The notes under the pieces: model-generated
The model's database searches: none
What the model saw: the letters and a program-made list of their open reading frames with translations, nothing else
Told to the model about the DNA's origin: nothing
Part shown: positions 1 to 64,000 of the stretch, one piece after another
How the letters are laid out: each line of letters starts with the position of its first letter
Position numbering within the stretch: position 1 is the stretch's first letter
NCBI GenBank assembly: GCA_023229365.1
Contig: JALNZK010000014.1
Coordinates: forward strand, 6,970 to 70,969
Direction of reading: 5' to 3'
Source of the DNA: Pseudomonadota bacterium
GTDB lineage: Bacteria > Myxococcota_A > Polyangia > JAAYKL01
Length of the DNA stretch: 64,000 nucleotides
Made by a program: the position numbers and the translations under genes

Positions 1-479
1 CGCGGGAATCCCATATTTACCATCATATACTGCCTGCATAAACCTAATCATTGCAAATTTGGCATTGATTTCGTCATGAGTCCAGATTACATGAAATTTT
101 TCCCTTGTCATCAATGATGCAATCTCGCCGTATATGATAGACTCGTTGATATCTATCTCTATAGATTTCATGTCTCGGATATAAGAGTCAACCGATCCTA
201 TAATTAAAAAAAGTACGATTTTGTCTTCGTGGGTTGCCAGTTTATCAGTTTCGTTGTGGATCCTAGAACGTCCATTTAGTTGTTTTGGACCAAAAATAGA
301 TTCACATAGGTCCCCTATGGTTTTACGTTCTACCAAAACTTCTGCACTCTTCGCATAGTAGTCTCCCGCATCGAGTTTTTCATGGTGAAAAGTTATTGCA
401 GGAAATAAAACACAATACTCGTCAAAAATAGATTTCTTTTCTCTGGTATCAATTATTATCTCAAGAGACATAAAATCAC

Positions 480-764
480 TTATATCTCTTCGTCTCCATA
501 TGTTCCAGTATACCAGGTTATTTCGGTTGCTTCATTCATCCAAGGCATCCACCACCCTTTATTTTTTATGGAGTCTAGCCATTTACCTAAAATATGATTT
601 CCGATGTCGCTAAAGGAGTTAAATGACGCCTCCTCTATGTTTAGTTCGCCATGTTGTTCAACAATGTAATTCGTCACTTCGGAAAACGTAACACGTTCGG
701 TATCTGAAGTAATTTTACTAATTATAGCAATGTAGATTTCATTCATATAATCGCTTCCTGTCAT
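480..764 (-). CDS. small hypothetical protein (94 aa). The track ORF 480..923 is over-extended; the probable start MTGSDY at 764 overlaps the dcd stop as ATGA.
   Basis: The ATG at 764-762 overlaps the TGA of the upstream gene. The only homology claimed is the overlap pattern. Confidence 0.4.
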   Translation of the reverse strand: MTGSDYMNEIYIAIISKITSDTERVTFSEVTNYIVEQHGELNIEEASFNSFSDIGNHILGKWLDSIKNKGWWMPWMNEATEITWYTGTYGDEEI

Positions 765-1312
765 AATTTGTTCCTGTAGTATCTGGACTTTGTTGGGCCT
801 TGTTGACCTTGATACTTTGATCCTGGTTTGTTTCCATACGGAATCTTGCAATGTTCTGTTTTGTGAAAAATTAGTTGGGCAAATGTCATTCCGGATTTTA
901 GTTTTATTGGATACATTCCGCAATTTGATATCTCAAATGTTATGGTACCGGAAAATCCGGCGTCAATCCATCCAGCAGTTTTGTGTACATCTATACCGAG
1001 TCTTGCCAAAGATGACTTCCCAGTAACTTCTGCACAGATGTTATCGGGAAGAGTTATTTTTTCTATTGATGATCCCAAGATGAAATCACCTGGATTTATT
1101 GTTATGTCTGGTGTTGCAAATGGCTTTCCGCAATTTGATATGTCTTGTTGATTGTATGGATCGATTGCGTGAAATGTCGGGCCAAATGTAATGAAACCAT
1201 CGCTCAATCTCAAATCAATAGAGTTTGGATTTACTAAGGATTCATCATATGGACTTATGGATACTAAACCGTCCGATATGTATGATTTGATCTCCCAATC
1301 CACCATTACCAT
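761..1312 (-). CDS. dcd: dCTP deaminase (dCTP deaminase/dUTPase superfamily)
   Basis: Motifs NPNSIDLRL, GKSSLARLG and GWIDAGFSG are typical of Dcd. Length 183 aa. Confidence 0.85.
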   Translation of the reverse strand: MVMVDWEIKSYISDGLVSISPYDESLVNPNSIDLRLSDGFITFGPTFHAIDPYNQQDISNCGKPFATPDITINPGDFILGSSIEKITLPDNICAEVTGKSSLARLGIDVHKTAGWIDAGFSGTITFEISNCGMYPIKLKSGMTFAQLIFHKTEHCKIPYGNKPGSKYQGQQGPTKSRYYRNKL

Positions 1313-1314
1313 GT

Positions 1315-1542
1315 TTAATTTCCATAATCCTTAAAATTAGAAAGAACAAAATCTATGTCGTCCGCGGTAATTCTTTTTCCGTTCTTTTTATCGACTATTT
1401 TTTCTGCGTCTTGTACCAGGTGTTCAACATAAGAGGTTGCCAACTTGGCAAGATGTGTTGCAGTTTCCATACCAATAAGTTTCCCGCATGCATTTTTTCC
1501 TATGCGTCTTGCAGTATATGCTGGAAATATATTATCTACCAT
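1315..1542 (-). CDS. archaeal histone-fold protein (HMf-like singlet, 75 aa)
   Basis: ARRIGKNACGKLIGMETATHLAKLATSYVEHLVQDAEKIVDKKNGKRITADDIDFV matches the archaeal histone fold, including the RxTxxxxD C-terminal element. Confidence 0.8.
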   Translation of the reverse strand: MVDNIFPAYTARRIGKNACGKLIGMETATHLAKLATSYVEHLVQDAEKIVDKKNGKRITADDIDFVLSNFKDYGN

Positions 1543-1569
1543 ACTTAATGATATAACATCGATTTGTAT

Positions 1570-2259
1570 TTAATCTGCTGATGTTTTGTTGCTAATTACC
1601 GGACAGCATATAATATATGAGTCTGTATTTTTGTCTCGTATTCCAATTGCATTAGATCCGTCTTTATGCTTTATGGAAACAATCTCAACAATATTGGTTG
1701 ATATGTTTTTCTTTGATAGTTTAATCAGATAATCTATCATATGCATATCAAACAGTCCTATTTGAGTTATGAGATTATTACCGTCATATCGTATTTCTCG
1801 TATACCTACAGCAGATGCAACATCCGGGGGTATAGATAATTTACCCATAACACGATTTCTAACATATTCCTTTATGTAGGATTCAGATTGGGTATTCATG
1901 GGGCACGTACCGGTATCGTTGGTAAGTTTTCCAATCCAATCATCAGATATCTGCCATATTCGTGTAGATCCTCCAAAAGAAACATTTGTTACACTTACAA
2001 TACACCCCAAATTCTTAAGTTTGTATATCATTCCTCTTGGTAATGCACCGGATAAATAACTGGTTATGAATTTATCACAACCTACTTTGTTAAATATGGT
2101 CAATAGATTATCATATTGTCCTTTTGATAGTTCCCTCAAAATATCACCGCAATGTAAGAGGGTTTGGGACATCCTTGAATAGCCCGGCTTCCTGTGTTGA
2201 ACTACATAATCCACATATTGGATACATTGCCCAGGAGCACCGTGGTTTAATTTCAGCAT
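1570..2259 (-). CDS. hypothetical protein (229 aa). The start may be the internal Met at 2172.
   Basis: Long ORF in a gene-dense minus-strand block. No motif recognised. Confidence 0.45.
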   Translation of the reverse strand: MLKLNHGAPGQCIQYVDYVVQHRKPGYSRMSQTLLHCGDILRELSKGQYDNLLTIFNKVGCDKFITSYLSGALPRGMIYKLKNLGCIVSVTNVSFGGSTRIWQISDDWIGKLTNDTGTCPMNTQSESYIKEYVRNRVMGKLSIPPDVASAVGIREIRYDGNNLITQIGLFDMHMIDYLIKLSKKNISTNIVEIVSIKHKDGSNAIGIRDKNTDSYIICCPVISNKTSAD

Positions 2260-2854
2260 CCGGATTGTTTATTATGGCTTTCATGTCTTGTATCGCGGTT
2301 TCTACTTTTGATGTGTCTGGATAGCCATAGTCCACATACTGTTGTAGTCTTGGATTGATTACCCTGAGTTCAGTTATGTCAATATCCAGGATGTTCTTGA
2401 TGTTATATGCATAAAATTCGAGTTGACGCTTTTCTGATTTACGGTCAAACTTTTTGCTGGTTTTGTATTCTACCAGACGAAACCCACCGTAAAGTAGTGC
2501 ATCGATCCGGTCTATTGTCCCTGTGGTTTCCAGGATGTGGTTTGTAAATTCAAGCTCCGTGACATATGGAAAAAATAGTTCGTCAGAATAAAACCGGTTT
2601 ATTTCGTAATTTATAAAATATGATGCCATCCTGCGTTCTAAAATTCCAAACTCCTGTGGTATGAACTCTGTCCATCTGTCTGGAGAATATTTTAGGATGT
2701 CTACTGCGACAAAAAATTTGTCCGCGAATTCATGGAATCGAGATCCTAAAGTTAGGGCATATGATTTTTTCTGCTCTGTTTTGTCGATGTATTGCTTTTT
2801 GAACTGGAGTGGACAGAACGAATAGGATTCTATGTGAGACTTTCTAATGTACAT
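2144..2854 (-). CDS. Cas4-like PD-(D/E)XK nuclease with a C-terminal 4-Cys cluster
   Basis: N-terminal Cys (SYSFCPLQF), core GTIDRID...VEYKTSK, and C-terminal CSWAMYPICGLC. Confidence 0.8.
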   Translation of the reverse strand: MYIRKSHIESYSFCPLQFKKQYIDKTEQKKSYALTLGSRFHEFADKFFVAVDILKYSPDRWTEFIPQEFGILERRMASYFINYEINRFYSDELFFPYVTELEFTNHILETTGTIDRIDALLYGGFRLVEYKTSKKFDRKSEKRQLEFYAYNIKNILDIDITELRVINPRLQQYVDYGYPDTSKVETAIQDMKAIINNPDAEIKPRCSWAMYPICGLCSSTQEAGLFKDVPNPLTLR

Positions 2855-3083
2855 TTGCTCTCCTTATTTCCTTCTCTACGCACTCTATATATCTGTCTTT
2901 AATCTTCCACTGACCGCATCTATCTGCATGAGCACTTATTTCACCACGTCTTATGCTATCTTCACATATTCCTGATAAGTTGCCTCGATGAATAAATCTG
3001 CTACAAGTTCCGCATTCATCAGTAGAAAACGTGTAGCAATGTTCACCATTATGAGACTCTACTTCAAATGTTATTGGCATCAT
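2844..3083 (-). CDS. small Cys/His-rich protein
   Basis: ORF with CGTCSRFIH...CED...HADRCG. Confidence 0.4.
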   Translation of the reverse strand: MMPITFEVESHNGEHCYTFSTDECGTCSRFIHRGNLSGICEDSIRRGEISAHADRCGQWKIKDRYIECVEKEIRRANVH

Positions 3084-3258
3084 ACACCACGTGTGTTTTG
3101 TCTATTGCATCCCCTATGTTATAGCCTTCCGGTCCTCTTGCACCACATTTGTTGCAATGTGAGTAAAATATGTCTATAATCTGCCCGTTTTTCTTTATGT
3201 ATTCAGATTTTATAACCATAGAGCACCCACAGTATTTACAATCGCTTGGTTTAGACAT
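3064..3258 (-). CDS. Zn-ribbon protein
   Basis: CKYCGC...CNKCG pairs. Confidence 0.45.
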   Translation of the reverse strand: MSKPSDCKYCGCSMVIKSEYIKKNGQIIDIFYSHCNKCGARGPEGYNIGDAIDKTHVVYDANNI

Positions 3259-3271
3259 GATAAAAAAAGAG

Positions 3272-3817
3272 TTATGTGAATTTAACCGTGAATGGAGATT
3301 CGTTCTTAAACATCTCTATTCTCTGGCTTTCCTGTGCTGCATAGACGAATACTGAGATCTGAACTTCCGCTGTCTCCCCTGCGATTCTAAACTTGGAAGG
3401 AATAGCAAAGAATTCGGTGTCGGTGTTATCGCCCTCTTTTATCTGTCCATGACAAATAGCAACCATCTTACTGTTGATATATACCCGAACTACATTGTTC
3501 ACTACCCCATATCCTTTCCCAGATGATTCAATTCTGTAAAACAGTTTTTCGGTTGTTATAGGAATGGTGATTTCGGTTTTTGGATTTGGCTCTCCTGCTT
3601 TTCCAGCCCAAATGCCATTAATTGTAATTGCAAGCCCACCGGTTCCCGTGGTATTTGGCCTTTCTACGGGTGTAGATACTTCGGGTTCATCTGTGGGAAT
3701 GTTTTGTGCCTGGGGTTCTTCCTTGGGTTTTCGTGCATCTTCCATTATGCTTTCACCCGGTGTATTTGTCATAGAGTTTTCGCACTGTGCTTTTGTTTCC
3801 AGAAAGATGTTCGCCAT
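3272..3817 (-). CDS. hypothetical protein (181 aa)
   Basis: ORF. Pro/Glu/Thr-rich N-terminus. No motif. Confidence 0.45.
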   Translation of the reverse strand: MANIFLETKAQCENSMTNTPGESIMEDARKPKEEPQAQNIPTDEPEVSTPVERPNTTGTGGLAITINGIWAGKAGEPNPKTEITIPITTEKLFYRIESSGKGYGVVNNVVRVYINSKMVAICHGQIKEGDNTDTEFFAIPSKFRIAGETAEVQISVFVYAAQESQRIEMFKNESPFTVKFT

Positions 3818-3919
3818 TCGGAAACTCTATCTGGTATCTCTTTTCCTCTACTACAGTCCCAATAATATTCGGGTTGTCATTTATCCCGAATTTATATCCG
3901 TTTTTTTCTTCTAATACTT

Positions 3920-4357
3920 TCATGATGATGCTACTGGTATGCTGACTGTCTCAGCCTGCTGTTCAACTGTTGATTCCTGACTTAAGTCACCATCGGAGAC
4001 CTTAGCCATTTCACGGATAGCACTGTCGATTCCAGTTTTAATATCTTCTTCTGGTGGTAGATAAGCCTTTAGCCACCCGGTGCTCTGGCTGCTTATTGTC
4101 GCTCCATAAACAAACTTTAATATGTTCTCAACATGCTCCTGAAACTTAAACGATGCTTCTACATACTCATCAACATCGTTATATGTCAGTGTTTTGTTGC
4201 CAAGAGAATCGATGCGTGCCTTTTCCACCTGCATTACTGCAAAATCTCTACACGCCTTTCCTACAGACCTGAGCTTTTTGAATAACCCAAGACTGATACC
4301 TCCCAAAACAATCCAGGAACCAATTAGTTCCGGATTGACTGCAAGAGTCTCTATCAT
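3920..4357 (-). CDS. membrane-anchored hypothetical protein
   Basis: Hydrophobic N-terminal segment LIGSWIVLGGISLGLF. Confidence 0.45.
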   Translation of the reverse strand: MIETLAVNPELIGSWIVLGGISLGLFKKLRSVGKACRDFAVMQVEKARIDSLGNKTLTYNDVDEYVEASFKFQEHVENILKFVYGATISSQSTGWLKAYLPPEEDIKTGIDSAIREMAKVSDGDLSQESTVEQQAETVSIPVASS

Positions 4358-4618
4358 AACTATCTATATGATTTGCCCCATAATTATGCTTTTCTTAATA
4401 GATAAGTTGCTTATCTATTTGAAGCAATTAATAAACGGTGCAATAAGAAAGCAAAAGATAAAGAATCCAACTATAATTAAGTAAATGTCTTCCATAATCT
4501 CAATGTGCTCCACAATGCAATAAAATAATCAGAGAAATGATCCAGCTTAAACAGAGACAAAAAGATAATTGTCTGCTGTTTGGTTTTGTGTGGAAATAAC
4601 TATATGACATGGCTGTGC

Positions 4619-4768
4619 TTAAGGTTTATCATTTGTTTTCTTGTATAATATACACATGTCTACCTTCCATTTTTTAGAATTGTCAAGTCCGCATGTTATG
4701 TAGTTTCTTCCATCGATTACAGCGTTGTCTTCGGAGTGTTTACAAGTTTTGCATAACGATTTTATCAT
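4619..4768 (-). CDS. 49-aa Zn-ribbon protein, below the track cutoff
   Basis: MIKSLCKTCKH...ITCG...C. ATGA overlap with the upstream small gene. Confidence 0.3.
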   Translation of the reverse strand: MIKSLCKTCKHSEDNAVIDGRNYITCGLDNSKKWKVDMCILYKKTNDKP

Positions 4769-4917
4769 TTAAACAATCTCAGTCTTATTATCTTTCCGAC
4801 GTGTAAATTTGACTTCCTGCTCTTTAAAAACTGATTAAATATCTGGTCTGACATTGTATTAGATTCAAACTCTCTATTTTCTATGCATGCCAAATAATAT
4901 GAGATGTCTTCGGTCAT
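4765..4917 (-). CDS. 50-aa small protein (MTEDISYY...)
   Basis: ATGA overlaps at both ends (4914-4917 and 4765-4768). Confidence 0.3.
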   Translation of the reverse strand: MTEDISYYLACIENREFESNTMSDQIFNQFLKSRKSNLHVGKIIRLRLFK

Positions 4918-5156
4918 TTAAACCAACCCAAATCAATATCTGAGTTTCTTTCTATAGTTTTTCTGGCTTCACATCCATAATATATTTTAAGCATACATTG
5001 ATCGCATATAGGGAGTCTGATTGATGCTGTGTCTTTGTTTAAAAAGTCAACTAATACTCCATTTATTTTCCCCCCGTAATGATCTGTCCCCACTGTTTCC
5101 CCGCAAATGCCACATGTTATTGTTTCTATCATGTTACCACAATGTCTGTTGTCCAT
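4914..5156 (-). CDS. small Zn-binding protein
   Basis: CGICGE...CDQC. Confidence 0.4.
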   Translation of the reverse strand: MDNRHCGNMIETITCGICGETVGTDHYGGKINGVLVDFLNKDTASIRLPICDQCMLKIYYGCEARKTIERNSDIDLGWFK

Positions 5157-7407
5157 TTACTATATAATCCCATGTGTATCCCAATGCTTCCATATATGAT
5201 TCCATTTTATTTTTTACCAGCTTTTCTGCGTGTGTTGTCCAATCAACCTCACTTTGAATTATTGAGGTATCGAAATCTCCATCTATACAAATCTCTCTGG
5301 GCCACGAGTCACGTTTAAGGAGATAAACAAGACGTGGCTTTACAGAAGGATCAAATATGTGTTGGTATTGAACCTTTGCTACTTCTCTCCCACGATACCA
5401 CGGATCGTCATGTTCAGTATGTATTCCCTTAGGTATAGAGACATCGTATACTGATAACTTTCCGGATTTTATGTCCTTCCAGCGTTGTCTTATGAGAGCC
5501 AGTGCTTTTGGTAGATCATCTTCAATGAATAGTATGTTGAAAAATTCTGTTTGGAGATCTTTTACCGCTTTTGCCTGATCTGATCTTTTGATTTCGACTC
5601 CAACATAACTCATCTTTTTACAGAACCCGTAATCCTGATGCCACAACAACAATCCCACATATTTCTTTTTAGCTGCTTCATTACCTTTTTTTCTCATCTT
5701 GAAGAACAGTGAGTCATGTATTTTTTCGAGCTTTAACGTAAAATCTACAATGGCATTTGTGGCTATGGAGTATGTTTTAAGATCACCATTTAATATATCT
5801 TGAACTTTTAAACCCTCTTCAAGCGTATTTACAGGATTAAACGCTGCTGAGTCCGTGTCGCAATATATTACGTGATATCCAAGCGATTCTATTTTATCCC
5901 GTACTATTTTTGAGATTTCTCTGCCATAGCGAGTGACTGACGCAGCTGTTGCTTCGTTGTATAAACGGAAGCTTTTGGCTCCAAGAACTCCATAGAAGCT
6001 GTTTGCTAGATACTTTAGGACTTGTTCCTGATATTTTAGATTTATATCCTGGCTTGTTTTGTTTATGGTTCTGAGTCTGTCACGCTCTGCTACGATGTGT
6101 TTCAGGATTTTTGGAACTAATTTATCTACATCCGGGGAGATGTCATATGCCATCATAATAGTTGGATATAGGGATTTTAAGTCTACCCAGCCTACGTTTT
6201 TGTGCAGGCCAAACGGCGGGAGAATTACTGTTGCGCCTTCAAATGTACTGTCTGAATTATTTGGAAGTCGTCTTGGCATCGGTTTGATGCCAGATTGCAT
6301 GAGATATGATTCTATGATTTTGCTGTTGTATATGGTGTCTTCAAGTTTGCAGCCTGTAAAATGACGAACTGAATCAAAAAACCGAAACATCTGTGTCTTT
6401 TCTTCAATGATCATCAGGCTGGTGATATCATTTTCACAGTACTGAAGTAGGGTATCCCAGTCATGAGTAGCATACAGGTGTTTTATTTGGGCACCATAGT
6501 CTTTATATGGGAATCCGTATTCGGCCGACACTGTTTTGAGTCCGTTGTCTTCACGTTCCGACTCAGATGATTTTAGTTTTTTAAATCCGTCTAACATGTC
6601 AAAACATTGACGACCCGGAGTTCTTACGATGTATTTTCCGTTTGGCATTAAGTCGCATCGTGCGTCATTTAGCCTGCATAAAGCAGTTGTTCTCATGCCT
6701 ATGACGTTTGCCCTGCGTACGAGATATGGCAAATCAAATTGAAGACAATACCATCCGGTGTAAACATCGGGATCAATCTTTTTGATTAGTTGATAAAAAA
6801 TTTCAAACAGTTCTTTTTCCGACTTTGCAACAATATGATTGGATTTTATTCTGTGATCTATTCCATTTGTGATTATGAATTTCTTTCCGGTGTAACTGTC
6901 GCCAAATTGAATGGTTGCGACCGGATATTTTACAGTTGATGGATTTGGCATGTCCCCGGGATCATTGTCGATTTCGATATCGAAAAACAGGATTCTTGGA
7001 GGAATGTAACCGTCGTACTGCACCGATGATACTGCGCTGTTGCTCTCGATTTTATATGCTTTTTTTAGCTTTTTGTCTGCAATAAATCTCTTTTCAAACA
7101 GAATGTCGCTCTCATCTGTGAAACTAAACTGATCTCGTACTTCTGAGACCCGTCCAGGGAGGTCTGTAAATACCTTGACGACGTTTCTGCCAAAACAATC
7201 GGTTGCGGATTCTCCTCGTCTACATCCATCCAGTTGAGTAATTCTACCTGCTTCATCATATGGAACATAAAAATATGGTTCGAAGTCTTTTATCTTTGTT
7301 ACGGTTGGTTCTCTTGTGGTAGTGTCTCTTCCAAAAACATGCAGGATTGGCTTCCGATTTTTAAAATCTATTTGATATGCTACATCCTGAACAATCGAAA
7401 TAGACAT
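5134..7407 (-). CDS. polB: family B DNA polymerase with 3'-5' proofreading exonuclease
   Basis: ExoI FFDIEID, ExoII YCLQFDLPYL, ExoIII YCENDITSL, pol motif A DLKSLYPTI, motif B KILANSFYGVLG, motif C YCDTDS, and KKKYVG. Confidence 0.95.
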   Translation of the reverse strand: MSISIVQDVAYQIDFKNRKPILHVFGRDTTTREPTVTKIKDFEPYFYVPYDEAGRITQLDGCRRGESATDCFGRNVVKVFTDLPGRVSEVRDQFSFTDESDILFEKRFIADKKLKKAYKIESNSAVSSVQYDGYIPPRILFFDIEIDNDPGDMPNPSTVKYPVATIQFGDSYTGKKFIITNGIDHRIKSNHIVAKSEKELFEIFYQLIKKIDPDVYTGWYCLQFDLPYLVRRANVIGMRTTALCRLNDARCDLMPNGKYIVRTPGRQCFDMLDGFKKLKSSESEREDNGLKTVSAEYGFPYKDYGAQIKHLYATHDWDTLLQYCENDITSLMIIEEKTQMFRFFDSVRHFTGCKLEDTIYNSKIIESYLMQSGIKPMPRRLPNNSDSTFEGATVILPPFGLHKNVGWVDLKSLYPTIMMAYDISPDVDKLVPKILKHIVAERDRLRTINKTSQDINLKYQEQVLKYLANSFYGVLGAKSFRLYNEATAASVTRYGREISKIVRDKIESLGYHVIYCDTDSAAFNPVNTLEEGLKVQDILNGDLKTYSIATNAIVDFTLKLEKIHDSLFFKMRKKGNEAAKKKYVGLLLWHQDYGFCKKMSYVGVEIKRSDQAKAVKDLQTEFFNILFIEDDLPKALALIRQRWKDIKSGKLSVYDVSIPKGIHTEHDDPWYRGREVAKVQYQHIFDPSVKPRLVYLLKRDSWPREICIDGDFDTSIIQSEVDWTTHAEKLVKNKMESYMEALGYTWDYIVNGQQTLW

Positions 7408-7415
7408 GACAAATC

Positions 7416-8267
7416 CTATACAAATTCAAGAGAACTGTATGTTCCCACTTTGTTTTTGACATCTTCCCATGTAGGGTTTATCATGGGTTCGATCTCGGGA
7501 ATATCGCCAAATCTTCCACCTTTGAAGTAAAACCAGTGTTCGTTAAGCCCTGTGATTGGTTCCGGGACTTTTTTAACTTCCATAACAAGATTCAGCCAGA
7601 AATCTGTATTTTTTTGCCATTTTGGCAGATCAAATTTCAGTGGAGTAGATCCATCAAATGCCTGATGGGCTCTAAATGTAATTATGACATGCCATTTGGT
7701 GGCTAAAAGCATCCGTAGCATATCCATATACTTGCGGTTTGCCTTACCCCACTCAGTTTGCATCATCAAATCTTTGCCGGATTTATCTTTTACCTTTTTC
7801 GTCTCTATGGTTTCAAGCCAAAGACTTAGCCATTCCCAGGCATCGGTTCCAGAATCAATTACAATGAATCCGTATTTGCGATCTTCCTCTGGTAATTCTT
7901 CATTGGACAGTATCATGTCGGTTAAAACATCAATTGCCTCTTCGTATAGGGTCAGAGACTTTACCAGATCAACGGTTTTGTTCTTTTTGTCCAGATATTC
8001 CACAGCATTGAACAATCTTATTCTGTCTTGGACTTCCTGAGGCCAAGTTGATACATTTATGTGGAAATCACCTTCTGTATCTATTGCCCAGACATAACCC
8101 GGGAGATTATGACTGATAAGATATTGTGCAGACGATATGCAAAAATGAGTTTTGCCTTGTTTTGCCCTGGAATATACCGCAATTCGAATTGTTGCTTTCT
8201 GATGGCTTATAGGTTTAAAATAGTCGTCCACTGATTTTTTGGTTTTAATTGTGCTACCAAATGCCAT
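7416..8267 (-). CDS. P-loop RecA-like / AAA_24 (Sak4-like) ATPase. The track ORF extends to 8330; the probable start is MAFGST.
   Basis: Walker A SRAKQGKT, then AIDTEGDF, and Walker B-like FIVIDSGTD. Sits immediately upstream of polB. Confidence 0.55.
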   Translation of the reverse strand: MAFGSTIKTKKSVDDYFKPISHQKATIRIAVYSRAKQGKTHFCISSAQYLISHNLPGYVWAIDTEGDFHINVSTWPQEVQDRIRLFNAVEYLDKKNKTVDLVKSLTLYEEAIDVLTDMILSNEELPEEDRKYGFIVIDSGTDAWEWLSLWLETIETKKVKDKSGKDLMMQTEWGKANRKYMDMLRMLLATKWHVIITFRAHQAFDGSTPLKFDLPKWQKNTDFWLNLVMEVKKVPEPITGLNEHWFYFKGGRFGDIPEIEPMINPTWEDVKNKVGTYSSLEFV

Positions 8268-8460
8268 GATTATATTCCCAATTTTTCTGCTGCGTCTTGT
8301 GCAAATTTCACTGCACAATCTTTGCTGCATACATCTGCGTAATCTGATTTATCACCATAATTCGCAATCATATGAAGCGCAAATGGCTTTTCCTGTGTTT
8401 TATTGCAGACATCACATGTATAAATAGTATGTTTTGACATAATGTTCACCTAAAAAATAG

Positions 8461-8769
8461 TTATGCAGTTGTGTCTTCTGGTTTGGAAGGCGGCAATTGC
8501 TGCTTTTTTGAAGACTTATGGATATCGGTGGGTATGTCTGTTGACTTTGAATTCTCCAGTCTTCCGGTTGGTGTTGAGTTTGGCTTGGCGTATTCTTTGG
8601 GATCTTGCACTTCTCGTAATCCATCAGGACGCTTCTCCCATTTCCTACACCAGGAATTTGGTTTTTTGTAGATAGACTCGGGATTTATGCAGCAATTTGA
8701 TGTTTCTTCATCGTAATTCCCACAATCAATGCATGTTCCGAGTCTAAGATCATTCTTGAATGTTTTCAT
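8461..8769 (-). CDS. Cys-rich small protein with a disordered C-terminus
   Basis: CIDCGN...CC...C. Confidence 0.45.
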   Translation of the reverse strand: MKTFKNDLRLGTCIDCGNYDEETSNCCINPESIYKKPNSWCRKWEKRPDGLREVQDPKEYAKPNSTPTGRLENSKSTDIPTDIHKSSKKQQLPPSKPEDTTA

Positions 8770-8779
8770 GTTCGCCTCG

Positions 8780-9781
8780 TTAGATTTCTATGTCGTCAAT
8801 TGCAGTCAATGCACCAGACAACTCACTGCTTGATGGATTCAATAACACACCGAGTAAATTTATGTTCTGGTTTTCATTCCCATCTCTGCCCTTATACTTG
8901 TTTACGGTCCCGAACATGATTACTTCAGAACCACGTGGGATGTTTTCGGATTGTTCCTTGATTACTTCATTAGAGACGTCTGCAAACCCTACAATATCAT
9001 CTGCAAGACCAATGTCGGTAATTCCCACCATTACTCCACCTGCACCGTCCTTTGTGACTTTTATTGATGTTACCTTACCAATTACCGCCACGAGTGTTCC
9101 GGGATCATTGTCAAACACCGATTCAATCGGAACCGACATATCTGAGTTACTCAGGATATCGTAAGTTGTGTTCCAAAGCTCTTGCGGATCGGATGTTCCT
9201 TTTGGTTCCCATCCTTCTTTGTATATGAATGCCTTTGTGAGTTTTCCGTCATCGGTCTTGTTAATCTTCCCGGTCATTATACCGTTGTCGCCGGCGTTTG
9301 CATCAAGCTTGCCGTTGAATGGAACACAGAATACATCACCACTTTTGTCCTCGATTAATAAGATGCCTTCGCGCTTGAGCTCCTCTTCAATGTCCTTCCT
9401 AAAATTTGGGTTCTTCTGTGTTTTCTTAGCGTCAAAGAATTCCTTGGAGTAGATTGGAATAGGCTGTCTATTTTCATCTAATCTTACCAGTCCTTCCGTA
9501 AGAGCAAGTTGCGGGTTTTCTGCATATTTGTTCAGAGCGTGCTTTTTGGATGGAAAGTTCACATCTCGATATGAGGTTATGGATACAATTACTGCCTTTG
9601 CTTTTTCTCCACCGGATCTTTTCGCCAAGCTGATTTTCATGTAAAGAATTTTTTCAATTTCTTCTGGAGTTTTTCCTGGACTTCGTTCTGCAATTTGCTT
9701 TCGTATGCTGTCTACTGCTGCTTTTGCATCTTCAGCAGGTATTCCCTTTATTTTTGCGTAGAGCTCTTCGCTTGATGTCAT
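8780..9781 (-). CDS. putative RPA-like OB-fold ssDNA-binding protein
   Basis: C-terminal OB-fold-like pattern GTLVAVIGKVTSIKV...GVMVGITD...GSEVIMFGTV. Located in the replication cluster. The function is inferred. Confidence 0.4.
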   Translation of the reverse strand: MTSSEELYAKIKGIPAEDAKAAVDSIRKQIAERSPGKTPEEIEKILYMKISLAKRSGGEKAKAVIVSITSYRDVNFPSKKHALNKYAENPQLALTEGLVRLDENRQPIPIYSKEFFDAKKTQKNPNFRKDIEEELKREGILLIEDKSGDVFCVPFNGKLDANAGDNGIMTGKINKTDDGKLTKAFIYKEGWEPKGTSDPQELWNTTYDILSNSDMSVPIESVFDNDPGTLVAVIGKVTSIKVTKDGAGGVMVGITDIGLADDIVGFADVSNEVIKEQSENIPRGSEVIMFGTVNKYKGRDGNENQNINLLGVLLNPSSSELSGALTAIDDIEI

Positions 9782-9845
9782 GTTCTATCTCTGTTATTTT
9801 GTACAAAATGCCTCAAGACATGTTATCTATCATTGGCCGATTTAT

Positions 9846-10094
9846 TCACCTATATTCTACAGATACACCAACTGGTTTATACTGTAAAAATCGTTCCGCA
9901 ACTTCCGGACGTACATACCATACGTGCCGTTTATATTTTATCCTGACGACTTTATGTTGTGTCACAACCTTGTTTAAATACCATTTTGCCATTCCCCTTC
10001 CAGATCCAAAATAGTCTCCTAACCACGGAGCTGATGGTGCCATACAGGTATGCCAGTTGTATTTTATAAAGTCATCAAGATCTTGTTCATTCAT
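9846..10094 (-). CDS. hypothetical protein
   Basis: ORF in operon context. Confidence 0.4.
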   Translation of the reverse strand: MNEQDLDDFIKYNWHTCMAPSAPWLGDYFGSGRGMAKWYLNKVVTQHKVVRIKYKRHVWYVRPEVAERFLQYKPVGVSVEYR

Positions 10095-10455
10095 GCTGTT
10101 GTTTTTTCTTTACTGCCATTAGTCCCTGAATAAATCCTTCTTTATAGTTGGAATCTCCTGCAATTTTCTTTATGTATTCCTCATGTGCTTTAGACATATC
10201 GCGTCTATACAAATATAATTTTTCTCCCCGTAATGCAATATCGGTTTCAAGTTCCGGATGCATATGGAGATATCTATTGAGTTTCCCGTATAAACTATCG
10301 CGTTTTTGATCTACCGGCACATTAACCTCAGCAATGTTCTCTTCTGTTTTTAAAAATTCCAATACGATGTTTGCAGAACGAGCATAACACGGCAGAATTA
10401 ATGGGATCTCTCCTTTTGAGTTTACTATTAGGTTAAATTGTTTATCTAGCGTCAT
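10087..10455 (-). CDS. hypothetical protein
   Basis: ORF. Start overlaps the neighbouring gene. Confidence 0.4.
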   Translation of the reverse strand: MTLDKQFNLIVNSKGEIPLILPCYARSANIVLEFLKTEENIAEVNVPVDQKRDSLYGKLNRYLHMHPELETDIALRGEKLYLYRRDMSKAHEEYIKKIAGDSNYKEGFIQGLMAVKKKQQHE

Positions 10456-10465
10456 GATTCTCTGT

Positions 10466-10789
10466 TTATAAAATTCGCCTTATATAAACACTGCCATGTA
10501 TTGGCATGCTTGTGTCTATATGTAATACTCCATCCATATCCTTCTCGCTTTCCCAAGTTCCCAGAATAATTTTTTCAAAATATGATTTCCGTATTGAATA
10601 CCCGGTAGATTGTATATATGCATTATGCAGGACAAATACAGCAAGTTTTGTGTCGTGAACTTCCTCTGCGTAATGCAACACAAATGCACGAATGGAGTTT
10701 GATATAGATGGTTTATTTTTCTTCTTTCGATTCATTTCATCTGTAAAATATGCATGAAGATCTCCGATCGTATCGCATCCGTCTTTCAT
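10466..10789 (-). CDS. hypothetical protein
   Basis: ORF. Confidence 0.4.
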   Translation of the reverse strand: MKDGCDTIGDLHAYFTDEMNRKKKNKPSISNSIRAFVLHYAEEVHDTKLAVFVLHNAYIQSTGYSIRKSYFEKIILGTWESEKDMDGVLHIDTSMPIHGSVYIRRIL

Positions 10790-10853
10790 AGTAATAAATA
10801 GATCTCAATACATATATCATTTAATGCAAATGATGTGGTAACATATAGGTTGT

Positions 10854-10997
10854 CTAATGCTTGCCATTTACTGAAATCCATCCACGACCACCACAATAAC
10901 TGCACTGAGTTATTTCGTATGGTGGGATATCTCCTATGATTTTTCCGGATCCTCTGCATTCTTTACATATCTTGCCTTTCTGTTTCTTTTTCGACAT
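10854..10997 (-). CDS. 47-aa Zn-ribbon protein (MSKKKQKGKICKECRGSG...CSYCGG)
   Basis: Two CxxC pairs. Below the track cutoff. Confidence 0.3.
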   Translation of the reverse strand: MSKKKQKGKICKECRGSGKIIGDIPPYEITQCSYCGGRGWISVNGKH

Positions 10998-11406
10998 TTC
11001 CCTTTGATATTATTTCTTTGATCAATTCAATCTTTTGGATTTTATAGTTGTGTTCATTTGTATTCCAAAGACCTATTTTGTCTAGAACACGGGAATTAGA
11101 TGAATAGAGATTGGCACATCTTCCCATCACAGTCTTTTTAATTGCTCTTTGTTTTACCTTTATGAGTTCTAATTGCAAGAGTCGTTTTAGAGATAGGGAG
11201 ACTGCCGGTTCATCTCTATTGGTACACATTACAATCTCTTTCATTGTTGCAGGAGACTTGATCAGTAGATATGCTAGCACATCTGAGTCTACCGCATTCA
11301 ATTTACATAATTGTAATGAGGTACTGATTTCATGTAGTTTTTCTATATCAGGCATAGATTTATTACCTCTCGTGTTAATATTTATTTCCCCAAACACAAA
11401 CAACAA
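10963..11406 (-). CDS. winged-helix (MarR/TrmB-like) transcription regulator
   Basis: DVLAYLLIKSPATMKEIVMCTNRDEPAVSLSLKRLLQLELIK HTH pattern. Confidence 0.5.
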   Translation of the reverse strand: MLFVFGEININTRGNKSMPDIEKLHEISTSLQLCKLNAVDSDVLAYLLIKSPATMKEIVMCTNRDEPAVSLSLKRLLQLELIKVKQRAIKKTVMGRCANLYSSNSRVLDKIGLWNTNEHNYKIQKIELIKEIISKGNVEKETERQDM

Positions 11407-11475
11407 GCAAGATCGGAATTGTCTTTTTCCTTTTCTTCTTGTTTAGAATCGATTGTTTGAGGAGTTGCGTCTGTC

Positions 11476-11823
11476 TTATTTTTCCGCGGTTATTCTAAGC
11501 AAGGCATTGTGTGCTGTTATAACGCATATCATATGTTTTTCCTCATAGCATTCGTCATTCCTGTAATAACAAATGGTATCTCCCTGGGATAGGTGCATAT
11601 TAATGTGATCTACGTCTACAACTTTTCCTCTATCCAGATATGACTGCAATCCAAGTTTTTCTTTTGGCTCGTAATACTTGCAAAATGTTTGTGCTTGCGT
11701 CCAGGGGTTATTAACTATCGTTGCAAAAATACAGTGGTTTAATTCTTTGGTCGCTGCACATATGTTTGATATGTGCACTGCGCCCGGGTCAGGTTTAACG
11801 TAATGTTTGCATTGTTCTGTCAT
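11476..11823 (-). CDS. hypothetical protein (MTEQ...)
   Basis: ORF. Confidence 0.4.
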   Translation of the reverse strand: MTEQCKHYVKPDPGAVHISNICAATKELNHCIFATIVNNPWTQAQTFCKYYEPKEKLGLQSYLDRGKVVDVDHINMHLSQGDTICYYRNDECYEEKHMICVITAHNALLRITAEK

Positions 11824-11850
11824 GGTTTTGCCTTGTTGTTATTCGCAGTT

Positions 11851-12093
11851 TCAAACTCCATTTTTACATTGTTTCCAAAGTTTCCTGGCTTGTTCCATAT
11901 CCGTTCCATATGGTCCACAAGCATTGCATTTGCGGCAATATACAAATACATAATTAGTGAAGAGAGTCCCTCCCTCACAATAGTCAAGATCTATGCCTTT
12001 GCAAAACGGACAAGGACAGTCTTTGCCTAGATTGTTTAGCTCTTGGATGATTAGGCGACTTCTTGATGATCCAGGCGGCCAGTTTTCAGTCAT
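11851..12093 (-). CDS. Zn-ribbon protein (MTENW...)
   Basis: CPCPFC...CRKCNAC. Confidence 0.45.
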   Translation of the reverse strand: MTENWPPGSSRSRLIIQELNNLGKDCPCPFCKGIDLDYCEGGTLFTNYVFVYCRKCNACGPYGTDMEQARKLWKQCKNGV

Positions 12094-12337
12094 GAGTATT
12101 CACCTCCCCAACCGGGCTATAATTTATACAATACTTTCGATTGGGTAAATCTAATGGGCATATAATTTCCCAAAAATCACAGTCATATACACTCGGATCA
12201 TATCTTTGCATTTCATCGCAATGGTTTACGCAATCAACTGTACTATCATTTGGCCTGCAAACATAAACCATGTCATCTTTGATGTAGACTGGCTGGCCTC
12301 GTTGGATGTATTCACCTGCTAGTAATATTTCTTTCAT
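12086..12337 (-). CDS. small Cys-containing protein
   Basis: ORF overlapping its neighbours by a few nt. Confidence 0.4.
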   Translation of the reverse strand: MKEILLAGEYIQRGQPVYIKDDMVYVCRPNDSTVDCVNHCDEMQRYDPSVYDCDFWEIICPLDLPNRKYCINYSPVGEVNTHD

Positions 12338-12729
12338 TTTAATTTCCTTATAACCCTATCTTGATTGTAAGTTGGACCTTCATGTAGGGTGAGGTTTTCA
12401 TCCTGATATTGAACAGATACACCATTAATATAAGTGGCATCTTGATTGAATTGTATATGTAAGGGTTCTCCGTTTATGGATACCCATCTGGCAATAGGTA
12501 ATATACAAGGATACAATTTAGTCACTTTAATATCTATACCTTGAATTGATAATTCGCCTATATTCAATAATTCATCGCCTTTATCCATCCTAGAACAATA
12601 AGTAGGATACTTTTCATTATGACAAGTTTTACGGTTTATGCACTTATAGCAGAATTTGTGGCCCTGACTCTTCATCTCATTGATGGTTTCTTCTTCCCGG
12701 AGGATTTGCATTTCATAATTTTCAGTCAT
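12334..12729 (-). CDS. Cys-rich protein (MTENYEMQ...)
   Basis: CYKCINRKTCHNEKYPTYC. Confidence 0.4.
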   Translation of the reverse strand: MTENYEMQILREEETINEMKSQGHKFCYKCINRKTCHNEKYPTYCSRMDKGDELLNIGELSIQGIDIKVTKLYPCILPIARWVSINGEPLHIQFNQDATYINGVSVQYQDENLTLHEGPTYNQDRVIRKLK

Positions 12730-12731
12730 GA

Positions 12732-12935
12732 TTATTCATCTCCTATATATTCACATAAAACATCCACCGTATCCGGAAAGAGACAATGGTAACCAATTAC
12801 TATGTATTTCTTGTATCCAAACATGATTATAGAATTAACTGGGGGAATCCAAGTAGAATTAGATAGATCACCCAATGGTGGATTAATCCATTTATCATAT
12901 TTAACTTCTACATATAATGTAAATTTTGGTATCAT
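12732..12935 (-). CDS. small hypothetical protein
   Basis: ORF with ATGA overlap to the upstream 42-aa gene. Confidence 0.4.
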   Translation of the reverse strand: MIPKFTLYVEVKYDKWINPPLGDLSNSTWIPPVNSIIMFGYKKYIVIGYHCLFPDTVDVLCEYIGDE

Positions 12936-13060
12936 GATTCATCTGCACCATCTTCAATTGTTCCTGATCCATTACATTGCCTACAAGTTAGATCTGTTTC
13001 AGGATCATAACCATTGCCTCTGCATCTAGGACATGTCTTTGTATACTCTTCACGAGTCAT
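12932..13060 (-). CDS. 42-aa Zn-ribbon protein (MTREEYTKTCPRC...CRQCNGSG...DES)
   Basis: Junction motif GATGAATCATGA at both ends. Confidence 0.35.
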   Translation of the reverse strand: MTREEYTKTCPRCRGNGYDPETDLTCRQCNGSGTIEDGADES

Positions 13061-13236
13061 GATTCATCCTTTATAAGTTTGAATGAAATATGCATTAGTT
13101 CAGAACTAACTCCGATTGTTTTATGACAGTGGGGGCATTTTGTTGTATAATTTTTAAATACTATATCACCAAAGTGCGATTCAAATTCTTTCCCACAGTA
13201 AACGCAAGTAATCATACCATTAATGTTGATTATCAT
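13057..13236 (-). CDS. 59-aa Zn-ribbon protein (MIININGMITCVYCG...CPHCH...DES)
   Basis: The same conserved DES-stop/ATG junction. Confidence 0.35.
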   Translation of the reverse strand: MIININGMITCVYCGKEFESHFGDIVFKNYTTKCPHCHKTIGVSSELMHISFKLIKDES

Positions 13237-13261
13237 TGAAACATTTCCTCATGAATTCGTT

Positions 13262-13330
13262 AAATGAAAGTTTCTATCCAGAGTAAGTCAACTCTGATTG
13301 ACTCTGGAGTTGGCTCATCTAGTATTATCA
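13262..13330. promoter_or_regulatory. nested palindromes (CCAGAGT...ACTCTGG, GAGTCAA...TTGACTC) in the 100-bp gap after gene 13340..13612
   Basis: Inverted repeats read directly from the sequence. A terminator or operator is possible. Confidence 0.3.
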
Positions 13331-13339
13331 TTAATTTAC

Positions 13340-13612
13340 TCACCATAATTCATCCTTTATATTGTCTACTATCATCATTGCATAGTTTGCTATGTCAGCA
13401 CAGTCATCAATACTCTTCATTTGTGTTATGTCGGTAGAACTTCGGCTCATAACTGCATCATTAAATAGTTTTTCTACGTTGACTTGGAGTTTGAGTAATA
13501 GGGTTGTGATGTCATCTTGTTTCCACCCACCCTTGAAATCGTTCTTTCGAAGTTTATCTTCCATAAGGATTGCAAAATCTTTTACTTCGGTCCTACAATA
13601 AATATCAATCAT
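13340..13612 (-). CDS. possible all-alpha NTP pyrophosphohydrolase (MazG-like)
   Basis: 90-aa helical protein with EVKDFAILMEDKLRKND...DCADIANYAMMI, reminiscent of MazG/HisE-like phage proteins. Weak call. Confidence 0.3.
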   Translation of the reverse strand: MIDIYCRTEVKDFAILMEDKLRKNDFKGGWKQDDITTLLLKLQVNVEKLFNDAVMSRSSTDITQMKSIDDCADIANYAMMIVDNIKDELW

Positions 13613-13773
13613 TTTTCTCGCATTATCTCCTGAGTTTATTGTATCCGATTTCTGATAAAATTCCTATGCTAAACACCGGGGTAACAATCAGAATGGTGAA
13701 ATATGTGGCGTACCGATATACCCTAAAACCGGAATAACCTGTCTGGCAAATTATTATGTGTCCTATTCTCATT

Positions 13774-14013
13774 CTATCCACCGATATTTTCTTTGAGTCT
13801 TCCATAACTATTTATAGTGAAGTCTTGTTCTGTTATGTTCGTAAGATTTGTTTGGTGTCTACTGCCGTTGATCTCTGATGTGTGGGTTATGGTGAGATTG
13901 TCTCCGGAGATCTTAAAGTCTGAGAAGTCATTACATGTTCGATCCATAACGTAGATGTTAATAACTCCGGCTGTAAATACCAGAAATAATAGGATAAATT
14001 GTATAATCTTCAT
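13774..14013 (-). CDS. small secreted or membrane protein
   Basis: N-terminal MKIIQFILLFLVFTAGVINIYV. Confidence 0.4.
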   Translation of the reverse strand: MKIIQFILLFLVFTAGVINIYVMDRTCNDFSDFKISGDNLTITHTSEINGSRHQTNLTNITEQDFTINSYGRLKENIGG

Positions 14014-14026
14014 TTTAACGCTCCTG

Positions 14027-14704
14027 CTATGTGTTGCATGGTTCCTCCAGTTTGTCCGATGTTGAAAATGTTAAGCCGTCAATGCGTCCTTCCATAAAAA
14101 CAAGTTGATGAGATCTGTTGATTTTGGGTCGTATGTTTTCTGTTTTGATTGATGCTACCTTGTTGTATGTTTCGGTTACCTTTGTATCTGGTATCATGGC
14201 AAGTGCAACACTGGAATTACTGGATTTCTGTTCTTTATAGTTCTGGTGGAGTCCTGCTGCAAACCCGGTTGCATATGAGTCTTCGAGATCTCTTGTGGAT
14301 TGATTGTGCCTTTTGTATTCTTTTTTGAGTTCTGTAGACCGCTTTAGTATGAATGATGTGGCGTATTTGTATACCTCCATGCATACGTCTACATCGTCTT
14401 TCAGTCCCAAAAACACAATGCATTTGGTCCCGCAATGTCTTGGCTGAATTAGACAATAACAGCTGAAGTTTGATGATATTATGCTGGCTAGCAGCATCCT
14501 CCATTTTTTATGTCTGAATGTATATTGGTGGATCTGGACTGTAATATCTGATTCTGGTATCTGGATATCTTTAATGGATAGTTTATGCTTGGATAGGAGT
14601 TCTTGGGCTTTTAATAATGCGGTGTTTGCTTCGTGTTCGTTGGTGCTAGATGACAGTTCCAGCAACTTGCTTATTTTGGATTTTATTTCAGAAATAGGTG
14701 TCAT
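14027..14704 (-). CDS. DUF2786-like protein common in phages
   Basis: N-terminal ISKLLELSSSTNEHEANTALLKAQELLSKH resembles the DUF2786 signature. Confidence 0.45.
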   Translation of the reverse strand: MTPISEIKSKISKLLELSSSTNEHEANTALLKAQELLSKHKLSIKDIQIPESDITVQIHQYTFRHKKWRMLLASIISSNFSCYCLIQPRHCGTKCIVFLGLKDDVDVCMEVYKYATSFILKRSTELKKEYKRHNQSTRDLEDSYATGFAAGLHQNYKEQKSSNSSVALAMIPDTKVTETYNKVASIKTENIRPKINRSHQLVFMEGRIDGLTFSTSDKLEEPCNT

Positions 14705-14876
14705 AATCCTCCAGTGTATTTGTGGCGTCGTCGTCTATATTGTATGATGGTGATCCGGGATTCCCATACTTGTTGCATAACTGTGGTTCTTTGTATTTGC
14801 ATCGTTTGTAATTCGCACAATCAGCACAAAAATAGATTTCGTCGCTATCTGTTATGTCTGACATGCTATGCCACAC
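14688..14876 (-). CDS. Cys-rich small protein
   Basis: YFCADCANYKRCKYKEPQLC. Confidence 0.4.
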   Translation of the reverse strand: MWHSMSDITDSDEIYFCADCANYKRCKYKEPQLCNKYGNPGSPSYNIDDDATNTLEDYDTYF

Positions 14877-15229
14877 AAATCAAGAAGTGACTTTATGGTA
14901 TATTCGTTTATGTTGCCAAGTGAGTCAAACAGATCTGATATTTGGTATATGGCATCTGCACGAACATCAGAGTCGTGAGTTATAAGTAATACTGGTGCCT
15001 GAATTGCAAAACAACTACGATATCTGAGTTCGCATAGGGCATTTTTGCTTTGCATATCCTCAGTTATATACGGAATATTATATGCATCTAGTTTCTCTTT
15101 GAGTTTTTCGCAATTTGGACAGTTTTCTAACGTAAAAATGGTTATTGTAATGTCTGGGTCATTCATTTGGTTCACCTTGGGATTTAATTGGTTCTGGGGT
15201 TTTATGGATAAAGTTGCCTTCCGAGTCAA
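14852..15229 (-). CDS. glutaredoxin/NrdH-like redoxin
   Basis: ITIFTLENCPNCEKLKEKLDAYNIPY: a CPxC active site in a thioredoxin-fold context. Confidence 0.55.
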   Translation of the reverse strand: MTRKATLSIKPQNQLNPKVNQMNDPDITITIFTLENCPNCEKLKEKLDAYNIPYITEDMQSKNALCELRYRSCFAIQAPVLLITHDSDVRADAIYQISDLFDSLGNINEYTIKSLLDLCGIACQT

Positions 15230-15548
15230 ACATTTCAGGATGTGTTTTTTTAAGCCATAATTCAGATCTTTTCCTGTGGATCTCTGAATATTCTATCCAG
15301 TGTTTTTTATGGAGTGGTGGTATGATAAACGGCAGAGTTAGGGATCCCGGGTGTGCTTTGTCTACGCTAAATATCCAGGATAATTCCGAGTTGGCGTCAT
15401 TAAATTCTGGGTTTCCCATGGCTCTGTTTATCATAAGAAATGCTGCATTTAGGAATACCAGGTCCCCCCTGGTAATCCGTATTGTTTTTACCACGTCTTT
15501 TAGCGTTGATCTTGGATCGACTGGTGTGTCTCTTGCAGGTTTAATCAT
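15159..15548 (-). CDS. hypothetical protein
   Basis: ORF. Confidence 0.4.
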   Translation of the reverse strand: MIKPARDTPVDPRSTLKDVVKTIRITRGDLVFLNAAFLMINRAMGNPEFNDANSELSWIFSVDKAHPGSLTLPFIIPPLHKKHWIEYSEIHRKRSELWLKKTHPEMFDSEGNFIHKTPEPIKSQGEPNE

Positions 15549-15873
15549 GTTGTCGCCTCATGAGTTTATCTGAGAATTGTTTGAATCTGTTTAGCAATCT
15601 TACTGTTATATTTCCTTCAACACAGTTTAACATATTACGCAGACATTCTTCACATATGCGGGGATATTCGCGGTGATCGATTCTATACTCGTCCATATCC
15701 CAGAATGATGTAGTGTGGACGACTCTTGGCTGTATGTTTATTGAGATGTCCACGTAATGATATAGTTTGCGGCCACATGCATTACAATATATGGGATCAT
15801 CTGGAATTTCCTTGATTTTACTCAAGTCGATTACAGATGCCATGCACAGGTTACCAAATGATTTTTCCCCCAT
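15541..15873 (-). CDS. Zn-finger protein
   Basis: CNACGRK...CEEC. Confidence 0.4.
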   Translation of the reverse strand: MGEKSFGNLCMASVIDLSKIKEIPDDPIYCNACGRKLYHYVDISINIQPRVVHTTSFWDMDEYRIDHREYPRICEECLRNMLNCVEGNITVRLLNRFKQFSDKLMRRQHD

Positions 15874-15876
15874 GTT

Positions 15877-16155
15877 TTAGTCCTCATAGTATAGTCGAAC
15901 AAAGTTTAATGTGGTGTTGCCGGGGTGTTCTCCTTCCTTTATCCACAGTCGATACTTTGGCCTCCCGTAATATTGGATGTGTTGTTTTAGTAGTCGCTGA
16001 ACCATTTTGGATATATAGTTCATTGAGTAGTCTTTTCCGTTCGATGCCTTCATCCAAGAGTTTATGCCTGTTCTTACGTAAAGGATTTCATTGCCTTTTT
16101 TCTTGATTACTATGTGTTTTACACTTGCAACTTCGATTTGTTTTGTTAGTTTCAT
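15877..16155 (-). CDS. hypothetical basic protein
   Basis: ORF. Confidence 0.4.
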   Translation of the reverse strand: MKLTKQIEVASVKHIVIKKKGNEILYVRTGINSWMKASNGKDYSMNYISKMVQRLLKQHIQYYGRPKYRLWIKEGEHPGNTTLNFVRLYYED

Positions 16156-16272
16156 AAGAAATCACACCGGAATATTAGTTTTAGATTTGTTGATCGTAAT
16201 GTCGGGTTTCCATTTATCATGCTATATTTTCCTCATTGGGTTAATTTGTATGTAATTTTTTGCCTTATTGTA

Positions 16273-16638
16273 TCATTCTTCGAACTTTGTTGAGTGAGGA
16301 CAATGTTCTGGGAATGGACATATCCCGGCTTTAATTTTTTCCTGGTCGTCTGTAGATAGTTCAGTGTCGTTCTGTAAGATGCATTCTGTTAATTCACATG
16401 CCATTTTTTCTCCGAATTGCTCATTTATGTCTGATATGATAGATCCTAATATGAGGTCATATGACTGTTTTATTAGGTTTGCTGTTTTTAATTTGTCTAT
16501 ACTATGGTTTATGTATGGAGATACGTCAACCATCATGGCAAATGTGTCAAATTTACCAGTTTTTGTTCTATACCAGAATGCTGTCTCATATGAGAATGGC
16601 GCTGTCTGGATTATTGTGCTGAAGCTTGTGGATGTCAT
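16273..16638 (-). CDS. hypothetical protein
   Basis: ORF. Confidence 0.4.
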   Translation of the reverse strand: MTSTSFSTIIQTAPFSYETAFWYRTKTGKFDTFAMMVDVSPYINHSIDKLKTANLIKQSYDLILGSIISDINEQFGEKMACELTECILQNDTELSTDDQEKIKAGICPFPEHCPHSTKFEE

Positions 16639-16689
16639 AATAGATCATCAGATATGTGGATTTACTGATTTCATAGTGTTACCGCTTGC

Positions 16690-16745
16690 GATTGGCGGGA
16701 ATGGGGTTTGATCCCACTCCTGCCTATTGTATCTCCCTGGAGAAG
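16690..16745 (+). promoter_or_regulatory. orphan copy of the conserved leader (…CTATTGTATCTCCCTGGAGAAGAAAGAA-ATG) on the plus strand, followed only by an 11-codon ORF
   Basis: Matches the CCCTGGAGAAAAGAAATG leader seen before the 27.3-32.1 kb genes. Confidence 0.3.
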
Positions 16746-16919
16746 AAAGAAATGAAAAAACATCGGACCTATGTTGTCCCTACATAGTTTAGCCTCCGTG
16801 CCCAGAGTAAAGATTATGTGGGACTGAACCCATCATAACCTCCCACATATTTTCTACACCCAGTGATTTTCTGCTCTGGAATTTTTGTTCCGTCATTGCA
16901 GGAGTCAATTGAAAATATG

Positions 16920-17159
16920 TTATACGTTGAATATTGCAATGTCATCTGCAATATCTGCTGATTTCTTTAGTTCTGCTCTTACTAGGGTTCTTGAGATGTT
17001 TTCAAGTTTGTTTATTTTCTGCTGAAGTTCTGTAATAGTTAGTTCCGTTTCTTTTATTCTGTCTTTGAGATATGACAGTTCATTCTTAAGATTTTCAATT
17101 TCTGGATCTGGTTTTATTTCAGATATATAAGATGTTAATTGTGGTAACTTTTTGCTCAT
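16920..17159 (-). CDS. coiled-coil protein
   Basis: Heptad-rich LKNELSYLKDRIKETELTITELQQKINKLEN. Confidence 0.4.
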   Translation of the reverse strand: MSKKLPQLTSYISEIKPDPEIENLKNELSYLKDRIKETELTITELQQKINKLENISRTLVRAELKKSADIADDIAIFNV

Positions 17160-18050
17160 TGTGGTTCCTCGGTTAGAATTCTGTTTATTATCTTATTTAT
17201 AGTATTGGTTTCGTTAAGATATGTCGATTGTAGGATTTGAACCTACTTCTGTGGCTTGAGACCACCGTCTTTACCAATCTAATAAAATACAAATGATAGA
17301 TCTATATTTCCCACGGGCATGATTTTATTAGACCAGACCAAATCGACAATGGGAATTGTTAACATTCTTTGAAATGGCACCAGTGAGATTCGCACTCACG
17401 TAGCCCTACGGCGGCAGATTTTGAGTTTGTTGTTCTCTGGTAACAGGCTGACCCGTCGTGGGTCGATTTAAGCTGACTTTACAGACACCCTCATATGAAG
17501 CAATTAGTCGCTACACGCTGCTGGTTCTTCATAGTTTCTGATACCAGAGATAACCAGAATCGGGGATCGAACCCGAACGGCGCTACATGTGCCAACCCAC
17601 TTCCGGTTTTTGTTATAACTCATCCTGATGATCGGATGTAGAGGGTTTGAACCTCCATTGATCTCATATCAAACATCCGATAGGCTGATTGTTTTTATAG
17701 AGGTATCAACCTATGAATTTAACCTCTTTTTGATTCAAACGTCTTTAAATCTCATCCATTTCTGGATAACCGAATAGTGGAATTTAACCACAATTCAATC
17801 AGACTTATGGAGGTCTTACCCCTGATTTGACCCAGGGATAAGATTATTGTTATTTGCGACAGGAAGTTGAGTAAGTTTCCTGTATGAGTTATATTTGCGA
17901 AGGGTATCAGTCTGATGAGGATAAAATGTTTGTACTAAGTAGGTGCATTCGATGGCTTGTTTCCGTGTCTTGTGGTCCTCCTGTAGTTGTTTGGCCTCAC
18001 CAAGATGTGATTATTGGATCACCGGCCAAAAAAGTTTGAGTTAATAAGGT
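17160..18050. other. non-coding tract rich in tRNA-like fragments and hairpins
   Basis: No ORF of 60 aa or more on either strand. GC is higher than the surroundings. T-arm-like GTAGGATTTGAACCTAC (17230-17246), T-arm plus acceptor strand ACCAGAA-TCGGGGATCGAACCCGA (17553-17576), and a hairpin GACCCGTCGTGGGTC (17452-17466). Confidence 0.5.
17632..17680 (-). ncRNA. tRNA-like mini-element: 7-bp acceptor stem (CGGATGT/ACATCCG), T-arm GGAGGTTCAAACCCTCT and a D-like hairpin, but no anticodon arm
   Basis: Complementarity read directly. Not a canonical tRNA. Confidence 0.3.
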
Positions 18051-18340
18051 TAATAAGCTCTGCTTATTATGTAATTCGACTGAGCCACAACTTCTGATGT
18101 GTTTGTTGTCAGGTTGTTATAGATGGTCAGGGTTGCAGCAAGAGATGCCTGTTGTCCTGTAACATAAAGTACTGATTGGTTTGTGATGAACTCACCATAG
18201 TAAAGTGGTGTCGCCCCACCTGCAATAACCAGGGACTTTGATGTTACGTTTATGGTCTGATTGGTATCTGCCATTGCGATACTAGATAGCATCAGTAATG
18301 TTGCTATCAGAAGAACTATGTAAAGCGCTTTTGTCTCCAT
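18050..18340 (-). CDS. secreted protein with signal peptide (probable start METKALYIVLLIATLLMLSSIAMA)
   Basis: Hydrophobic signal, then a Thr/Asn-rich mature part. Confidence 0.45.
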   Translation of the reverse strand: METKALYIVLLIATLLMLSSIAMADTNQTINVTSKSLVIAGGATPLYYGEFITNQSVLYVTGQQASLAATLTIYNNLTTNTSEVVAQSNYIISRAY

Positions 18341-18365
18341 AATATGTGGTTGGTGTTCCCTGGTA

Positions 18366-18545
18366 TTATTTTTGTTGGATGATAATACCACATTTTGGAT
18401 ATTTTGCTGGGATTTTTCCTGGCGGTCCGAGGTATATGTGATAAAATTTGCAGGAGTATCCGGATTTCTGTCCGTTTATCAGGTACCCGCAATGGTTGCA
18501 TGTTGGTGGGGTTTCTATGTCATCTTTAAATAGTTTTTTTGCCAT
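18366..18545 (-). CDS. 59-aa Zn-ribbon protein (MAKKLFKDD...CNHCG...CKFYH...CG)
   Basis: Below the track cutoff. Preceded by another 48-aa Cys-rich ORF (about 18546-18692). Confidence 0.3.
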   Translation of the reverse strand: MAKKLFKDDIETPPTCNHCGYLINGQKSGYSCKFYHIYLGPPGKIPAKYPKCGIIIQQK

Positions 18546-18903
18546 GTTACCACTTCTTTTGTGGGCATGATATCATTTGGTACCGGAGGTCTCCGGATAT
18601 GTTGCATTTATACATTCCGTTTTTTACTGAACTTTCTGTGCAGTCTCTACATGAGTTTATTTGTTTGAATTCGTTGTTGTTTCTGTCTGTCATATATCAT
18701 TCCTCAATTTATGCTTAATTGTTTCCATAATATTAGCATCTCACGTTGTGATTCTCTGTCTAAATTTCCGATTTCATACATTATGGTTGTTAATTCTGGT
18801 GTAAAAAATATGCTGTGGACCTTTATCTGGTGGTATATCACACCGGAGAATGAGCGAGTTGTTAATTTAAGTGTCATATCATCACTATGTTATCCCAATA
18901 TTG

Positions 18904-19383
18904 TTAATATCCATTTCCATTGATAAACATCCTTTTTGGATATATCATCATGAAAAGTCCACGTTTTATCATAAGTTTTGCGTCATCTCCGGTGATTCCC
19001 AATGACATGGGAGATATTATGTCGCATATTTCCAGGTATGACCCTAATGCTGCGATCCTGAATGCTGCTTCTTGGGAATCTAGTGTTGCCCCAATTTCTA
19101 TGTAACTTGGGCCTTGAGAGAGTCGTTTTGGATCGGGGTAGTTGTCTAGGATGTCTATCAGACTTTGTTTATTCCGTTCTGCTTTTTCTACTATTATACC
19201 TACCTTGAATAATCCCACATCTATTTTTAGAATATCGGTATAGTCCGGATCTGATTCGTGTGGCATATTCCAAATTTCAGTTACAGTGAGATCTTTGTAT
19301 TCAATTTGTTCAGATGGTTTTCCGATCCTGAGGCATATAGTTGATTCAGATAATATTTTGTGTAATTTTGTCAGGTCAAACAT
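18904..19383 (-). CDS. hypothetical protein (159 aa)
   Basis: ORF. Confidence 0.45.
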   Translation of the reverse strand: MFDLTKLHKILSESTICLRIGKPSEQIEYKDLTVTEIWNMPHESDPDYTDILKIDVGLFKVGIIVEKAERNKQSLIDILDNYPDPKRLSQGPSYIEIGATLDSQEAAFRIAALGSYLEICDIISPMSLGITGDDAKLMIKRGLFMMIYPKRMFINGNGY

Positions 19384-19507
19384 TGTGTCACCATATTTTG
19401 GAGTTCATCCATATAATGTCGAATATATAAACAGTATTAGTGTTATGATAACCATTAGTAATGCACATATGAGTAGGGCATCATTTAAGTATTGTTCGAT
19501 GTTTCTG

Positions 19508-19759
19508 TTAGACATAATCGCCCTCTTTAGCGTCGTAATACTTTGATCCTTTTATGAACATAGTGTATCCTCGTTTTTTATAGCAGTCTGGCTTCCGTTG
19601 CTTTGGATATTTCCAGTAATCTCTCGGGTAAGCATCACGCGATATTACTTTACACCATACCATTTTGGCATCTTTTAACCTCCAGCATTCCTTGACATTT
19701 AAGTCGTTATTGCCGTTGTAGAAGTTATCTTCACAACATATACAGTGTGCTTTGTTCAT
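19508..19759 (-). CDS. Cys-rich small protein
   Basis: CICCED...C...C. Confidence 0.4.
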   Translation of the reverse strand: MNKAHCICCEDNFYNGNNDLNVKECWRLKDAKMVWCKVISRDAYPRDYWKYPKQRKPDCYKKRGYTMFIKGSKYYDAKEGDYV

Positions 19760-19962
19760 AATGCTATTTCCCCGATTTCATTATCATCAATTGAGTGCTG
19801 TGACTTACGACCATTCCAGCACCATGCATTTGCTCTTATAATTGGGAACCCGTCAATTGAAGGGTTATCTCGCCTGCATTCGATCATATCGTTACAAGTT
19901 ATTTCAAAAACATCACTTGAAAATCTGCATGTTTTACAAGTATATCCTGGATTATCTCCCAT
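19756..19962 (-). CDS. Cys-rich small protein
   Basis: CKTCRF...CNDMIEC. Confidence 0.4.
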   Translation of the reverse strand: MGDNPGYTCKTCRFSSDVFEITCNDMIECRRDNPSIDGFPIIRANAWCWNGRKSQHSIDDNEIGEIAL

Positions 19963-20097
19963 ATCATCACTTCTTTTTTGGCGTTTGCTTCTGTTCTACA
20001 AATATACACCAGATTGGTTTGGTTGATTGGTATGCCGGACACTCCTCCAGGTAACAGGATGTAAAGCCTTTGTATGGACATCGTCTAGTCGAGATAG

Positions 20098-20877
20098 TCA
20101 TGAGAATTGCTTCCTGCCTTGTATAAATCTGGATAATTCTTCAATGTCTCGTTTGTAATAGATGTGGGGTGAATTGCTTATGGTTTCAAGCCACCCGGAT
20201 TCAATTTCATGGGATAACATTGTATTAATGTCATTCACTAGTTTCTGCTGTAGATATGCTAGTGCTATGGCGTTCATCCCCCAGGCAGATAGCATGTCAT
20301 TGGAGCGGAATATGGAAATTAAGTTTAGATGATTTGTTCTATCGATTAGTGCCTGGATTAGTTGGAGACATGGGGGTTCAGATGATATTATGTCAATCTC
20401 TGGAGACCAAGTGATTGCTATGGCTCTTCTACTGTTTGGGGTGTTGATTAGTCGAGTTATTATGCTGAGTTTGAGCTGATTTATTCCCCCTAGATTTCCA
20501 TTGCCAATTTGCCCATCTTCAGTTGGATAATCGCACAATCTGTTACCATAGGTGTATGTTGCGTCAGTGTTGTCGTTTTTTCGCGTTGTAATTGAATACA
20601 TAGATGATTTGTATTGATCTATGAATTTGTCGCCAAACATAGAGTATTGGGATTTCATTGGGGACTGCATTGGATTTTTTATATGAACACAGAGAGGTTG
20701 TTCCAGGTCCCATATGTGTTCGTTGTCTTCGGTTAGTTTATCAATGCCGAGACATGTGTCATGGATAAGATTTACGATGGAATTATGTGCCTCTCCAATT
20801 GTTGATTTTGATAGTAGGATCATGGGATCATTTATTCTCCTCAATTTTGTTGTAATAGTCGACATGTAGTCTAACAA
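20098..20877 (-). CDS. thyA: thymidylate synthase (ThyA) family enzyme. The catalytic Cys sits in PPCL (not PCH) and WSP replaces WNP.
   Basis: NSRRAIAITWSPE, SEPPCLQLIQ, RSNDMLSAWGMNAIALAYL and SPHIYY align with ThyA core motifs. Confidence 0.75.
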   Translation of the reverse strand: MLDYMSTITTKLRRINDPMILLSKSTIGEAHNSIVNLIHDTCLGIDKLTEDNEHIWDLEQPLCVHIKNPMQSPMKSQYSMFGDKFIDQYKSSMYSITTRKNDNTDATYTYGNRLCDYPTEDGQIGNGNLGGINQLKLSIITRLINTPNSRRAIAITWSPEIDIISSEPPCLQLIQALIDRTNHLNLISIFRSNDMLSAWGMNAIALAYLQQKLVNDINTMLSHEIESGWLETISNSPHIYYKRDIEELSRFIQGRKQFS

Positions 20878-21055
20878 AATGTTTAAAATCGTGCTCCAAT
20901 CTAATCACCAGGCTATATAGATATAATAGCATGATAACATATATTATGATAAATGTTACTATGCAAATTAGATATGTGGATTCAGTCATGATCTGTTTCC
21001 GATTTCTTCAGGGAACCCATGCAATTTGATTGCGATAGATTGTCTACACGATCCA

Positions 21056-21073
21056 CTCTCTCTCTCTCTCTCT
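21056..21073. repeat. (CT)9 microsatellite inside coding sequence
   Basis: CTCTCTCTCTCTCTCTCT. Confidence 0.9.
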
Positions 21074-21248
21074 GTATCGTATAATAAAATTGCCTGATAA
21101 AGTGGGCAAAATCCATCAGATTCTCTCCCTCCGAACCAACACGAAGACGATTGCAACTTGTATCCTGCTTTAAGGAGACCATTTACCAGTTCCTCAAATT
21201 TATCACAATCTGAACTTTCTACAACTTTAATTGAGGATGGGGCAATCA

Positions 21249-21740
21249 TTATATATCTTCCTCCCCCGGTTTCTTCAATGATAAAACCCAACCCAATATT
21301 TTAATTCCACATATCCGTGTTGTCGAACGAACTGTTTCATCTGTTTTCATTTCATCTATTTTACTCTGGAGTTTTGCCAATATCCATTCTGGTAGTTCTT
21401 CAGATTTATTGGAGTTTAATAAATTCCATGGATAATCTTCTGGACAAATTTCTTTTCGTTTGGATAATGCCTGGACAAGATCTTCAGTAGAAATGGTGGA
21501 GCCGGGTTTAATGTGCTCATTCCACGCATCGGTTATTTTTTTCTCATTTATACCACAAGGGCATAACACGATAGGTCCTACGTACTGGCATTTGTTACAA
21601 CCGATAAAGAAAATTGTTCCAGGTAATTTAAGTCGAGTTGGATCTTGCGGGTGGAAGCCAATTATCAATCCCACACCGTTACAATCTTCATCTGCATCTC
21701 CTGCTCCACATTCCGGGCAGGGTTCAACATGATATTTCAT
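21249..21740 (-). CDS. Zn-binding hypothetical protein
   Basis: CPECG...C...CNKC...CPC. Confidence 0.45.
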   Translation of the reverse strand: MKYHVEPCPECGAGDADEDCNGVGLIIGFHPQDPTRLKLPGTIFFIGCNKCQYVGPIVLCPCGINEKKITDAWNEHIKPGSTISTEDLVQALSKRKEICPEDYPWNLLNSNKSEELPEWILAKLQSKIDEMKTDETVRSTTRICGIKILGWVLSLKKPGEEDI

Positions 21741-22181
21741 ACTTGTTCACCATTTTACCTTCTGTTAACATCTCTTCAGGCCACCCGCAAAATGGACAAT
21801 GGAGTAATTCTTCAGTCATTTCTTATCACTCTTTGATTAACTCTGTTCGCTATATCTACAATCCAGGGAGTACTCGTTGTGACCTCGATAATAGTCGCAG
21901 TCTTCGCAATATGCTGGATCTTTGTAGTCATCTAACATTGGACACAACACGATTTTCTTAAATGATAGGGATGTCATGATGTAGATTCTCCTGTCATTAT
22001 GTAGATCCGTGTTGTAGTCTTATGCAATCCCACTTTCCGGTGTTGATTTCCCGCCATGCCATACATTCGTTACCTAGGCATTTCACCATGTTGAACTGTG
22101 CAATTAGAATCCTGGGATCTCTGAAAGAACTTGCTGCGACTGGTATGCTCATGAATGGACAGATTTTTTCTTCTGCCATGC

Positions 22182-22487
22182 TTAATCACCATCCAAAAAT
22201 ATATTTGGTAGAAATGTTACGTCTGGTTCGCTCGCAGGAATTAACATACAGTAACCTGGCCTGTAATGACAGCCGTTACCAATTTTCTTGTGATAGTGGG
22301 TGTCACCAAATTTTAGTTCTGGAGACCATGCTCTGCAGATTTCCTCACCCAGAATGCCAACTCGCTGATTTCCAATTCTCCCTTCAGTACAATATAGAAG
22401 ATTTCCCGAAGAAAGAGAGAATGGGCAGATTTTGCTGTTTTCTGTTGTGTCTTCCATTATTTTATCTCCGGGATTAAAGCACGACAT
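22182..22487 (-). CDS. hypothetical protein
   Basis: ORF. Confidence 0.35.
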   Translation of the reverse strand: MSCFNPGDKIMEDTTENSKICPFSLSSGNLLYCTEGRIGNQRVGILGEEICRAWSPELKFGDTHYHKKIGNGCHYRPGYCMLIPASEPDVTFLPNIFLDGD

Positions 22488-23454
22488 ATATCATTATATG
22501 ACAATTTATCATGATGTAGCGGGCATCCTTGTCGTTCTAGCATTTCGACAAGAATCTGATTTAGGTTGTTTGATATGGTGGATGATATCTTGTGGTCCTT
22601 TAGCAGTTCTATGGCCGTTGCCAACTTCAATATAAGTGTTATGTTGTTCATTGTTTTTCCTGTATTTTAACAGTAGATAATGGAAAAATGGGCTTGGGTT
22701 ACTCCCAGGTTAACTATTGGTTTGACCCAATTTGTTAACAATAATAGAATGGTTGTAGAATTGTTCTACAGGGTTGCAGCATTCTGTTTTATAGAGTGCT
22801 GTTTTGTTCTTGATTAATGCCCGGATTAATGTCACACTAATCAGCTTTACCTACCCAGTTACAGCCGCATATAATATGCTGTTAATGCTGTTGCCTGCAT
22901 CATTCCTGGACAGATGTTATTCTGTCGTCATTTGGCAGGGCCGGGTGTGGTTGCCTTGCCTCACGGAACTCATCGGTATAATTACATTTGATGATTTGAC
23001 TATTAAGTGTTTCGGTTTAATATGCAGAAAAAGTAGGTGTTTTGTGGATTTGGTGGAGATATGAGGTGTTGTGTTAATGTTGTTTGATTAACTGCACAGA
23101 CGGTGGGGAGTTAAATTGTAGTTTGTAATTGCAGGTGAGGTGTCCTGGATAACAACAGGGGCGATTTCTGATTTTTTCTGCGCAGATAAAGGCGTTGTGG
23201 AATGGAATGCAGGAAAAACAATGGGGGATCATTGGGGATATAATTGGGTGATATTACATGTTATGTTATTCATTGGATGGTTCGTTGTTTGCATTTTTTA
23301 TTTAGATATGGTCTTGTAATGTTTGCATAGAAGGGCTGCAAATTCCCAGGCGCTTGGATCTGGAGATGAGGTGCCGTTGTCTGATAACATGGCAAATGGA
23401 CATCCTGAGTTGATTTTGGTGCAGATATGTCCAGTGTGTTGATAGTTGTGGTGT

Positions 23455-23724
23455 TTACATGTGGTGTATTGTGTTGTCATTGTTTTTCCTTGGGTTTGTT
23501 GTTAGGCTGCCTGAGTTTAGTAGTCTGGTGAGGTATGAAATTACGTTGTCTTCTATACCGGTGTAGACTGTTGTGGTATTGTTTATAGATAGGGTTACGG
23601 TGTTATGTCCGGTGTGGTTAAGACTGGAAGATAGAATGGATTCTATGATGGGTAGAGAGGTCGGATGTATTGGATATGTCCTGTCTTGGTATGTTAGAGA
23701 TATGTTGGGCGTAATTGTTGTCAT
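23455..23724 (-). CDS. hypothetical Thr/Ser-rich protein
   Basis: ORF. Confidence 0.35.
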   Translation of the reverse strand: MTTITPNISLTYQDRTYPIHPTSLPIIESILSSSLNHTGHNTVTLSINNTTTVYTGIEDNVISYLTRLLNSGSLTTNPRKNNDNTIHHM

Positions 23725-23739
23725 GGGTTATCCGTGTAT

Positions 23740-24066
23740 TTAGTCATCATAAATTTTATTTTCACAATTATAGCAGTGTAATACCAGTGTTATTGCGTCG
23801 TCCATTTCCGTATGTAGTTTACCACCACAGATGGGACAGATAATTTCGCCACACTCTAAACATCTACAACAGTCCATTGGATTCGGATCGTCAATTATTG
23901 CATTACAATTAAAACATTTTATAGTGTGACTTTCTGGAAGCCTCCTTTTTTCTATGTCATAATATTTTATTTTATCAAATTCATTCATTCCCGAATGATT
24001 TTCTCCATGATTCTTATGTGCTCTCATAATAATGCTACGTATCTTGTCTATTATAATTATTGTCAT
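23740..24066 (-). CDS. multi-Cys Zn-finger protein
   Basis: CFNCNAIIDDPNPMDCCRCLECGEIICPICGG. Confidence 0.45.
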   Translation of the reverse strand: MTIIIIDKIRSIIMRAHKNHGENHSGMNEFDKIKYYDIEKRRLPESHTIKCFNCNAIIDDPNPMDCCRCLECGEIICPICGGKLHTEMDDAITLVLHCYNCENKIYDD

Positions 24067-24239
24067 GATTGTTTCAATCTTTGTTTCATTGGATGTTCCT
24101 CTGATACTTGACAGTAACCCACTTCATAATATTATTCCTCAATTTTACGAATGTATTTGTGCATGTCAATACTACACCTAAAATTTGGATAGTTGTCGGA
24201 ATCATCGCAGTTTGATCCTTTTGCCGTGTCTACCATAGT

Positions 24240-24473
24240 CTATTCCACACCCTTCAATTTTCTTTGAACAACTCTATAAATACTACAAATTGACAAAACT
24301 AATTCATCTGGAATTACCAGGATGGGTTCTCCGCAAAATGATGGTTCCCATACAACAAGACCCATGTCTATTAATGCTAAAACTTTATCTTTATCTTCGG
24401 GATTGAACTCTTCAAGCAGTAGTCCTTTACCACTACGATTTTCAATGTATATCTTTAACAATATCTCTATCAT
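24240..24473 (-). CDS. hypothetical protein
   Basis: ORF with ATGA-type overlap to the downstream gene. Confidence 0.4.
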   Translation of the reverse strand: MIEILLKIYIENRSGKGLLLEEFNPEDKDKVLALIDMGLVVWEPSFCGEPILVIPDELVLSICSIYRVVQRKLKGVE

Positions 24474-25270
24474 AGTCTATTCCACCAGTGTTTTTTCGTC
24501 ACGTTTAACCATAGTGTTTTCTTTAGATTTTGTATGGTTTCGTCTTTGGCTGCTATAAATTCCGTTAATTGTTTGTTATGGATGGTAAGCGCTTCGATTT
24601 TCGTACTTTGATCTTCAGTTGTCCACTCTCTTCGGTCTTCTTTTTTGGCATAAACTGTCAACATTTGATTATAGGATTTTATCTCATCATCTAATTTGGT
24701 ATTTAGTTCTTGTATGGTGTTATCGCGATCCGATAATATTTTCTTTAGTGCTTGTATGGTGTTATCCTTGGCTACCATCATTATGCTGTCTGCTGATGCA
24801 ATGCTATGTATTTTGGAGTTTAGATGCTGTATGGTTGCATGTCGTGATTCTATGCAGGCATTGAGTTCATGTATTGCCCGACATGCTGAATACATGTGGC
24901 AGTCAGCATTACAATTGCTGTTGTAGTTGTTGTAGTTGTGGCATTCGGGAATTAGACTTCTTGCAGTTGTCGTGCTAGTGGATTTGGCTGCATGATATGC
25001 GTCTCTATATTTGTTGAGAGACTGGGTTAGTGATTTCACTTCGATCTGTTGTATGTGAATCCTGGTGCACATGTTGTAGTGTTTGCATTTAACTTTGCAA
25101 TTGCTGTTGTAGTTCTGATAAGTGTTGCATTTGGATGGCTTTGTAATGGTGCCTGTTGTTGTTTTAGGATGTTCTATGGTAGTCCCGCATTGTTTGGCTG
25201 ACTTTGTCGTGTGCTTTGATTCTTTGCATTTGTTGCATTTGGTTTTTGGTATGGTGCTCTTGTGTTGCAT
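24470..25270 (-). CDS. repeat-containing protein with duplicated Cys/Asn-rich modules and a coiled-coil
   Basis: YNNYNSNCKVKCKHYNMCTRIH versus YNNYNSNCNADCHMYSACRAIH, and KDNTIQALKKIL versus KDETIQNLKKTL. Confidence 0.45.
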   Translation of the reverse strand: MQHKSTIPKTKCNKCKESKHTTKSAKQCGTTIEHPKTTTGTITKPSKCNTYQNYNSNCKVKCKHYNMCTRIHIQQIEVKSLTQSLNKYRDAYHAAKSTSTTTARSLIPECHNYNNYNSNCNADCHMYSACRAIHELNACIESRHATIQHLNSKIHSIASADSIMMVAKDNTIQALKKILSDRDNTIQELNTKLDDEIKSYNQMLTVYAKKEDRREWTTEDQSTKIEALTIHNKQLTEFIAAKDETIQNLKKTLWLNVTKKHWWNRL

Positions 25271-25299
25271 ATGATTACCTCAGGTCGTGGAATGGATTA

Positions 25300-27100
25300 A
25301 ATCATCTATTTCTTTTTTCCTAGCAGCATATCTATCCATAGCCACAGGACTCCCTGCACATATGAAATAGTGTATGCAGGATATGTTACGGCATTTTCCA
25401 TCATGAATATATGATGAACATGGCTCATACATATGCTAATGATTGCGTTCTGTTGTATTTAATGCTGTGGTTTTCGGTAGGAGATGACGGATTTGGTGAA
25501 TTGAATGGTGAATTATGAAATGCGGTGGGTGATAAGTTTTGGGGCAATTTTGAGGTTATTGTGAGATGAGTTGATGCGCTGTTTAAATATGGTTAGGGAA
25601 TTGTGGCAAGTGGCTTGCCATTAGGTATTTAATTGTTTTGAATGGTGTTATATATGTATTAGGTTCAATCCTTACAACAACACTGATAAAATAGTAATAA
25701 GATTTGGTATAATTAATTCTCTTTTCAACTCAAAAATGATAATGTAATGATGTTCTGTATAATTTTTTATTTGGTTTTTACCTTATTGGGTTAATTGTCA
25801 TGATAGATCATGTGGGATATGATTGGGGGATAGTTTGGGCTTTGTTTCCGGTTAATGTTTTTTGGTGGGATATACTGGGTTAATTTTTTGATTGCGGCTT
25901 AATTATGCCTGATGTATTATATGGTAACACTGCAATATAAGTAAAATGAAGGAATCGAAAAAAGGGTTATTGGCAAAAGGAGAGCATACCTTTATCCGAT
26001 TGCGCCTCATTACTGCCAGGGATTCAAAATCGTTAGCCAAAACGTTAATATCAGTTTCCTTCTATTCTATCCTGACCGATAGGTTTATGTTGTGGTAATT
26101 TTGTCCGGAAATGAGGGTTAAGTGGGCGGCGAAAACACAAATATAACATGTAGTGGTACAAAAGTTGAGATTTAGTTTAAAAAATATGAAAAAAAGTTTA
26201 ACACTAATTTTTTTTTAGTGTGATTTTGTTATACTTTTGAATCGGGGTTCAATTTGGCTTTAATATTAATACTTTTATTTAAATATGGTTTATTTAATGA
26301 TTTATGGAGCGCACACGCATCGTGATGAAGCCGGATATCGATTTATCTACGTTGGTTTTGTAATATAGTTTGTGATGGATAAAATAGGCGCGAGTCTGGC
26401 GTGGTGTTGCGCGTGTGGAAAATGGTTGGATAGATGCTAACTCAATGTTTTTTGAGTTAAGTTAAGTTTTGTTTTCGCTTATTTGATACCGCACTTTTTT
26501 GAGAAAATTTCAATTTTTGTAGTATTTATATGTTTGGGATGATTTCGGAAAATGTAGAATCGTGATAGATTTGTGCTACTAATTCAATTTTATATTCTAC
26601 TGATGATTTAAATCTGGATTGGTGAAATAAGTGAGATACGGATGCAACTAGTTGCAACTGGCAGAATGGGCTTGGATTGAAATAAGGACAGAATGGGCGT
26701 ATTTTCCAGTGGAAATAGTGGGAGTGTGACGTTAATTATAGGTCGGAATGATGAATAAGCAGTGTATATGCCGTTTCTTGACTTGTCCGGACTGGTTGAC
26801 AACTATTTTGGGGCTGATTTGGGCTTGGTTTTTATTTTTGATTTAAAGCCGCGCTAATGTAAAACATGGCTGGATTGGTTTAACTTATAAAGCATGGCTA
26901 TTGCTGGGGTAGATTGAAGAATGCGGCTTTAGCGCGTTAGCTATCGCTATAATAATTGCGCAAACTGGTTTTTGATGAATCAGGTGGTGTTAAGTATATA
27001 TACTTAACAAAATTGCAGTAACACTTATACCAATTGGTATTAGTGTAGTGTGTTAATAATTTGTGTATTTTTTTTACTGTCGTATTATTTGATTAAAAAA
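25300..27100. promoter_or_regulatory. 1.8-kb non-coding region and candidate replication origin or control region
   Basis: No ORFs. G+T skew on the plus strand. AT-rich core about 26160-26310. Perfect palindromes GTTAAGTATATATACTTAAC (about 26993-27012), ATACCAATTGGTAT (about 27028-27041) and GCAACTAGTTGC (about 26644-26655). Direct repeat GGTGAATTGAATGGTGAATT (about 25496). Confidence 0.4.
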
Positions 27101-27103
27101 TTG

Positions 27104-27310
27104 TTATCTGAAGGATCTTGTCCACTGGTATAACCTAGTGAGTGATGTGTTTACCTCCACAATCTTTTTATGTATTGAAATTAGGCTGTCAATACGACTC
27201 CTATTCATTTTTCCGTCACAATTACACTTTATTTGTGATATAATTGTGCTCGACTTCTCAAACTCCTGTTCGATCTCCTCAAACAGGTAGTCCTCTATGA
27301 TTGTCCTCAT
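27104..27310 (-). CDS. small hypothetical protein
   Basis: ATGA overlap with the upstream gene. Confidence 0.4.
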   Translation of the reverse strand: MRTIIEDYLFEEIEQEFEKSSTIISQIKCNCDGKMNRSRIDSLISIHKKIVEVNTSLTRLYQWTRSFR

Positions 27311-28035
27311 TGTATAATTCCAATAAGTTTTAAATACTTGGCCTCATCGCTTTTCAGCAACTCATTGACCACTTTTGGCTTATGTTTTTGTTCTCCATAA
27401 CAACGCTTACATAGCCTGCATGCACCAATACAATTGATATTTATGTCATTTTCAATTGCAAAGTCTGCTGTGAATATGTTGAATGATGCCCGCGACAGTG
27501 GATGCCTGTCGAAGTCCACATCGTTTATCATCGGGTTAGAATGAACAAACGTGTAGTTTGAGGGCATTTTGCTTTCAACTCTCTCAATTATGTCTGGATT
27601 TTTAGTCCACGATGTACATGTTGCATAGTTTACAACAGAACATATGGCAAAATCCACAAGAACATCTCGTTCGTCCTGATAATCTCCATTCCAATTAGAT
27701 CTCCAAGTAAGATCATTATTTAAATGAAAGACAGGAGGATGATCATATACATCTTCCGGGGACAGATCTCGGTTGCGTTGTAGTGCCTGTCCAACAGCAG
27801 GATATATTTGATTTATCCGTGTTGCATAGCACTTTTGGCAAATACATCCTGGTATTTCGTGTCTGGGTTGACATCTGTCGGTCATCGGCCGACCAATTGC
27901 ACGCTTTCCAAACATCTTCCCGGTCATCGTGCTCCAATGAACGCACCCAAGGTCATCAAAAAGTTTCTCCTTTGGGAGGATGTTATAGATGTTCTTCTTG
28001 AGAGCAACCTCTCTACTAATTATGGTTGTTTTCAT
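27307..28035 (-). CDS. Cys-rich protein, possibly the phage Gp37/Gp68 (DUF5131)-like family. Start at MKTTIIS after the GGAGAAGAA leader.
   Basis: PGCICQKCYA resembles the GCxxCYA signature. C-terminal CIGACRLCKRCYG. Low-confidence family call. Confidence 0.45.
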   Translation of the reverse strand: MKTTIISREVALKKNIYNILPKEKLFDDLGCVHWSTMTGKMFGKRAIGRPMTDRCQPRHEIPGCICQKCYATRINQIYPAVGQALQRNRDLSPEDVYDHPPVFHLNNDLTWRSNWNGDYQDERDVLVDFAICSVVNYATCTSWTKNPDIIERVESKMPSNYTFVHSNPMINDVDFDRHPLSRASFNIFTADFAIENDININCIGACRLCKRCYGEQKHKPKVVNELLKSDEAKYLKLIGIIQ

Positions 28036-28115
28036 TTCTTCTCCTGGGATCAGAATTAACCTCATTTCCCAAGAGAGTCCTATTTTTGGAGCAATGAACC
28101 AAAAAATAAGAGAAT

Positions 28116-28364
28116 TTATCGATCTACTACAACTAAAGGTGCTGCCATACACGCAGCATCTTCAAATCTGTAGTGAACGACATCAGAACCAGATGTTATA
28201 AGAACAGTTTCTCCACAGTATGGACATATACTGTGAGCATTGCAGTCTGTAGTGCCATGTGCATATACCCAAAATGTTATATTATAGGCTTTTGTTATCA
28301 ATCCATACTGGCAGCTTGGGCATAAAACTGCCCCGGCACCATATATTTCTATTTCTTCTTTCAT
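28116..28364 (-). CDS. Zn-ribbon protein
   Basis: CPSCQ...CPYCG. Confidence 0.45.
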   Translation of the reverse strand: MKEEIEIYGAGAVLCPSCQYGLITKAYNITFWVYAHGTTDCNAHSICPYCGETVLITSGSDVVHYRFEDAACMAAPLVVVDR

Positions 28365-28633
28365 GTTTTCTTCTCCAGTAGGCTCAGAATTAACCTCATT
28401 GCCAAAAGTTATTCAACAACTATACAATAGGATACAAATTGATAGTATCCATGGGATTAGAACCAAAATGGTTGTGGTGTGGTTTTTCATATAATTTGAT
28501 CGTTATCCCTTAACCTTACTTGACAAGCCATAAGGTATTTCATGATCTGTTCCGATGTATCGATGTTCAATGCTTCTTCTGGCGAATTGGCCTCAACATC
28601 GGCGTAACTGTGGTAATAGATTCTAAATCTCAT

Positions 28634-28759
28634 TTAATCAACGCTCCAGTCAAATTCATTGTCGCAGTTGTGACAGATGAAGTGGATGTAACCAGATCCA
28701 CAGCTGGTGTCTTCTAGGTTCTCATCTTCTCCGCAATAAGGACATGTTAATCTAATCAT
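28634..28759 (-). CDS. 41-aa Zn-ribbon protein (MIRLTCPYCGED...CHNCDNEF)
   Basis: ATGA overlap with the radC-like stop. Followed by a further 48-aa ORF. Confidence 0.3.
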   Translation of the reverse strand: MIRLTCPYCGEDENLEDTSCGSGYIHFICHNCDNEFDWSVD

Positions 28760-29196
28760 ATGCATCCTAGTCTTCTTAACGATGCTATCCCTGCCTTTGC
28801 CACTATTATGTGGTCTAGCAGTTCTATTCCAATAATCTTACCAGCATTGACAATCTGCTTGGTAACTTCTATGTCTGCACTGCTTGGTGTGAGACAGTTG
28901 CTTGGGTGATTATGCACAATAATTATGCTGTGTGCATTATCCATTATTGCTTCCCGGAATACCTCACGTGGGTGGACCAATGAATGATTCATCAATCCTT
29001 TGGTAATGATTCTGCACCTGATAACCTTTGAATCAGCACCAAGAGTCAGTACCAAGACGTGCTCCTGTTTTTGTCCAGATATCCTGGATACCTGCTTATA
29101 TGCCAGGATATCTTCAGGAGATACAATAGTTCTCCTGCTGTCTGCCGTGTATTCTGACCTTACGGCTTCATACACAGCCTTACAGATGTTTTCCAT
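28756..29196 (-). CDS. RadC-like JAB/MPN domain protein
   Basis: IIIVHNHPSNCLTPSSADIEVTKQI matches the RadC HNHPSG...PS..D JAMM motif. Confidence 0.8.
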   Translation of the reverse strand: MENICKAVYEAVRSEYTADSRRTIVSPEDILAYKQVSRISGQKQEHVLVLTLGADSKVIRCRIITKGLMNHSLVHPREVFREAIMDNAHSIIIVHNHPSNCLTPSSADIEVTKQIVNAGKIIGIELLDHIIVAKAGIASLRRLGCI

Positions 29197-29250
29197 TTCT
29201 TTTCTTCTCCAGTGGATAGGATTGATTACCTATCCAGATCCGGGAAAAAT
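29197..29250 (-). promoter_or_regulatory. promoter/leader unit with inverted repeat TGGATAGG/CCTATCCA before CTGGAGAAGAAAAGAA-ATG
   Basis: Read directly. Confidence 0.5.
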
Positions 29251-29260
29251 AGAAGGAGGA

Positions 29261-29617
29261 TTATAGAGATTTAGCCCACTTCAGCAATGCAGTATAGTTA
29301 TTGCCATATCTATGATCTATATTATCAGACAGACCGTATGAATCGCAGACTTCAAGTAATAATAGTTGATCCTTCATCACTTCTTTAATTGGCTCTCCAC
29401 ACGTCTTTGATGCATTAGACACACCTGTATACGATAAAGATGACAAATCTATGTTTCTTACTATAACTAAGTATTTGCCGTTTGATATGTTATCACAGCA
29501 ATCTTGCATATTACAAAATTCAATGATCGTGTAACATGAACATCCATCGTATCTATACCATTTTCCGCCATAGTCCTTCCAGTTCACGTCTCCTGTTAGA
29601 AACTTGAATTTTTCCAT
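29261..29617 (-). CDS. Cys-rich hypothetical protein
   Basis: ORF with private leader. Confidence 0.45.
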   Translation of the reverse strand: MEKFKFLTGDVNWKDYGGKWYRYDGCSCYTIIEFCNMQDCCDNISNGKYLVIVRNIDLSSLSYTGVSNASKTCGEPIKEVMKDQLLLLEVCDSYGLSDNIDHRYGNNYTALLKWAKSL

Positions 29618-29867
29618 TTCTTTTCTCCATACCCTAGATGCTTACTCTAGGGATGGAATCCTCTATCCGGATTGAACCGACTTCTAAAAAGTAGAGGGTT
29701 ATTCTCTCATCAGATATCGATTCATTTCAGTGTCTTCAGTTCCATCATCATACTGGACCATTGCCCAGTAATGCTCCCAATCCTTGCCATATCTAGATCT
29801 TATAACTTTACCATGAAGACCGCATTTAGGAGAGAGTGTGTATTGGTTTACAACTCTCGTTCCAATC

Positions 29868-30311
29868 TTAATCATCTGCTTTTACCATCCTTGGCTTTCT
29901 TGATGCCGCCGGACTATGCTTCTGCTCAATCTTGATTATCATAATCAAGAATTCTAATGATGCAAAGACGGTCACCGGCGGGACCACATACATACACATG
30001 GTAAGTGGATTCTGGGTATACCAGACACTTGCCACATTGAATGCAGTCGATGCTGCTGTAGTTGCTACCACAATAGCCCACGGGAATATGGTATTCTCCT
30101 TGAGCATACTGAACCTGATAACAGTGAGGCAACCAATCACCATGAACAAGTCAAGACATAGAGGCCACAGATAGGATAGATATGATAATCCGTGTTCTAG
30201 CCCCATTATTACCAGGCTGCTGTAAGACAGGGTGAATGCAGCAATACACACTGCAATCAGTCCTACAGTGACTACATCAGCAATTCTCTTGCTGGATTTC
30301 GTTAGTTTCAT
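29868..30311 (-). CDS. integral membrane protein (about 4 TM helices)
   Basis: Four hydrophobic segments. Confidence 0.5.
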   Translation of the reverse strand: MKLTKSSKRIADVVTVGLIAVCIAAFTLSYSSLVIMGLEHGLSYLSYLWPLCLDLFMVIGCLTVIRFSMLKENTIFPWAIVVATTAASTAFNVASVWYTQNPLTMCMYVVPPVTVFASLEFLIMIIKIEQKHSPAASRKPRMVKADD

Positions 30312-30365
30312 TTCTTTTCCTCTAGGGATAACAGAATGTTCTGTTACCCAATCTAGGGAATTAAT
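30312..30365 (-). promoter_or_regulatory. promoter/leader unit with inverted repeat GGGTAACAGAA/TTCTGTTATCC
   Basis: Read directly. Confidence 0.5.
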
Positions 30366-30377
30366 GTCTTAAAAAAG

Positions 30378-30803
30378 TTAGATTTCATTCCTAGCACTTT
30401 GGATCAATGCTTCTACATTGATCGATAATGCTATGGTCTTAATTTTCTCACAATCTTTTCGGATTGTTTTCATAGTCTTGACAGACAGTCTTGTGTTACC
30501 GAACGCTTCAGTCTTTGTGAGTAGATTCTCACAATATCTGATGTCATTGACTAGACTGTCTATTGTAATAACTCCAAGGAGATCACCACTGTTTTTCCTA
30601 GTTGTTCTCTGTCTAGATACAACTGATAATACGTGATTCTCCAGGGTATCACACAGTGCAATAGTTGTTTCTGCCAGATCTAATCCAACATTGATCTGAT
30701 TTTCTAGATCGATGTGGTATTCAGTCAGAAATTCTACTGCCTTTGCAAGGTCGTCCTTTGAGACCTTAACTGAATTGAGTTCTGCTGCCATTTCTTTCTC
30801 CAT
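30378..30803 (-). CDS. hypothetical helical protein
   Basis: ORF with private leader. Confidence 0.45.
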   Translation of the reverse strand: MEKEMAAELNSVKVSKDDLAKAVEFLTEYHIDLENQINVGLDLAETTIALCDTLENHVLSVVSRQRTTRKNSGDLLGVITIDSLVNDIRYCENLLTKTEAFGNTRLSVKTMKTIRKDCEKIKTIALSINVEALIQSARNEI

Positions 30804-30886
30804 CCAAGTTACTGCCTGGTGCAGGCATATCAGTCATACATGGGCTGACATGCTATCTGCCCGTTAAAAAATTAGAGTGATAAGGT

Positions 30887-31063
30887 CTACATTGTATAAA
30901 ACTTATCAATTACTTTCCATGCTTTCCTTCTATTGCCGTGTTTTGTATAGAATTCTACCAAGTCGATTGAATGACCGATAAATTCTTTAAACCTATCATT
31001 TTCTGGTAGCAAAGCGTACATATTCCGTAGATATGCAACCTCTGTTTCTAGTTTTCTTCTCAT
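30887..31063 (-). CDS. 58-aa small protein (MRRKLETEVAYL...)
   Basis: Preceded by GGAGAAGTA-ATG and an imperfect inverted repeat. Confidence 0.3.
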   Translation of the reverse strand: MRRKLETEVAYLRNMYALLPENDRFKEFIGHSIDLVEFYTKHGNRRKAWKVIDKFYTM

Positions 31064-31269
31064 TACTTCTCCAAAAATAAGGGTTAGTAATCGTCTTCTT
31101 CACAAAGACGACGATCTCTTTCTACTTCATAGCAATGGTCCTCATAACCGGACCAAAAGATGTCTAATATCTCTCCATCAGACATCCTTTCGTATTCTTC
31201 TCGCTTTTCGTCGGTATCTGCATTATCTGCAAGATACTCTCGATACTCGTCTACATTGCAGTTAATCGT

Positions 31270-31470
31270 TTACTTCACCTCAAGCTGTTGTCTTGCATAC
31301 TCAAGTGCAATCTTTGCGTTGTCAATCTTACTCTTGAAGTCAGCAATATCACTGATATCACCGTGTATGTCCATACTTCCCCCTTTACCAGGAGTGCCAA
31401 TCCTAAGCACATCCTGTTGCTTGACAAGTGTGGATTGTGATCCATGCACCTGTATTTCTCGGTCTTCCAT
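31270..31470 (-). CDS. small hypothetical protein (start MEDREIQ, positioned by the leader motif)
   Basis: CCCTGGAGAAGAAA-ATG leader. Confidence 0.4.
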   Translation of the reverse strand: MEDREIQVHGSQSTLVKQQDVLRIGTPGKGGSMDIHGDISDIADFKSKIDNAKIALEYARQQLEVK

Positions 31471-31517
31471 TTTCTTCTCCAGGGACATCAGTCTAGCATG
31501 CTGATGTCCTATCTGTG

Positions 31518-31805
31518 TTAAAAATGGGTTGATTTAACCCATTTGCCTTCTATTACAAAGTCTAATGAGTGCTGTTCTACTATCTTCTCTATAGTAAGAT
31601 GGATGCCATTGTATGACACCACATCTGCAAGCTTAAGCCTTCTTGAGGCTTCCTTGATTGTTACAGGCTTAACAAGCACTATATCGTTGAGCTTCTTTGA
31701 AATGCTGTATTCTACATACTGTTGCTTCACAGCAAGTTTGCTATGAAACTTGACTGCTGCTTTCTTTGAGGATACAATCATATACCCCTTCAAGTTTCCA
31801 TTCAT
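31518..31805 (-). CDS. hypothetical protein (95 aa)
   Basis: ORF with private leader. Confidence 0.45.
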   Translation of the reverse strand: MNGNLKGYMIVSSKKAAVKFHSKLAVKQQYVEYSISKKLNDIVLVKPVTIKEASRRLKLADVVSYNGIHLTIEKIVEQHSLDFVIEGKWVKSTHF

Positions 31806-31866
31806 TTCTTTCTTTTCTCCAGGGATAGCAGGTTGTCATCTGCTACCCTATCTGGGTTAAAAAGGA
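31806..31866 (-). promoter_or_regulatory. promoter/leader unit: TTTTTAA box, CCAGATAG, inverted repeat GGGTAGCAG/CTGCTATCCC, then CTGGAGAAAAGAAAGAA-ATG
   Basis: Read directly. One of at least 9 homologous units (others near 28036-28090, 28365-28410, 29197-29250, 29618-29665, 30312-30365, 30804-30885, 31471-31525, 32089-32145). Confidence 0.5.
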
Positions 31867-32088
31867 TTAGATGTTAGGCACAAAGTGCCTTCCATCTATG
31901 CTGCACCCTAATGGGTGTGTGCATGTCATTAGACCCGCCGCACAGCAACCAGTGCTTTTGCCGCAGTGATACCCACACGATCTTGTGTCGTACGCCGGCC
32001 CATGCCAGTAACACATAAAACATGGGTTCGTAAATTTATCACCGCATGGTGCTACATACACCATGTCGAACTTCTTTTCTGTTTTCAT
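31867..32088 (-). CDS. Cys/His-rich small protein
   Basis: PCGDKF..C..C...C..HCG...CC...C. Confidence 0.45.
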   Translation of the reverse strand: MKTEKKFDMVYVAPCGDKFTNPCFMCYWHGPAYDTRSCGYHCGKSTGCCAAGLMTCTHPLGCSIDGRHFVPNI

Positions 32089-32744
32089 TTATTTTTCTCC
32101 AGGCATGACAGATTGATTCTGCCATGCTATCTGGGAAACGATGAGAGTTAGGTGTGTACTAACTCCCTGACTATTTTACCCACAGTGCGATACTGTAGGT
32201 AAACGTCTAGCCAGGTGTTACCCTGACAGTATTCTACCTTCTTGCCACCGTTAAACATCTCTATGGTTACTCTCCACACAGAGGTGCTACATGATGCTAA
32301 GTAAGCATCTAAAACCAACTGCTTCATTTAATCAGCCCAATACATCCCACCCATAATGCTATGTTCATCAATACCATGTTGAGTGCAAATAACCACTCAA
32401 TCTTAAGATTGTATTCTCGTCTTGTCATGTTGTTCTCCAGTGATACTCTGGCTATATGAATGGAAGAAAAAAAGCATCTATATAGCCTCATAATATCACA
32501 AATCATCCTCACCTTCTACCCGGATAAAAAAAAATTTCACTAAATCTACCAATTATTATAAAAAACAAAACATATATATCGTTATTATATATTGCAGTCG
32601 AGTTTATCACCTATCTTACCCACATTATGTTATGGGATGTAAAAAGCCGAAAAGGCCGAAGAAATAATTTCTTGATATTATCACTATTTTTGCCGGGGTT
32701 TCGTTACGCAATCATTATAATGCTGGACATCCATACATTCGTGT

Positions 32745-33389
32745 ATGACGTTCAAATACGGCAATAGTTACATGGGGATAACTGACGTGTCTATTGAGAC
32801 CAGAGCGAGAGAACCATGGACTTTGAAGTTTGGTGGTGCAATTAGACCGGAGTTTATGGAGTTATTGCGGAATGAATTAATTCCGGACGGTGTCCATCCT
32901 GCATATTCTGTGAGTAGATTTCATGTTCCTAAAGGTAGATTTTCAAGTATATTTATGGATTTTATTCCCCAAAATTATGCGACTTTTTACCTAGAGAGGG
33001 AAATATTAGATCAAAACCTTATACTATTAGGCAAAAGTATTGATTTTCCAAGAGATCATGTCATGCCAGTTCTTGCTCCAGGATATTATACTTCTGTCGT
33101 TATAAATGGCAACAAATGTGAGGCAAAACACATGTCAATATTATTTGATCAGATCGGCAACATTGGCGCTGATGCCATTGCAACGATGGGAACAATCTGT
33201 ATTACTGGGGGCGACCTTGTGGAATTTGACGGAGAGATCCCCTTAACCATAGACCTAAAATTTGTAGACAATTCGCGTTCCAACATTGCATTTGTGGTAT
33301 CCAAACGGAACAAATATACCACCGGTGGCGTAATATCCCGAATTGTGTATAATATTGTCAGGATTGAAAACATTTCGCGTGTAGTTTAA
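32745..33389 (+). CDS. hypothetical protein, first gene of the plus-strand morphogenesis block
   Basis: ORF. Confidence 0.45.
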   Translation: MTFKYGNSYMGITDVSIETRAREPWTLKFGGAIRPEFMELLRNELIPDGVHPAYSVSRFHVPKGRFSSIFMDFIPQNYATFYLEREILDQNLILLGKSIDFPRDHVMPVLAPGYYTSVVINGNKCEAKHMSILFDQIGNIGADAIATMGTICITGGDLVEFDGEIPLTIDLKFVDNSRSNIAFVVSKRNKYTTGGVISRIVYNIVRIENISRVV

Positions 33390-33558
33390 ATCAATTATCT
33401 GCAATTATCTGCAAAGTTTGCAGGTTGCTTATTTTTTATCCCGATACAACATTTGTCAATATTGCATGGTAATGGTTTTCTTTGTAAGCGAAATCATTCA
33501 TGAGACTCCCAATGTATTTTGGCAGTTGCGTGGTGTGTCGGGTTGCGTTATTTAAACA

Positions 33559-34095
33559 TTGAACCACAAATACTGTCTCATGCCATATGATGAGAACTGT
33601 CCATTGTGTCGAAGTCCTATCCAGGCGGATGCATGGAGCAGGCTTATTTTATCGAATGAAAAGTCTTCTATGGAGTGTGCTAAAGAATTTGACATATCTG
33701 TGGAAGAAGTAAATGAACACATATACAAACATTCATCTGGATTGGATGCCGACGGCGACCCTAATACACCAGAACATCTAAAGAATAAGCTGCTTAGATT
33801 TTCTCATATTTGTGAGATCTGGATGGATGAAATGATAGTGAGTAAGGAACTAGATCCGTCGAAGTTAGACAAGGTGCTTAAACTGATGGATGTAATTGAG
33901 AAGCAACTGGTGTCCAGGGCACAAATAGCAGGCATAATTAAGAAAGATGCTCCACAAATACAGATAACAAATGTCCAAAATAATATTGATAATTTGACTA
34001 ATGTTATTATGATGAAATTATGTCCGGAATGCAAGAAAATTGCAATTGCTGAAATGGAAGGGTTTGTATACGGAGAACAGAAACTTCTGGCGTGA
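33559..34095 (+). CDS. putative terminase small subunit or DNA-binding protein
   Basis: N-terminal Zn ribbon (CPLC...), HTH-like SMECAKEFDISVEEVNEHI, a C-terminal CPEC, and position immediately upstream of TerL. Confidence 0.4.
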   Translation: MNHKYCLMPYDENCPLCRSPIQADAWSRLILSNEKSSMECAKEFDISVEEVNEHIYKHSSGLDADGDPNTPEHLKNKLLRFSHICEIWMDEMIVSKELDPSKLDKVLKLMDVIEKQLVSRAQIAGIIKKDAPQIQITNVQNNIDNLTNVIMMKLCPECKKIAIAEMEGFVYGEQKLLA

Positions 34096-34101
34096 TAGGT
34101 C

Positions 34102-35646
34102 TTGACAAAATCCAAAAAAGAGTTTAATGAGTTTAAGATAAAGCCCGGGGAGACTTTAGACGGGAAAGATCTGATCCGGTTTAAGTTGGATTTGATTAAG
34201 GGGAAATCAGATCCGGTTTGGGCGGTCCAAAATATTTTGGGATTTGGAGATCTGTTCCCCTGGCAGGAAGAATACCTGAGATTGTTTTACCGGAATATTT
34301 ATGATGCCAGTTTAATGCCGATAAGAGATGCATATCTATCAGCGGGCCAGCGTAGTGGAAAAACTATGTGGGCTGCAATGATTGGGTCATATGACTTTTT
34401 TAACGTGGTGACTATTCCAGAACCACAAAAGTTCTTCGGGGTTAAAAATTCACAGAAGCTTTTTGCCACCTGCATGAGTACCAGCGGGAAGCTTGCGGAG
34501 GATGGAATTTATGCGCACATGCTAAATGCCATTGAAGCAAGCGAATGGATGAATCAGTGGTTTGACATAAGATCTGTGACCTCTCCTATACCCCAAATCA
34601 GTGTTGATGATAAACAAGTGTATGCCCAGGTATTAGGTTCCTGGATGAATACAGCAGTTGGCAGGACCAACTTCTGCGTATTGCTGGACGAAATAGATTA
34701 TTTTGAGGAATCTACTTCTAAACGGTCTGGAATGGAGGTATATTCCAGGATGACAAAATCCAGGGACACCTTAAGAGAATGGGGGCATCTGGTTGCAATT
34801 TCGTCTCCAAAGTCTATATCCGGTCCAATTTTGTCATTGGTAAGAGTAGCACAAAAACGTATTGAGGAATTTGGCATAAATGGAACCGACACAATTGGAT
34901 TTAATAAGCCCGTATGGGAACTAAATCCAGATCCGTTCTTTTCATTCCCGGAATTATGTAAGCGATATGCCCATGATATGATTGCGATGTGGAGAGACTT
35001 TGGATGCAAACCCGAAATGGCAGGTGGCATGCAGTTTCCTGAAGGCATATTCATGGATGAGACCCTGACTAACATATTAAAGGAAAAGGTCCGTCCGAAG
35101 TTTCAATACCCCCATGTCATGTACATAGATCCGGCTGCAAGATCAGATAAATTTGGGATATCCGTTGGCTGTAGGGTGCCATTTAAAGGAATGGTGGTAG
35201 ACGGCACAACATATTTTAAGAAGAAAACGGGCGACCCGTTTATCATGCCGTCTGATGTCTGGGACTTTATAAATGAAGCAATCCCAAGATGTAATGTCCG
35301 ATACTTTTGCTTTGATACCTGGATGTTCACTGAAATCCTGGAGCGAGTCTGGAAAAAGCATGGAATTAAGCCAGAACAGCATTTCGTGACTAAATCCGAT
35401 TATGATACCTGGAGGTCCTATCAAAGCCCTAACGCACCACACCCGATGCGATTGTGCTACGATAAAGAACTAAAGGACGAAGCCGATCAGCTCATAGTTA
35501 AGGAAGGCAAACGCGGACATGTGGTAGATCATGCCTGGAACCAGTATAAAGATCAGTCGGATACTGTGGCAGGCGTCTGCTGGTTCCTAACGAATTTTGA
35601 GGTCGAATCAACTGTAGTGCCGTATATCGGGCTTCAAATAATTTAA
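34102..35646 (+). CDS. terL: terminase large subunit (ATPase plus nuclease)
   Basis: Walker A SAGQRSGKT, Walker B VLLDEIDYFEE, and C-terminal nuclease-like YIDPAARSDKFGISVG. The in-frame stop at 34096 forces a TTG (or other non-ATG) start at 34102. Confidence 0.8.
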   Translation: MTKSKKEFNEFKIKPGETLDGKDLIRFKLDLIKGKSDPVWAVQNILGFGDLFPWQEEYLRLFYRNIYDASLMPIRDAYLSAGQRSGKTMWAAMIGSYDFFNVVTIPEPQKFFGVKNSQKLFATCMSTSGKLAEDGIYAHMLNAIEASEWMNQWFDIRSVTSPIPQISVDDKQVYAQVLGSWMNTAVGRTNFCVLLDEIDYFEESTSKRSGMEVYSRMTKSRDTLREWGHLVAISSPKSISGPILSLVRVAQKRIEEFGINGTDTIGFNKPVWELNPDPFFSFPELCKRYAHDMIAMWRDFGCKPEMAGGMQFPEGIFMDETLTNILKEKVRPKFQYPHVMYIDPAARSDKFGISVGCRVPFKGMVVDGTTYFKKKTGDPFIMPSDVWDFINEAIPRCNVRYFCFDTWMFTEILERVWKKHGIKPEQHFVTKSDYDTWRSYQSPNAPHPMRLCYDKELKDEADQLIVKEGKRGHVVDHAWNQYKDQSDTVAGVCWFLTNFEVESTVVPYIGLQII

Positions 35647-35970
35647 AAGAGATTGACAGGGGACCACTCTTATAGACCCTGTCTATACAGAGTAAGTTGG
35701 GTTGATATTTAAGTTGATTGATTTGAATCCTGGAGCAACTTGTGTCTTGAATGTAGATTCGCCGCGAATCATTAGGTAATAAGAATAGAACACAAATCAA
35801 CCACTAATTGCGCAAATGATCTTGCTTAAACAGAAGAAAGGAAATTGATTTCTCCTGCTTGGTTTGTTTGTGGAAATAAGTATAAGATGTCTTGTAACTT
35901 AAGGGTTGCTAAATTATCTCAACGGTTACGATTGTGCTCCAACATCTATATCAGTTCTTGTGTTTAATAT

Positions 35971-37461
35971 TTGGATATGGGACTGATTAAACATATACGA
36001 GAGGTGTTTTCGGGATTTGCAAGGGTTAGACAGGCACCTGGTGGAAGTGTGGGTGCCAGAATGCAATCCAATTCTTTTGTAAATTTTGTAATTAATTTGT
36101 TTTCTGATTGGGATACGAAACAAGAAGAAGAAATTTTCCAGGATATGTATTGCTATGATGATGCTGTAGGAGGTGGGATAGATAGAGTTTCCACGATGTG
36201 TGGACAGGCATTTATAGGGTTTGAAGCATGTTCGAATGAAGAAATGTTTACTGATGGACCTCCACCGGATAAGAAAAAGTTAGATGAGATGGTTAGAAGA
36301 GCAAATTATCTCAAAATTAAGAATGATTTGTCTTCGGTTGCAGCTACATACGGTGGGGTGCTGTCGATGTATGGATTACTGGTGCTTCACGAAGATCCAG
36401 GAACGTATGATATCGATATTTTGCCAAATAGTTTAATTACGTTTCTTGATTATGAAAGCAGAATAACAACTCCTCCTACCGATATAAAGAAACAGGTTAT
36501 TACAAAGGCAAATATAGTTTGTGTCAATGAACCGGTGCCAGACTTAATGGACAAATATCCGGTGTCTGAATGCTATATTGTTAAGATGCGGGATATTCCG
36601 TTATGGGCAAAAGATAGATTATGCAGGCTGACATATGGATTGTATCCGGTTAGTCCATTGCAGCGTGCTATTATTCCAGTTTGGCAAAAATCAATTATTA
36701 TTGCCATTGATGCAATGTGGAGATGGGCAAATGTTCCCAGGGATCACCATAAGTTGAATTCTGAGATGTTTAGCCTGGATAAATTTCCTGGGTCTGATAT
36801 GGACAGCGTTGTGGATCAGTCGATAAAGGCAGCAGATAAGGTTATAAAAGCATATGCTGCTGAAGTTAGTGCAAAGGCACCTGATCAGGGATATGTTACA
36901 TTAGATACAGTGACTATTGAGCCGTTGGAGCATGCAAACGCCGGATATATGGCACCAAATGATTTGTTGACACAGATCTCTGATCAGGTATGGGGTGCAA
37001 TTGCGATACCTAAGAGCATTGTTACTGGGGTTTCCGGCAATAGTTATGCTAGTGAGCTTACCATTGCAAACTACACCAACACTATGATTTTGCATTTGGC
37101 TGGAAGGGCAACAATACCAATACTGGAAAATATGAAAAAAAGGCTTCAGGCATATAACAAAGGGTATCCTGTTGATTATTTAAAGGTTAAATTGGAGTTT
37201 AAGCTTGCTACAACTGAGTTGGATGAGATTAAGAGAGGTGCTGCAATGGCATCTACAAATTGTTATACGATCGATGAATGTAGGAATGAGACCGGACATT
37301 CACATTTAGATCCAAAGGATTATGATAAGATGCCTGGTGCTGTAAATGCGGCAAGTAGTATGAAGAATGAGATGAACTATCCGGATACACCACAGAGTGC
37401 AAATCAGAGACCTACTGTTGCAGGTATGAGCAAGGCTGAAAAGTCTGTCAGCGCAACGTAA
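35971..37461 (+). CDS. portal protein (by size and synteny; the start may be the ATG at 35977)
   Basis: About 495 aa, between TerL and the protease/scaffold. Confidence 0.55.
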   Translation: MDMGLIKHIREVFSGFARVRQAPGGSVGARMQSNSFVNFVINLFSDWDTKQEEEIFQDMYCYDDAVGGGIDRVSTMCGQAFIGFEACSNEEMFTDGPPPDKKKLDEMVRRANYLKIKNDLSSVAATYGGVLSMYGLLVLHEDPGTYDIDILPNSLITFLDYESRITTPPTDIKKQVITKANIVCVNEPVPDLMDKYPVSECYIVKMRDIPLWAKDRLCRLTYGLYPVSPLQRAIIPVWQKSIIIAIDAMWRWANVPRDHHKLNSEMFSLDKFPGSDMDSVVDQSIKAADKVIKAYAAEVSAKAPDQGYVTLDTVTIEPLEHANAGYMAPNDLLTQISDQVWGAIAIPKSIVTGVSGNSYASELTIANYTNTMILHLAGRATIPILENMKKRLQAYNKGYPVDYLKVKLEFKLATTELDEIKRGAAMASTNCYTIDECRNETGHSHLDPKDYDKMPGAVNAASSMKNEMNYPDTPQSANQRPTVAGMSKAEKSVSAT

Positions 37462-37503
37462 TTACCCATTTCTTTTTTATCATGGAAATTTCATAGCCTA
37501 ATT

Positions 37504-38610
37504 ATGGTATTCCAGTGGAAACAGGAAGACGTTTTGCTTTCTGAAGGCGATGTTGTCAAAGCTGGTACTTGGCACGGAAACAATGTCGTTGATAATAAGC
37601 CATATGTCTCTACTTTCACTAATTCTGATGTAAGGAAGATCTATGACAGAATTCCAAAGGGATTAATTCCGATTTATGTAGATCTGCATGGCAGGAGAGG
37701 AGATCGGAGTGAACCCGATGGATATGCAATGAGCTTTGGAATATCAGAAGACAGCAGTAAAATTGCCCATAAAGGATTTGTGTATAATTTGGATGCGCAA
37801 AAGGCAATTGTAAGCGGGGATAACGAGTGCTCTCCAGAATTTAGTACATTAATTGATTCAAAAGGAAATGCTGATAGAACTCTTACTGCACTTTGTTATA
37901 TTCCCAATTCTGCGATGAAAAATGATGTGAATTTTATGTTCGAAAAATTTGAAGAAGCTCCAGAAAAAGGGGCAGACAAGACAGATGGAAATGCTGGAAA
38001 TATTTCCGGACAAGATCAGAAAAAGGAGTCTGGAAATGATGCTAAGGATAAGTTTGCCGGGTTGTTCGACGGGGGAAAGAAGGCAGAACAAGCACCGGTA
38101 GAGGTAGATTATAATAAGATTGTTAGTATGACAATAGATGCATTAAAGCCGTTTCTTACCGCTGGAGGGAATACTACTCCTGGTGTTTCTGATGGTGGTA
38201 AGAAGGAGGAATCTAAAGGCGGTGATAATGTAGATAAGAAGACTATAAAGCAAGATGGGGGTTCTGATCCGGGAGTAGATGCTTTAAAAAGCAGACTTGA
38301 TGAACAGGGCGCCATGCTTGATGGTATGATGGACGAAAAGATCGAGGCCCTTGTAAATCAGATTAAAGGGTTTGGTGTGTCCGATCCAATGTCATTGATT
38401 CCGGCTGGAGCTTCGAAGAAGGGCACTATTGAGTTTCTGACCAAAACAAAGGATCTTAGACTGGATTTGATCAAGTTAAACGGTGTTCCACAGAATCTTG
38501 GTGGTGGTGAATCTTCGAAAGCTTCTAGGATGGAATTTGAGAAAACTATGACAGAACTTGGGTTTGGAGACAAACATTATACGGAAATGTTTCCGGAAAT
38601 GTATCAGTGA
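37504..38610 (+). CDS. prohead protease domain fused to a Lys/Gly/Asp-rich scaffold-like region
   Basis: N-terminal about 150 aa globular region, then low-complexity GGKK/DGG repeats and a coiled-coil. Position between portal and MCP. Confidence 0.45.
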   Translation: MVFQWKQEDVLLSEGDVVKAGTWHGNNVVDNKPYVSTFTNSDVRKIYDRIPKGLIPIYVDLHGRRGDRSEPDGYAMSFGISEDSSKIAHKGFVYNLDAQKAIVSGDNECSPEFSTLIDSKGNADRTLTALCYIPNSAMKNDVNFMFEKFEEAPEKGADKTDGNAGNISGQDQKKESGNDAKDKFAGLFDGGKKAEQAPVEVDYNKIVSMTIDALKPFLTAGGNTTPGVSDGGKKEESKGGDNVDKKTIKQDGGSDPGVDALKSRLDEQGAMLDGMMDEKIEALVNQIKGFGVSDPMSLIPAGASKKGTIEFLTKTKDLRLDLIKLNGVPQNLGGGESSKASRMEFEKTMTELGFGDKHYTEMFPEMYQ

Positions 38611-38621
38611 GGTTGTAAATT

Positions 38622-39146
38622 ATGGTGATGCCAATAAGCAACGATCAGCAGATCAGTACTGGTGGAACTCTGCAAGATGCTCCAAGGAGGATGTATTTTG
38701 TAGACTCTGCTGTGTATTGGCCTGGAACAGCAGTGACGTTTAAAACAAGCGAGGTTGATGAAAACGGAGATCCTTATGTGACACTTGCAGATAAAAATGA
38801 TGTGCCTGTGGGGTTTGCATATCTGTCTACGGTAGATCCGAGGATACCATATGAATATCAGACTTCGAGTAGTTATCAGAGCGATGTCCCATGTTCTGTA
38901 AATAGATATGAAAGAGGGCAGAGAATATCAGTTCCGCTTTGTGCCGGACATGCAGCAATTGCGATAGGAGAAAAAGTTGCAATTTATGCAAACGGTGAGC
39001 ATGATAAACTGTCTGCTGTTTCTGGTGCAACCTGGTCTATTGGGTATGCATTGAGGGCGATTGATGCAAACACTGATAGCTTGGGGACTGCTGGACTTGA
39101 TGCTGACTTTATGCTTATCTGGGTTGATGTCCAGAAGGAGAGCTAA
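38622..39146 (+). CDS. head-associated structural protein (possibly decoration)
   Basis: Synteny only. Confidence 0.35.
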   Translation: MVMPISNDQQISTGGTLQDAPRRMYFVDSAVYWPGTAVTFKTSEVDENGDPYVTLADKNDVPVGFAYLSTVDPRIPYEYQTSSSYQSDVPCSVNRYERGQRISVPLCAGHAAIAIGEKVAIYANGEHDKLSAVSGATWSIGYALRAIDANTDSLGTAGLDADFMLIWVDVQKES

Positions 39147-39148
39147 TT

Positions 39149-40054
39149 ATGGTGCTTAAATTTGGTGCGTTAACTTCTGATAAGGACGCAATGAAAAAAG
39201 ACATTGTTAAGCGGATTTTATATACCGAAGCTGAAACAATGCTTGAAATGGGCAGAGCTGTTGTAGTTCAGGGAATAGATCAGCTGAGTTATGGGATGAC
39301 ATTTCCCACGGTTGAGAGGCTTGATCCTCAACAGGTAACAGAAGGAACAATTGCTGATTACCAGAAACTTAGCTGGGCAGAGTTTTATGGGAGCATGAAA
39401 AAGTTCCAGGATATCATTCTGACGACTGATGAAGCAAATGCCAGAAACCAGATGAATATCCAGATGCCATATACCATGACTGCAATTGCAAGAGGTCTGG
39501 CATGGGCAAAAGATAAGGAGATAAAGACCGTTGTAAAAGCTGCTGCTGGAAAGACGGTTAGTGTGTCTGCTTATTGGGATGACCCGGTTTCGAGCAACTT
39601 GCCTAAGGATATTGCTGAAGCTATGGCATTTGCTCTTTCGACTACCTATATGAATGTGGTTGATTTAAAAGGTGGAATATTGTTTTATCCTGCTGAGCTT
39701 TGGGCATTTATGAATCAGCCTGCAAGACCAAACGAATATACCATGCTTGGTATGAGTCCTATTGAATGGGTTCAGCAGAAATATGGAGTCACATTTATTC
39801 CAACCAGGCAACTTGACGCAGAAGCAATGTTGGTATTTCCAGGACAGTGGACTGCACTTCATATGATATATATGGGTGGAGATATTCCGCTTGTTGAGTA
39901 TGCAAGAGAGTACGGAACCGGTAACAAGTTCTATGTAACTCAGATGTACTCGACTCTTGCTATGCCGAATAGCACTACTGATAGACTTAAGAATAACCGG
40001 ATTATTTTGTTAAGTGGCGTATGTCAGACTAGAGCTACAAGAGCATCTAGTTAA
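39149..40054 (+). CDS. major capsid protein (HK97-like, inferred)
   Basis: 301 aa, SD AGGAG, directly after the protease-scaffold genes. Confidence 0.55.
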   Translation: MVLKFGALTSDKDAMKKDIVKRILYTEAETMLEMGRAVVVQGIDQLSYGMTFPTVERLDPQQVTEGTIADYQKLSWAEFYGSMKKFQDIILTTDEANARNQMNIQMPYTMTAIARGLAWAKDKEIKTVVKAAAGKTVSVSAYWDDPVSSNLPKDIAEAMAFALSTTYMNVVDLKGGILFYPAELWAFMNQPARPNEYTMLGMSPIEWVQQKYGVTFIPTRQLDAEAMLVFPGQWTALHMIYMGGDIPLVEYAREYGTGNKFYVTQMYSTLAMPNSTTDRLKNNRIILLSGVCQTRATRASS

Positions 40055-40067
40055 GGAGGGATCCATT

Positions 40068-40478
40068 ATGGATCTCTCTATTATAGTCGATCGGGTTATT
40101 GATAATTTACATGGAATAACTCAGTCATATCTTGATGAAAAATTTGTAAGGAATGACGCCAGAAGAGCTTATTCATTTGTAAACTTTTATCTGCCTGCTG
40201 ATTCTGATGCTACTGATGATCAGGTTTATGATGCAGTTGAAGCATTAACTACGTTTTATTCATATGTTACATGGACAACATTGGTAGAACCAGAATTGGG
40301 ATATTTACCTGCTGCAAACATGAACAAAGCAGCGATGTTGAGATCTACGGCAAAAGGTATGATTCAGATGTTGACGTCATTTCCGCTTACAGATGAGTTA
40401 ACTATTGATATGAAAGTGATGTCTAAACGAACGGTATGTTGTTTTGGACTCACAAAATCTGTTGCTGATCCGATATGA
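40068..40478 (+). CDS. head-tail connector/adaptor protein (start at MDLSII after TAAGGAGGGATCC)
   Basis: Strong SD. Synteny. Confidence 0.45.
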   Translation: MDLSIIVDRVIDNLHGITQSYLDEKFVRNDARRAYSFVNFYLPADSDATDDQVYDAVEALTTFYSYVTWTTLVEPELGYLPAANMNKAAMLRSTAKGMIQMLTSFPLTDELTIDMKVMSKRTVCCFGLTKSVADPI

Positions 40479-41095
40479 CAGAAATACTTAAGGTGTATGA
40501 ATATGGGAATCCGGGGTTATTGGGTAGCGTGGACTATGATGATTATAGATTGGCACTTTTAATGGCCGGAGATAATCTGATATTTTTTTGGAACAACCGG
40601 GTAAAATATTATTTTAGACGGAGTGAAAATCAAAGTCTGTTTAAGAAAGGATCTAAATTTAAGCTGGTGTCGCCATCTAAATCGTCTGTGCTTCAGAATG
40701 CATTGTTGAAGCCTACAATAAACGCTAGAAATATGGGGATATTGGGGTTAAAAAATGTTGTGAAGAAAAATCCAAATGGGACTTCCGTTCAGCTTATTAA
40801 GGCGTTGTCTCATGGTGTTCCTGGAAGAGATGGGATGCATTATGATCCATTTTCTGGGGTTATGGAAAAAGGTGGAAAATGGAAAGGATTTAGCGCGGAG
40901 TATTGGAGACGATGGGATACTGTATTTACGAATAGGTGTAGGGAGGAGAGCGATAGGATTGCAGGGTATGTTGCGGATATAAAGGGAGCTGGTTATGAGG
41001 ATAAGGAAGGACATGCATTTAGCAATTCTGGTGAGGTTGTTAAGGCATATCTGAATAGAGGAGTGGAAAGTACAAGATCACTTACACGGTTTTAA
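40475..41095 (+). CDS. head closure or neck protein
   Basis: ATGA overlap. Synteny. Confidence 0.4.
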   Translation: MTEILKVYEYGNPGLLGSVDYDDYRLALLMAGDNLIFFWNNRVKYYFRRSENQSLFKKGSKFKLVSPSKSSVLQNALLKPTINARNMGILGLKNVVKKNPNGTSVQLIKALSHGVPGRDGMHYDPFSGVMEKGGKWKGFSAEYWRRWDTVFTNRCREESDRIAGYVADIKGAGYEDKEGHAFSNSGEVVKAYLNRGVESTRSLTRF

Positions 41096-41097
41096 GT

Positions 41098-41478
41098 ATG
41101 GAAGAAAATGTTGACGAGTATAAGAGTTTGATTGGAAAGTGTCTTAAGGACTTAGGATATAAGATATTTTATTCAAAGAAGGATAGTATGGCACCAAACG
41201 AGTGTGCCATATATTATACGGATGTAGATCTTGAACTTGAAACTACGGAGGACTATATTCAGTGGAACACACTGGTTATACAATGGGAGGAGAAAATAGA
41301 TACAAATCTTAGGCTCCAGGTAAGGAGAATGGTGGAAAATGTTGAGAAGACCGTTAAGTTAAGCGGAGTGCTTCATGTATCTAGCTTTATGTTTGGGAAA
41401 GTAAAAATAATAGATTTAGGAACATCGTATAGATCCGTAATGACTGTATCGTTTAGGGAATTAGTAAGTCATGGGTGA
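41098..41478 (+). CDS. tail completion or neck protein
   Basis: Synteny. Confidence 0.4.
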   Translation: MEENVDEYKSLIGKCLKDLGYKIFYSKKDSMAPNECAIYYTDVDLELETTEDYIQWNTLVIQWEEKIDTNLRLQVRRMVENVEKTVKLSGVLHVSSFMFGKVKIIDLGTSYRSVMTVSFRELVSHG

Positions 41479-41484
41479 AAATAA

Positions 41485-42510
41485 ATGACAGATAGATTGG
41501 TTGCAATTGCAATAAATTCTACTTCTGATTATGGAGTAACCACCATCGGAACTGATATCGCCGGAACTTATTATAAGTTCAGGGGTAGTGCTGATACTGA
41601 TGGGGTGAACAGGACTCCTATATCAGAAGAGAACATGGATACTATGGCACCGGGTGAAATAGACGGTGGTGGATATGCTGTTACCGGTAATATTGATGGA
41701 ACACTTAGGACTGATCCTGGGACTCTTAATCTGATTAGTTGTTTCATGGGGGTTCAAGCTAGTGGAACAACCGCCGGTACTTATTATATGACGAATATCC
41801 CGCTTACCACATGCACGTTGCTTGTGTATGATGAGCAGGCAAATGATAATGCCGGGGTTGCCACATATTATACCGGTGTCGGGATGACGTCCATGGAAAT
41901 AAGCTGTAAGGTAGAAGATTACGCCAAGCTTAAGTTTGCATGGATTGGAAGACGGGCTATAACAGTTCATGGGGCATTATCGGCTGCACCAACGGAACCA
42001 ACCTGGACAAGTTTTCCGATGTCAGTATATTATAATGCAGTGTTGACATTTGGAGGAACTGTCTTACAGACCAAAGGAATTACTGTTAAGGCTGAGAGAA
42101 AATATGCTCAGGATTACAGGTTCTTGGGGTCACAGTTTTTGCAGGGCTTGTATATTAACGGTATGAGCAACCTTTCAGGAACTATGGATATTGGAGCTGG
42201 TGAATGGGATCTCGTAAGTCAGATCATTAATGGGTCCTCAATTGGCGGTGCTCTCGATTCAGGTCATACGGAGTTTGATGGTAGTCTGGCAAACACGATG
42301 GCCTCTGGAGAATTGAAGTTGAAGTTCTATAGGCCGGCTGGTAGCGGTGCGACAAATGGACTGCTTTTGACTGTTACGATAGCTAAATGTGTTGTTACTG
42401 ATTTTAACCGGAGTGTCCAGAACCGGAATATGTGGGAAAAGACCGTGAATTGGAAAGCTGCACTACCTACAAGTGCTGATTTCAGTATTACTGTGGCAGC
42501 AGTAACATAA
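41485..42510 (+). CDS. major tail (tube) protein
   Basis: 341 aa, Gly/Thr-rich, directly before the chaperone pair and the TMP. Confidence 0.5.
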   Translation: MTDRLVAIAINSTSDYGVTTIGTDIAGTYYKFRGSADTDGVNRTPISEENMDTMAPGEIDGGGYAVTGNIDGTLRTDPGTLNLISCFMGVQASGTTAGTYYMTNIPLTTCTLLVYDEQANDNAGVATYYTGVGMTSMEISCKVEDYAKLKFAWIGRRAITVHGALSAAPTEPTWTSFPMSVYYNAVLTFGGTVLQTKGITVKAERKYAQDYRFLGSQFLQGLYINGMSNLSGTMDIGAGEWDLVSQIINGSSIGGALDSGHTEFDGSLANTMASGELKLKFYRPAGSGATNGLLLTVTIAKCVVTDFNRSVQNRNMWEKTVNWKAALPTSADFSITVAAVT

Positions 42511-42557
42511 TTACTTTTTTTCGATATATTGATATCCAGGTAATATCATTATATCTT

Positions 42558-43097
42558 ATGGGTTTTGATAAAGAATCTGGACAGATTATCGAATGCAAAG
42601 ATAATATTATGAAGGTACTTATTCCATCCACTGGAAACGTATATAAGATCCAGGAGCCTGTTGGGAATCTTGCACCTGATCATTTTATTTTGATGTCTAA
42701 AGGAGTTCCTATGGACATGCAGTTTGAGGATGAGAGAGTTCCAAAATATGAATATCCCAGGGATGAAAACGGAGATATTATCGAAGGAGCAGAGAGAATT
42801 CCAGTATTTAAGACAAATGAAGATGGGACGTTTAAGATTGATGAAGATGGAGATCCCATTCCGGTGATGACAAAGGTTAGAACGCCTAGGTGGTCTGATG
42901 CAAACTGGAGAAATTTATTCGAGGCATTTAAAGCATGGTGCGAAAATATACTGAATAAACCGGGTGCCGTGGTTGTAGAAGGACTACCGTTTGATAAGAT
43001 GCCTCCTGCTGACATGTTTGGGATTTTTATGGCGCTATACAACAGGTGTAATAGTGGCGTTACGCCCTTTCGGTTACTTGTCGGTGATGGCGTCTAA
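42558..43097 (+). CDS. tail assembly chaperone (G-like)
   Basis: Between the major tail protein and the TMP. Overlapped by a +1-frame ORF. Confidence 0.5.
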   Translation: MGFDKESGQIIECKDNIMKVLIPSTGNVYKIQEPVGNLAPDHFILMSKGVPMDMQFEDERVPKYEYPRDENGDIIEGAERIPVFKTNEDGTFKIDEDGDPIPVMTKVRTPRWSDANWRNLFEAFKAWCENILNKPGAVVVEGLPFDKMPPADMFGIFMALYNRCNSGVTPFRLLVGDGV

Positions 43098-43284
43098 AGA
43101 GAAAGGACAAGAACAGAAACGAGTAAACAGTCTGATGGATAGCCTCAATGATATAGGTGAGCGATATCATATAAGGCCAACTTCTATTTTTGGATGGGAC
43201 GATCCTAAAGATTGGTATAGGCGATTGTTGTTTGACCTCTACATAGTTAATAATACTAGGAAAGAATCAAATTCTAGTAATTAA
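42991..43284 (+). CDS. frameshift extension ORF of the tail assembly chaperone (GT-like)
   Basis: The +1 frame overlaps the 3' end of 42558..43097. Classic chaperone architecture. Confidence 0.4.
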   Translation: MIRCLLLTCLGFLWRYTTGVIVALRPFGYLSVMASKEKGQEQKRVNSLMDSLNDIGERYHIRPTSIFGWDDPKDWYRRLLFDLYIVNNTRKESNSSN

Positions 43285-43302
43285 TATTAGAGGTTTTATT
43301 TT

Positions 43303-46300
43303 ATGGTGGATCCTAAAAAAAATATCAATGATAATGTAAGAGTTAAGATCTTGCTTGACGCCGCAAAGAAAGGCGATGAGAATCTTGAGCACATTAGAAC
43401 GCGATATAAGGATGCCATAAAGGAGTATGGGGCCGATGAAGACATCATACTTGTTAATCCTAAGCTGGTGAGTGATCGCAAAGAGCTTAATGACATGATG
43501 CAACATGTCATGCTGGATAAAACTTTTGCTGTGGATACCGAGGTAAATCCTAGGGCCGGAAAACCCGGGACTATTCAAATTGCATCTAGATCAGGTGTAC
43601 ATACTATTGCGGTTAATGCATTTAGAGAAAACGAAGCGGATATGACATATCTTAGAAATAAGATAGGGTCGTTGTTAAACCGGGATGACGTGCATTCATA
43701 TTACCATAATAGAATGTTTGATATGGACTTTCTCACCAGGGATGGGTTTAATCTGGCATTGACAAATTCAGGGGGGGAAGTTACAGCACATGATACAGTT
43801 GCATTGGCATCCAGACTTGGGAAGGCAAACTTGCTTGCTAATCCAGAAATGGGAAATTCTCTGGCATCATTTGTACTGAGATCTTTGGGAAAATATCTGC
43901 CTAAGAAGTTGTCTGGGTCTGGATTTGGATTTAACTATAATGTTGAGACATCCAAAACCAAAGATTTTGATAAGTGGTTTCTTAGGTATGGTGCTGGAGA
44001 TGCACTAGCACTGTATGAAGTGGTATCTAAGTATTATGGAGAGCACAATGATCTTAAGAACCTGAAGAATATTGGAGCATCCAAGGATCAGATTGATTTT
44101 ATAAATAAGATTGATGAGATAGAGCATGCAAAGAGATCAATGTTTAGGCCACCGCCTAGTGTTCAGGATTTCATGGAAGGACGGAATATTATAGCAACCA
44201 GGGTTAAAAAGGGAAATGATGGGAAGTTATATGTTGAAAGTTATTTGTCACCGTCTGATGAATCCCAAAATGCAGTGATGAATTACCTAAGCGACAATAA
44301 TATTTTAGATATTAAAAAAAAGCACGAAACAGGAATATTGGAAAAGGCAGCAGCAGTAGGAGTAAAACTAAAAAAAGGAGAAATTGCAGAGGAAGTAAAT
44401 CTAAAAGCAGAAAGAGAAATAGCAAGTTATCTGCATACAAACCACGGAATAGACATTTATAAAGCAGTTGCAGATGCATTATCCGGAACTGCAAAGACCG
44501 ATGTAAAATCCGGGATTAATCCAATTGCAAGGATGTATGCAAAGGGTGTAGCCGGAAGACTTGGGATGTTTAGATCCAACCGGGTGTATGTATCTGATGC
44601 ATATCGAAACAAACCTGGGCAGGGCGGATCATATGCTAAATATGCCAGTGCATACAGCAAGGACAACAAGATTGGAATTGGATATATTCCGGAAATAAGA
44701 AGCGGGGATTTTTCAATTGTAAAGGCATTCAGACAGATGTATGAAGCATCTCCCGAATACCTGATGAAATCTGTGGGGCACTTTGTTAAAGGGGATATAA
44801 ACAAGGGAAATGTAGAATCTGCAACATCTGACATATTTAATAGGGTAAAGAGTCTGCCTACCGATATAAACGAGGTAAAGAATTATTTTGGTGCATTGGG
44901 AATTTCACCTGATGTTATTGATGCAAACCCGGAGATGTGGATTAGGGATTATCATAGACATGGCCTTGTGGGAACATGGCTTGGACTTAGTAATGTGGCA
45001 AAAGGATTGACTGGAAAGAAAAGTATAGAACGAAATGTGGTTGGTGCAATTAAACAGGTTGGGTTTGATCCTACAACCGGAGATCCTATTTATGCAAGGA
45101 AGTTACAGGAATCGAAGTCTGAAATATCGGAGTCCGGATTAAACTCGTTGCTTAATGGAGTATATGAATCGTTTGCCGGGATAAAAATAGCAAAACATAG
45201 TGTTCCAGGATTTACTCCCGGAAAGTCTGCTGCTGCATTTGGATCGTTGCTTGGTAGTGGAAGAGCTGTTGAAATTATAACAAAGATGGGATTACCGGAA
45301 AGTGTGGCTGCCATACCAGGAAAGTTTAGATTCAGACAGCAATTGATGTCATCTGCTGTTAATTATGGTGCGGCATATGAGAACATGGACGAGCGGATGC
45401 AATCCGTAAATGCAATCAACACACCCGAAATGAATGAGTTATATGGGGAAACAGAGCTGCTTAACAAGATGCCTATACGATCCAGGTTTAAAGAAGGAGA
45501 TGTTGATGAATCACATAGAGAACGGTTGAGATCATTGGGATTTGAACCTGAAAAGATTGAAGAACTGGTTGCAAATGGCGGAGAAATATTAAGAGAGGCA
45601 CTGACATCCCCGGTATTGTATGGAAAAGGAAACGAATGGTGGAAACAGTCCAGAATTATTGTTACAGATGATGTAAAGCAGAAGTTTACTGACTTGTGGG
45701 AAAATATTGAGAATTATTCGCCTGAAGTTCAGAATAAGATACGATCTGCTCTTGCTATAGGAACAAAAGGGCCGTTTAGAGATGCAAACGGACTGGTGCA
45801 GGTTGGAGATCTTGATACCAGGATGGTGGGACATAATAAGAATTATGAGTTATCCACAGGGTTCTATCAGGGAACTGTAGGTCAGGAAATAACATCTATG
45901 CTGACTGATAAGCAGTTTAGACATGAGGCATTTATTGAAAATATACCAAAGATGATTCCAGAAATTTATGCAAGCGGCGATAAGGGAATTACACCCGGTG
46001 GAAGATCGCAATATATAAAAGACTCCTATGATTTTTTTGCTCAGATAGGACTGCTTAAGAGCATTCCGGATAAAAAAGTGGGAATCAAAGCAGCAAAAGG
46101 CATCAAAAACACCATATTAACTGAAATGAGTTATAGGAAGGCATATGGGAAAAATGTACTTAGTGATGCTGAAGTTCTGAAGATGTCTCGTTTGTTTAAT
46201 TTAGTGATGTCAAAAAGAGTTGCCAGAGACGAAACTATAATGAGGGCAGATCTAGACAAAAGTCTTGATTATATAGGGAATATTAAGAACGAGGTTGGAT

Positions 46301-49300
46301 ATAACCCCAATGTATTGCATGGATCTTATAGAAATTATAATGAAGAAACAGGAATGAGTACCATTGTACCATATCAGACATTATCTACACTCCCGACGAT
46401 GAGTGAAAAGGAAGCCAGGAAACTGGAAGGAAGTTATATAAACAGAGTTAAGGAACTGTCTGAAGTAATAAGGCCGAAAGAATTGTTGCAAGTAGAAAAG
46501 TTTATTTCTGGAATAGAAAAGGGATATGCCCCAAATGCAACTGAGTCTGTTAATGCAGCATCAATATATGACACGGTGAAGAAGCTGGGATTGAATGAAG
46601 ACGATGCATATTCGTTGGTAAATAATGCCACAACTGAGGCTTATGATATAGGACAGGCGTTTTCTCCGGAATCAAAAATTCCTGCTACCTTGGCAGTCAG
46701 CAGAACGTTATTTCCACCATTAAAAAAGGCAATTGCCTCTGTTATTCCAGATGTTGCACCGGTCATTTCAGATACAGGAGTTGGAAGATCTCATTCTCCG
46801 CTACTGAACGCAATATTTGATATATCGTCTGAGACTGGAGGACGAACTCCATTAATGTCTCACCCCATTGGTATAACCGATCCGGATGTTTTAATGTCTA
46901 TGCTGGAGTCTGGTGCAATAACGGATAAAGAATATGCAAAGGCTGTTGTGTTGTCTGCGAAACCAATTACAGATCAGAAAGGAACTAGATGGGAAAAACA
47001 TATTCCGAGGGCATTTGCAGATATTTCTAAAGTTGATTTCTCCAGTGGATTTATACGACCGCCTAATGTAGGAGATGAATATATTCAGACACGTGGATCT
47101 GGTCCATCTCGTTTATACTACAGTACATTCCGGGGAATGATGGGAGAAACCTTGTCTGTAATGGCTGAGAATGCAGCACGTAAGAAACAAGATTTGAGAA
47201 GGCTCGAGAGCGAACGGGTTTTAGATAAGCTTGCTGGATCTCATTCCATTCAGGTTGATTACTTGAAAGGACACAAGGTTGCTACCGGTGCAAATGCTGT
47301 GATGGAAGAAGGAAAGGTTGGAAATCTTGTTAAGACATATGAGACATATAACAAGGTTTCTGATGCTATAGGAGAGAGACACAGCGATATAATAAAGCCA
47401 GGATATGTTCCTAAGAAAACAATATCAAGAAATCGCATACTTGGGGAATATTCTCCAGAAACAGCAAATGTTAGATATAATAGAGACATTGGACAGATAA
47501 TTGGAAGCGTATCTGATTATGCTGGAATGGCTAAAGATGTTGGAGGATTTAAAGATAGCAAGGAGGCATTAAAGAAGGCTCCTGGAATCATATCAAAGTT
47601 TTTAAACATATGGGGTCCAAGGAAACCAGACACTTGGAAAAGCAGTGATGCCAGATTGTTTGCTCCTGGATATTATCCAGAAAATGATGTGTCTGATTTG
47701 GTTTCCATAGATTTTTGGATGAACAAAGAGTTGGAGCGGGTATGGAGTGGAAAGACTCCATTTAGTCTGATGCCGAAGGGAGAGAACGAAGATATAAAAG
47801 GGTCTGATATATTTGGACTGGACTTTACCAGGGAAACCACAACCGAGAGTTCAAAGGACTTTAAGAGAATAAGCAGAGATGTAATGGAGAAATCAATTCT
47901 CCAGTCCATTAAGGAATCTGATAACCCGGTTGAACTTATAAATCAAATGCATAGATCTATTGAAGGATTCAATCAATGGAAGAAAGAAGGGGTTGAGGGA
48001 ACTTATCCATATATTCCAGATTACTTGGCATTGTCTAAATCACCAGGTATGAGTTCTGGATTGGGAACTTCGCTATTTGACTGGCTTACAAAAGGCAATA
48101 CAAAGGAGTTATCTGCTGCATTTTCTGAGAATGAGAAAGGATATGGTACGTTGTCCAGTATGCTTGAGGAGGTTGCGGAGATACAAGAAAGCGGGATGTT
48201 AAATGGAAAAAGGATAGGGAAAGACGCATCCGATTATGATGTGGTATCTCACGTAATAAATAAATACAGGACTGGAGAAACCGGAGAAATAAGTCTTGAA
48301 TATCTTGATGCGGTTAACTTGGTTTCTGGATATAGACCATTAAGACCTGAATATGGAATACAACATGTTAATCCATATTATAAGGGAATACCAAGGAAGT
48401 TGTCTGAATATAATCCACGCGATTATGGACTTGGGATGAAAAGCGGGAGATCATCTGTGCTTACTGATCTGTACTCAGATGTCATTGATTACAGTAAGGG
48501 TAGAAGTATTGGATTTAGACTGCCTAAATTTGGAAAAGGAACTCCAAATATAAATGGAATTACATTATCTGGTAAGGCATTTGGATTATCGGTGGTAGGC
48601 GATGGCGGACCTGAAATATCAATCTCAGATGATGGGACCATTAGAACCCACAATACGGAAGAAGTGGTTAATTTTAGATCTCCTACTACTGTAATACCAA
48701 AGAATAGACTTCCACACTTTGCTTTTGGAACCCCAGACTTCAACAGAAATGACATAATACGGTCTATTGCGGAATCTATTGAAAATAGTTTTGAAGAATA
48801 TAATGCTCTTGGATCAGATTTATTATCAACAAAGGGAGTCACAAGGACCACCACACCGTCTGAAATCCAGTCGATAAAAAGTGTGGTGGCGGAACATATG
48901 AATTCCGGATTGGCTAAATCCGGGAAGCATCCTGAAAGGGCTGGGTTGTTTAGGACGGAAGGAAGTGGAATAATCAGTGGTATTGGAAGATTTATGGACT
49001 TTGGTAATACTGATTATACGCTTAGTGGTCCTGGTAATGTAAGAAAAGATATTGGGCGGCATGATATCATGGGACAAGATATATCTGGTAGAATCCAGAG
49101 AATGTCGGATGTCACAAATATCACAGATAATAGATTTATACGAAATAAAAACCGGGGGATTGCAGATGTATATGAAGATGCCACCATTCCTGGAATTCAA
49201 AAAGTAGTAACATCATTGCCTCAGCCTGGTGGAGTCGCACAATCCGGAGCAAGATTGTCTGCAACAGAAATTAATAGTCTTAAAGATATGCTGGGGGATT

Positions 49301-52300
49301 TAAATGCGTCGATGAGAGATCTTGGTAGCGATACTGATTATGGTGGATTCATTAAGAGTCTTGAAACATCAATTGGGGCAAACAGGGGTATTGATGTAAC
49401 AAAAGGTGTGGCAGAACAGTTTAAGCTACTTAGTGATCAGCTTAGGATTATTGTTCCGGAATTGAAGTCGTTTTCTGATGTTGCAAAGATAGAGAATATT
49501 GCAAAGGCAAGAAAGGTATCTCCTGAATATCAGGAAGAAATCATGAAAAAGGGGTACTTTAAGGAAGGCCCTATAAGCAGCATCAGATACATGATGGCAA
49601 AGAGGAGAGATCCCGGATTGACTCCGGAAGAATGGAATGCAGATAGGTTTGAAGCATCATTTTCAGAAAGCAGAGATCAGAGATTAGCTAGGTGGTTAAA
49701 GAAGAGGGCTTTGAAGGGGACCGAAGAAACTGAGACATTTGCATTCCAAGCCAATTATGCATTGGAGTCTCCAGCAGCTAAGTCGGAAATGACAAGGGTG
49801 CAGTCAGAGTTCTCTGCATTTGTATCTGAATTGTCTAAGATTGACAAAAATATTAAAATAAATACTCAGACGGGGACAAAATTCTCACCGGGCGAAAAGT
49901 CAAAACAAGTTGAGAGCGTCTTTGGGGAACAACTTGGGATGAATGTAGAGGTGAGTAAAGAAGCTCTGAGATTGAAGTTTGGCAAAGATTATAGGAAGAT
50001 ATTACAGGGTATGTTTGGGCCGTCTTTAATTGATCAGCCAGGATATATTTCAAATGCAAACCTGGATATTGTGGAAGGCAGGAGAACCACAAGACCTACA
50101 GAAGAATCATCTGGATATTTATCTGCATCTTCCACTCTTCAGGGATATGGCAGAAAAATGACGGCATTGAGCATGGGTGCAATGGGTACCTACTTTTCAA
50201 TAACTGGTATCTATAGTGTGATATCTCAAGGCGTTCGTATGGTAACCGATTCACTGAAGGATCTTAGTTCTCAGATGAAATCAATTGCCATAATGGATAA
50301 CTTCAGCAATGGGCTACTTAGATCTAAGGATATAATGGCTACGATGGGAATAACCCAGCAGGATTTCATTAATGGGTGGAAAGGCATAACATCTATCCAG
50401 GCATCGTTCCAGGTATTTTTGGGATCTATTGCTGCTAAGATGATGCAGGTAGGAGAAGACGGAACTTCAGCGTTCAAAACCATTGCTGATACACTGATGA
50501 AGGCATTTACAGATAAAAGAAGCATAGATGAATTGGTGAGTTCTGTTAAGACACTGGTTGTGGCGGGTGCAGAATTGCTACCGATGTTTATTGGGTTTGC
50601 TAAAACTCTTGCTAATCTGGTTGCTGGAATTGCAAAAAGTCCGTTTGCTCCACTTATTACTGGATTTACGCTTATTGCGTTTGTAATGCAACCGGTGCTT
50701 ACACTGATTGCTGTTACACTGGAAGGATTTGCATCATTGCTTACCCTTATGGCATTCATGGGTCCGGCAGCATCAACCGGAGCACTTGGAATGACACAGT
50801 TTGCAGCTGGTACCACAAGTGCAGCTGGTGGTGTAATGGTTCTTAATGGGGCATTGGGAACTACACTTGCAATGTTATCAACTGTAGTTGTGGTTGTAGG
50901 AGCTGCTGTTGCTGCTTGGCAGTTACTAGGAATGGCTATAAATTTTGCATCAAATAAAGAGGTTGTTCCTACCCCGGTTGGATTAATTGGGGGTGCACTT
51001 GGATTCAATAAGGGTGGATTGGTGGAGTGTTTTGCAGAGGGAGGAGAAAAAGGAACCGACATCGTTCCCTCAATGCTTACACCCGGGGAGTTTGTAGTTA
51101 GGAGAGATTCTGCTAAGAAGTTTGGATATGACAGGCTTGACAAAATTAATAAAATGGCAGATGGAGGTGTTGTAGGCGGACTGATGCCATCATCCTCTCC
51201 TGTTATGGATTCAGATAACCGGATGAATATAAACAATAAGTTTGGGTTGTTGACAAATGTGAGTGAGGCAGGAGCCAATGCAAATAAAAATACCGCAAAG
51301 ACGTTATCTGATGCAAGTGGAGGGAAATATCTTAATGTTAAGTTGTATGGAGAAGAAGGGCAGATCGGCGGTAAAGGCGATGTAGAAACTGAAGGTGGAT
51401 ATCTAGGAAATCTAATGGATACTCTAGGAAATGCAGCAGATGAATTTGCGAAGGGGCTATCTGATACATTTACCCCAAGTGGACTCAAGAATGTAGTAAC
51501 AACTGGAGCAGCTGGAGCAACGTTGTCTACTCCATTTAATGAACTTACTAAAAAAGTAAAGGAATGGTGGGATAAAATAGAATGGCCTGATGTCGGAAAA
51601 TGGATTAAAGAAAGATTTAAGTTTTTGGATGATACAGATCTTGGAGAAAAATTTAGGGAATTTAAGGAAAGGTTAATTGAGTTGACTACCGGAAAGGAGA
51701 GAACCGGTAGAACTGAGAATGTAGACATCGATAGGAATGAAAAGATAAAAGGAAGGAAGACACCTGGGGAAGAAAGTCTCGAAAGTAAAACTAATAAAAG
51801 GGTTGTAGACTGGTTTAGAGGGGATAAAGGATTAGAAGGCTGGGAAAAGGTAGATACAGGAACCGAAAAACAACCTAGCAGACCAAAGATGACCTGGTCA
51901 TATGAGAATGAATATGGGAATGTAGAGGCAGAAAAACCAATTTATGAACCAGGAAGAAATGCATTACCAAATCAAATATGGGAGGTAACTCCAGAAGGAG
52001 GTATAGGAAAAGGAGTTGAAACACCAGAGAGCGGGTTTAAAACCGCAAAGCCACCTGTTGGAGTTTCAACTACCCAAGAGATTATTGGTGGTGCTAAAGG
52101 AGGTGGTATTCTTGGTGGTATATTAGCTGCTGTGGATGAGATACTTGTAAAGGGAAAATCTCCGGTAGAGGCAGCACCTACGGTTGGAGTGAGTGCAGCA
52201 GCAGGAGCGGGACTTGGAGCTGCAACAGCTGCATTTCCTATTTTGGGTCTTCCAGTAGCTATGCTTTCTCATGAGTGGATGGCAAACTTCGGCGCAAATG

Positions 52301-53295
52301 TAGCAGAAAAAGCAACTGGAGGAACATGGATAGAAGAGAAAAAAGACAAACAGGGCAATGTTATTACTCCTGGATATATGGAGGGAGGAAATAAAGAACT
52401 TGGTGCGGCATCTGGCATTGCAGGTGCCACAATAAATGATGTCACTGGTGGAGCAGTGACCGGTGGTGCAATAGGATCTGTGGTTCCAGTTGTTGGAACT
52501 GGCATTGGAGCACTTATAGGTGCAATTGCTGGCATAGTTAGTGGCGGGGTTCTTGATATTCAGGATATAAATAAACAGGTTTCGTCTGGCAAAACCAATA
52601 TTGAGGGCAATTATGGTGTAATTGGATCGGTTTCAAAGTATGCAACTAATTTATCCATGAATCCAACTGCCGCAAATGGTGAAGCAAACCCGATGTATTA
52701 TGATGCAACAAAGGCACAAAATATGCTGAGTGGAACGCTTGATTCCATAAAAACAAGTATATTGAGCGGGCTTGGAGATGCATCCGCCACACTTGGTACT
52801 ATATGGGGTTCAGTTTATAATATGGCAATATCAGGATTTGGAGATGCAGCATCGGTGCTTGGAGGACTGTGGACCTGGATATCAGATGCGGTTAAGTCGG
52901 CTATTGGTATTGGAGGCAGTGTAGTAAGTACGGTGTCAAATGCTGCAACTGGTATAGCAAGCGGTGTAACTGGAACTGCAAGTGGGATTGTAAAGGCAAT
53001 TACTGGTGCTGCTGATGGAGGACTGATAACTTCAACGGGATTGATTAATGCTCATGCTGGAGAAGTTATAGGTCCAATTGATAAAGTATCGAGTATTTTA
53101 TCTGGTGCATCAAGCAGCAGCAATACAAATTCTACATCGTCTGTTTCATCATCTGGTGGTAATAATATCTCAATAACAATTCCAATAACTATAGGAAGTG
53201 CATCATCGTCCACAGTTAATGATATCAAGAGCGAACTTGAATATTGGTTACCACGGCTGCTCAAACAGTATGACATAAAAGGAATTAGCTTATGA
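43303..53295 (+). CDS. giant tape measure protein (3330 aa) with an N-terminal DEDDy 3'-5' exonuclease domain
   Basis: Exo motifs FAVDTEV...TIQIAS, YHNRMFDMDFL and YGAGDALALYEV near the N-terminus. Hydrophobic, Gly/Ala-rich helices and the TMP-type motif VPSMLTPGEFVV in the C-terminal third. Position after the chaperones. Confidence 0.8.
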   Translation: MVDPKKNINDNVRVKILLDAAKKGDENLEHIRTRYKDAIKEYGADEDIILVNPKLVSDRKELNDMMQHVMLDKTFAVDTEVNPRAGKPGTIQIASRSGVHTIAVNAFRENEADMTYLRNKIGSLLNRDDVHSYYHNRMFDMDFLTRDGFNLALTNSGGEVTAHDTVALASRLGKANLLANPEMGNSLASFVLRSLGKYLPKKLSGSGFGFNYNVETSKTKDFDKWFLRYGAGDALALYEVVSKYYGEHNDLKNLKNIGASKDQIDFINKIDEIEHAKRSMFRPPPSVQDFMEGRNIIATRVKKGNDGKLYVESYLSPSDESQNAVMNYLSDNNILDIKKKHETGILEKAAAVGVKLKKGEIAEEVNLKAEREIASYLHTNHGIDIYKAVADALSGTAKTDVKSGINPIARMYAKGVAGRLGMFRSNRVYVSDAYRNKPGQGGSYAKYASAYSKDNKIGIGYIPEIRSGDFSIVKAFRQMYEASPEYLMKSVGHFVKGDINKGNVESATSDIFNRVKSLPTDINEVKNYFGALGISPDVIDANPEMWIRDYHRHGLVGTWLGLSNVAKGLTGKKSIERNVVGAIKQVGFDPTTGDPIYARKLQESKSEISESGLNSLLNGVYESFAGIKIAKHSVPGFTPGKSAAAFGSLLGSGRAVEIITKMGLPESVAAIPGKFRFRQQLMSSAVNYGAAYENMDERMQSVNAINTPEMNELYGETELLNKMPIRSRFKEGDVDESHRERLRSLGFEPEKIEELVANGGEILREALTSPVLYGKGNEWWKQSRIIVTDDVKQKFTDLWENIENYSPEVQNKIRSALAIGTKGPFRDANGLVQVGDLDTRMVGHNKNYELSTGFYQGTVGQEITSMLTDKQFRHEAFIENIPKMIPEIYASGDKGITPGGRSQYIKDSYDFFAQIGLLKSIPDKKVGIKAAKGIKNTILTEMSYRKAYGKNVLSDAEVLKMSRLFNLVMSKRVARDETIMRADLDKSLDYIGNIKNEVGYNPNVLHGSYRNYNEETGMSTIVPYQTLSTLPTMSEKEARKLEGSYINRVKELSEVIRPKELLQVEKFISGIEKGYAPNATESVNAASIYDTVKKLGLNEDDAYSLVNNATTEAYDIGQAFSPESKIPATLAVSRTLFPPLKKAIASVIPDVAPVISDTGVGRSHSPLLNAIFDISSETGGRTPLMSHPIGITDPDVLMSMLESGAITDKEYAKAVVLSAKPITDQKGTRWEKHIPRAFADISKVDFSSGFIRPPNVGDEYIQTRGSGPSRLYYSTFRGMMGETLSVMAENAARKKQDLRRLESERVLDKLAGSHSIQVDYLKGHKVATGANAVMEEGKVGNLVKTYETYNKVSDAIGERHSDIIKPGYVPKKTISRNRILGEYSPETANVRYNRDIGQIIGSVSDYAGMAKDVGGFKDSKEALKKAPGIISKFLNIWGPRKPDTWKSSDARLFAPGYYPENDVSDLVSIDFWMNKELERVWSGKTPFSLMPKGENEDIKGSDIFGLDFTRETTTESSKDFKRISRDVMEKSILQSIKESDNPVELINQMHRSIEGFNQWKKEGVEGTYPYIPDYLALSKSPGMSSGLGTSLFDWLTKGNTKELSAAFSENEKGYGTLSSMLEEVAEIQESGMLNGKRIGKDASDYDVVSHVINKYRTGETGEISLEYLDAVNLVSGYRPLRPEYGIQHVNPYYKGIPRKLSEYNPRDYGLGMKSGRSSVLTDLYSDVIDYSKGRSIGFRLPKFGKGTPNINGITLSGKAFGLSVVGDGGPEISISDDGTIRTHNTEEVVNFRSPTTVIPKNRLPHFAFGTPDFNRNDIIRSIAESIENSFEEYNALGSDLLSTKGVTRTTTPSEIQSIKSVVAEHMNSGLAKSGKHPERAGLFRTEGSGIISGIGRFMDFGNTDYTLSGPGNVRKDIGRHDIMGQDISGRIQRMSDVTNITDNRFIRNKNRGIADVYEDATIPGIQKVVTSLPQPGGVAQSGARLSATEINSLKDMLGDLNASMRDLGSDTDYGGFIKSLETSIGANRGIDVTKGVAEQFKLLSDQLRIIVPELKSFSDVAKIENIAKARKVSPEYQEEIMKKGYFKEGPISSIRYMMAKRRDPGLTPEEWNADRFEASFSESRDQRLARWLKKRALKGTEETETFAFQANYALESPAAKSEMTRVQSEFSAFVSELSKIDKNIKINTQTGTKFSPGEKSKQVESVFGEQLGMNVEVSKEALRLKFGKDYRKILQGMFGPSLIDQPGYISNANLDIVEGRRTTRPTEESSGYLSASSTLQGYGRKMTALSMGAMGTYFSITGIYSVISQGVRMVTDSLKDLSSQMKSIAIMDNFSNGLLRSKDIMATMGITQQDFINGWKGITSIQASFQVFLGSIAAKMMQVGEDGTSAFKTIADTLMKAFTDKRSIDELVSSVKTLVVAGAELLPMFIGFAKTLANLVAGIAKSPFAPLITGFTLIAFVMQPVLTLIAVTLEGFASLLTLMAFMGPAASTGALGMTQFAAGTTSAAGGVMVLNGALGTTLAMLSTVVVVVGAAVAAWQLLGMAINFASNKEVVPTPVGLIGGALGFNKGGLVECFAEGGEKGTDIVPSMLTPGEFVVRRDSAKKFGYDRLDKINKMADGGVVGGLMPSSSPVMDSDNRMNINNKFGLLTNVSEAGANANKNTAKTLSDASGGKYLNVKLYGEEGQIGGKGDVETEGGYLGNLMDTLGNAADEFAKGLSDTFTPSGLKNVVTTGAAGATLSTPFNELTKKVKEWWDKIEWPDVGKWIKERFKFLDDTDLGEKFREFKERLIELTTGKERTGRTENVDIDRNEKIKGRKTPGEESLESKTNKRVVDWFRGDKGLEGWEKVDTGTEKQPSRPKMTWSYENEYGNVEAEKPIYEPGRNALPNQIWEVTPEGGIGKGVETPESGFKTAKPPVGVSTTQEIIGGAKGGGILGGILAAVDEILVKGKSPVEAAPTVGVSAAAGAGLGAATAAFPILGLPVAMLSHEWMANFGANVAEKATGGTWIEEKKDKQGNVITPGYMEGGNKELGAASGIAGATINDVTGGAVTGGAIGSVVPVVGTGIGALIGAIAGIVSGGVLDIQDINKQVSSGKTNIEGNYGVIGSVSKYATNLSMNPTAANGEANPMYYDATKAQNMLSGTLDSIKTSILSGLGDASATLGTIWGSVYNMAISGFGDAASVLGGLWTWISDAVKSAIGIGGSVVSTVSNAATGIASGVTGTASGIVKAITGAADGGLITSTGLINAHAGEVIGPIDKVSSILSGASSSSNTNSTSSVSSSGGNNISITIPITIGSASSSTVNDIKSELEYWLPRLLKQYDIKGISL

Positions 53296-53798
53296 CCGAA
53301 CTTGCTGAATATGCTCCATTGCAGTTTGCAGAAAGCACATTGAATATAACTATGGAATATAATGGAGATCATGGAAGAAAGGGATATGCTCCCGGATCAA
53401 CTGGATTTACCCATAATATTTTTGCTAAAAAACACAATAACACCAGAGAACTCAACGTAGATTCTATTCCTGGTGGAGCAATACCAGTGTCTAATTATTA
53501 TGGGAAAAAAGTCCAGGTAGTAACACTAGAGGGATATTTTCCTTATAGATACCCAGATGATTTCTGGAATGTTTTTATGGCTGCATTGTCTCCATATCGG
53601 TATCTTTGCGTTCCTAAGAATATTTTTCTATGTGGTAGTGTAATTCAGGTTAGTAAAAATGTAACATTCCCAGATTTACCGGTTGGATCATACTGGTATA
53701 TAAAACGCTACACATATAAACGGGGTGTTGATATGCCAGAAGTAGCGGGATTTAACTTGGTTTTATGGAGGTGGTATAACCTTGACATCTTTGAGTAA
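53292..53798 (+). CDS. distal tail or baseplate protein
   Basis: ATGA overlap with the TMP stop. Synteny. Confidence 0.4.
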   Translation: MTELAEYAPLQFAESTLNITMEYNGDHGRKGYAPGSTGFTHNIFAKKHNNTRELNVDSIPGGAIPVSNYYGKKVQVVTLEGYFPYRYPDDFWNVFMAALSPYRYLCVPKNIFLCGSVIQVSKNVTFPDLPVGSYWYIKRYTYKRGVDMPEVAGFNLVLWRWYNLDIFE

Positions 53799-55578
53799 TA
53801 CATATGCATATTTCAATCTCATGAGATCAGAATATGGGAGCGATGGATCTCTTATATGGTCCACAATATATGAGCTCCCGCCGGCATCATTAAGCAGCAT
53901 AGAGATTGTTACAGACTCGTATGAGGAAAAAACAGAATATGGAGCAGAACCAGATATAGTTCCAATGGGAATTAATTCGTGTTCTGCCACAATGTCTGGT
54001 CAGTTTATGCGAAAAGTAGCATCTGGTAATAAACTAAATGCCTCGTATCCATTCCCGGCAGGCAATCTATCTCCCGTAATAGTAAGTTCAGATGATTTGT
54101 TTCCATTGTTTGTGGATATAAGCGGGAATACTCATGTGTTTGCGATCCAAAGAACTGCTACCGGAACTGGAGGGAGAGATCTTGGAAGCGGAATATGGAG
54201 AATAGATAAATTTGTTTTTGATAGAGATTCTAATAATGCCGGGATATTTAGGTTTAACATGGTGCTTGGGTATGTATGGACTAATCCGCTTGAGCAACAG
54301 ATATTTTATGGAAATACTGGGGTCAATAAGAAACAGACATGCAAATTCCAGGCTACAATAACTCCAAGTGATAATGACCAAGATGAATTAAATGCAGTTG
54401 AAATATTTAATACTAAGATTACTAAGTCGCTTTATGTAAAGAATACAGCTAAGTTCGATTACACTGTTAACATATTTAAAAATTCTTTTGTCTTGATTGG
54501 AAAGATGGGAGCAACCAGTGATTCAGAATCTAAAGTCTTTCTCGGAATAGTTACGGATTGCGAAAACAATAGGGATGGCACGTTTACTGTGTCGTGTAAA
54601 GAAGTTTGTGACCTGTTATACCGTGGTGTGTGTAGTCAAGGGGGACTGTTGGGTGCATTATTTCCAAAGGTTATAATTCCAAACCCTGATGCATATACCG
54701 CAACAGACTTGACTATAGATCAGATACTAAATAAGATTCTCCAATATTATAAGGCTAAAACCGGATATGAGAGATTTGTTCCCGGATATATAGGAAATGA
54801 TAGAACGCACGGACTCGGTGGATCTATTTATCTACCTGGTCATGATTCAGATACAGAATCTCCAATTAAAATCAGTACTCAGGTTATGTCATGTATGAGC
54901 GTAGGAACAGCAGTAACTAATTTTCTGTATCAGCAGTGCGGGTTTAATATATGGTATAACTATAATACAAATGGAACGATAGAATATGGATACATAAGAG
55001 ATAGAATAACCATCGACATTACAAAGGAGGTTATTGAAAAGAGTGAATTAATCTCAACAAATAACGAAGAAACTGTTCCGGATGGCGTTATGGTATGGGA
55101 TTCAGCAGGAGAATATAACGGAAGTTATGGGGATATAGACATAAATAAACATGTATTGGTTTATGTTATGACCGATAGTAAATTTGATGGGGCGTTAAAC
55201 GCAATTGCAGAAAGAATATTTAAATTGTATGATGGAATTGATTTGTCTAGTTATAGCGTGAGATTTCCGGCTGGAACTGTAAGGTTTAAAGAGGGAGACT
55301 ATTTTGATGGGCTAGGCGACGAAACAGTATCCGATAGAATTATGGAATACAGGGAAGGAACCGATGTAGATCCATTGGAAGATCCAACTGATGCAGTATG
55401 GCAAATTAAGGAACTCACTATAACTGAACAAAGTACCACGGTAACTGTTGGAAGCTCGTATGTATCGGTTCTCGACATATATAGAGGGGTACTTAATAAG
55501 AATAAAGATGGTATTCCGGCACCAGTTGAAAATAAGGTTCTTCAGTCAAAACCGATTGTGGTAGGAAGAGCAACATGA
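53782..55578 (+). CDS. tail tip or baseplate hub protein (598 aa)
   Basis: Synteny. Confidence 0.4.
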   Translation: MTSLSNTYAYFNLMRSEYGSDGSLIWSTIYELPPASLSSIEIVTDSYEEKTEYGAEPDIVPMGINSCSATMSGQFMRKVASGNKLNASYPFPAGNLSPVIVSSDDLFPLFVDISGNTHVFAIQRTATGTGGRDLGSGIWRIDKFVFDRDSNNAGIFRFNMVLGYVWTNPLEQQIFYGNTGVNKKQTCKFQATITPSDNDQDELNAVEIFNTKITKSLYVKNTAKFDYTVNIFKNSFVLIGKMGATSDSESKVFLGIVTDCENNRDGTFTVSCKEVCDLLYRGVCSQGGLLGALFPKVIIPNPDAYTATDLTIDQILNKILQYYKAKTGYERFVPGYIGNDRTHGLGGSIYLPGHDSDTESPIKISTQVMSCMSVGTAVTNFLYQQCGFNIWYNYNTNGTIEYGYIRDRITIDITKEVIEKSELISTNNEETVPDGVMVWDSAGEYNGSYGDIDINKHVLVYVMTDSKFDGALNAIAERIFKLYDGIDLSSYSVRFPAGTVRFKEGDYFDGLGDETVSDRIMEYREGTDVDPLEDPTDAVWQIKELTITEQSTTVTVGSSYVSVLDIYRGVLNKNKDGIPAPVENKVLQSKPIVVGRAT

Positions 55579-57317
55579 GTAATAATGAAGTGGTGTCACT
55601 GGATAAGTTTTTTATTGATCCGCTGTGTAATGGAACAATTACCATTTCTTCGAGTGTTGCAGAGGTTGTAGATACAGTTGATTATCCGGAGTCAAATAAT
55701 ACTGCTGCTGAGTGTAGTGCGTCATATGGAACCGCAATAACAATAACTCCCGGGGGATTGTTTGAGTTTGACTTTGATAGCACAACCACATCATATGGGG
55801 ATAATTTGGGCATTCTTAAATATATTCCAGCATTTTATTCATCCGGATCCATCGTGATTAATGCAATTGTCCAGGAATCTGATGATGAGGACGGAGCCGT
55901 TGATTTAACATTTGATGCTATGATGTATGTAGCGGATGCTGATAAACCAACCTGGTATCCATATAGCTTAGAGTTGGTTACAGATCCGGATGATGTCACT
56001 CTTGAACGAATGCCATACCCGATGGACGGAATGATAACATCACCAAACGATAATACCAAACATGACAGCATTGGCGAAAATACAAATCTCACACACACGT
56101 TTACCATTGGTTCCTGGGTTGGTATGAGACCAATGGTAGAGTCGTTTAATACAGATGGGATTAAAAGAGGACATCTACCTCCATTGTCGTTTAAAGTTAC
56201 GTGTAAGAATAACTTGGAGTCTTCTGTTACATTTTCAAGTCTTAAAGTCTCAATTTCATTTAATTATGCATCAGACGGAACCTTGATGAATCTGGGAAGT
56301 ACTGCGGTTGCTGATTTCTGTAAGTTGTATTGTGATCCTAAATTTATTAATAATGATGAGAAAACCGATCCATCGGACGGCGAAGATAGATATCTTTGGG
56401 CAATTGCAGATGGATATTCAAAAGGAGAAATTCTTCATGTATTTGGATACTATAGGCAGACTCAGAGTGACAGTACTACAAAGTTAAAATGCGTATATCT
56501 GAAGAAAGTAGCTGCAACAGAGGGAACAAACCACGCTGCATTTGTTTATAAATCTGACATAGCGGTTAATCCGGTGGATTTTTCTGATAACTATCGCATG
56601 GTGTTTAGGGGATTTTACTCCGATGAATATGCATATGTGGTAACTCCAAAAGTCATTTGTCAAAGTGATAAGTTTAAAGACATAAGCGTAACTTGTATGA
56701 AAGAAGTAATATCCGATGATGAGGAAGCAGACACGTCATACATTGAATGCTCTCCATCTGATGTCGATGCTATTTTCATGATTGTGGTTAAACTACGGGA
56801 TGATGATATAGATGAGATTGCAATCGTCGGAACAAGACTTGGGGTAACATCTGACGACTTTAATTCCGCTATCAAAACGATAAAGTTTTATGATGTTGAT
56901 ACCGCTTTTGTGCCATATACGGAAAATGAAGATGGAACGAATACTGCGATTCAAGTGTTGAGATCCGACATAAATAAAATATTTTATGATACGCTGGCAA
57001 AGAGCTTTGAAGAGGATGTAATTTTAGTTTCTAGTTTTAATGATGTAATTCCATATGTTGAACTCAAGATAAACTCATATGCCGATTATATATTCCCGTT
57101 ATATGACGGCAAGTCTATTACATTTAATGAGAGTTTATCCAGGTGTACTGATGGTGTAAGAAGTAGAGAGTTGTTTTATTTTACTAAGAAGACATCCGGT
57201 ATATTTAATACGATTACTTTGCAGGATTCAGATAAGCGATATACTGCTACGCTACAAATAACATATGGCAAGTACAAAGGTATGATTGTTCATAAAGATA
57301 GAGATATAACAACTTAG
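55575..57317 (+). CDS. tail or baseplate structural protein (580 aa)
   Basis: ATGA overlap. Synteny. Confidence 0.4.
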   Translation: MSNNEVVSLDKFFIDPLCNGTITISSSVAEVVDTVDYPESNNTAAECSASYGTAITITPGGLFEFDFDSTTTSYGDNLGILKYIPAFYSSGSIVINAIVQESDDEDGAVDLTFDAMMYVADADKPTWYPYSLELVTDPDDVTLERMPYPMDGMITSPNDNTKHDSIGENTNLTHTFTIGSWVGMRPMVESFNTDGIKRGHLPPLSFKVTCKNNLESSVTFSSLKVSISFNYASDGTLMNLGSTAVADFCKLYCDPKFINNDEKTDPSDGEDRYLWAIADGYSKGEILHVFGYYRQTQSDSTTKLKCVYLKKVAATEGTNHAAFVYKSDIAVNPVDFSDNYRMVFRGFYSDEYAYVVTPKVICQSDKFKDISVTCMKEVISDDEEADTSYIECSPSDVDAIFMIVVKLRDDDIDEIAIVGTRLGVTSDDFNSAIKTIKFYDVDTAFVPYTENEDGTNTAIQVLRSDINKIFYDTLAKSFEEDVILVSSFNDVIPYVELKINSYADYIFPLYDGKSITFNESLSRCTDGVRSRELFYFTKKTSGIFNTITLQDSDKRYTATLQITYGKYKGMIVHKDRDITT

Positions 57318-57326
57318 AGGGCTATT

Positions 57327-57887
57327 ATGATACATGATAAATTTAAGGTGATGGATCGGGTTGAGTTTAGAAAAATAAAGGTTGAAGAACTTCCAGAAAA
57401 TTATACTCAAGAAGATCTTATTAATGCCATAGACTATTCGGATGATGGGATAATTCAACAGACAATATGTCACCCTACTGTTTTCCAGAGAGTTCTTAAT
57501 AAACTTGGATTGTTTCATTATCTTAAGGACGCTCCAATGGACTATGAAATACAGAGAATTGCAACATCTGTATATACGACATACGGCTATATAAGCGTTG
57601 GAATAAGTAGTTCAAGCCCCACAGATTATACATTGAATAATTTGGTTTCATCTGTTCTTACAAGAGTTACAGCACTTAAGGGATATGAGACGCTGTATGT
57701 AACAAACGACACTGCAACATTCATTGGTGTGTTTACTCCAGATGGAACATATACTATTGTGGAGACTGGACTTCATACAGCTGCGACCAGCGGATATATG
57801 GGATACAGACAGACAAGTTGTTCAATTTCTACTACCGCAAGTATTCCATTTGCAATTTTCTGGAAGGTAACAATAGCAAGAGGTTAA
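57327..57887 (+). CDS. tail-associated protein
   Basis: ORF. Confidence 0.4.
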   Translation: MIHDKFKVMDRVEFRKIKVEELPENYTQEDLINAIDYSDDGIIQQTICHPTVFQRVLNKLGLFHYLKDAPMDYEIQRIATSVYTTYGYISVGISSSSPTDYTLNNLVSSVLTRVTALKGYETLYVTNDTATFIGVFTPDGTYTIVETGLHTAATSGYMGYRQTSCSISTTASIPFAIFWKVTIARG

Positions 57888-57889
57888 GA

Positions 57890-58210
57890 ATGTCAGACGA
57901 AGTAAGCATGGCATATGGGTTGCAGCAAGTGTCTGCTGGTGGAGTTCTTGGAATAAGACCAATTACATCTGGAGAAGAATGGGTGATACATAATATATAT
58001 ATTCCAGAGGGGGTTGTGTCGGTTATTGAAGTATATGTAAGTACTGATCCCACATATGTAAGTCTCCCAATTAAAATAAAGACGTTGATTGAAAGCCAGA
58101 CGGGTATGAACAATTTTCATGTTAATAATTCTCAATTTCTTGTAGCTAAAAATACCAGTGCGTCTGCTGTATATATTGCATTTGATGGAGTGGTGAGCAA
58201 ACAATCATGA
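57890..58210 (+). CDS. small tail-associated protein (start MSDEVSMAYG after AGAGGT)
   Basis: SD plus ATG immediately after the previous stop. Confidence 0.4.
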   Translation: MSDEVSMAYGLQQVSAGGVLGIRPITSGEEWVIHNIYIPEGVVSVIEVYVSTDPTYVSLPIKIKTLIESQTGMNNFHVNNSQFLVAKNTSASAVYIAFDGVVSKQS

Positions 58211-59163
58211 AACCAGATCAACAGATAATCATGCTTACTAATGCAGAATGGATTGCATTAGATCCGATTGTTCCAATTAATATTGTGGCGTGGAGTAGCG
58301 ACACCGGAGTTTTTAAAATTGGAAATGGGACTGATATCTGGAGTGATCTAGATTACAGTGCGGGAAAGTTGATTGGAAATAAATATGTGGAAAGTGATAG
58401 GGAACCAGTTGACCAGGAGGAATTAAGGTTTTGTTCAGCAGAGGACAAATGGATCTTCAAATTAAAGGGATGTTTTTTATCCGAAACTGAAATTACAACA
58501 ATTACGACTACTATTTATCCAAAGTTTTGTGTTATTGGAGAAGTTTCAGATTCAACCGGATATCCTACAGGAAGATATAAAATATGTGATGGAGTAAACA
58601 CCTTTGTTAATATCCCATGGATAGATTATACTGAGCAATATTTTGATACTGATGGTACTCTTACAGCAAATTCCGATGTATTGTTGGCTACTCAGAAAGC
58701 TACAAAGACATATGCAGATACCAAAATAAGTTTAAGTGATGTGGATACAGATGGAACTTTGGCGGCTAATTCTGATTCTAAAGTACCGTCACAGAAAGCT
58801 GTAAAGACGTATTCGGATACAAAGATCCCGTCAACCTATTTGGACACCGATGGGACATTATCAGCAAATTCCGATACTAAAATTGCATCTCAAAAAGCGA
58901 CCAAAACTTATGCCGATACTAGAATACCAAATTCTTATTTAGATACCGACGGAACCCTGGCTGCAAATTCAGATACCAAGATAGCAACGCAGAAATCTGT
59001 AAAAACTTACTCAGATACTAAAGTTCCACTCACTTATTTAGACACAGATGTTACTTTGGCTGTGAATTCTGATTCTAAAGTTGCAACACAAAAAGCTGTA
59101 AAAACTTATGCAGATGCAATTGCAGAACAATCAATTGCAATGGCAATAGTTTTTGGAGGATAA
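58207..59163 (+). CDS. tail fibre protein with five tandem 32-aa phage-tail-fibre repeats
   Basis: Repeats (Y)LDTDGTLAANSDTKIATQKAVKTYSDTKIP. Confidence 0.7.
   Translation: MKPDQQIIMLTNAEWIALDPIVPINIVAWSSDTGVFKIGNGTDIWSDLDYSAGKLIGNKYVESDREPVDQEELRFCSAEDKWIFKLKGCFLSETEITTITTTIYPKFCVIGEVSDSTGYPTGRYKICDGVNTFVNIPWIDYTEQYFDTDGTLTANSDVLLATQKATKTYADTKISLSDVDTDGTLAANSDSKVPSQKAVKTYSDTKIPSTYLDTDGTLSANSDTKIASQKATKTYADTRIPNSYLDTDGTLAANSDTKIATQKSVKTYSDTKVPLTYLDTDVTLAVNSDSKVATQKAVKTYADAIAEQSIAMAIVFGG
58640..59130 (+). repeat. about 96-bp tandem DNA repeat, 5 copies, encoding the fibre repeats
   Basis: Seen directly in the nucleotide and protein sequence. Confidence 0.8.
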
Positions 59164-59482
59164 AATGACAGATAAATTTACTTCGGCGTTTATAGAACTT
59201 ACAACCACAAATGAAACAGATATCTATCAGTCTACAGAAAGTAATCAGGTGATAGTAAACATCCGGATTACTAATGTAACAAATGGAGGAGTAACGGTAG
59301 AAATGTGGGTTACAGATGGATTAGATGTTCATTGCGGAAATCTTATCCCGCCGAATACGGTGATAGAAGCATACGGGGGGTTAGAAGACTCCTTTAAAAT
59401 AGCTCTGCCTTTAAATTATAAAATAAGGGCTACTGCTGATACCGCAGATGCAATATTTGTAACTACAACGGTGATGTTATGA
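59153..59482 (+). CDS. small tail fibre-associated protein
   Basis: ORF with ATGA overlap. Confidence 0.4.
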   Translation: MEDKMTDKFTSAFIELTTTNETDIYQSTESNQVIVNIRITNVTNGGVTVEMWVTDGLDVHCGNLIPPNTVIEAYGGLEDSFKIALPLNYKIRATADTADAIFVTTTVML

Positions 59483-60414
59483 AATTATTTAATCAAACTG
59501 TTGGCAACTCCAAGAATGTAATTGTCGATAATGCAACCTACATGAAGTTGGAATTTCGGGATTTTGGATATCAAGAAAACGTAGGAAAATATAAAGCCTG
59601 TATTGGAAATCCAAACTTTTCAGATGATTTAAGTGGGTGGGTTGCAACTGGAAGTGCCAATGTAACTGTGAATTCAACCACCAGGGAAGCGGATGAAAAC
59701 AATTTTGGTAGTTATGCATTAGAAGCCAATATCACTGTATCCGATTCAACAGATTCAACTTTAAAATTTACATATAATACGGCCCATAGACTATCATATC
59801 CTGTAACTGCTCAGACTGGAATCAAATTTGGATCATCGCCTCTTGGTACCTCGTATCTTACTATCGAGACAATATCTTACCATCTTGGTCAACGATGGGT
59901 TTATACGAGCGATATACTTACCGGGACGACATGGAAATATCCTAATTTAAAGAGTCCGTTTCTCGATGAAACATATGTTGGTGTAGATGAAAACGAAACG
60001 GTTATTTTAACCATATTAAACCTACCAACTGGTACATATACAATTAGAATTGCCGGAGTAATGCTATATGGTGTGGGCAAAACTTATTTTGAAATCCTCG
60101 ACGATGGATCAGATATATCCGGAATTAATCTAACCAGTGGTGAAGATGTTCCTGTAAAACTCTATATCGATTCATCTATAGTTGCAAAGATATCAGATGT
60201 CACATATGATAATCTAAACGCAAATGGAGATGTGGGAACCGGGTCTGATCAGGTAGCGGTTGGAAACCATACGCATCCACTGGTGACTTGGGGTGGAGCA
60301 TTATCTGCTGATCCGGCATCACCGGCTGATGGCACCATGTACTGGAATACAACTACTCCGGCAATGAGATTTTACGTGAATTCTTCTGTTGGATGGAAAA
60401 CCATTACAACATAA
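59479..60414 (+). CDS. tail fibre or receptor-binding protein with a C-terminal HTHP/WNTTT...FYV motif
   Basis: C-terminus VAVGNHTHPLV...GTMYWNTTTPAMRFYVNSSVGWKTI resembles phage fibre C-terminal domains. Confidence 0.45.
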   Translation: MKLFNQTVGNSKNVIVDNATYMKLEFRDFGYQENVGKYKACIGNPNFSDDLSGWVATGSANVTVNSTTREADENNFGSYALEANITVSDSTDSTLKFTYNTAHRLSYPVTAQTGIKFGSSPLGTSYLTIETISYHLGQRWVYTSDILTGTTWKYPNLKSPFLDETYVGVDENETVILTILNLPTGTYTIRIAGVMLYGVGKTYFEILDDGSDISGINLTSGEDVPVKLYIDSSIVAKISDVTYDNLNANGDVGTGSDQVAVGNHTHPLVTWGGALSADPASPADGTMYWNTTTPAMRFYVNSSVGWKTITT

Positions 60415-60423
60415 CTTATTTTT

Positions 60424-62841
60424 ATGACAACAGAATTTGATGACATAATTATGAGAGGATCTCAACAAAGAGATTACGGAACACTAGTTGGAAATTGTCA
60501 AATATATTTAGATAGGTTTGCAATTGTTCTAGGAAGTGAAACTGAATCACCATCAACTGCGTCATCTATAGTGGTTGGATCTGATTTAAGTTTCTACCAA
60601 TGTGGGTTTGAGCATAGCGGTAATTTCAGTTTGCTATATTTTTTAACTTTAACTGCATTACTTCCTGCTGCTGCATTTGAAGTTCGTATTTGTAAGAACG
60701 ACAATAAACGTATTGTGATTGAGACTTATGGTGATGTTGCTGCGACACAAGCAATGAGTTTGTGGTTTAATACAGCGAAATCGGCACATAAAGAGTCAAG
60801 TGTTCCTACTTGGGTTAAGTTGAATGGGGTGGCAAGTGGTAGCACAATGACATACGCTACAACATCGTATGTATTTAAAGAAGATGTAAGTGAAAGTAGA
60901 GGTTCTGTTGTAATTGATTGCTGTAAAAAGTGTCCAACTTGTCAGTGTTTGAATTGTTATATTTGCGATAGGTTATATCTAAAGGCAGTTGGCAGTGAAA
61001 CTAAAATATATGGCACATCTATTAAACATGGATATGGTAAGAATCTAGGTAATTCAGCATGTGTATTTAAAAAATCAGGTACAATTCCAGTTACAAGTTT
61101 TTGCCCATTTTCAATGACATTAGATATGTCAAATTACAAATTCAATTTATATTTTTTAGACGATGATGGAACTACAGAACACCTAATAGAAACTTATGAA
61201 TGGTTTCAATCTACTGCTGACTATGATTTAATTGTAGAATATAAGATCGAATGTGACACTGTCGCTATATGGTCATATTTGGATGATGAAGTTGTAAGCA
61301 TTGACAGCAATATTGCTGGAAAAACAGTGACTACACATGGATATCCTTTTGAAATTGAATCATTTGATAGCGTTACTAATAAATTAACAGTGAATAGAAA
61401 TACAATACCGTTCAGAAGTATATCCAGTGAAAATACTAATGCATTTAGATATGGTGGCCCTCTTAAATTATCTACCTCAATAACCCTTGGTAAAATATGT
61501 CTGACACAACAACGCATATTGGGAAATGTTGATATCTCATGCCCATTATGGCTCCCTACTGGAAATACTAGAGTAAAGATGAAATTCACATTAACTCACG
61601 ACGCCCCAACAATAAATAGTTATGGAACAAACGGGGGCATGTACTATGTAAGATGTGAGTGTACTGGCGGAACTGGATATAGTGTTTTTATATATGAATA
61701 TTTCGGGGAAGATACAAAAAGCATCTCATTAGATGTTGATTTCTCGGAACTGGATTATGAATATTATACATATGATACGGGTTATATATTCTATTTTGGT
61801 ATAATTATAGAATACGAAAACTGCGATGGTGCGATATTAAATAAAACATTATCTGCCTCAATTGAAATATTAGATGTATATGATGGATGCACCGGTGAAA
61901 GTTTATTGAGTTCGCTACCACAGTTTAATACAATAGCATTACAATATCCAAACAGAGATGGCATTTCATTTACTGCAACTTTTTCATCATTAGGCGCTAC
62001 AACTAACCCGGTGACAACGAGCACATTTGACTTTGATTATTTAAATAATTGCGTGGGAACAAGATCTGTTAAAGTTTGTAAAAATTATATACATACCATA
62101 TCTCCAGCACTCACAGTTAAATCATCTAATTGTCAAATTGGAAAAACTATAAAACTATACATAGATGTTCGTTCAGCATACGGTATGACATTATATATTT
62201 ATAAAGGAACTTATATAGCAGATGTGGAATCAGTAGATCAGGTTAATAATTTAATAACCGTAACAAATATTATTCATATTGGAGATTCTAGTGAGGGGTT
62301 ATCAGATAGATCGGCACACGTAACAGATTCATTTACATCGTCTGGATGGTCATCATGGTGGGGGTGGATGTCTGGGCAGTCTCATAGTCCAGATCCAGTA
62401 AATATAGGATATATAGGTCCAATTGCAGGTAGAGATGCTATAGTAACTGGAACCATAGTAGCAACAATCACAACAACAGCAGGATTTTTTAATAATGGAC
62501 TTGAGTGTAGTTTTGACTGTGGAAATGGTCTATTAGCATCAAGAACATTATCTTATCCTTTAACAAATGGATTGCTTCAACAAGTTGTCACATTAACACT
62601 TTTATCAACCCCGGTTACAAATATACCATACATATATGCCCCAAAAACTACGGTTTATTTTAAGTATTATGTATCTGATGAAACACCAAGAGGATCTGTA
62701 TACAATATTAGTATAGAAGCATCAAATATGAAAATTGTAGATTGCAAAGGAAACAGTTATAATGAAAATGATATATTACCTGGATCAATATTAGACTCTG
62801 GGACAACACTATCGAGTATATTAATGACTACATATTTATAA
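60424..62841 (+). CDS. large Cys-containing structural protein (805 aa)
   Basis: CCKKCPTCQCLNCYIC cluster. Position in the tail-fibre region. Confidence 0.45.
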   Translation: MTTEFDDIIMRGSQQRDYGTLVGNCQIYLDRFAIVLGSETESPSTASSIVVGSDLSFYQCGFEHSGNFSLLYFLTLTALLPAAAFEVRICKNDNKRIVIETYGDVAATQAMSLWFNTAKSAHKESSVPTWVKLNGVASGSTMTYATTSYVFKEDVSESRGSVVIDCCKKCPTCQCLNCYICDRLYLKAVGSETKIYGTSIKHGYGKNLGNSACVFKKSGTIPVTSFCPFSMTLDMSNYKFNLYFLDDDGTTEHLIETYEWFQSTADYDLIVEYKIECDTVAIWSYLDDEVVSIDSNIAGKTVTTHGYPFEIESFDSVTNKLTVNRNTIPFRSISSENTNAFRYGGPLKLSTSITLGKICLTQQRILGNVDISCPLWLPTGNTRVKMKFTLTHDAPTINSYGTNGGMYYVRCECTGGTGYSVFIYEYFGEDTKSISLDVDFSELDYEYYTYDTGYIFYFGIIIEYENCDGAILNKTLSASIEILDVYDGCTGESLLSSLPQFNTIALQYPNRDGISFTATFSSLGATTNPVTTSTFDFDYLNNCVGTRSVKVCKNYIHTISPALTVKSSNCQIGKTIKLYIDVRSAYGMTLYIYKGTYIADVESVDQVNNLITVTNIIHIGDSSEGLSDRSAHVTDSFTSSGWSSWWGWMSGQSHSPDPVNIGYIGPIAGRDAIVTGTIVATITTTAGFFNNGLECSFDCGNGLLASRTLSYPLTNGLLQQVVTLTLLSTPVTNIPYIYAPKTTVYFKYYVSDETPRGSVYNISIEASNMKIVDCKGNSYNENDILPGSILDSGTTLSSILMTTYL

Positions 62842-62922
62842 CATGTAAATAACACAATCATTAGCAATGACATTGGGTGGTTGGACTAAATCTATTAATA
62901 TTCAGTTGTATAGGTGTTGATT

Positions 62923-64000
62923 ATGGTGTATGATGATTGGTTATACAATAAAAGTCACGTTATAACATCAGCAAGCACTTTAACTGATTATCAAGTTAAA
63001 TTAACAGTTTACTATGGTAGTGGAACCGATAGCGGATCATCTGTTTATCTTAATTCTCATTGTAATGTAGATTTTAGTGATATTAGATTTACAAATAGTT
63101 CAGGCGCAGCACTTCCCTATTGGATTGAAAGTTATACAAGTGGTGTTAGTGCAGTTGTTTGGGTAAAGATTGATTCAATTACTACGTCTACTACGATTTA
63201 TGTTTATTATGGAAATGGTAGTGCGGTAAGTGAGAGTAATGGAGATAGTGTTTTTGAATTCTTTGATGATTTTGAAGGGTCAACATTATCTAAATGGACC
63301 GGCGATACTACATATGGAACCATTTCAAATGGTATCCTATCTTACATGTATAATACCACGTCAGAAACGTGGAAATATATATTTTCAAATGTTACATTAT
63401 CCACATCTACTACCCCCTACGCCATTAGAACCCGATGCTCTATAGTTGCGTCAACACCATGGGCTTTATATCAAATGTGTGGATTTCAATTATCAGACAC
63501 AATAGGAACTGGGCGAGCAATATTAACATCAATTGGATCATATCCACTTACTGTTTTAACAGAATCTCAAGGATTTGGGGCTGCAAATATATATACGACA
63601 GGTTACAAGATATTTGAAATTCAATACAATCCAAGTGTAAATACTAAATTTTATGTAGATGGTTCATTAGTTGTAACTCATACATGCAATTCACCGGCAA
63701 ATACCAAAGTTAGTATAGGATCATGTAATGGTGGAACACATACCAACGATTGGATCGTAGTAAGGAAATATGCGGCAACAGAACCCACTCATTCAACTTG
63801 GGGAACTGAAACCTTTAACATTGATGTGTACATTGCATCGGAGACTATTGCATTGACGGATATTCCATGTGGCGAAGTTGATACCGGATCTGCGTTTGAA
63901 ATCATTACGATATCAGACACAGCAACGAGATTACTCCACACAAGAATACTACACGAAATAATTACTGTGTCTGATTCCATAATCAATCCGATTATATACC
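62923..64000 (+). CDS. partial (3'-truncated by the window) DUF2341-like plus concanavalin-A/LamG-like adhesin, a receptor-binding candidate
   Basis: DYQVKLTVYYGSG...DFSDIRFT...LPYWIESY...VWVKI...IYVYYGNGS...FEFFDDFEG. SD AGGTG before the ATG at 62923. The open frame runs to the window end. Confidence 0.5.
   Translation, partial: MVYDDWLYNKSHVITSASTLTDYQVKLTVYYGSGTDSGSSVYLNSHCNVDFSDIRFTNSSGAALPYWIESYTSGVSAVVWVKIDSITTSTTIYVYYGNGSAVSESNGDSVFEFFDDFEGSTLSKWTGDTTYGTISNGILSYMYNTTSETWKYIFSNVTLSTSTTPYAIRTRCSIVASTPWALYQMCGFQLSDTIGTGRAILTSIGSYPLTVLTESQGFGAANIYTTGYKIFEIQYNPSVNTKFYVDGSLVVTHTCNSPANTKVSIGSCNGGTHTNDWIVVRKYAATEPTHSTWGTETFNIDVYIASETIALTDIPCGEVDTGSAFEIITISDTATRLLHTRILHEIITVSDSIINPIIY

Follow-up and report, generated by a model that had tools for sequence, protein, structure and literature searches.

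In this work we analysed a 64-kb stretch of DNA, hereafter the window, and found in the replication block of a tailed virus a gene that encodes a small histone-fold protein with the architecture of the archaeal HMf histones, whose helices and loops it matches in length without insertion or deletion. The host of this virus is most likely a methanogenic archaeon. Judged by the residues at its signature positions, the protein appears not to be a canonical hypernucleosome histone, and the reading that we favour, to which we give about an even chance, is that of a DNA-binding histone dimer that would be made with the replication genes, would not polymerise and would alter the chromatinisation of viral or host DNA. 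The DNA of most archaea is coated by histones, and a virus genome that enters such a cell should therefore be wrapped by the histones of the host; to our knowledge, the way in which archaeal viruses handle this wrapping is essentially unstudied. A viral histone that retains the fold and a large part of the surface facing DNA, with changed polymerisation positions, is a concrete candidate means by which a virus could control the chromatin of archaea. Should it prove no more than a general DNA-binding accessory, it would be of modest interest, as a further case of a host-type chromatin gene acquired by a virus. The gene and the elements of its modelled product are as follows.

1315–1542, minus strand: viral histone-fold gene; ATG start, 75 aa, sequence MVDNIFPAYTARRIGKNACGKLIGMETATHLAKLATSYVEHLVQDAEKIVDKKNGKRITADDIDFVLSNFKDYGN
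Residues of the product (model): helix alpha1, 8–19; loop L1, 20–24; helix alpha2, 25–52; loop L2, 53–59; helix alpha3, 60–69

The open reading frame at 1315–1542 is a real gene, beyond what chance would give, because it has clusters of homologues (13, or 14 family members counted with the window protein), keeps its position in related viral contigs of about 76–77 kb, and shows a dN/dS of 0.13–0.15 (about 0.14) between relatives. Its N-terminus agrees with the N-termini of the homologues in the family alignment. A word-index protein search with the window histone matched only itself, and phmmer, run exhaustively over 1.84 billion representatives, returned two true homologues besides the query, P0003 and P0006, and no cellular histone at E 0.001. 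The phmmer matches P0002, P0004, P0005 and P0007 are long proteins, the three that were inspected being internally repetitive, and were discarded as noise. Scans of IMG/VR and of GTDB genomes with the family alignment produced pattern matches and no confirmed relative. The best INPHARED tblastn match (MT836034.1, E 0.2) lies inside a 347-aa ORF in high-GC DNA and was rejected as chance; by eye, this ORF looks like a bacterial DNA polymerase III delta subunit.

The neighbouring genes make up a tightly packed block on one strand.

1–471, minus strand: ERCC4/Hef–Xpf-like nuclease, N-terminal part, truncated where the window begins (full-contig protein, 221 aa)
761–1312, minus strand: dCTP deaminase (Pfam DCD, E 3e-39; TIGR02274, 170 bits, above the 92.8 cutoff)
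1570–2172, minus strand: 200-aa protein with no Pfam match, directly upstream of the histone gene with a 27-nt spacer
2144–2854, minus strand: Cas4-like PD-(D/E)XK nuclease (PDDEXK_1, E 1.9e-15; Cas_Cas4, E 3.6e-9), syntenic in relatives
5134–7407, minus strand: family B DNA polymerase (PolB), marker of the virus clade (Pfam DNA_pol_B and exonuclease domains)
7416–8267, minus strand: AAA_24 ATPase of the replication module (PF13479, E 4.6e-11), syntenic

The first-pass annotation had placed the histone next to dCTP deaminase and PolB in the replication module of a tailed virus, and this placement holds. The dCTP deaminase gene lies directly downstream of the histone gene after a spacer of 2 nt, and the two are probably co-transcribed; PolB is encoded 3.6 kb upstream on the same strand. 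The block runs from the AAA_24 ATPase through PolB, the Cas4-like nuclease, the histone and the dCTP deaminase to the Hef/Xpf-like nuclease, and in each of the four histone-bearing contigs that differ in sequence the histone gene keeps its place alongside PolB, AAA_24 and the nucleases. The Hef/Xpf-like nuclease, also conserved in relatives, matches PF02732 over the full-contig ORF at 11072–11737; its best NCBIfam matches, Hef nuclease (E 8e-15) and archaeal Xpf (E 3e-7), are both sub-threshold. The 200-aa upstream protein had no tblastn match in the related loci and so is not conserved there. Nor does the gene lie in flanking host DNA, the outcome that had been named as fatal to a viral origin: it sits mid-genome in a viral contig of 76.3 kb, which is circularly permuted relative to the window, and its surroundings keep their order in related viral contigs. 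Viruses that are more distant within this PolB clade, with PolB at 32–42% identity and the same module, are without the gene, which was absent from 47 IMG/VR relatives of the virus; it is therefore accessory and not essential to the replication module. The structural genes that define the element are on the other strand, at 34–63 kb of the window.

34102–35646, plus strand: terminase large subunit (TerL; phrog_17415, E 8e-12)
35977–37461, plus strand: probable portal protein, placed after TerL as is canonical (phrog_3753, a weak match at E 0.0076)
41485–42510, plus strand: tail tube protein (PF18906 Phage_tube_2, E 1.3e-12; phrog_290, E 7e-14)

With terminase, portal and tail genes, the element is a tailed virus (Caudoviricetes) of about 76 kb. 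No major capsid protein was identified by sequence, the tail tube protein and a putative capsid protein had no match in INPHARED, and no tRNA or Rfam family was found.

The description of the product as a 75-aa singlet with a histone fold is borne out by profile comparison, by the AF2 model and by Foldseek. Pfam returned six weak matches, every one of them to a histone-fold family. The top match, CBFD_NFYB_HMF (PF00808), is itself sub-threshold (E 0.0016, 19.1 bits against a gathering cutoff of 21.4 bits) and was listed at E<=0.1 for only four of the 14 family members; HMf-type profiles score the window histone only at about E 1e-3. Searches of PHROGs and NCBIfam gave no match, and a single-sequence phmmer search of the PDB found as its best match only HMfA, at E 0.13. 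Comparison at the level of the family is much clearer. Aligned by hhalign with HMfA, HMfB, HPhA and HmvA, the viral family alignment reached 94.5% probability and E 8e-8 over 67 gapless columns; of the reference sequences, HMfA residues 7–68, HPhA residues 18–66 and HmvA residues 3–61 agree with the alignments of the PDB searches. Nearly all of the best PDB matches of the family profile are histone folds, headed by the archaeal histones HmvA, HPhA and HMfA. Neither histone profile detected a second histone-fold ORF in the 64-kb window, hence the status of singlet. The AF2 model (pLDDT 83.2; helices at 8–19, 25–52 and 60–69) has the helix–loop–long helix–loop–helix architecture of the histone-fold superfamily, and the top 50 Foldseek matches in the PDB are histone folds without exception (probability 1.00, TM 0.70–0.83), with superpositions of 1.2 Å on HPhA and 1.4 Å on HMfB. 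The lowest Foldseek E-values belong to NF-YB/NF-YC and TAF histone folds, and the best viral structural matches in BFVD are giant-virus histones (Marseilleviridae, Medusavirus).

Residues were mapped to HMfB numbering through the gapless hhalign alignment and judged against the published hypernucleosome criteria, namely L46/H49/D59/L62, G16 and the stacking pairs (Henneman et al., 2018; PMC6136690), and against the marker given for capstones by Stevens et al. (2020; PMC7776873), in which position 49 is acidic or hydrophobic. P4, R10, K13 and D59 are conserved with HMf-type histones, as are four of the five dimer-core residues (A24/L28/L32/I39/A43 of HMfB map to T27/L31/A35/L42/A46), and the conserved basic residues R12, R13, K16 and K21 sit on DNA-facing elements. 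Against this background the window histone carries G16 to C, R19 to L, H49 to K, R52 to G and T54 to R. The glycine of the stacking loop is C19 here and T19 in 13 of the 14 members. One minor-groove arginine, R10, is present as R13; the other, R19, is replaced by L22, most relatives having K22. The RD clamp R52–D59 is reduced to G55 and D62, a pair kept as R55–D62 in 12 of the 14 members. At the dimer–dimer interface the window histone has I49, K52, D62 and F65, where the family consensus is Y49, E52, D62 and F65; residue 52, HMfB position 49, is E in 11 of the 14 members, D in one and K in two, the window histone included. Among the stacking pairs, which were assessed by sequence mapping only, one of three is compatible (K30–E61, now K33–D64), and E34–R65 (now S37–S68) and R48–D14 (now D51–N17) are incompatible. 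The first-pass annotation had taken the stretch RITADDIDFV for canonical L1 and alpha3 residues, and here it was mistaken: residues 57–66 form the L2/alpha3 junction, not L1, and the arginines of L1 and of the RD clamp, which have been called universal histone signatures (PMC13260811), are both missing. R57 aligns with HMfB T54, and only D62 (equivalent to D59) and the hydrophobic pattern of alpha3 are canonical in this stretch. Read in the register R57-x-T59...D64, the stretch would regain an RxT...D motif, but this alternative was ruled out by the gapless family/HMfA alignment and by the position of alpha3 at 60–69 in the model. Taken as predictions, the substitutions at HMfB positions 16, 19, 49 and 52 speak against packaging of the canonical hypernucleosome type and would better fit a non-polymerising or interfering role.

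These properties suggest how the protein may act. It would form handshake dimers, as the retention of four of five HMfB core positions suggests, and would bind double-stranded DNA with the beginning of helix 1 (R12, R13, K16), loop 1 (K21) and loop 2 (K56, R57); this binding could be weak or unusual, because the L1 arginine and the RD-clamp arginine are missing. It is not expected to build a canonical endless hypernucleosome, since the residues required for one are changed (G16 to C, T in relatives; H49 to K, E/D in 12 of the 14 members; L46/L62 to I(Y)/F), although K52 of the window histone, not being acidic, could still pair with D62 across the dimer–dimer interface. Production alongside the replication enzymes would make it most likely a non-polymerising or chain-terminating histone. 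Host cells from the Methanomicrobiales or a related group contain canonical polymerising histones; by occupying or capping DNA, the viral protein might change the wrapping of viral or host DNA by these histones, and viral DNA would thereby stay accessible for replication and packaging. A more aggressive version, in which a capstone-like histone mimic would serve as an anti-chromatin weapon that heterodimerises with or caps host histones and so stops hypernucleosome growth on viral DNA or loosens host chromatin, seems to us unlikely; if true, it would be the first description in archaea of a viral mechanism that counters chromatin.

DNA packaging in tailed-virus capsids normally proceeds without histones. 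It is nevertheless conceivable, if rather improbable, that the protein is a viral chromatin or packaging histone that coats viral DNA and compacts it, either in replication centres or in the capsid, by nucleosome- or hypernucleosome-like wrapping. It agrees with wrapping histones in fold, in helix lengths and in collinearity, K52 and D62 could substitute for the H49–D59 contact, and ordered inner DNA layers were seen in capsids of the archaeal tailed virus HFTV1, in which the authors suggest histone-like proteins (PMC12494034). However, the gene lies in the replication block and not among the plus-strand structural genes, positions 16, 19, 49 and 52 depart from the published hypernucleosome criteria, and position 49 carries the acidic capstone marker in 12 of the 14 family members.

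We consider it more doubtful again that the dimer is a gene-specific regulator, acting like NF-Y and other histone-fold transcription factors in timing viral or host transcription and not on DNA architecture in general. The order of the Foldseek E-values would suit such a regulator, as would the loss of the universal L1 and L2 arginines, and low-abundance, non-compacting histones with regulatory roles are reported from archaea (PMC10128011). Nevertheless, neither a sequence-reading element (an NF-YA-like partner or an extra domain) nor a second histone-fold partner was found, and NF-Y ranks above HMf by E-value only, HPhA and HMfB being better in RMSD and identity.

The first-pass annotation had assumed an archaeal host, for which there is now positive evidence from the Hef/Xpf-like nuclease, from PolB and from two further genes.

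20098–20865, minus strand: methanogen-type thymidylate synthase (ThyA), host indicator (TIGR03283 thy_syn_methano equivalog, 198.4 bits, above the 174.55 cutoff)
10963–11355, minus strand: small HTH regulator of archaeal type (best matches MreA, Lrs14 and Sta1, sub-threshold; TrmB weak)

A methanogen is the most likely host because ThyA is of the methanogen type above its cutoff, because of the Hef/Xpf-like nuclease, and because PolB is closest to the PolB of Methanomicrobiales and Archaeoglobi; the host is probably a member of the Methanomicrobiales or a relative. On one scale of phmmer bits, PolB scores 239–305 against Methanomicrobiales/Archaeoglobi, about 205–212 against haloarchaea and 120–146 against bacterial Pol II, so that it is about twice as similar to the first as to the last. 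The source samples are from landfill and wastewater, and the virus would add from these habitats a methanogen-virus lineage without a cultured relative. Shine-Dalgarno use was dropped as a host indicator, since genes of both domains are commonly preceded by GGAG-type sites. Two Methanomicrobiales chromosomal histones (example sequence MADLPIAAVVRIAKKNGAERVGSDAAAALVVKAEAYIAELTKEANRLAQHAGRKTIKAEDVELAVKSA), which keep G16, R19, H49, R52, T54 and D59, score 31.7 and 30.5 bits with the family profile (hmmbuild); PDB histones from other orders score 17.6–20.1 bits with a profile made by another tool from the same alignment. This higher score is the only hint at a donor clade.

We hold it improbable that the virus is instead a bacteriophage and its histone a bacterial-virus histone-fold protein unrelated to archaeal chromatin. 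NCBI places the contig in a 'Proteobacteria bacterium' MAG, and related contigs are binned in CPR and Babeliales MAGs, the labels (Saccharibacteria, Paceibacterota, Babeliales, 'Proteobacteria') conflicting with a methanogen host, and MAG or cluster names of PolB relatives were either missing or contradictory; binning of a low-GC viral contig is, however, probably unreliable. RadC, DUF2786 and DUF2637, mostly bacterial-type domains, are present in the genome, and the only INPHARED matches of TerL are jumbo phages, at an identity of about 21% that is uninformative on the host. Several near-consensus sigma-70-like sites occur, but neither promoter-like sites (68 against 54.7±8.6) nor terminator-like sites (13 against 9.4±3.2) are more numerous than in shuffled sequence. 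Pfam scans covering most ORFs found no peptidoglycan-hydrolase or endolysin-type domain, and full-length-alpha3 'nucleosomal' histones have been reported from archaea only (PMC11390915). ThyA exceeds a curated methanogen cutoff, the Hef/Xpf-like nuclease and the archaeal HTH families are present, and PolB resembles its Halobacteriota counterparts about twice as closely as it does bacterial Pol II.

Least probable of all is a replisome accessory, like Dpb3–Dpb4 of eukaryotic Pol epsilon, that binds the duplex behind PolB and aids processivity or hand-off, because the synteny with PolB, AAA_24 and the nucleases and the weak matches to Dpb4 and Dpb3–Dpb4 (6wjv_4, E 1.1; 5y26/5y27) are offset by relatives with a 32–42% identical PolB and the same module that are without the gene, and by Dpb4 matches no better than those of other histone folds.

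The favoured non-polymerising dimer can be set beside several known histones. With the HMf-type histones (HMfA/HMfB, HPhA and those of Methanomicrobiales) it shares a single fold of the same length, a 67-residue gapless alignment and superposition within 1.2–1.4 Å, but identity is only 23–27% and the gene is here encoded by a virus. The capstone variants of Methanobacteriales (Msp_0383, Msm_1260; PMC7776873) likewise have a full histone fold, combined with a disrupted dimer–dimer interface such as is predicted for the viral protein, and their marker, an acidic residue 49, is common to 12 of the 14 viral family members; the window histone itself has Lys at this position, and capstones are cellular paralogues by vertical descent whereas it belongs to a separate viral lineage. 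Among viral histones, the earlier statement that histones of archaeal tailed viruses are rare is fair, although archaeal-like 'Hmf-like viral histones' (MFVH) have already been described in Caudoviricetes with predicted hosts in Methanobacteriota (Liu et al., bioRxiv 10.1101/2024.12.06.627149). Given that 2024 preprint, the window histone is a new, divergent example of a reported type: both are archaeal-type histones in tailed prokaryotic viruses, and the window model is Hmf-like. The MFVH set was drawn from IMG/VR with an HMfA/B HMM at E below 1e-5, and the window family, not found in IMG/VR, is compared with it by description. The 'phage histones' and the viral tail-to-tail histones (VTTH, Liu et al.) are also histone folds in tailed-virus genomes. 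In the 'phage histones' of Schwab et al. (2024; PMC11390915), alpha3 has 3–4 residues, alpha2 is shorter by 4–5 residues and a tetramerisation helix lies at the C-terminus, whereas the window histone has an alpha3 of 10 residues, an alpha2 of 28 residues and no extension. P0006 (111 aa) is the only family member that carries an extra helix at its C-terminus, about 29 residues long. The giant-virus histones of Marseilleviridae and Medusavirus, finally, are virus-encoded histone folds as well, and form nucleosomes that are packaged in virions; they are eukaryote-like H2A/H2B/H3/H4 proteins, often fused as doublets, from viruses of eukaryotes, whereas the window histone is a lone, HMf-like singlet of 75 aa.

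The 75-aa histone-fold gene lies exactly where the first-pass annotation had placed it, on the minus strand and with an ATG start, in a tightly packed run of minus-strand genes, and its stop codon is separated by only 2 nt from the start of the dCTP deaminase gene that it had been said to adjoin. The genes relevant here are the following.

first 471 nt of the window: ERCC4-domain nuclease, N-terminal part (the gene runs on past the window edge)
761..1312, minus: dCTP deaminase (Pfam DCD, E 3e-39; TIGR02274, 170 bits vs cutoff 92.8)
1315..1542, minus: viral histone, 75 aa
upstream of the histone gene, after a 27-nt spacer: 200-aa gene with no assigned function
2144..2854, minus: Cas4-like PD-(D/E)XK nuclease, upstream of the histone
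5134..7407, minus: family B DNA polymerase (PolB), upstream of the histone
7416..8267, minus: AAA_24 ATPase, upstream of the histone
plus-strand half of the window: terminase large subunit (phrog_17415, E 8e-12)
plus-strand half: probable portal
plus-strand half: tail tube protein (PF18906, E 1.3e-12)
plus-strand half: long run of tail genes

The protein is recorded in NCBI, JGI, ENA and Logan assemblies, as 'histone H3/H4' by the JGI pipeline and as hypothetical by NCBI. Searched exhaustively with phmmer, 1.84 billion representatives gave two true homologues besides the query, the protein clusters P0003 (73 aa, 39% identity) and P0006 (111 aa, 38%); the remaining four matches, long and repeat-like, were discarded as noise. 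A profile search enlarged the family to 14 clusters, mostly of 73 aa and 38–47% identical to the query. The position of the gene is kept in four sequence-distinct viral contigs of 34–77 kb, with a Cas4-like nuclease (in some with ribonucleotide reductase) on one flank and dCTP deaminase/ERCC4 nuclease/388-aa protein on the other, and its dN/dS between two relatives is 0.13–0.15 (dS about 1.2). The ORF codes for a conserved protein and evolves under purifying selection.

Taken as a single sequence, the protein provides weak though consistent evidence for a histone fold: all six Pfam matches are histone-fold families, the top one being CBFD_NFYB_HMF (E 0.0016; 19.1 bits, below the 21.4-bit cutoff), and the top PDB sequence match is the archaeal histone HMfA (E 0.13). 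The 30 PDB matches listed for the family profile are nearly all histone folds, headed by HmvA, HPhA and HMfA (E about 0.01). In a profile–profile comparison, the family aligns to HMfA/HMfB/HPhA/HmvA without a gap over 67 columns, at 94.5% probability (E 8e-8). The AlphaFold2 model obtained from the family alignment (mean pLDDT 83.2; helices 8–19, 25–52 and 60–69) superposes on HPhA at 1.2 Å over 63 columns and on HMfB at 1.4 Å (26% identity), and its best 50 Foldseek matches in the PDB are all histone folds, with probability 1.00. The histone-fold assignment first made from the sequence alone is thus upheld, as is the description of the protein as a singlet, no second histone-fold ORF being found within the window. 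With 28 residues in its central helix and 10 in alpha3, the model therefore has the 'nucleosomal' geometry of HMf, whereas alpha3 is truncated in bacterial histones and in the published 'phage histones'.

In the gapless alignment, query residue n corresponds to HMfB residue n-3. P7 (P4 in HMfB), R13 (R10, the minor-groove arginine), K16 (K13) and D62 (D59) are kept, as are four of the five dimer-core positions; R12, G15, K16, K21, G24, A35, V43, I58, D62 and V66 are invariant in the family.

Table. Substituted positions (HMfB; window protein; relatives)
G16; C19; T
R19; L22; K
L46; I49; Y
H49; K52; family has E in 11, D in 1, K in 2
R52; G55; R in 12
T54; R57; Q
L62; F65; F

The claim of canonical L1 and alpha3 residues does not hold; RITADDIDFV is the L2/alpha3 junction, with its R and T two positions off register. 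A 2026 survey describes the L1 arginine and an Arg-Asp clamp as a universal histone signature (PMC13260811), of which the window protein has neither the L1 arginine nor the clamp arginine; every canonical residue is present in two Methanomicrobiales histones that were recovered by chance. For a hypernucleosome, the endless polymer of archaeal histones on DNA, to form, three features are needed: an unbroken interface of L46, H49, D59 and L62, a glycine at position 16, and stacking pairs (Henneman et al.; PMC6136690). Mapped on the sequence, the window protein has neither the unbroken interface nor the glycine, and of the three stacking pairs one is kept. 'Capstone' histones, which halt oligomer extension, are recognised by a position 49 that is acidic or hydrophobic (Stevens et al.; PMC7776873); most of the viral family carries this marker, whereas the window protein has Lys. 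The substitution pattern of the viral family is capstone-like. P0006, from a Logan contig of 997 bp, shares Lys52 and the 'NGKxIT' loop 2 with the window protein; its model has an extra 29-residue C-terminal helix (residues 82–110, pLDDT about 80–89) resembling that of DNA-bridging archaeal histones, and the family is therefore not functionally uniform.

The fold, conservation and genomic position of the viral histone are established. The protein would form a handshake dimer, with L1, L2 and the beginning of alpha1 making the contacts to duplex DNA, would be produced along with the replication genes, and probably assembles no canonical hypernucleosome. The most economical reading is a non-polymerising or chain-terminating histone, which would alter the wrapping of viral, or host, DNA by host histones. 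A viral counter-chromatin histone is the strongest reading still in play, albeit one of low probability. It is unlikely that the protein compacts or packages the viral genome, less likely that it is a gene-specific regulator, and highly improbable that it assists PolB in the manner of Dpb3–Dpb4, a role suggested by analogy.

The ENA copy of the contig (76,328 bp) is a circular permutation of the window order, and the histone gene therefore lies mid-genome, with at least 10 kb more viral genes past the window start; it is inside the viral element, as supposed, and not in flanking host DNA. No close relative of this genome was found among 50,697 deposited phage genomes, nor any match there to the tail tube and putative capsid proteins; the closest PolB similarity among deposited phages is to haloarchaeal tailed viruses, at only about 25% identity.

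The tail tube gene and two overlapping chaperone-like ORFs are followed, in the position of a tape-measure gene, by a single 3330-aa ORF (43303–53295, plus strand). No PDB sequence matches it, and its sole Pfam match, a 3'-5' exonuclease at residues 55–242 (E 0.0076), is sub-threshold. Within a 318-aa tail-region gene (58207..59163), a 99-bp tandem repeat (58864–59115, plus strand; 2.5 copies, 72% matches) forms an in-frame 33-aa repeat, common in fibre or receptor-binding proteins. Seven intergenic hairpin units lie on the minus strand at 29197–32147 (29197–29260, 29618–29700, 30312–30377, 30792–30886, 31471–31517, 31782–31866 and 32089–32147), a two-tier hairpin ahead of each small early gene. 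Their conserved, mutually paired flanks, CC(C/U)(A/G)G...CU(A/G)GGAG, enclose a 3-nt bulge and then an inner stem of 8–10 bp, unrelated in sequence, and the 3' arm overlaps the GGAG ribosome-binding site. Folding z is -2.3 to -5.1 in six units and -1.4 in one, the motif YWGGAGAARWRA occurs 7 times vs 0.36 expected, and the hairpins may control translation or RNA processing. Gene-poor stretches of 0.5–2 kb interrupt the otherwise dense genome (25271–27306, 17160–18598, 22652–23572, 15874–16378): in the one checked in detail, 25271–27306, all ORFs are below about 70 aa, and 17160–18598 holds a tRNA-like T-arm, GTAGGTTCAAATCCTAC (minus strand), with no ARAGORN or Rfam match in that stretch.

That the host is an archaeon, as first proposed, now has positive evidence, and we consider a methanogen very likely. 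The viral thymidylate synthase (20098..20865, minus) scores 198.4 bits vs a curated cutoff of 174.55 with NCBIfam TIGR03283 'thy_syn_methano', which we take to model the thymidylate synthase type of methanogens; with dCTP deaminase, and ribonucleotide reductase in relatives, it would make up a set for nucleotide supply that is adapted to a methanogen. Compared by phmmer on a single scale, the PolB of the virus reaches 239–305 bits with chromosomal PolB from Methanomicrobiales and from an Archaeoglobi MAG, about 205–212 with haloarchaeal PolB and 120–146 with bacterial Pol II. The families best matching the ERCC4 protein are archaeal Hef and Xpf, and those of a small HTH protein are MreA, Lrs14 and Sta1, all archaeal and all sub-threshold. 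Pfam matches, covering most but not all ORFs of the genome, include no peptidoglycan-hydrolase domain, and traceable source samples are landfill and hospital or wastewater effluent, habitats of such methanogens. Against a methanogen count the MAG bin labels ('Proteobacteria', Saccharibacteria, Paceibacterota and Babeliales, along with one Methanospirillum), a RadC gene and two mostly bacterial DUFs, yet a bacterial host seems quite improbable. The 76 kb viral genome itself is filed in a 'Proteobacteria bacterium' MAG (NCBI proteins MCK9459902–MCK9459946) and related viral contigs in Saccharibacteria, Paceibacterota and Babeliales MAGs, all of them probably mis-binned.

PolB delimits a broad clade of contigs of 30–83 kb. 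Relatives with PolB at least 55% identical have the histone gene, whereas in those at 32–42% neither histone profile finds one within 10 kb of PolB at E up to 1, including 47 IMG/VR contigs and loci retaining the order AAA_24-PolB-Cas4-ERCC4-388 aa; the histone is therefore an accessory gene that one subclade acquired. The family profile scores 31.7 and 30.5 bits vs the two Methanomicrobiales chromosomal histones and 17.6–20.1 bits vs PDB histones of other orders; at a pairwise identity of only 23%, these higher scores are the sole pointer to a donor, and would be a hint. A weak histone match in MT836034.1 ('Bacteriophage sp.', human faeces) was rejected as chance, its DNA resembling a high-GC bacterial chromosome; by eye its ORFs are ComEC-like, holA-like and glutaminyl-tRNA synthetase-like, and not phage-looking. 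Close relatives (L003, L006–L009) have inteins with LAGLIDADG endonucleases in PolB and ribonucleotide reductase, HNH/AP2 homing endonucleases and a dGTP_diPhyd_N (MazZ-like) domain protein, none of which was seen in the window.

A 2022 review of viral histones leaves prokaryotic viruses unmentioned, and the nearest viral structures in BFVD are giant-virus histones. The 'phage histones' described by Schwab et al. (PMC11390915), in which alpha3 is truncated and a tetramerisation helix is present, are different from the window protein. A 2024 preprint has reported archaeal-like histones of Caudoviricetes from IMG/VR, among them a 'Hmf-like viral histone' cluster whose predicted hosts are archaea (bioRxiv 10.1101/2024.12.06.627149). 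Because of these prior reports, and because the present family was not found in IMG/VR, INPHARED or GTDB genomes, we place it as a very divergent new addition to the histone-fold genes already known from tailed archaeal viruses.

What the first reader, a model, noticed from the sequence alone, without database searches (positions are those of the whole stretch)
17160..18050. 900-bp non-coding tract packed with tRNA-like T-arm/acceptor fragments
Neither strand has an ORF here. The tract contains several minus-strand pieces that look like tRNA 3' portions: GGTTCAAATCC and GGGTTCGATCCCCGA T-arms with adjacent acceptor strands, and at 17632-17680 a perfect 7-bp acceptor stem with T-arm and D-like hairpin but no anticodon arm. 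I could not fold any of them into a complete cloverleaf. The options are intron-containing or split tRNA genes, a stack of att-site remnants from tRNA-targeted integration, or structured ncRNAs. No integrase is nearby.
Basis: seen in the sequence. Interest (0 to 1): 0.55.

Follow-up and report, generated by a model that had tools for sequence, protein, structure and literature searches.

The report
Phage tRNA cluster of non-decoding tRNA mimics
The 900-base gap is what remains of a virus's tRNA gene cluster: one truncated leucine tRNA plus several tRNA-shaped small RNAs that cannot read codons, at least one of which is conserved in unrelated phages, much like the unexplained "species 1" RNA of phage T4.

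Summary
Window 17160-18050 has no credible ORF. Its minus strand, the strand of both flanking genes, carries three T-arm plus 7-bp-acceptor units, against 0.35 expected in a whole shuffled window. ARAGORN and Rfam call no tRNA at their thresholds.

A mosaic relative, L041, explains the layout. Its homologous tract holds tRNA-Glu, tRNA-Leu(CAA) and tRNA-like units.

- In the window, a 387-nt deletion removed an ORF and the 5' third of tRNA-Leu. What is left at 17430-17375 is a true tRNA fragment.
- Element 1 (17348-17221) is a full cloverleaf with a 59-nt hairpin in the D loop and a 5-nt "anticodon" loop. It recurs in L041 and in an unrelated 139-kb phage tRNA cluster (L018), with compensatory changes in two stems.
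- Element 2 (17607-17552) lacks an anticodon arm in both viruses, yet its acceptor and T stems differ by five double changes.
- Element 3 (17681-31) is a 49-51-nt mini-tRNA.

I found no bulge-helix-bulge motif, no integrase and no genome match for element 1's 3' end, and the stop-codon usage is standard. Best reading: non-decoding tRNA mimics in a reshaped phage tRNA cluster. This is a new variant of a known kind (T4 rnaC). Their function is inferred, not shown.

The parts
17221..17348 (-). Element 1: tRNA-like RNA. Acceptor 8 bp (17348-41 / 17229-22), U8 G9, D stem GUCU/AGAC (17338-35 / 17270-67), 5-bp stem GUGGU/GCCAC (17265-61 / 17255-51) with 5-nt loop CUCAA, 3-nt variable region, T arm GUAGG-UUCAAAU-CCUAC (17246-30).
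   Evidence: The MFE fold is a cloverleaf, z -3.0. ARAGORN calls tRNA(UCA) after the D-loop insert is removed. Rfam tRNA scores 21.7 bits. Homologues in L041 (3813-3941) and L018 (6443-6541) carry compensatory changes.
17276..17334 (-). 59-nt hairpin inserted in the D loop of element 1: a 13-bp stem (11 Watson-Crick pairs plus 2 G-U) around a 33-nt interior. The D loop is 64 nt in total.
   Evidence: Inverted repeat I4, 100% complementary; helix list. L018 has a 34-nt D loop of different sequence at the same place, so this region is variable.
17375..17430 (-). Remnant of tRNA-Leu(CAA): degenerate 5' strand of the anticodon stem, loop CUCAAAA, variable arm, T arm GUGAG-UGCGAAU-CUCAC (17399-83), 3' acceptor UGGUGCC, discriminator A.
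   Evidence: Aligns to positions 26-83 of the intact tRNA-Leu(CAA) of L041 (3729-3811; 53.1 bits) with 1 substitution downstream of the anticodon. The window lacks the 5' 25 nt.
17430..17432 (-). Deletion junction. Relative to L041, 387 nt (L041 3367-3753: a 103-aa ORF plus the 5' part of tRNA-Leu) are missing, with a 3-nt overlap of the two aligned blocks.
   Evidence: BLAST blocks L041 3226-3366 = window 17574-17430 and L041 3754-3941 = window 17432-17221; alignment.
17430..17552 (-). Conserved hairpin domain closed by the 9-bp helix UCUCUGGUA/UACCAGAGA, with three internal hairpins.
   Evidence: Differs from L041 3249-3366 by 1 substitution and a 4-nt indel, although the two viruses share almost no protein genes. 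Helices.
17552..17607 (-). Element 2: tRNA-like unit without an anticodon arm. Acceptor ACCGGAA/UUCUGGU, 24-nt interior (possible 3-bp D arm GUG-GGUUGG-CAC), T arm UCGGG-UUCGAUC-CCCGA.
   Evidence: The L041 counterpart at 3188-3248 scores 34.7 bits on Rfam tRNA, with a D arm and zero-length anticodon arm. Acceptor pairs 5, 6, 7 and T-stem pairs 49:65 and 50:64 differ on both sides and still pair. Folded alone it is not stable (z -0.6).
17631..17681 (-). Element 3: mini-tRNA of 49-51 nt. Acceptor CGGAUGU/ACAUCCG extended to 9 bp, hairpin UUGAU-AUGAG-AUCAA, T arm GGAGG-UUCAAAC-CCUCU, discriminator A.
   Evidence: MFE fold, z -2.85. Rfam tRNA 19.3 bits, with D and anticodon arms skipped.. No homologue found.
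17680..17716 (-). 10-bp helix AUAGGUUGAU/AUCAGCCUAU immediately 5' of element 3. It overlaps a stem-less T-loop-like motif, GGUUAAAUUCAUA, at 17724-17712.
   Evidence: z -5.0. The motif AGAGGTTAAATTCATA resembles L006 4383-4398, but weakly (E 0.25).
17769..17799 (-). Minihelix-like hairpin AUUGAAU-UGUGG-[UUAAAUU]-CCACU-AUUCGGU. It has 7+5 layers, like an acceptor stem stacked on a T arm.
   Evidence: (z -3.3).
17814..17843 (-). 12-bp hairpin UCUUAUCCCUGG-[GUCAAA]-UCAGGGGUAAGA. The same loop motif, GGGUCAAAYC, recurs in other noncoding tracts of this virus family.
   Evidence: z -4.5. The motif is also at window 22728-22719 and at L008 4207 and 4722.
17844..18049 (-). 5' part of the tract: ordinary hairpins (for example 17883-17859) and a U6 run after the upstream gene. 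No tRNA likeness.

Best explanation
The tract is a remodelled virus tRNA gene cluster, transcribed with the flanking genes on the minus strand. It no longer encodes any decoding tRNA.

What remains is (a) a 5'-truncated tRNA-Leu(CAA) and (b) a set of tRNA mimics. The mimics keep the parts that tRNA-processing enzymes recognise: a 7-bp acceptor stem stacked on a canonical T arm, plus the D stem in element 1. They have replaced or lost the anticodon arm.

Inferred mechanism: host RNase P, the 3' tRNA endonuclease/exonucleases and the CCA-adding enzyme excise them as stable small RNAs. Because they cannot read codons, they act as tRNA look-alikes that bind a tRNA-recognising factor (decoy or regulator). 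Their excision also cuts the long transcript.

Shown: the structures, their non-random clustering, homology with a real tRNA cluster, conservation and compensatory change of elements 1 and 2, and the truncation of tRNA-Leu.

Inferred: transcription, processing, stability and the trans-acting role.
For: - Three acceptor plus T-arm units on one strand in 0.9 kb, against 0.35 expected per whole shuffled window.
- Folding is strand-specific (z -3.7 against -1.0).
- The L041 tract holds tRNA-Glu(UUC) at 44 bits, tRNA-Leu(CAA) at 53 bits and an anticodon-arm-less tRNA at 34.7 bits, in the same order as the window's units.
- Element 1 against L041: 3 substitutions and 1 indel in 128 nt. Two changes (one substitution, the indel) lie in loops, one turns A-U into G-U, and one removes only the terminal G-U of the insert helix.
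- Element 1 against L018, a 139-kb phage where the homologue sits between tRNA-Gly and tRNA-Pro: acceptor U2-A71 becomes C2-G71, and the 5-bp stem changes G-C to C-G, U-A to C-G and U.G to G-C. All 21 stem pairs are standard in both.
- The loop is 5 nt in all three (CUCAA, UUCAA, UUAGC) and is closed by G-C in L018, so it is not an anticodon loop.
- Element 2 against L041: five pairs changed on both sides, all still paired.
- The hairpin domain is nearly identical between two viruses that share almost no proteins.
- T4 rnaC, a stable RNA of the T4 tRNA cluster with unknown role (PMC3014915), has the same kind of build: terminal stem, long extra hairpins and a canonical T arm.
Against: - There are no expression or processing data.
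- All copies of this virus in the collections are 100% identical, so there is no population-level covariation.
- The element 1 family has only three members. The element 2 comparison could reflect replacement of a whole tRNA-like cassette rather than compensatory evolution.
- Elements 3, the minihelix-like hairpin (17799-17769) and the GUCAAA hairpin (17843-17814) have no homologues.
- Element 2 alone is not thermodynamically stable (z -0.6). An alternative 19-bp long-range helix competes with the Leu-remnant T arm.
- The tract demonstrably contains decay (truncated tRNA-Leu), so some units may be junk.
- No binding partner is identified, and no RNA-related gene lies next to the tract.
Confidence: 0.5

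Rival explanations
1. Pure decay. The whole tract is a dying tRNA cluster, and every unit is a pseudogene on its way out with no present function.
For: tRNA-Leu is truncated by a 387-nt deletion. No unit reaches the Rfam gathering score in the window. The relative L041 still has canonical tRNAs in the homologous tract. Element 2 is not stable alone.
Against: 54 base pairs in elements 1 and 3 show no mismatch at all. The aberrant build of element 1 (expanded D loop, 5-nt loop, 3-4-nt variable region) is shared with L041 and with the unrelated phage L018 and is kept by compensatory changes. Decay does not produce that. The anticodon-arm-less build of element 2 is also shared with L041. The late-gene half of the window is 94% ORF-covered, so there is little room for 0.9 kb of junk. 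Structured noncoding tracts recur in relatives.
Confidence: 0.22
2. Cis-acting punctuation only. The tRNA-like units are t-element-type processing signals whose sole role is to make RNase P/Z cut the polycistronic early transcript. The excised pieces have no function.
For: The tract lies between co-oriented genes. The units keep exactly the acceptor/T-arm half that these enzymes need. t-elements with non-canonical cloverleaves are known substrates (PMC1920247).
Against: In L018 the element 1 homologue lies between two real tRNAs, which already provide cleavage sites. Its specific 5-bp/5-nt hairpin and D stem are nevertheless conserved by compensatory change. One or two signals would be enough, not five to seven.
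Confidence: 0.15
3. Element 1 is a working decoder, a UGA-reading tRNA(UCA), that tolerates or splices out the D-loop insert.
For: ARAGORN folds the insert-less form as tRNA(UCA) with a 7-nt loop. In L041 position 33 is U, giving the canonical-looking loop UUUCAAG.
Against: That fold needs a 4-bp stem under a G.A mismatch and a 3-nt variable region. In L018 the loop is UUAGC closed by G-C, so the 'anticodon' is not conserved. A14 is replaced by G. TGA ends 22 of 65 long ORFs, and recoding TGA does not merge ORFs more than recoding the other stops does. No splicing motif is present.
Confidence: 0.07
4. Archaeal-type disrupted tRNA genes (bulge-helix-bulge introns, split or permuted halves), or a stack of att-site remnants from tRNA-targeted integration.
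For: PolB is closest, at 25%, to haloarchaeal tailed viruses. Archaeal viral tRNAs can carry introns (bioRxiv 10.64898/2026.09.13.751334). T-arm plus 3'-acceptor pieces are what att sites contain.
Against: The element 1 insert is a continuous helix without 3-nt bulges, and a permissive BHB scan was no better than shuffles (237 against 169). Exhaustive single deletions gave no credible tRNA other than element 1. The element 1 family occurs in a phage with a bacterial-type 87-nt tRNA-Tyr. No integrase was found. The units have both acceptor strands. No exact match in 185,579 genomes.
Confidence: 0.04

Closest known systems
Bacteriophage T4 species 1 RNA (rnaC) and species 2 RNA (rnaD), stable RNAs of the T4 tRNA cluster
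   Same: They are encoded inside a phage tRNA gene cluster. rnaC has a terminal stem, a canonical T arm (CCGGG-UUCGAAU-CCCGG), long extra hairpins in place of normal D and anticodon arms, and no decoding loop. Their biological role is unknown (PMC3014915).
   Different: There is no sequence similarity beyond the T loop. rnaC is 139 nt with a different arm arrangement. Here there are several distinct units, one of them a 49-51-nt mini form, and no canonical tRNA is left in the cluster.
YrlA-type bacterial and phage Y RNAs (tRNA-like module bound to Ro60/Rsr)
   Same: They are tRNA mimics with T arm, D arm and acceptor-like stem. They are non-decoding, some are cleaved by RNase P and receive CCA, and some are phage-encoded (PMC4201824). 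A distant relative (L014) carries a Ro60/TROVE gene next to a noncoding RNA tract.
   Different: YrlA is topologically permuted (closed acceptor, open anticodon stem forming the Ro60 site) and carries a GNCGAA motif. I found no Rfam hit in the tract, no such motif by eye, and no TROVE gene in the window or in 10 kb beyond its start.
t-elements (tRNA-like processing signals of plant mitochondria, also used in haloarchaea)
   Same: They have non-canonical cloverleaves retaining the acceptor/T-arm features and are cut by RNase P and RNase Z (PMC1920247; PMC4946936 listed).
   Different: t-elements are defined by coincidence with mapped transcript ends, and no transcript data exist here. Conservation of the non-acceptor parts of element 1 suggests more than a cleavage signal.
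tRNA-like domain of tmRNA, and truncated or pseudo-tRNAs of phage tRNA clusters
   Same: Acceptor plus T arm without an anticodon arm. In L018 a neighbouring element gives a sub-threshold tmRNA match. The Leu remnant is an ordinary truncated tRNA.
   Different: There is no mRNA-like part, no pseudoknots, no ARAGORN tmRNA call and no Rfam tmRNA hit in the window.

Membership tests
Canonical tRNA (Rfam RF00005 / ARAGORN) | Score at or above the family threshold | tested here: not met
   ARAGORN finds 0 genes and Rfam gathering finds 0. The best window scores are 21.7 and 19.3 bits against 29. The L041 counterparts of two units do pass: tRNA-Leu at 53.1 bits and element 2' at 34.7 bits.
Canonical tRNA (Rfam RF00005 / ARAGORN) | Seven-nucleotide anticodon loop with U33 on a 5-bp stem | tested here: not met
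   Element 1 has the 5-nt loop CUCAA (or a 7-nt loop with C33 on a 4-bp stem). Element 3 has the 5-nt loop AUGAG. Element 2 has no anticodon arm.
Canonical tRNA (Rfam RF00005 / ARAGORN) | 7-bp acceptor stem contiguous with a 5-bp T stem and a UUCRANY T loop | tested here: met
   Elements 1, 2 and 3.
Archaeal intron-containing, split or permuted tRNA | Bulge-helix-bulge motif (two 3-nt bulges 4 bp apart) at the exon-intron junctions | tested here: not met
   The element 1 insert is a continuous 13-bp helix next to the D stem. The automated scan was uninformative (237 candidates against 169 in shuffles).
Archaeal intron-containing, split or permuted tRNA | Removing the intervening sequence yields a canonical decoding tRNA | tested here: not met
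   All single deletions of 6-300 nt were tested with ARAGORN. Only element 1 gives a consistent call, and it keeps an aberrant anticodon arm. The ARAGORN -i model is poor.
attP / att-site remnants of tRNA-targeted integration | Integrase gene in the element | tested here: not met
   Pfam and PHROGs scans of 30 window ORFs, among them 20 of the 23 of 200 aa or more, plus precomputed Pfam marks on genes called in the 10 kb beyond the window start, give none.
attP / att-site remnants of tRNA-targeted integration | Fragment identical to part of a host tRNA gene | tested here: not met
   The 24-nt 3' part of element 1 has no exact match in 185,579 species genomes. Only element 1 was tested this way.
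YrlA / Y RNA | Match to the Rfam models; adjacent Ro60/TROVE gene; GNCGAA motif in the closing stem | tested here: not met
   The only Rfam matches at E up to 10 in the tract are two sub-threshold tRNA hits, and none is to a Y RNA family. tblastn with the L014 TROVE halves finds nothing in the window or near relatives. The motif is absent by inspection of 17607-17375.
Phage tRNA-cluster stable tRNA-like RNA (T4 rnaC type) | Located in a phage tRNA gene cluster; terminal stem plus canonical T arm; non-decoding body | tested here: met
   Homologues of element 1 lie next to tRNA-Leu in L041 and between tRNA-Gly and tRNA-Pro in L018. Build compared with T4 rnaC.
Phage tRNA-cluster stable tRNA-like RNA (T4 rnaC type) | Sequence homology to T4 rnaC/rnaD; accumulation as a stable RNA | not testable with these tools
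   No similarity beyond the T loop is visible when the sequences are compared by eye. Searches of 50,697 phage records returned only tRNA T arms. Stability needs experiments.
t-element | Ends of the tRNA-like fold coincide with mapped transcript termini | not testable with these tools
   No transcript data are available.

The most novel reading that the evidence does not exclude
Element 1 defines an undescribed, mobile family of non-decoding tRNA mimics: canonical acceptor, D stem and T arm, a hugely expanded D loop, and a 5-bp/5-nt hairpin in place of the anticodon arm. The family is exchanged between unrelated phages inside tRNA clusters. Together with the anticodon-arm-less and mini-tRNA units, it works as a decoy or inhibitor for a host factor that recognises the upper half of tRNA, for example a tRNA-targeting defence enzyme or a processing or CCA-adding enzyme. 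That would give a function to the class of RNAs to which T4 species 1 RNA belongs, whose role is still unknown (PMC3014915).
Probability: 0.25. Interest if true: 0.7.

Novelty: new variant of a known kind. Interest (0 to 1): 0.48.

Why it matters
Phage tRNA clusters are usually read as codon-supply or anti-defence devices made of decoding tRNAs. This cluster has lost every decoder yet keeps tRNA look-alikes. One of them is conserved, with compensatory changes, in an unrelated 139-kb phage.

That makes the non-decoding members of phage tRNA clusters a tractable comparative problem. T4 rnaC and rnaD are the known examples, and their role is still unknown. It also gives concrete small RNAs (49-128 nt) to test against RNase P, RNase Z, CCA-adding enzyme and tRNA-targeting defence nucleases.

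There is a practical point as well: standard tRNA finders miss all of these units.

Tried and rejected
- **Standard finders.** ARAGORN default, intron, relaxed and mitochondrial modes gave nothing credible, and Rfam at gathering threshold gave nothing.
- **Exhaustive single deletions (6-300 nt) with ARAGORN.** These gave many chimeric, unconvincing calls, and only element 1 was consistent.
- **Own BHB scan.** It was too permissive to be useful, and the general hairpin scan was too noisy.
- **Stop-codon recoding.** Rejected.
- **Relatives through neighbouring proteins in IMG/VR.** None found.
- **GTDB genomes.** None found.
- **Copies of the same virus from other samples.** All are 100% identical, so they give no variation.
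- **PolB relatives at 32-61% identity (L003-L015).**
  - One syntenic noncoding tract (L006 4286-4947) has no sequence similarity.
  - These loci contain no tRNA-like units other than one real tRNA-Ile.
- **BLAST of the tract and of elements against 50,697 phage records.** Only T-arm matches.
- **Repeats of tract pieces elsewhere in the window.** None.
- **Y RNA reading of the 17601-17382 domain.** Its topology is suggestive, but there is no model hit, no motif and no Ro60 gene.
- **Host assignment.** TerL and MCP gave no host. A search for the sample accessions in the literature found nothing.
- **MAFFT alignment of the three element 1 homologues.** It misplaced the 5' part of L018, so pairs were verified by script instead.
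Full report
**Context.** The window is a tailed double-stranded DNA virus.
- It encodes a family B DNA polymerase (5134-7407, minus strand), a Sak4-like ATPase, a terminase large subunit (34102-35646), a tail tube protein (41485-42510) and a 3330-aa ORF.
- The genes of the left half run on the minus strand. The tract 17160-18050 lies between a 79-aa coiled-coil ORF (16920-17159) and a small signal-peptide protein (18050-18340), both on the minus strand.
- The genetic code is standard. TGA ends 22 of 65 long ORFs, and recoding any stop does not merge genes.
- The host is unknown. PolB is only 25% identical to haloarchaeal tailed viruses. TerL is about 21% identical to bacterial jumbo phages. 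The capsid protein matches only itself among 5.8 billion proteins.

**The observation.** It is correct.
- There is no minus-strand ORF of 40 aa or more.
- The minus strand folds far better than shuffles (z -3.7) and the plus strand does not (z -1.0).
- A strict scan looked for a 5/5 T stem, a TTCRA loop and an immediately following 7-nt strand fully complementary to an upstream strand. It finds four sites in the whole window. Three are in this tract, all on the minus strand. Shuffled windows average 0.35.
- Standard finders call nothing. Rfam's tRNA model gives sub-threshold hits at 17222-17290 (21.7 bits) and 17632-17679 (19.3 bits).

**Anatomy, 5' to 3' on the minus strand.**
- 18049-17844: ordinary hairpins.
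- 17843-17814: a 12-bp hairpin with loop GUCAAA.
- 17799-17769: a 7+5-layer hairpin with loop UUAAAUU, shaped like an acceptor/T-arm minihelix. Hairpins of 12 layers or more with T-loop-like loops occur twice in the window, both in this tract, against 0.17 per shuffled window.
- 17681-17631 (element 3): a 9-bp terminal helix, a 5-bp/5-nt hairpin and a canonical T arm, in 49-51 nt.
- 17607-17552 (element 2): a 7-bp acceptor, a 24-nt interior and a T arm.
- 17552-17430: a hairpin domain closed by a 9-bp helix.
- 17430-17375: a T arm (loop UGCGAAU) with a 3' acceptor strand but no 5' partner.
- 17348-17221 (element 1): a complete cloverleaf whose D loop holds a 59-nt hairpin with a 13-bp stem and whose "anticodon" hairpin has a 5-nt loop. 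RNAfold returns this cloverleaf as the MFE (z -3.0). ARAGORN calls a 73-nt tRNA(UCA) once most of the insert (17332-17278) is removed.

**Comparative evidence: what gave nothing.**
- Copies of the same virus from four samples are 100% identical.
- PolB relatives at 32-61% identity have structured noncoding tracts. One of them (L006 4286-4947, z -3.3) is syntenic, lying after the homologue of the signal-peptide gene. It shows no sequence similarity and has no tRNA-like units.

**Comparative evidence: L041.** Pattern scans of IMG/VR based on element 1 gave the decisive loci. L041 is a 43-kb contig that shares almost no proteins with the window but carries a homologous tract. In order, it holds:
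- tRNA-Glu(UUC), 44 bits;
- an uncalled tRNA-like unit at 2921-2990;
- a 61-nt unit at 3188-3248 that passes the Rfam tRNA threshold (34.7 bits), with acceptor, D arm and T arm but a zero-length anticodon arm;
- the hairpin domain, which differs from the window by 1 substitution and a 4-nt indel;
- a 103-aa ORF;
- tRNA-Leu(CAA), 53 bits;
- a near-copy of element 1.

The window equals this layout minus L041 3367-3753. That is one 387-nt deletion, which removed the ORF and the 5' 25 nt of tRNA-Leu. So 17430-17375 is a true tRNA-Leu remnant, and its lonely T arm is explained.

**Element 1 is a conserved RNA.**
- Against L041 it differs by three substitutions and one indel. One substitution and the indel lie in the D loop, one substitution lies in the 5-nt loop (C to U), and one turns A-U into G-U in the T stem.
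- L018 is a 139-kb phage contig with 16 tRNAs in 10 kb, among them an 87-nt class II tRNA-Tyr typical of Bacteria. It has a homologue between tRNA-Gly and tRNA-Pro that ARAGORN also misses.
- The build is the same: 7-bp acceptor, UG, D stem GUCU/AGAC, an expanded D loop (34 nt against 64 nt, with different sequence) ending in UUGG(U)AA, a G.A mismatch, a 5-bp stem with a 5-nt loop, a 3-4-nt variable region and an identical T arm.
- One acceptor pair and three pairs of the 5-bp stem are changed on both sides, and every pair remains standard.
- The loop is CUCAA, UUCAA and UUAGC respectively, and in L018 it is closed by G-C. This is therefore not an anticodon loop, and a decoding role is unlikely.

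**Element 2.** The window and L041 versions differ in sequence from the 5' acceptor to the 3' acceptor. Three acceptor pairs and two T-stem pairs are changed on both sides, and all remain paired. Both versions lack an anticodon arm. This is either compensatory evolution or replacement by another self-consistent tRNA-like cassette. Either way, the same odd architecture is kept at the same place.

**Interpretation.**
- The tract is a remodelled phage tRNA cluster. One part is decay (tRNA-Leu).
- The other parts are tRNA mimics. They keep what RNase P, the 3' processing nucleases, the CCA-adding enzyme and T-loop modifiers recognise, and they have discarded decoding.
- I infer that they are excised like tRNAs and act as non-decoding look-alikes. 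Cleavage of the long transcript would be a side effect.
- The closest known case is T4 species 1 RNA (rnaC), which I folded for comparison. It has a terminal stem, long extra hairpins and a canonical T arm (z -4.6). Its role is still unknown (PMC3014915).
- Y RNAs of the YrlA type (PMC4201824) and t-elements (PMC1920247) work in comparable ways, but their defining features were not met or cannot be tested here.

**Rejected readings.**
- Archaeal introns or split genes: there is no bulge-helix-bulge, no canonical product after any single deletion, and a homologue sits in a bacterial-type phage.
- att remnants: both acceptor strands are present, there is no integrase, and there is no genome match.
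- Suppressor tRNA with recoding.

**Limits.**
- There are no expression data.
- The element 1 family has three members.
- Elements 3, the minihelix-like hairpin and the GUCAAA hairpin are unique to this virus.
- An alternative long-range helix (17601-17582 with 17404-17382) competes with the Leu-remnant T arm.
- The host domain is unresolved.

Noticed in passing
window 22665-23300 (minus strand): A second ORF-free tract. Its 3' 375 nt are strongly structured (z -3.6). It ends with a hairpin carrying the same GGGUCAAACC loop motif as 17833-17824, followed by a U run and a small membrane-protein gene. The noncoding tract L008 4160-4765 (z -4.6) ends the same way.
   Followed up: partly
L014 2028-4857 (identical in L015): A virus with 38% PolB identity carries a Ro60/TROVE gene split by an HNH endonuclease ORF. 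It is preceded by a 650-nt noncoding tract that holds an above-threshold Rfam DUF3800-X RNA (49 bits, 2268-2340) and four repeats of UACAGUUACUUC...ACUGUA, which may be Y-RNA-like partners.
   Followed up: partly
L012 12041-17619: A virus with 32% PolB identity encodes a Thg1-like protein, an RNA ligase and a TnpB (OrfB_IS605) gene side by side. This looks like a possible tRNA-repair module.
   Followed up: no
L041 2921-2990: Another uncalled tRNA-like unit directly after tRNA-Glu: acceptor ACCACGA/UCGUGGU, T arm GCAGG-UUCGAUU-CCUGC, and a 37-nt non-canonical interior (z -2.5).
   Followed up: partly
L018 6550-6707: A 158-nt stretch right after the element 1 homologue gives a sub-threshold tmRNA-model match (20 bits, E 5e-5). 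This suggests a further acceptor/T-arm RNA with a large interior in the same phage tRNA cluster.
   Followed up: no
L006 2860-2931 and 4286-4947: The relative with 55% PolB identity has one genuine tRNA-Ile(UAU) (67.9 bits). It also has a 660-nt structured noncoding tract in the same position (after the signal-peptide protein gene) as the window's tract. The only shared sequence is a 16-nt motif, AGMGGTTMAATTCATA (window 17727-17712).
   Followed up: partly
window 17260-17256 and 17667-17663: The 5-nt loops of element 1 (CUCAA) and element 3 (AUGAG) are complementary over 4 nt (CUCA/UGAG), so a kissing contact is possible. This could easily be chance.
   Followed up: no
P0005 and P0007 (PolB of relatives); L003 17790-21044: Several relatives carry inteins with LAGLIDADG domains in PolB and in ribonucleotide reductase. 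The window's own PolB is intein-free.
   Followed up: no
window 43303-53295: A single 3330-aa ORF lies in the tail-gene region. It was not examined further.
   Followed up: no

Follow-up and report, generated by a model that had tools for sequence, protein, structure and literature searches.

The longest ORF-free stretch in a 64-kb window of viral DNA (the window being the whole stretch analysed here, 64,000 nucleotides) is a genuine non-coding region of 1833 bp, which separates two gene modules and occupies the same place in all six related viruses that we found. We tentatively interpret this gap, with a confidence that falls somewhat short of even, as a control region at the junction of the early and middle modules, which would combine a terminator with operator-like dyads and a promoter for restarting transcription.

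A non-coding gap between two gene modules

The initial annotation had described this region as the longest non-coding stretch of an otherwise saturated genome, and as a distinct element deserving a second look. With a cut-off of ORFs of at least 65 aa on any strand, positions 25271-27103 are indeed the longest ORF-free stretch of the window, the runner-up measuring 890 bp; however, the genome is less saturated than supposed, as it contains two more ORF-poor stretches, at 22652-23739 and 17160-18049. The gap is bounded by the start codon of a 266-aa gene (24470-25270, minus strand) and the stop codon of a 68-aa gene (27104-27310, minus strand). The flanking modules run in the same direction: 1) an early operon from 32.4 to 27.1 kb on the minus strand, and 2) a middle or replication module that extends leftwards from 25.3 kb and encodes a ThyA-like protein, a family B polymerase, a Sak4-like ATPase and a nuclease. 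The gap and two associated features are as follows:

25271..27103, no strand: ORF-free gap, with the last early gene (68 aa) on one side and the first downstream gene (266 aa) on the other
25280..25432, minus strand: possible small Cys-rich ORF of 50 aa without a family match, a candidate only
22770..22985, minus strand: block C, a conserved, G-richer, RNA-like block outside the region first annotated, which closes the same gap in the relatives

Gene callers had placed a single 29-aa ORF and nothing else in the gap on two public contigs of identical sequence, and the small ORFs of the gap had no match in Pfam. Should the 50-aa Cys-rich ORF be real, the gap could narrow to 25433-27103. Several forms of concealed coding capacity were considered and rejected: reading through TAG, TGA or TAA as reassigned stop codons opens no frame; tblastx searches for hidden or decayed genes, in which both gaps were compared with all relatives and with the remainder of the window, matched the block of element P (see below) alone; and a 50-aa plus-strand ORF of the gap showed no relation to the RHH-like ORF of the relative L004. 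No known RNA was detected in the gap by Rfam, at gathering and permissive thresholds, or by ARAGORN; with Rfam 15 the window yielded no match at the gathering score, and a scan of 22300-27400 gave chance-level matches alone within the gap.

Retention of the gap in related viruses

The six related viruses with a gap at the same place (L003, L004, L006, L007, L008 and L011) encode a neighbouring 240-aa protein that is 53-78% identical across the group. Their gaps are likewise ORF-free and G-poor, directly follow the conserved pair of genes for this protein and for one of ~66 aa, and span 1.36-1.85 kb where fully sequenced. The absence from relatives that the initial annotation had named as evidence against its candidate origin was thus not observed, the gap being present in 6/6 relatives. 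Synonymous sites are saturated between all virus pairs (30-48% identity), and the persistence of the gap in every lineage despite this saturation implies selection. Sequence conservation is confined to short islands and absent from most of the spacer; hence it is the retention of the spacer that suggests a function for its bulk.

The relatives carry motif A (TAGATCCATCT; ATCRYAGATNCATCT), which occurs in 1-3 copies per relative and is restricted to the gap, and a palindrome, GCAGAATA..TATTCTGC. Four relatives (L004, L006, L007 and L008) carry motif A as 2-3 direct copies, at irregular spacings of 44-211 bp. Block C, which has no match in Rfam, is preceded in the relatives by a TATA-like box; in the window virus a gene cassette (23740-25270) lies between block C and element P.

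Beyond this group, distant relatives in IMG/VR (25-30% identity) lack the gap, and searches of IMG/VR with four neighbouring proteins revealed no close relatives. No DNA similarity was found to 50,697 phage records, no relatives were found in GTDB genomes, and a single metagenome DNA scan returned duplicates of known loci alone. The 266-aa downstream protein has no homologue among 5.8 billion proteins, so that no closer relative of the window gap is available for footprinting.

Strand asymmetry

The strong strand skew recorded in the initial annotation was fully borne out: the plus strand of the gap consists of A.282, C.113, G.231 and T.374 (GC skew +0.34), its C content is the lowest in the 64-kb window, and the gene-sense (minus) strand is G-poor and C/A-rich. 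The four-fold degenerate sites of the window's downstream genes have a sense-strand composition of A.452, C.194, G.136 and T.218, and the G content of such sites in downstream genes is.10 in L003 and.089 in L004. Gap and downstream four-fold sites share the same G-poor, A-rich sense composition, from which the upstream early genes differ. The G+T skew of the plus strand is therefore the neutral composition that the downstream module has throughout, and not a functional signal of the gap, where it becomes visible because no protein is encoded. A more general caution follows, namely that local non-coding skew may just mirror the neutral composition of a module, and is to be compared with four-fold sites before an origin is called.

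Cumulative GC skew, which had been proposed as a check of the origin claim, spoke against it when computed within the 64-kb window: the gap edge is a local maximum (27149) and not a minimum, the minima lying at 13808 and 32623. The curve turns sharply at the gap edge in 4/5 viruses, with a maximum at the gap start also in L003, L004 and L008.

A promoter-like element and candidate terminators

The margins of the gap contain the following promoter- or terminator-like sites:

25642..25679, minus strand: element P, TGTTGTA-N17-ATATATAACACC, bipartite and promoter-like by sequence
25604..25620, minus strand: hairpin TGGCAAGCCACTTGCCA, which follows the TATA-like half of P at a distance of about 22 nt
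25437..25448, minus strand: 12-mer ACGCAATCATTA, also present in a TATA-like element before the first late gene
27095..27100, minus strand: sense-strand T6 run, 3 nt past the stop of the 68-aa gene, a candidate oligo-T terminator of the early operon
27068..27075, plus strand: T8 run on the opposite strand

Element P, with the general pattern TGTTGTA-N17-(A)TATAWR (ATATATAA), is the sole element common to every virus sequenced that far. It is found once per virus in the window, L003, L004, L006, L008 and L011 (6/6), in the gap only, and in each case on the gene strand, ahead of every downstream gene and with a spacer of exactly 17 nt; in the window this single site compares with 0.14 pattern matches expected. 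Cargo genes of the gap region, namely a 109-aa ORF in L008 and the 50-, 266-, 77- and 108-aa genes of the window, are situated downstream of P in the sense direction. Since this one universal element is promoter-like, the passing suggestion of the initial annotation that the region could hold promoters is the best supported part of its interpretation. The geometry of P would fit a bacterial sigma-70 promoter (TTGTAA-N17-TATATA) or, alternatively and on the opposite strand, an archaeal TATA element with an initiator. The idea that GGTTCAATCC, inside P, is a tRNA-like attP was discarded, since the other viruses do not conserve the N17 spacer. The TATA-like element that shares the 12-mer ACGCAATCATTA (32706, plus strand) precedes the first late gene by 23 nt, and the copy in the gap is possibly a second promoter, serving the 266-aa gene cassette.

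No hairpin terminator was found at the end of the early operon, and T5-T6 runs occur 3-31 nt from the gap start in 5/7 viruses. Within genes, sense-strand runs of T5 or longer are rarer than expected (42 observed versus 69 +/- 6.6 under codon shuffling), whereas A runs are not depleted; such avoidance of oligo-T, and not of oligo-A, in coding sense strands fits oligo-T termination. The T8 run on the plus strand would stop antisense transcripts ahead of the early genes.

Palindromes, an AT-rich core and short repeats

The interior of the gap is distinguished by a further set of features:

26157..26306, no strand: AT-rich core, 19.3% G+C, with sense-strand T7 (26189-26195) and T6 (26179-26184) runs
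26988..27009, no strand: 22-bp perfect palindrome TGTTAAGTATATATACTTAACA with the centre TATATATA, the longest perfect palindrome of the window
27027..27040, no strand: 14-bp perfect palindrome ATACCAATTGGTAT
26643..26656, no strand: 14-bp perfect palindrome TGCAACTAGTTGCA
26662..26698, plus strand: two copies of CAGAATGGGC, 27 bp apart, directly upstream of the mini-ORB-like core
26704..26716, plus strand: mini-ORB-like core TTCCAGTGGAAAT, whose complement contains ATTTCCACTGGAA; the only perfect copy in the window

All three palindromes of the initial annotation were recovered, the first of them being 22 bp long and not 20 bp. The gap, with 2.9% of the sequence, holds 3/10 of the window's palindromes of at least 14 bp (0.22 expected) and 2/9 of those of 14 bp, and no palindrome of 20 bp arose in 300 shuffles. 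The over-represented palindromes of the window virus lie at the position equivalent to motif A, which the window gap itself lacks; the 22-bp palindrome, at whose position the relatives carry motif A, is a candidate operator and/or TATA element.

The AT-rich core was correctly placed, and is the AT-richest 150-bp window of the 64 kb, with the second and third such windows (25626 and 26970) also falling within the gap. Its plus strand has a T9 run (26208-26216), and an inverted repeat, ACACTAA/TTAGTGT, spans 26201-26221. Comparable A-run/T-run elements sit mid-gap in L004, L006, L007 and L008. The core could act as a two-way terminator or insulator, or as an unwinding element.

The short repeats proved less distinctive. 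The tandem GAAT repeat GGTGAATTGAATGGTGAATT (25495-25514) is present but trivial, as it falls under the tandem-repeat threshold, and the recurrence of GGGTTAA (3 in the gap out of 10 in the window) is an excess, but a mild one. Within the gap, k-mers of 7-10 nt never exceeded shuffle counts, and a search of the gap for iterons and tandem repeats gave repeat pairs at chance level alone. Two copies of the word GCCCATTCTG are likewise found in the homologous portion of the L003 gap, the second being GCATTCTG.

A putative control region at the early/middle boundary

Our preferred reading as a control region builds on the observed anatomy of the gap, its conserved position, the conservation of element P and the match between gap and synonymous-site composition. 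From the sequence we infer a terminator function for the T-runs, a promoter function for P, read in the sense direction, an operator function for the dyads, and an archaeal host. Early transcription would terminate at the oligo-T run, 3 nt beyond the final early stop codon. The next ~1.4 kb would then constitute an insulating spacer with protein-binding sites of dyad symmetry (in the window the palindromes of 22 and 14 bp, in the relatives motif A and the GCAGAATA..TATTCTGC palindrome), along with the AT-rich core and oligo-T runs on both strands. Finally, element P, as the predicted promoter of the downstream operon in the same orientation, would restart transcription toward the downstream genes.

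Several observations count against the control region: about 1.4 kb is long for a terminator-operator-promoter arrangement, the bulk of the spacer is not conserved in sequence, the geometry of P and the signals for the host domain each allow more than one reading, and the window copy is devoid of motif A. Moreover, the AT-richest DNA of the window and a perfect mini-ORB core are features that one would sooner expect in an origin than in ordinary regulatory DNA.

The replication-origin alternative

The foremost rival, which we regard as unlikely, is the one put forward in the initial annotation, namely that the gap is a replication origin. On our version of this view, the AT-rich core would unwind, and an initiator, either viral or the host Orc1/Cdc6, would be bound by the palindromes, the CAGAATGGGC repeats and the mini-ORB-like core. 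Of the original argument, the AT-rich core and the palindromes stand, and a perfect mini-ORB core adds to them, keeping this rival alive; the skew, its polarity, iterons and an initiator do not lend support. The concentration in the gap of the three AT-richest 150-bp windows, of the longest palindrome and of 3/10 palindromes of at least 14 bp is consistent with an origin, as are the conserved position directly upstream of the replication-gene module and the 2-3 direct copies of motif A in four relatives; the window copy, however, has no iterons. The sharp skew turn at the gap edge in 4/5 viruses also speaks for an origin, but the turning point is a maximum, which is terminus-type polarity, and the skew equals synonymous-site composition across 25 kb of downstream genes.

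The proposed search for ORB-like repeats was partly rewarded, as it gave one perfect 13-nt core and no second copy with up to 2 mismatches in the gap. The sequence ATTTCCACTGGAA is the core of the Pyrococcus furiosus ORB1/ORB3 oligonucleotides (sequences from PMC1904270), and in the window a GGGAG follows 3 nt downstream of the core. The core is perfect in the gap of L008 and has 2 mismatches in the homologous block of L003, but is missing from the gaps of L004, L006, L007 and L011, and near-copies are also present inside late genes. Cdc6 binding to a lone mini-ORB is weak in vitro, and in vivo such a site was not preferentially bound (PMC1904270).

Among the neighbouring and larger window proteins scanned against Pfam and PHROGs, no Orc1/Cdc6, MCM or Rep domains were found, and the conserved 240-aa neighbour has no detectable fold relative. 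Besides the polymerase, the left-arm proteins longer than 300 aa are the AAA_24/Sak4-like ATPase and a 333-aa protein without a Pfam match. The gap contains both TATA-like sequences and AT-rich DNA, and putative promoters in it might activate an origin, by analogy with the T7 and T4 origins at early/middle boundaries. An R-loop-primed origin was judged unlikely, because the strand yielding G-rich RNA has 13 oligo-T runs.

A more specific proposal, to which we assign a distinctly low probability, is that the gap is the origin of a new archaeal tailed-virus lineage, at which host Orc1/Cdc6 would be recruited via the mini-ORB beside an AT-rich unwinding element, the GC-skew turn at its edge marking the start or stop of a fork. 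If true, sequence alone would have sufficed to locate an ORB-type origin in such a virus, and the module-wide strand asymmetry would be tied to the mode of replication.

Other explanations

An improbable alternative is that the gap harbours one or more ncRNA genes, producing either a G-poor, nearly unstructured sense RNA of 0.3-0.8 kb that would act as a sponge for protein or RNA, or short G+U-rich antisense RNAs. The sense RNA would start at the palindromic TATA/motif A position and end at the oligo-T runs of the AT-rich core, and an interval of 905 nt without sense-strand T5+ runs, with a TATA-like start and a T7/T6 end, is indeed seen, with similar intervals in L004, L006 and L007; yet with ~1.1 such runs expected per 900 nt (an estimate from base composition) it is unremarkable. 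The near absence of structure in the sense RNA (minimum free energy -1 to -20 kcal/mol per 150 nt) accords with a sponge, but background composition accounts for the G-poverty, sliding-window folding z-scores on both strands are not significant except at the palindromes, and sequence conservation is confined to short islands. The antisense option conflicts with the 13 oligo-T runs on that strand. Although the gap of the relatives ends in the conserved, RNA-like block C with its TATA-like box ahead, the consensus structure of this block is weak (-7.3 kcal/mol, five sequences), it lies outside the gap in the window, and Rfam offers no match.

Quite improbable is the notion of a largely functionless spacer at a recombination hot spot, made of decayed or filler DNA at neutral composition, in which P and a few other sites would alone be functional. 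The match between gap and four-fold-site composition fits this notion, as do the variable gene content downstream of the gap among relatives, the cassettes inside it (the RHH-like ORF of L004, on the opposite strand, the 109-aa ORF of L008, and the 266-, 77- and 108-aa genes of the window) and the 5/7 short public contigs that end inside the gap at differing positions. On the other hand, the translated search uncovered no pseudogene remnants, palindromes and AT-rich minima are over-represented, and it is difficult to square the compactness of viral genomes with the fact that all seven lineages have kept, despite saturated synonymous divergence, a gap free of ORFs that measures at least 1.36 kb where sequenced in full.

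The packaging (pac/cos) site mentioned in the initial annotation is unlikely, since the terminase-like gene (34102-35646) is ~7 kb away, with the early module in between; contigs that end in the gap break at differing positions. Least probable is a Rho-dependent terminator, a giant rut site ending early transcription in a bacterial host only. In its favour, the sense RNA has a C-rich, G-poor composition and little structure for more than 1 kb, directly follows an operon without a hairpin terminator, and comes from viruses whose RadC and RuvB-like genes suggest bacterial gene flow. Against it, an archaeal host is favoured and archaea lack Rho, equal G-poverty is seen within translated downstream genes, where Rho cannot act, and no structural protein matches a Pfam family, which is unusual among phages of well-studied bacteria.

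Lineage, host and neighbouring genes

The virus belongs to a new, previously undescribed family of tailed viruses, whose hosts are probably anaerobic archaea. Signals for an archaeal host, the domain that we favour, include: 1) a polymerase closest to the PolB of Thermococcales; 2) TATA-like boxes 22-23 nt ahead of start codons without a Shine-Dalgarno sequence; 3) the avoidance of oligo-T in genes; and 4) an encoded TrmB-type regulator. Bacterial signals are the RuvB-like protein encoded by the relatives and a RadC closest to that of Bacillota. A solitary CRISPR-like repeat did not point to a host, its best matches being just 31/37 and scattered over Methanosarcinales-type archaea and anaerobic bacteria.

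The function of the 240-aa neighbour was sought by a PDB profile search, an AlphaFold model (pLDDT 70) and Foldseek, all of which came back empty, and the ~66-aa neighbour is too divergent for interpretation. The lineage has no close relatives in reference phage collections, and 0/10 late proteins scanned match Pfam; any anchor for its programme of expression and replication is useful on account of this isolation. Element P, the operator-like dyads and the skew turn at the early/middle boundary offer entry points to its promoters, regulators and origin.

Comparison with known control regions

Early/middle boundaries of lytic phages combine terminators, promoters and sometimes an origin. In T7, promoters 1.1A and 1.1B and an AT-rich origin lie between genes 1 and 1.1, and oriF and oriG of T4 pair a middle promoter with an unwinding element. 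Like these boundaries, the gap is non-coding, lies between an early operon and a DNA-metabolism/replication module, and has a promoter-like element and AT-rich DNA. In contrast to them, it is five to ten times longer, is known from sequence alone, shows no sequence or protein homology that we could find, and would employ other polymerase and promoter types, its virus being probably archaeal.

The control region (D-loop region) of animal mitochondria is a proven site of an origin and promoters. It shares with the gap a kb-sized, non-coding extent, a fast-evolving bulk in which short blocks and promoters persist, and a G+T/A+C strand asymmetry; however, the two systems are unrelated, and the origin and promoter roles of the gap are only putative.

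The oriC of Pyrococcus (PMC1904270) resembles the gap in its AT-rich stretch and in the 13-nt core, identical to the ORB core ATTTCCACTGGAA and followed by a short G-rich run. It differs in having several ORBs, inverted around an unwinding element, against the single core of the gap; furthermore, no adjacent orc1/cdc6 was found at the gap, the core is missing in 4/6 relatives, and the skew polarity is opposite.

Compared with origins of the lambda type, the window gap has no repeated site, motif A is irregularly spaced, and the sites neither overlap nor adjoin an initiator or repressor gene. The likeness to the iterons of ori-lambda and to OL/OR lies in the dyad-symmetric sites of 12-22 bp and, in the relatives, in the 1-3 direct copies of motif A that adjoin AT-rich DNA.

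A conserved non-coding boundary region in a new virus lineage

The window represents most of the genome, roughly 76 kb, of a tailed virus, and identical sequence is present in contig ERZ27247350 k141_2421670 and in a Logan contig of SRR6484787. Minus-strand genes fill 1-32.4 kb and plus-strand structural genes 32.7-64 kb; the former arm encodes a family B DNA polymerase, a Sak4-like ATPase, a Cas4-like nuclease, a ThyA-like protein, RadC and many small proteins. The lineage is new, since a DNA search of 50,697 phage records gave no match to the window, its portal-like and capsid-like proteins matched no phage record, and none of 10 late proteins matched Pfam.

Between the 68-aa gene that closes the minus-strand early module and the 266-aa gene that opens the middle/replication module lies a gap at 25271-27103; no other ORF-free stretch of the window reaches its 1833 bp, the next longest having 890 bp. 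The gap is genuine non-coding DNA at a module boundary, conserved across the lineage and of an ordinary kind, namely regulatory and/or origin DNA. Its plus strand has 11.3% C, 37.4% T and a GC skew of +0.34, and it holds the three AT-richest 150-bp segments of the 64 kb, the most extreme being 26157-26306 (19.3% G+C). A 22-bp perfect palindrome at 26988-27009, longer than any other in the window, also falls here together with two of the window's nine 14-bp ones, palindromes of at least 14 bp numbering 3 in the gap versus 0.22 expected. The initial annotation, which had described a long non-coding stretch with G+T skew, an AT-rich core and palindromes, is confirmed in this description; the short tandem GGTGAATT repeat and the recurrent GGGTTAA that it listed do exist, but near chance level. 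No frame of the gap opens upon reassignment of stop codons, and none of its small ORFs matches a family.

Homologues of the neighbouring 240-aa protein number 18 (53-95% identity), and the gap is found at the same position in six relatives: these distinct viruses (loci L003, L004, L006, L007, L008 and L011) share the order 240-aa gene, ~66-aa gene, ORF-free gap. Where fully sequenced, their gaps span 1.36-1.85 kb, and every gap is G-poor on the gene strand (G 0.11-0.165). In the 240-aa gene, synonymous sites have reached saturation in all pairs (30-48% identity), so that unconstrained DNA is expected to be unalignable, as most of the gap is. Against this saturated divergence, two things stand out: an ORF-free gap has been retained at this site, and a few islands are conserved. 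Five of the seven short public contigs with the 240-aa gene (L005, L007, L009, L011, L012) end within the gap at varying positions, which suggests population-level variation or assembly difficulty at that spot.

Conserved islands and the downstream module

Conserved islands of the gap, in gene-strand (minus) orientation
Element P: TGTTGTA-N17-(A)TATAWR, always on the gene strand; one each in the window, L003, L004, L006, L008 and L011
Motif A: ACGCAAACTATCRTAGATMCATCTCTA, containing the dyad TAGAT-NN-ATCTA; 1-3 copies per relative, in the gap only
Palindrome B: GCAGAATA-NN-TATTCTGC; in three relatives
Block with mini-ORB-like core: TCCACTGGAAAAT plus repeated GCCCATTCTG; common to the window and L003
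Block C: ~200-250 nt, G-richer, RNA-like; at the end of the gap in L003 (12155-12360), L004 (12385-12560), L006 (11905-12110) and L008 (10255-10500)

The bipartite element P is confined to the gap, with a spacer of exactly 17 nt in every virus carrying it. Cargo genes always lie downstream of P in the sense direction, and on this account P is read as a putative sense promoter of the downstream module. Motif A was not found in the window; its equivalent position, ~100 nt into the gap, is occupied by the 22-bp palindrome. Block C of the window lies 2.4 kb further on (~22770-22985), inside a second ORF-poor skewed stretch, and from this position we infer that a gene cassette (23740-25270) was inserted between P and block C. 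Searches for homologues of the cassette's 266-aa protein were empty everywhere, and the corresponding slot in L008 is held by a 109-aa ORF.

22652-23739, minus strand: second ORF-poor, G-skewed stretch, ending in block C (especially 22770-22985)

Block C (GGGAATGATGCAGGC ... ACAACTGGGTAGG-AAAGCTGAT, ~200 nt) is preceded by a TATA-like box and has no match in Rfam. Its consensus structure is weak (-7.3 kcal/mol, from five sequences only), with compensatory changes at 7 of 20 predicted pairs. One possible identity is a new viral RNA or leader.

Small ORFs occur inside the gaps of two relatives (L004 11324-11716, minus in the locus; L008 9766-10095). Neither matches Pfam; in our own reading their N-termini look like those of ribbon-helix-helix proteins, making their products candidate binders of the dyad motifs.

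Origin of the strand skew

At four-fold degenerate sites, the sense strand of the downstream genes in the window (A.452, C.194, G.136, T.218) has the composition of the gap's sense strand, and G at these sites is likewise low in L003 (.10) and L004 (.089); the upstream early genes do not share it. Hence the plus-strand G+T excess is a neutral composition common to the entire module, and it becomes visible in the gap, where no coding sequence masks it. GC4 skew shifts from upstream to downstream genes from +0.11 to -0.17 in the window, -0.14 to -0.42 in L003 and -0.13 to -0.44 in L004, more weakly in L008 and not in L006. Early and middle genes thus differ in four-fold-site strand composition while lying on the same strand.

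In four of five viruses the cumulative GC skew turns sharply where the last early gene ends, reaching a maximum: the window has a local maximum at 27149, the upstream edge of the gap, and the peaks in L003, L004 and L008 (10943, 10909, 8690) lie within ~100 bp of the gap start. Replication origins usually coincide with the minimum of this curve, and the minima of the window are elsewhere, at 32623 (a divergent intergenic region) and 13808 (inside small genes). Hence skew does not mark an origin here, and this argument for one does not hold. The early/gap junction does show a real compositional boundary, replicational or transcriptional.

Possible functions of the gap

Our tentative preference, plausible though short of probable, is for a terminator followed by an insulating spacer with operator-like dyads and a restart promoter. 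Early transcription would end at a T6 run 3 nt past the 68-aa gene, the dyad-bearing spacer would insulate in both directions (runs of T5 or longer number 5 in sense and 13 in antisense), and P would restart transcription into the middle module.

A replication origin, as the initial annotation proposed, is rather unlikely. The AT-rich core, the dyads, the adjoining replication genes and one ORB core speak for it; of four sequence features looked for, three were not found. The sequence TTCCAGTGGAAAT at 26704-26716, followed by GGGAG, is the 13-nt core of the P. furiosus ORB1/ORB3 oligonucleotides (ATTTCCACTGGAA). The window has no second perfect copy, and the gap no other copy with up to 2 mismatches, so the ORB-like repeats sought amount to a single core. 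Among relatives' gaps, L008 has a perfect and a weaker copy, L003 one with 2 mismatches, and L004, L006, L007 and L011 none; near-copies also occur inside late genes, the entire window having 10 matches with up to 1 mismatch versus 2.8 expected. A single mini-ORB is reported to bind Cdc6 only weakly, and not to be bound preferentially in vivo (PMC1904270). The window proteins scanned include no initiator-like gene, and no iterons were found in the gap.

37510-37522, plus strand: near-perfect mini-ORB core TTCCAGTGGAAAC at the very start of a 368-aa late gene

That the gap constitutes one or more non-coding RNA genes is improbable: it has no tRNA or Rfam match, excess folding is consistent on neither strand, and its minus-strand RNA is predicted to be almost structure-free. 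That the gap is largely filler, sited at a hot spot of recombination, is less probable again, and translated searches against the relatives recovered no gene remnants.

Host affinities

The host is probably archaeal. In this direction point: 1) the polymerase, whose nearest matches are family B enzymes of Thermococcales (E 1e-25), ahead of E. coli Pol II (6e-17) and RB69 (5e-12), and whose best viral matches are in haloarchaeal tailed viruses; 2) a distant member of the 240-aa family in a Methanomicrobiales virus; 3) an encoded TrmB-type regulator; 4) a TATA-like box 22-23 nt upstream of the first late gene's ATG, which lacks a Shine-Dalgarno sequence, in the window, L003 and L006; 5) depletion of oligo-T on coding sense strands (42 runs vs 69 +/- 6.6), oligo-A not being depleted; 6) T6-T7 runs directly after several stop codons; and 7) sigma-70 promoter and hairpin-terminator scans, which remained at shuffle level. 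A bacterial host is favoured by a RuvB-like protein encoded in relatives, a RadC closest to Bacillota, and the presence of DUF932 and DUF2637; that the gap is a Rho-dependent terminator in such a host is very improbable.

24071-24107, minus strand: solitary CRISPR-repeat-like sequence GTATCAGAGGAACATCCAATGAAACAAAGATTGAAAC, just upstream of a 108-aa gene

This sequence scores 30.5 bits against Rfam CRISPR-DR7 (gathering score 37), and its best matches in GTDB arrays are 31/37, including a Methanoperedenaceae array. Repeats of this class are often found in Methanosarcinales/ANME archaea and anaerobic bacteria; the sequence might be an anti-CRISPR RNA derived from a repeat, or offer a clue to the host.

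Other elements of the window

43303-53295, plus strand: 3330-aa ORF of the structural arm, without any Pfam match
58864-59115, plus strand: 99-nt tandem repeat (2.5 copies, 72% matches) within a 318-aa late gene, probably a repeated fibre-like domain
16700-18050, minus strand: several tRNA-like T-arm/acceptor modules (e.g. 17222-17290; minihelix 17632-17679) in the second-longest ORF-free stretch
31475-31515, 31815-31854 and 32095-32133, minus strand: modules preceding early genes, with a similar one at ~30840-30860

In 16700-18050 ARAGORN finds no tRNA, and scores against the Rfam tRNA model (21.7 and 19.3 bits) are below the gathering score of 29; the stretch may represent a tRNA cluster that has degenerated, or else a series of tRNA-like elements. 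The modules preceding the early genes consist of CAGATAG, a hairpin with an 8-10-bp stem, the Shine-Dalgarno sequence CTGGAGAA and ATG, in this order; the pattern has 3 exact matches versus 0.02 expected, and the repeated modules may have a leader, processing or regulatory role.
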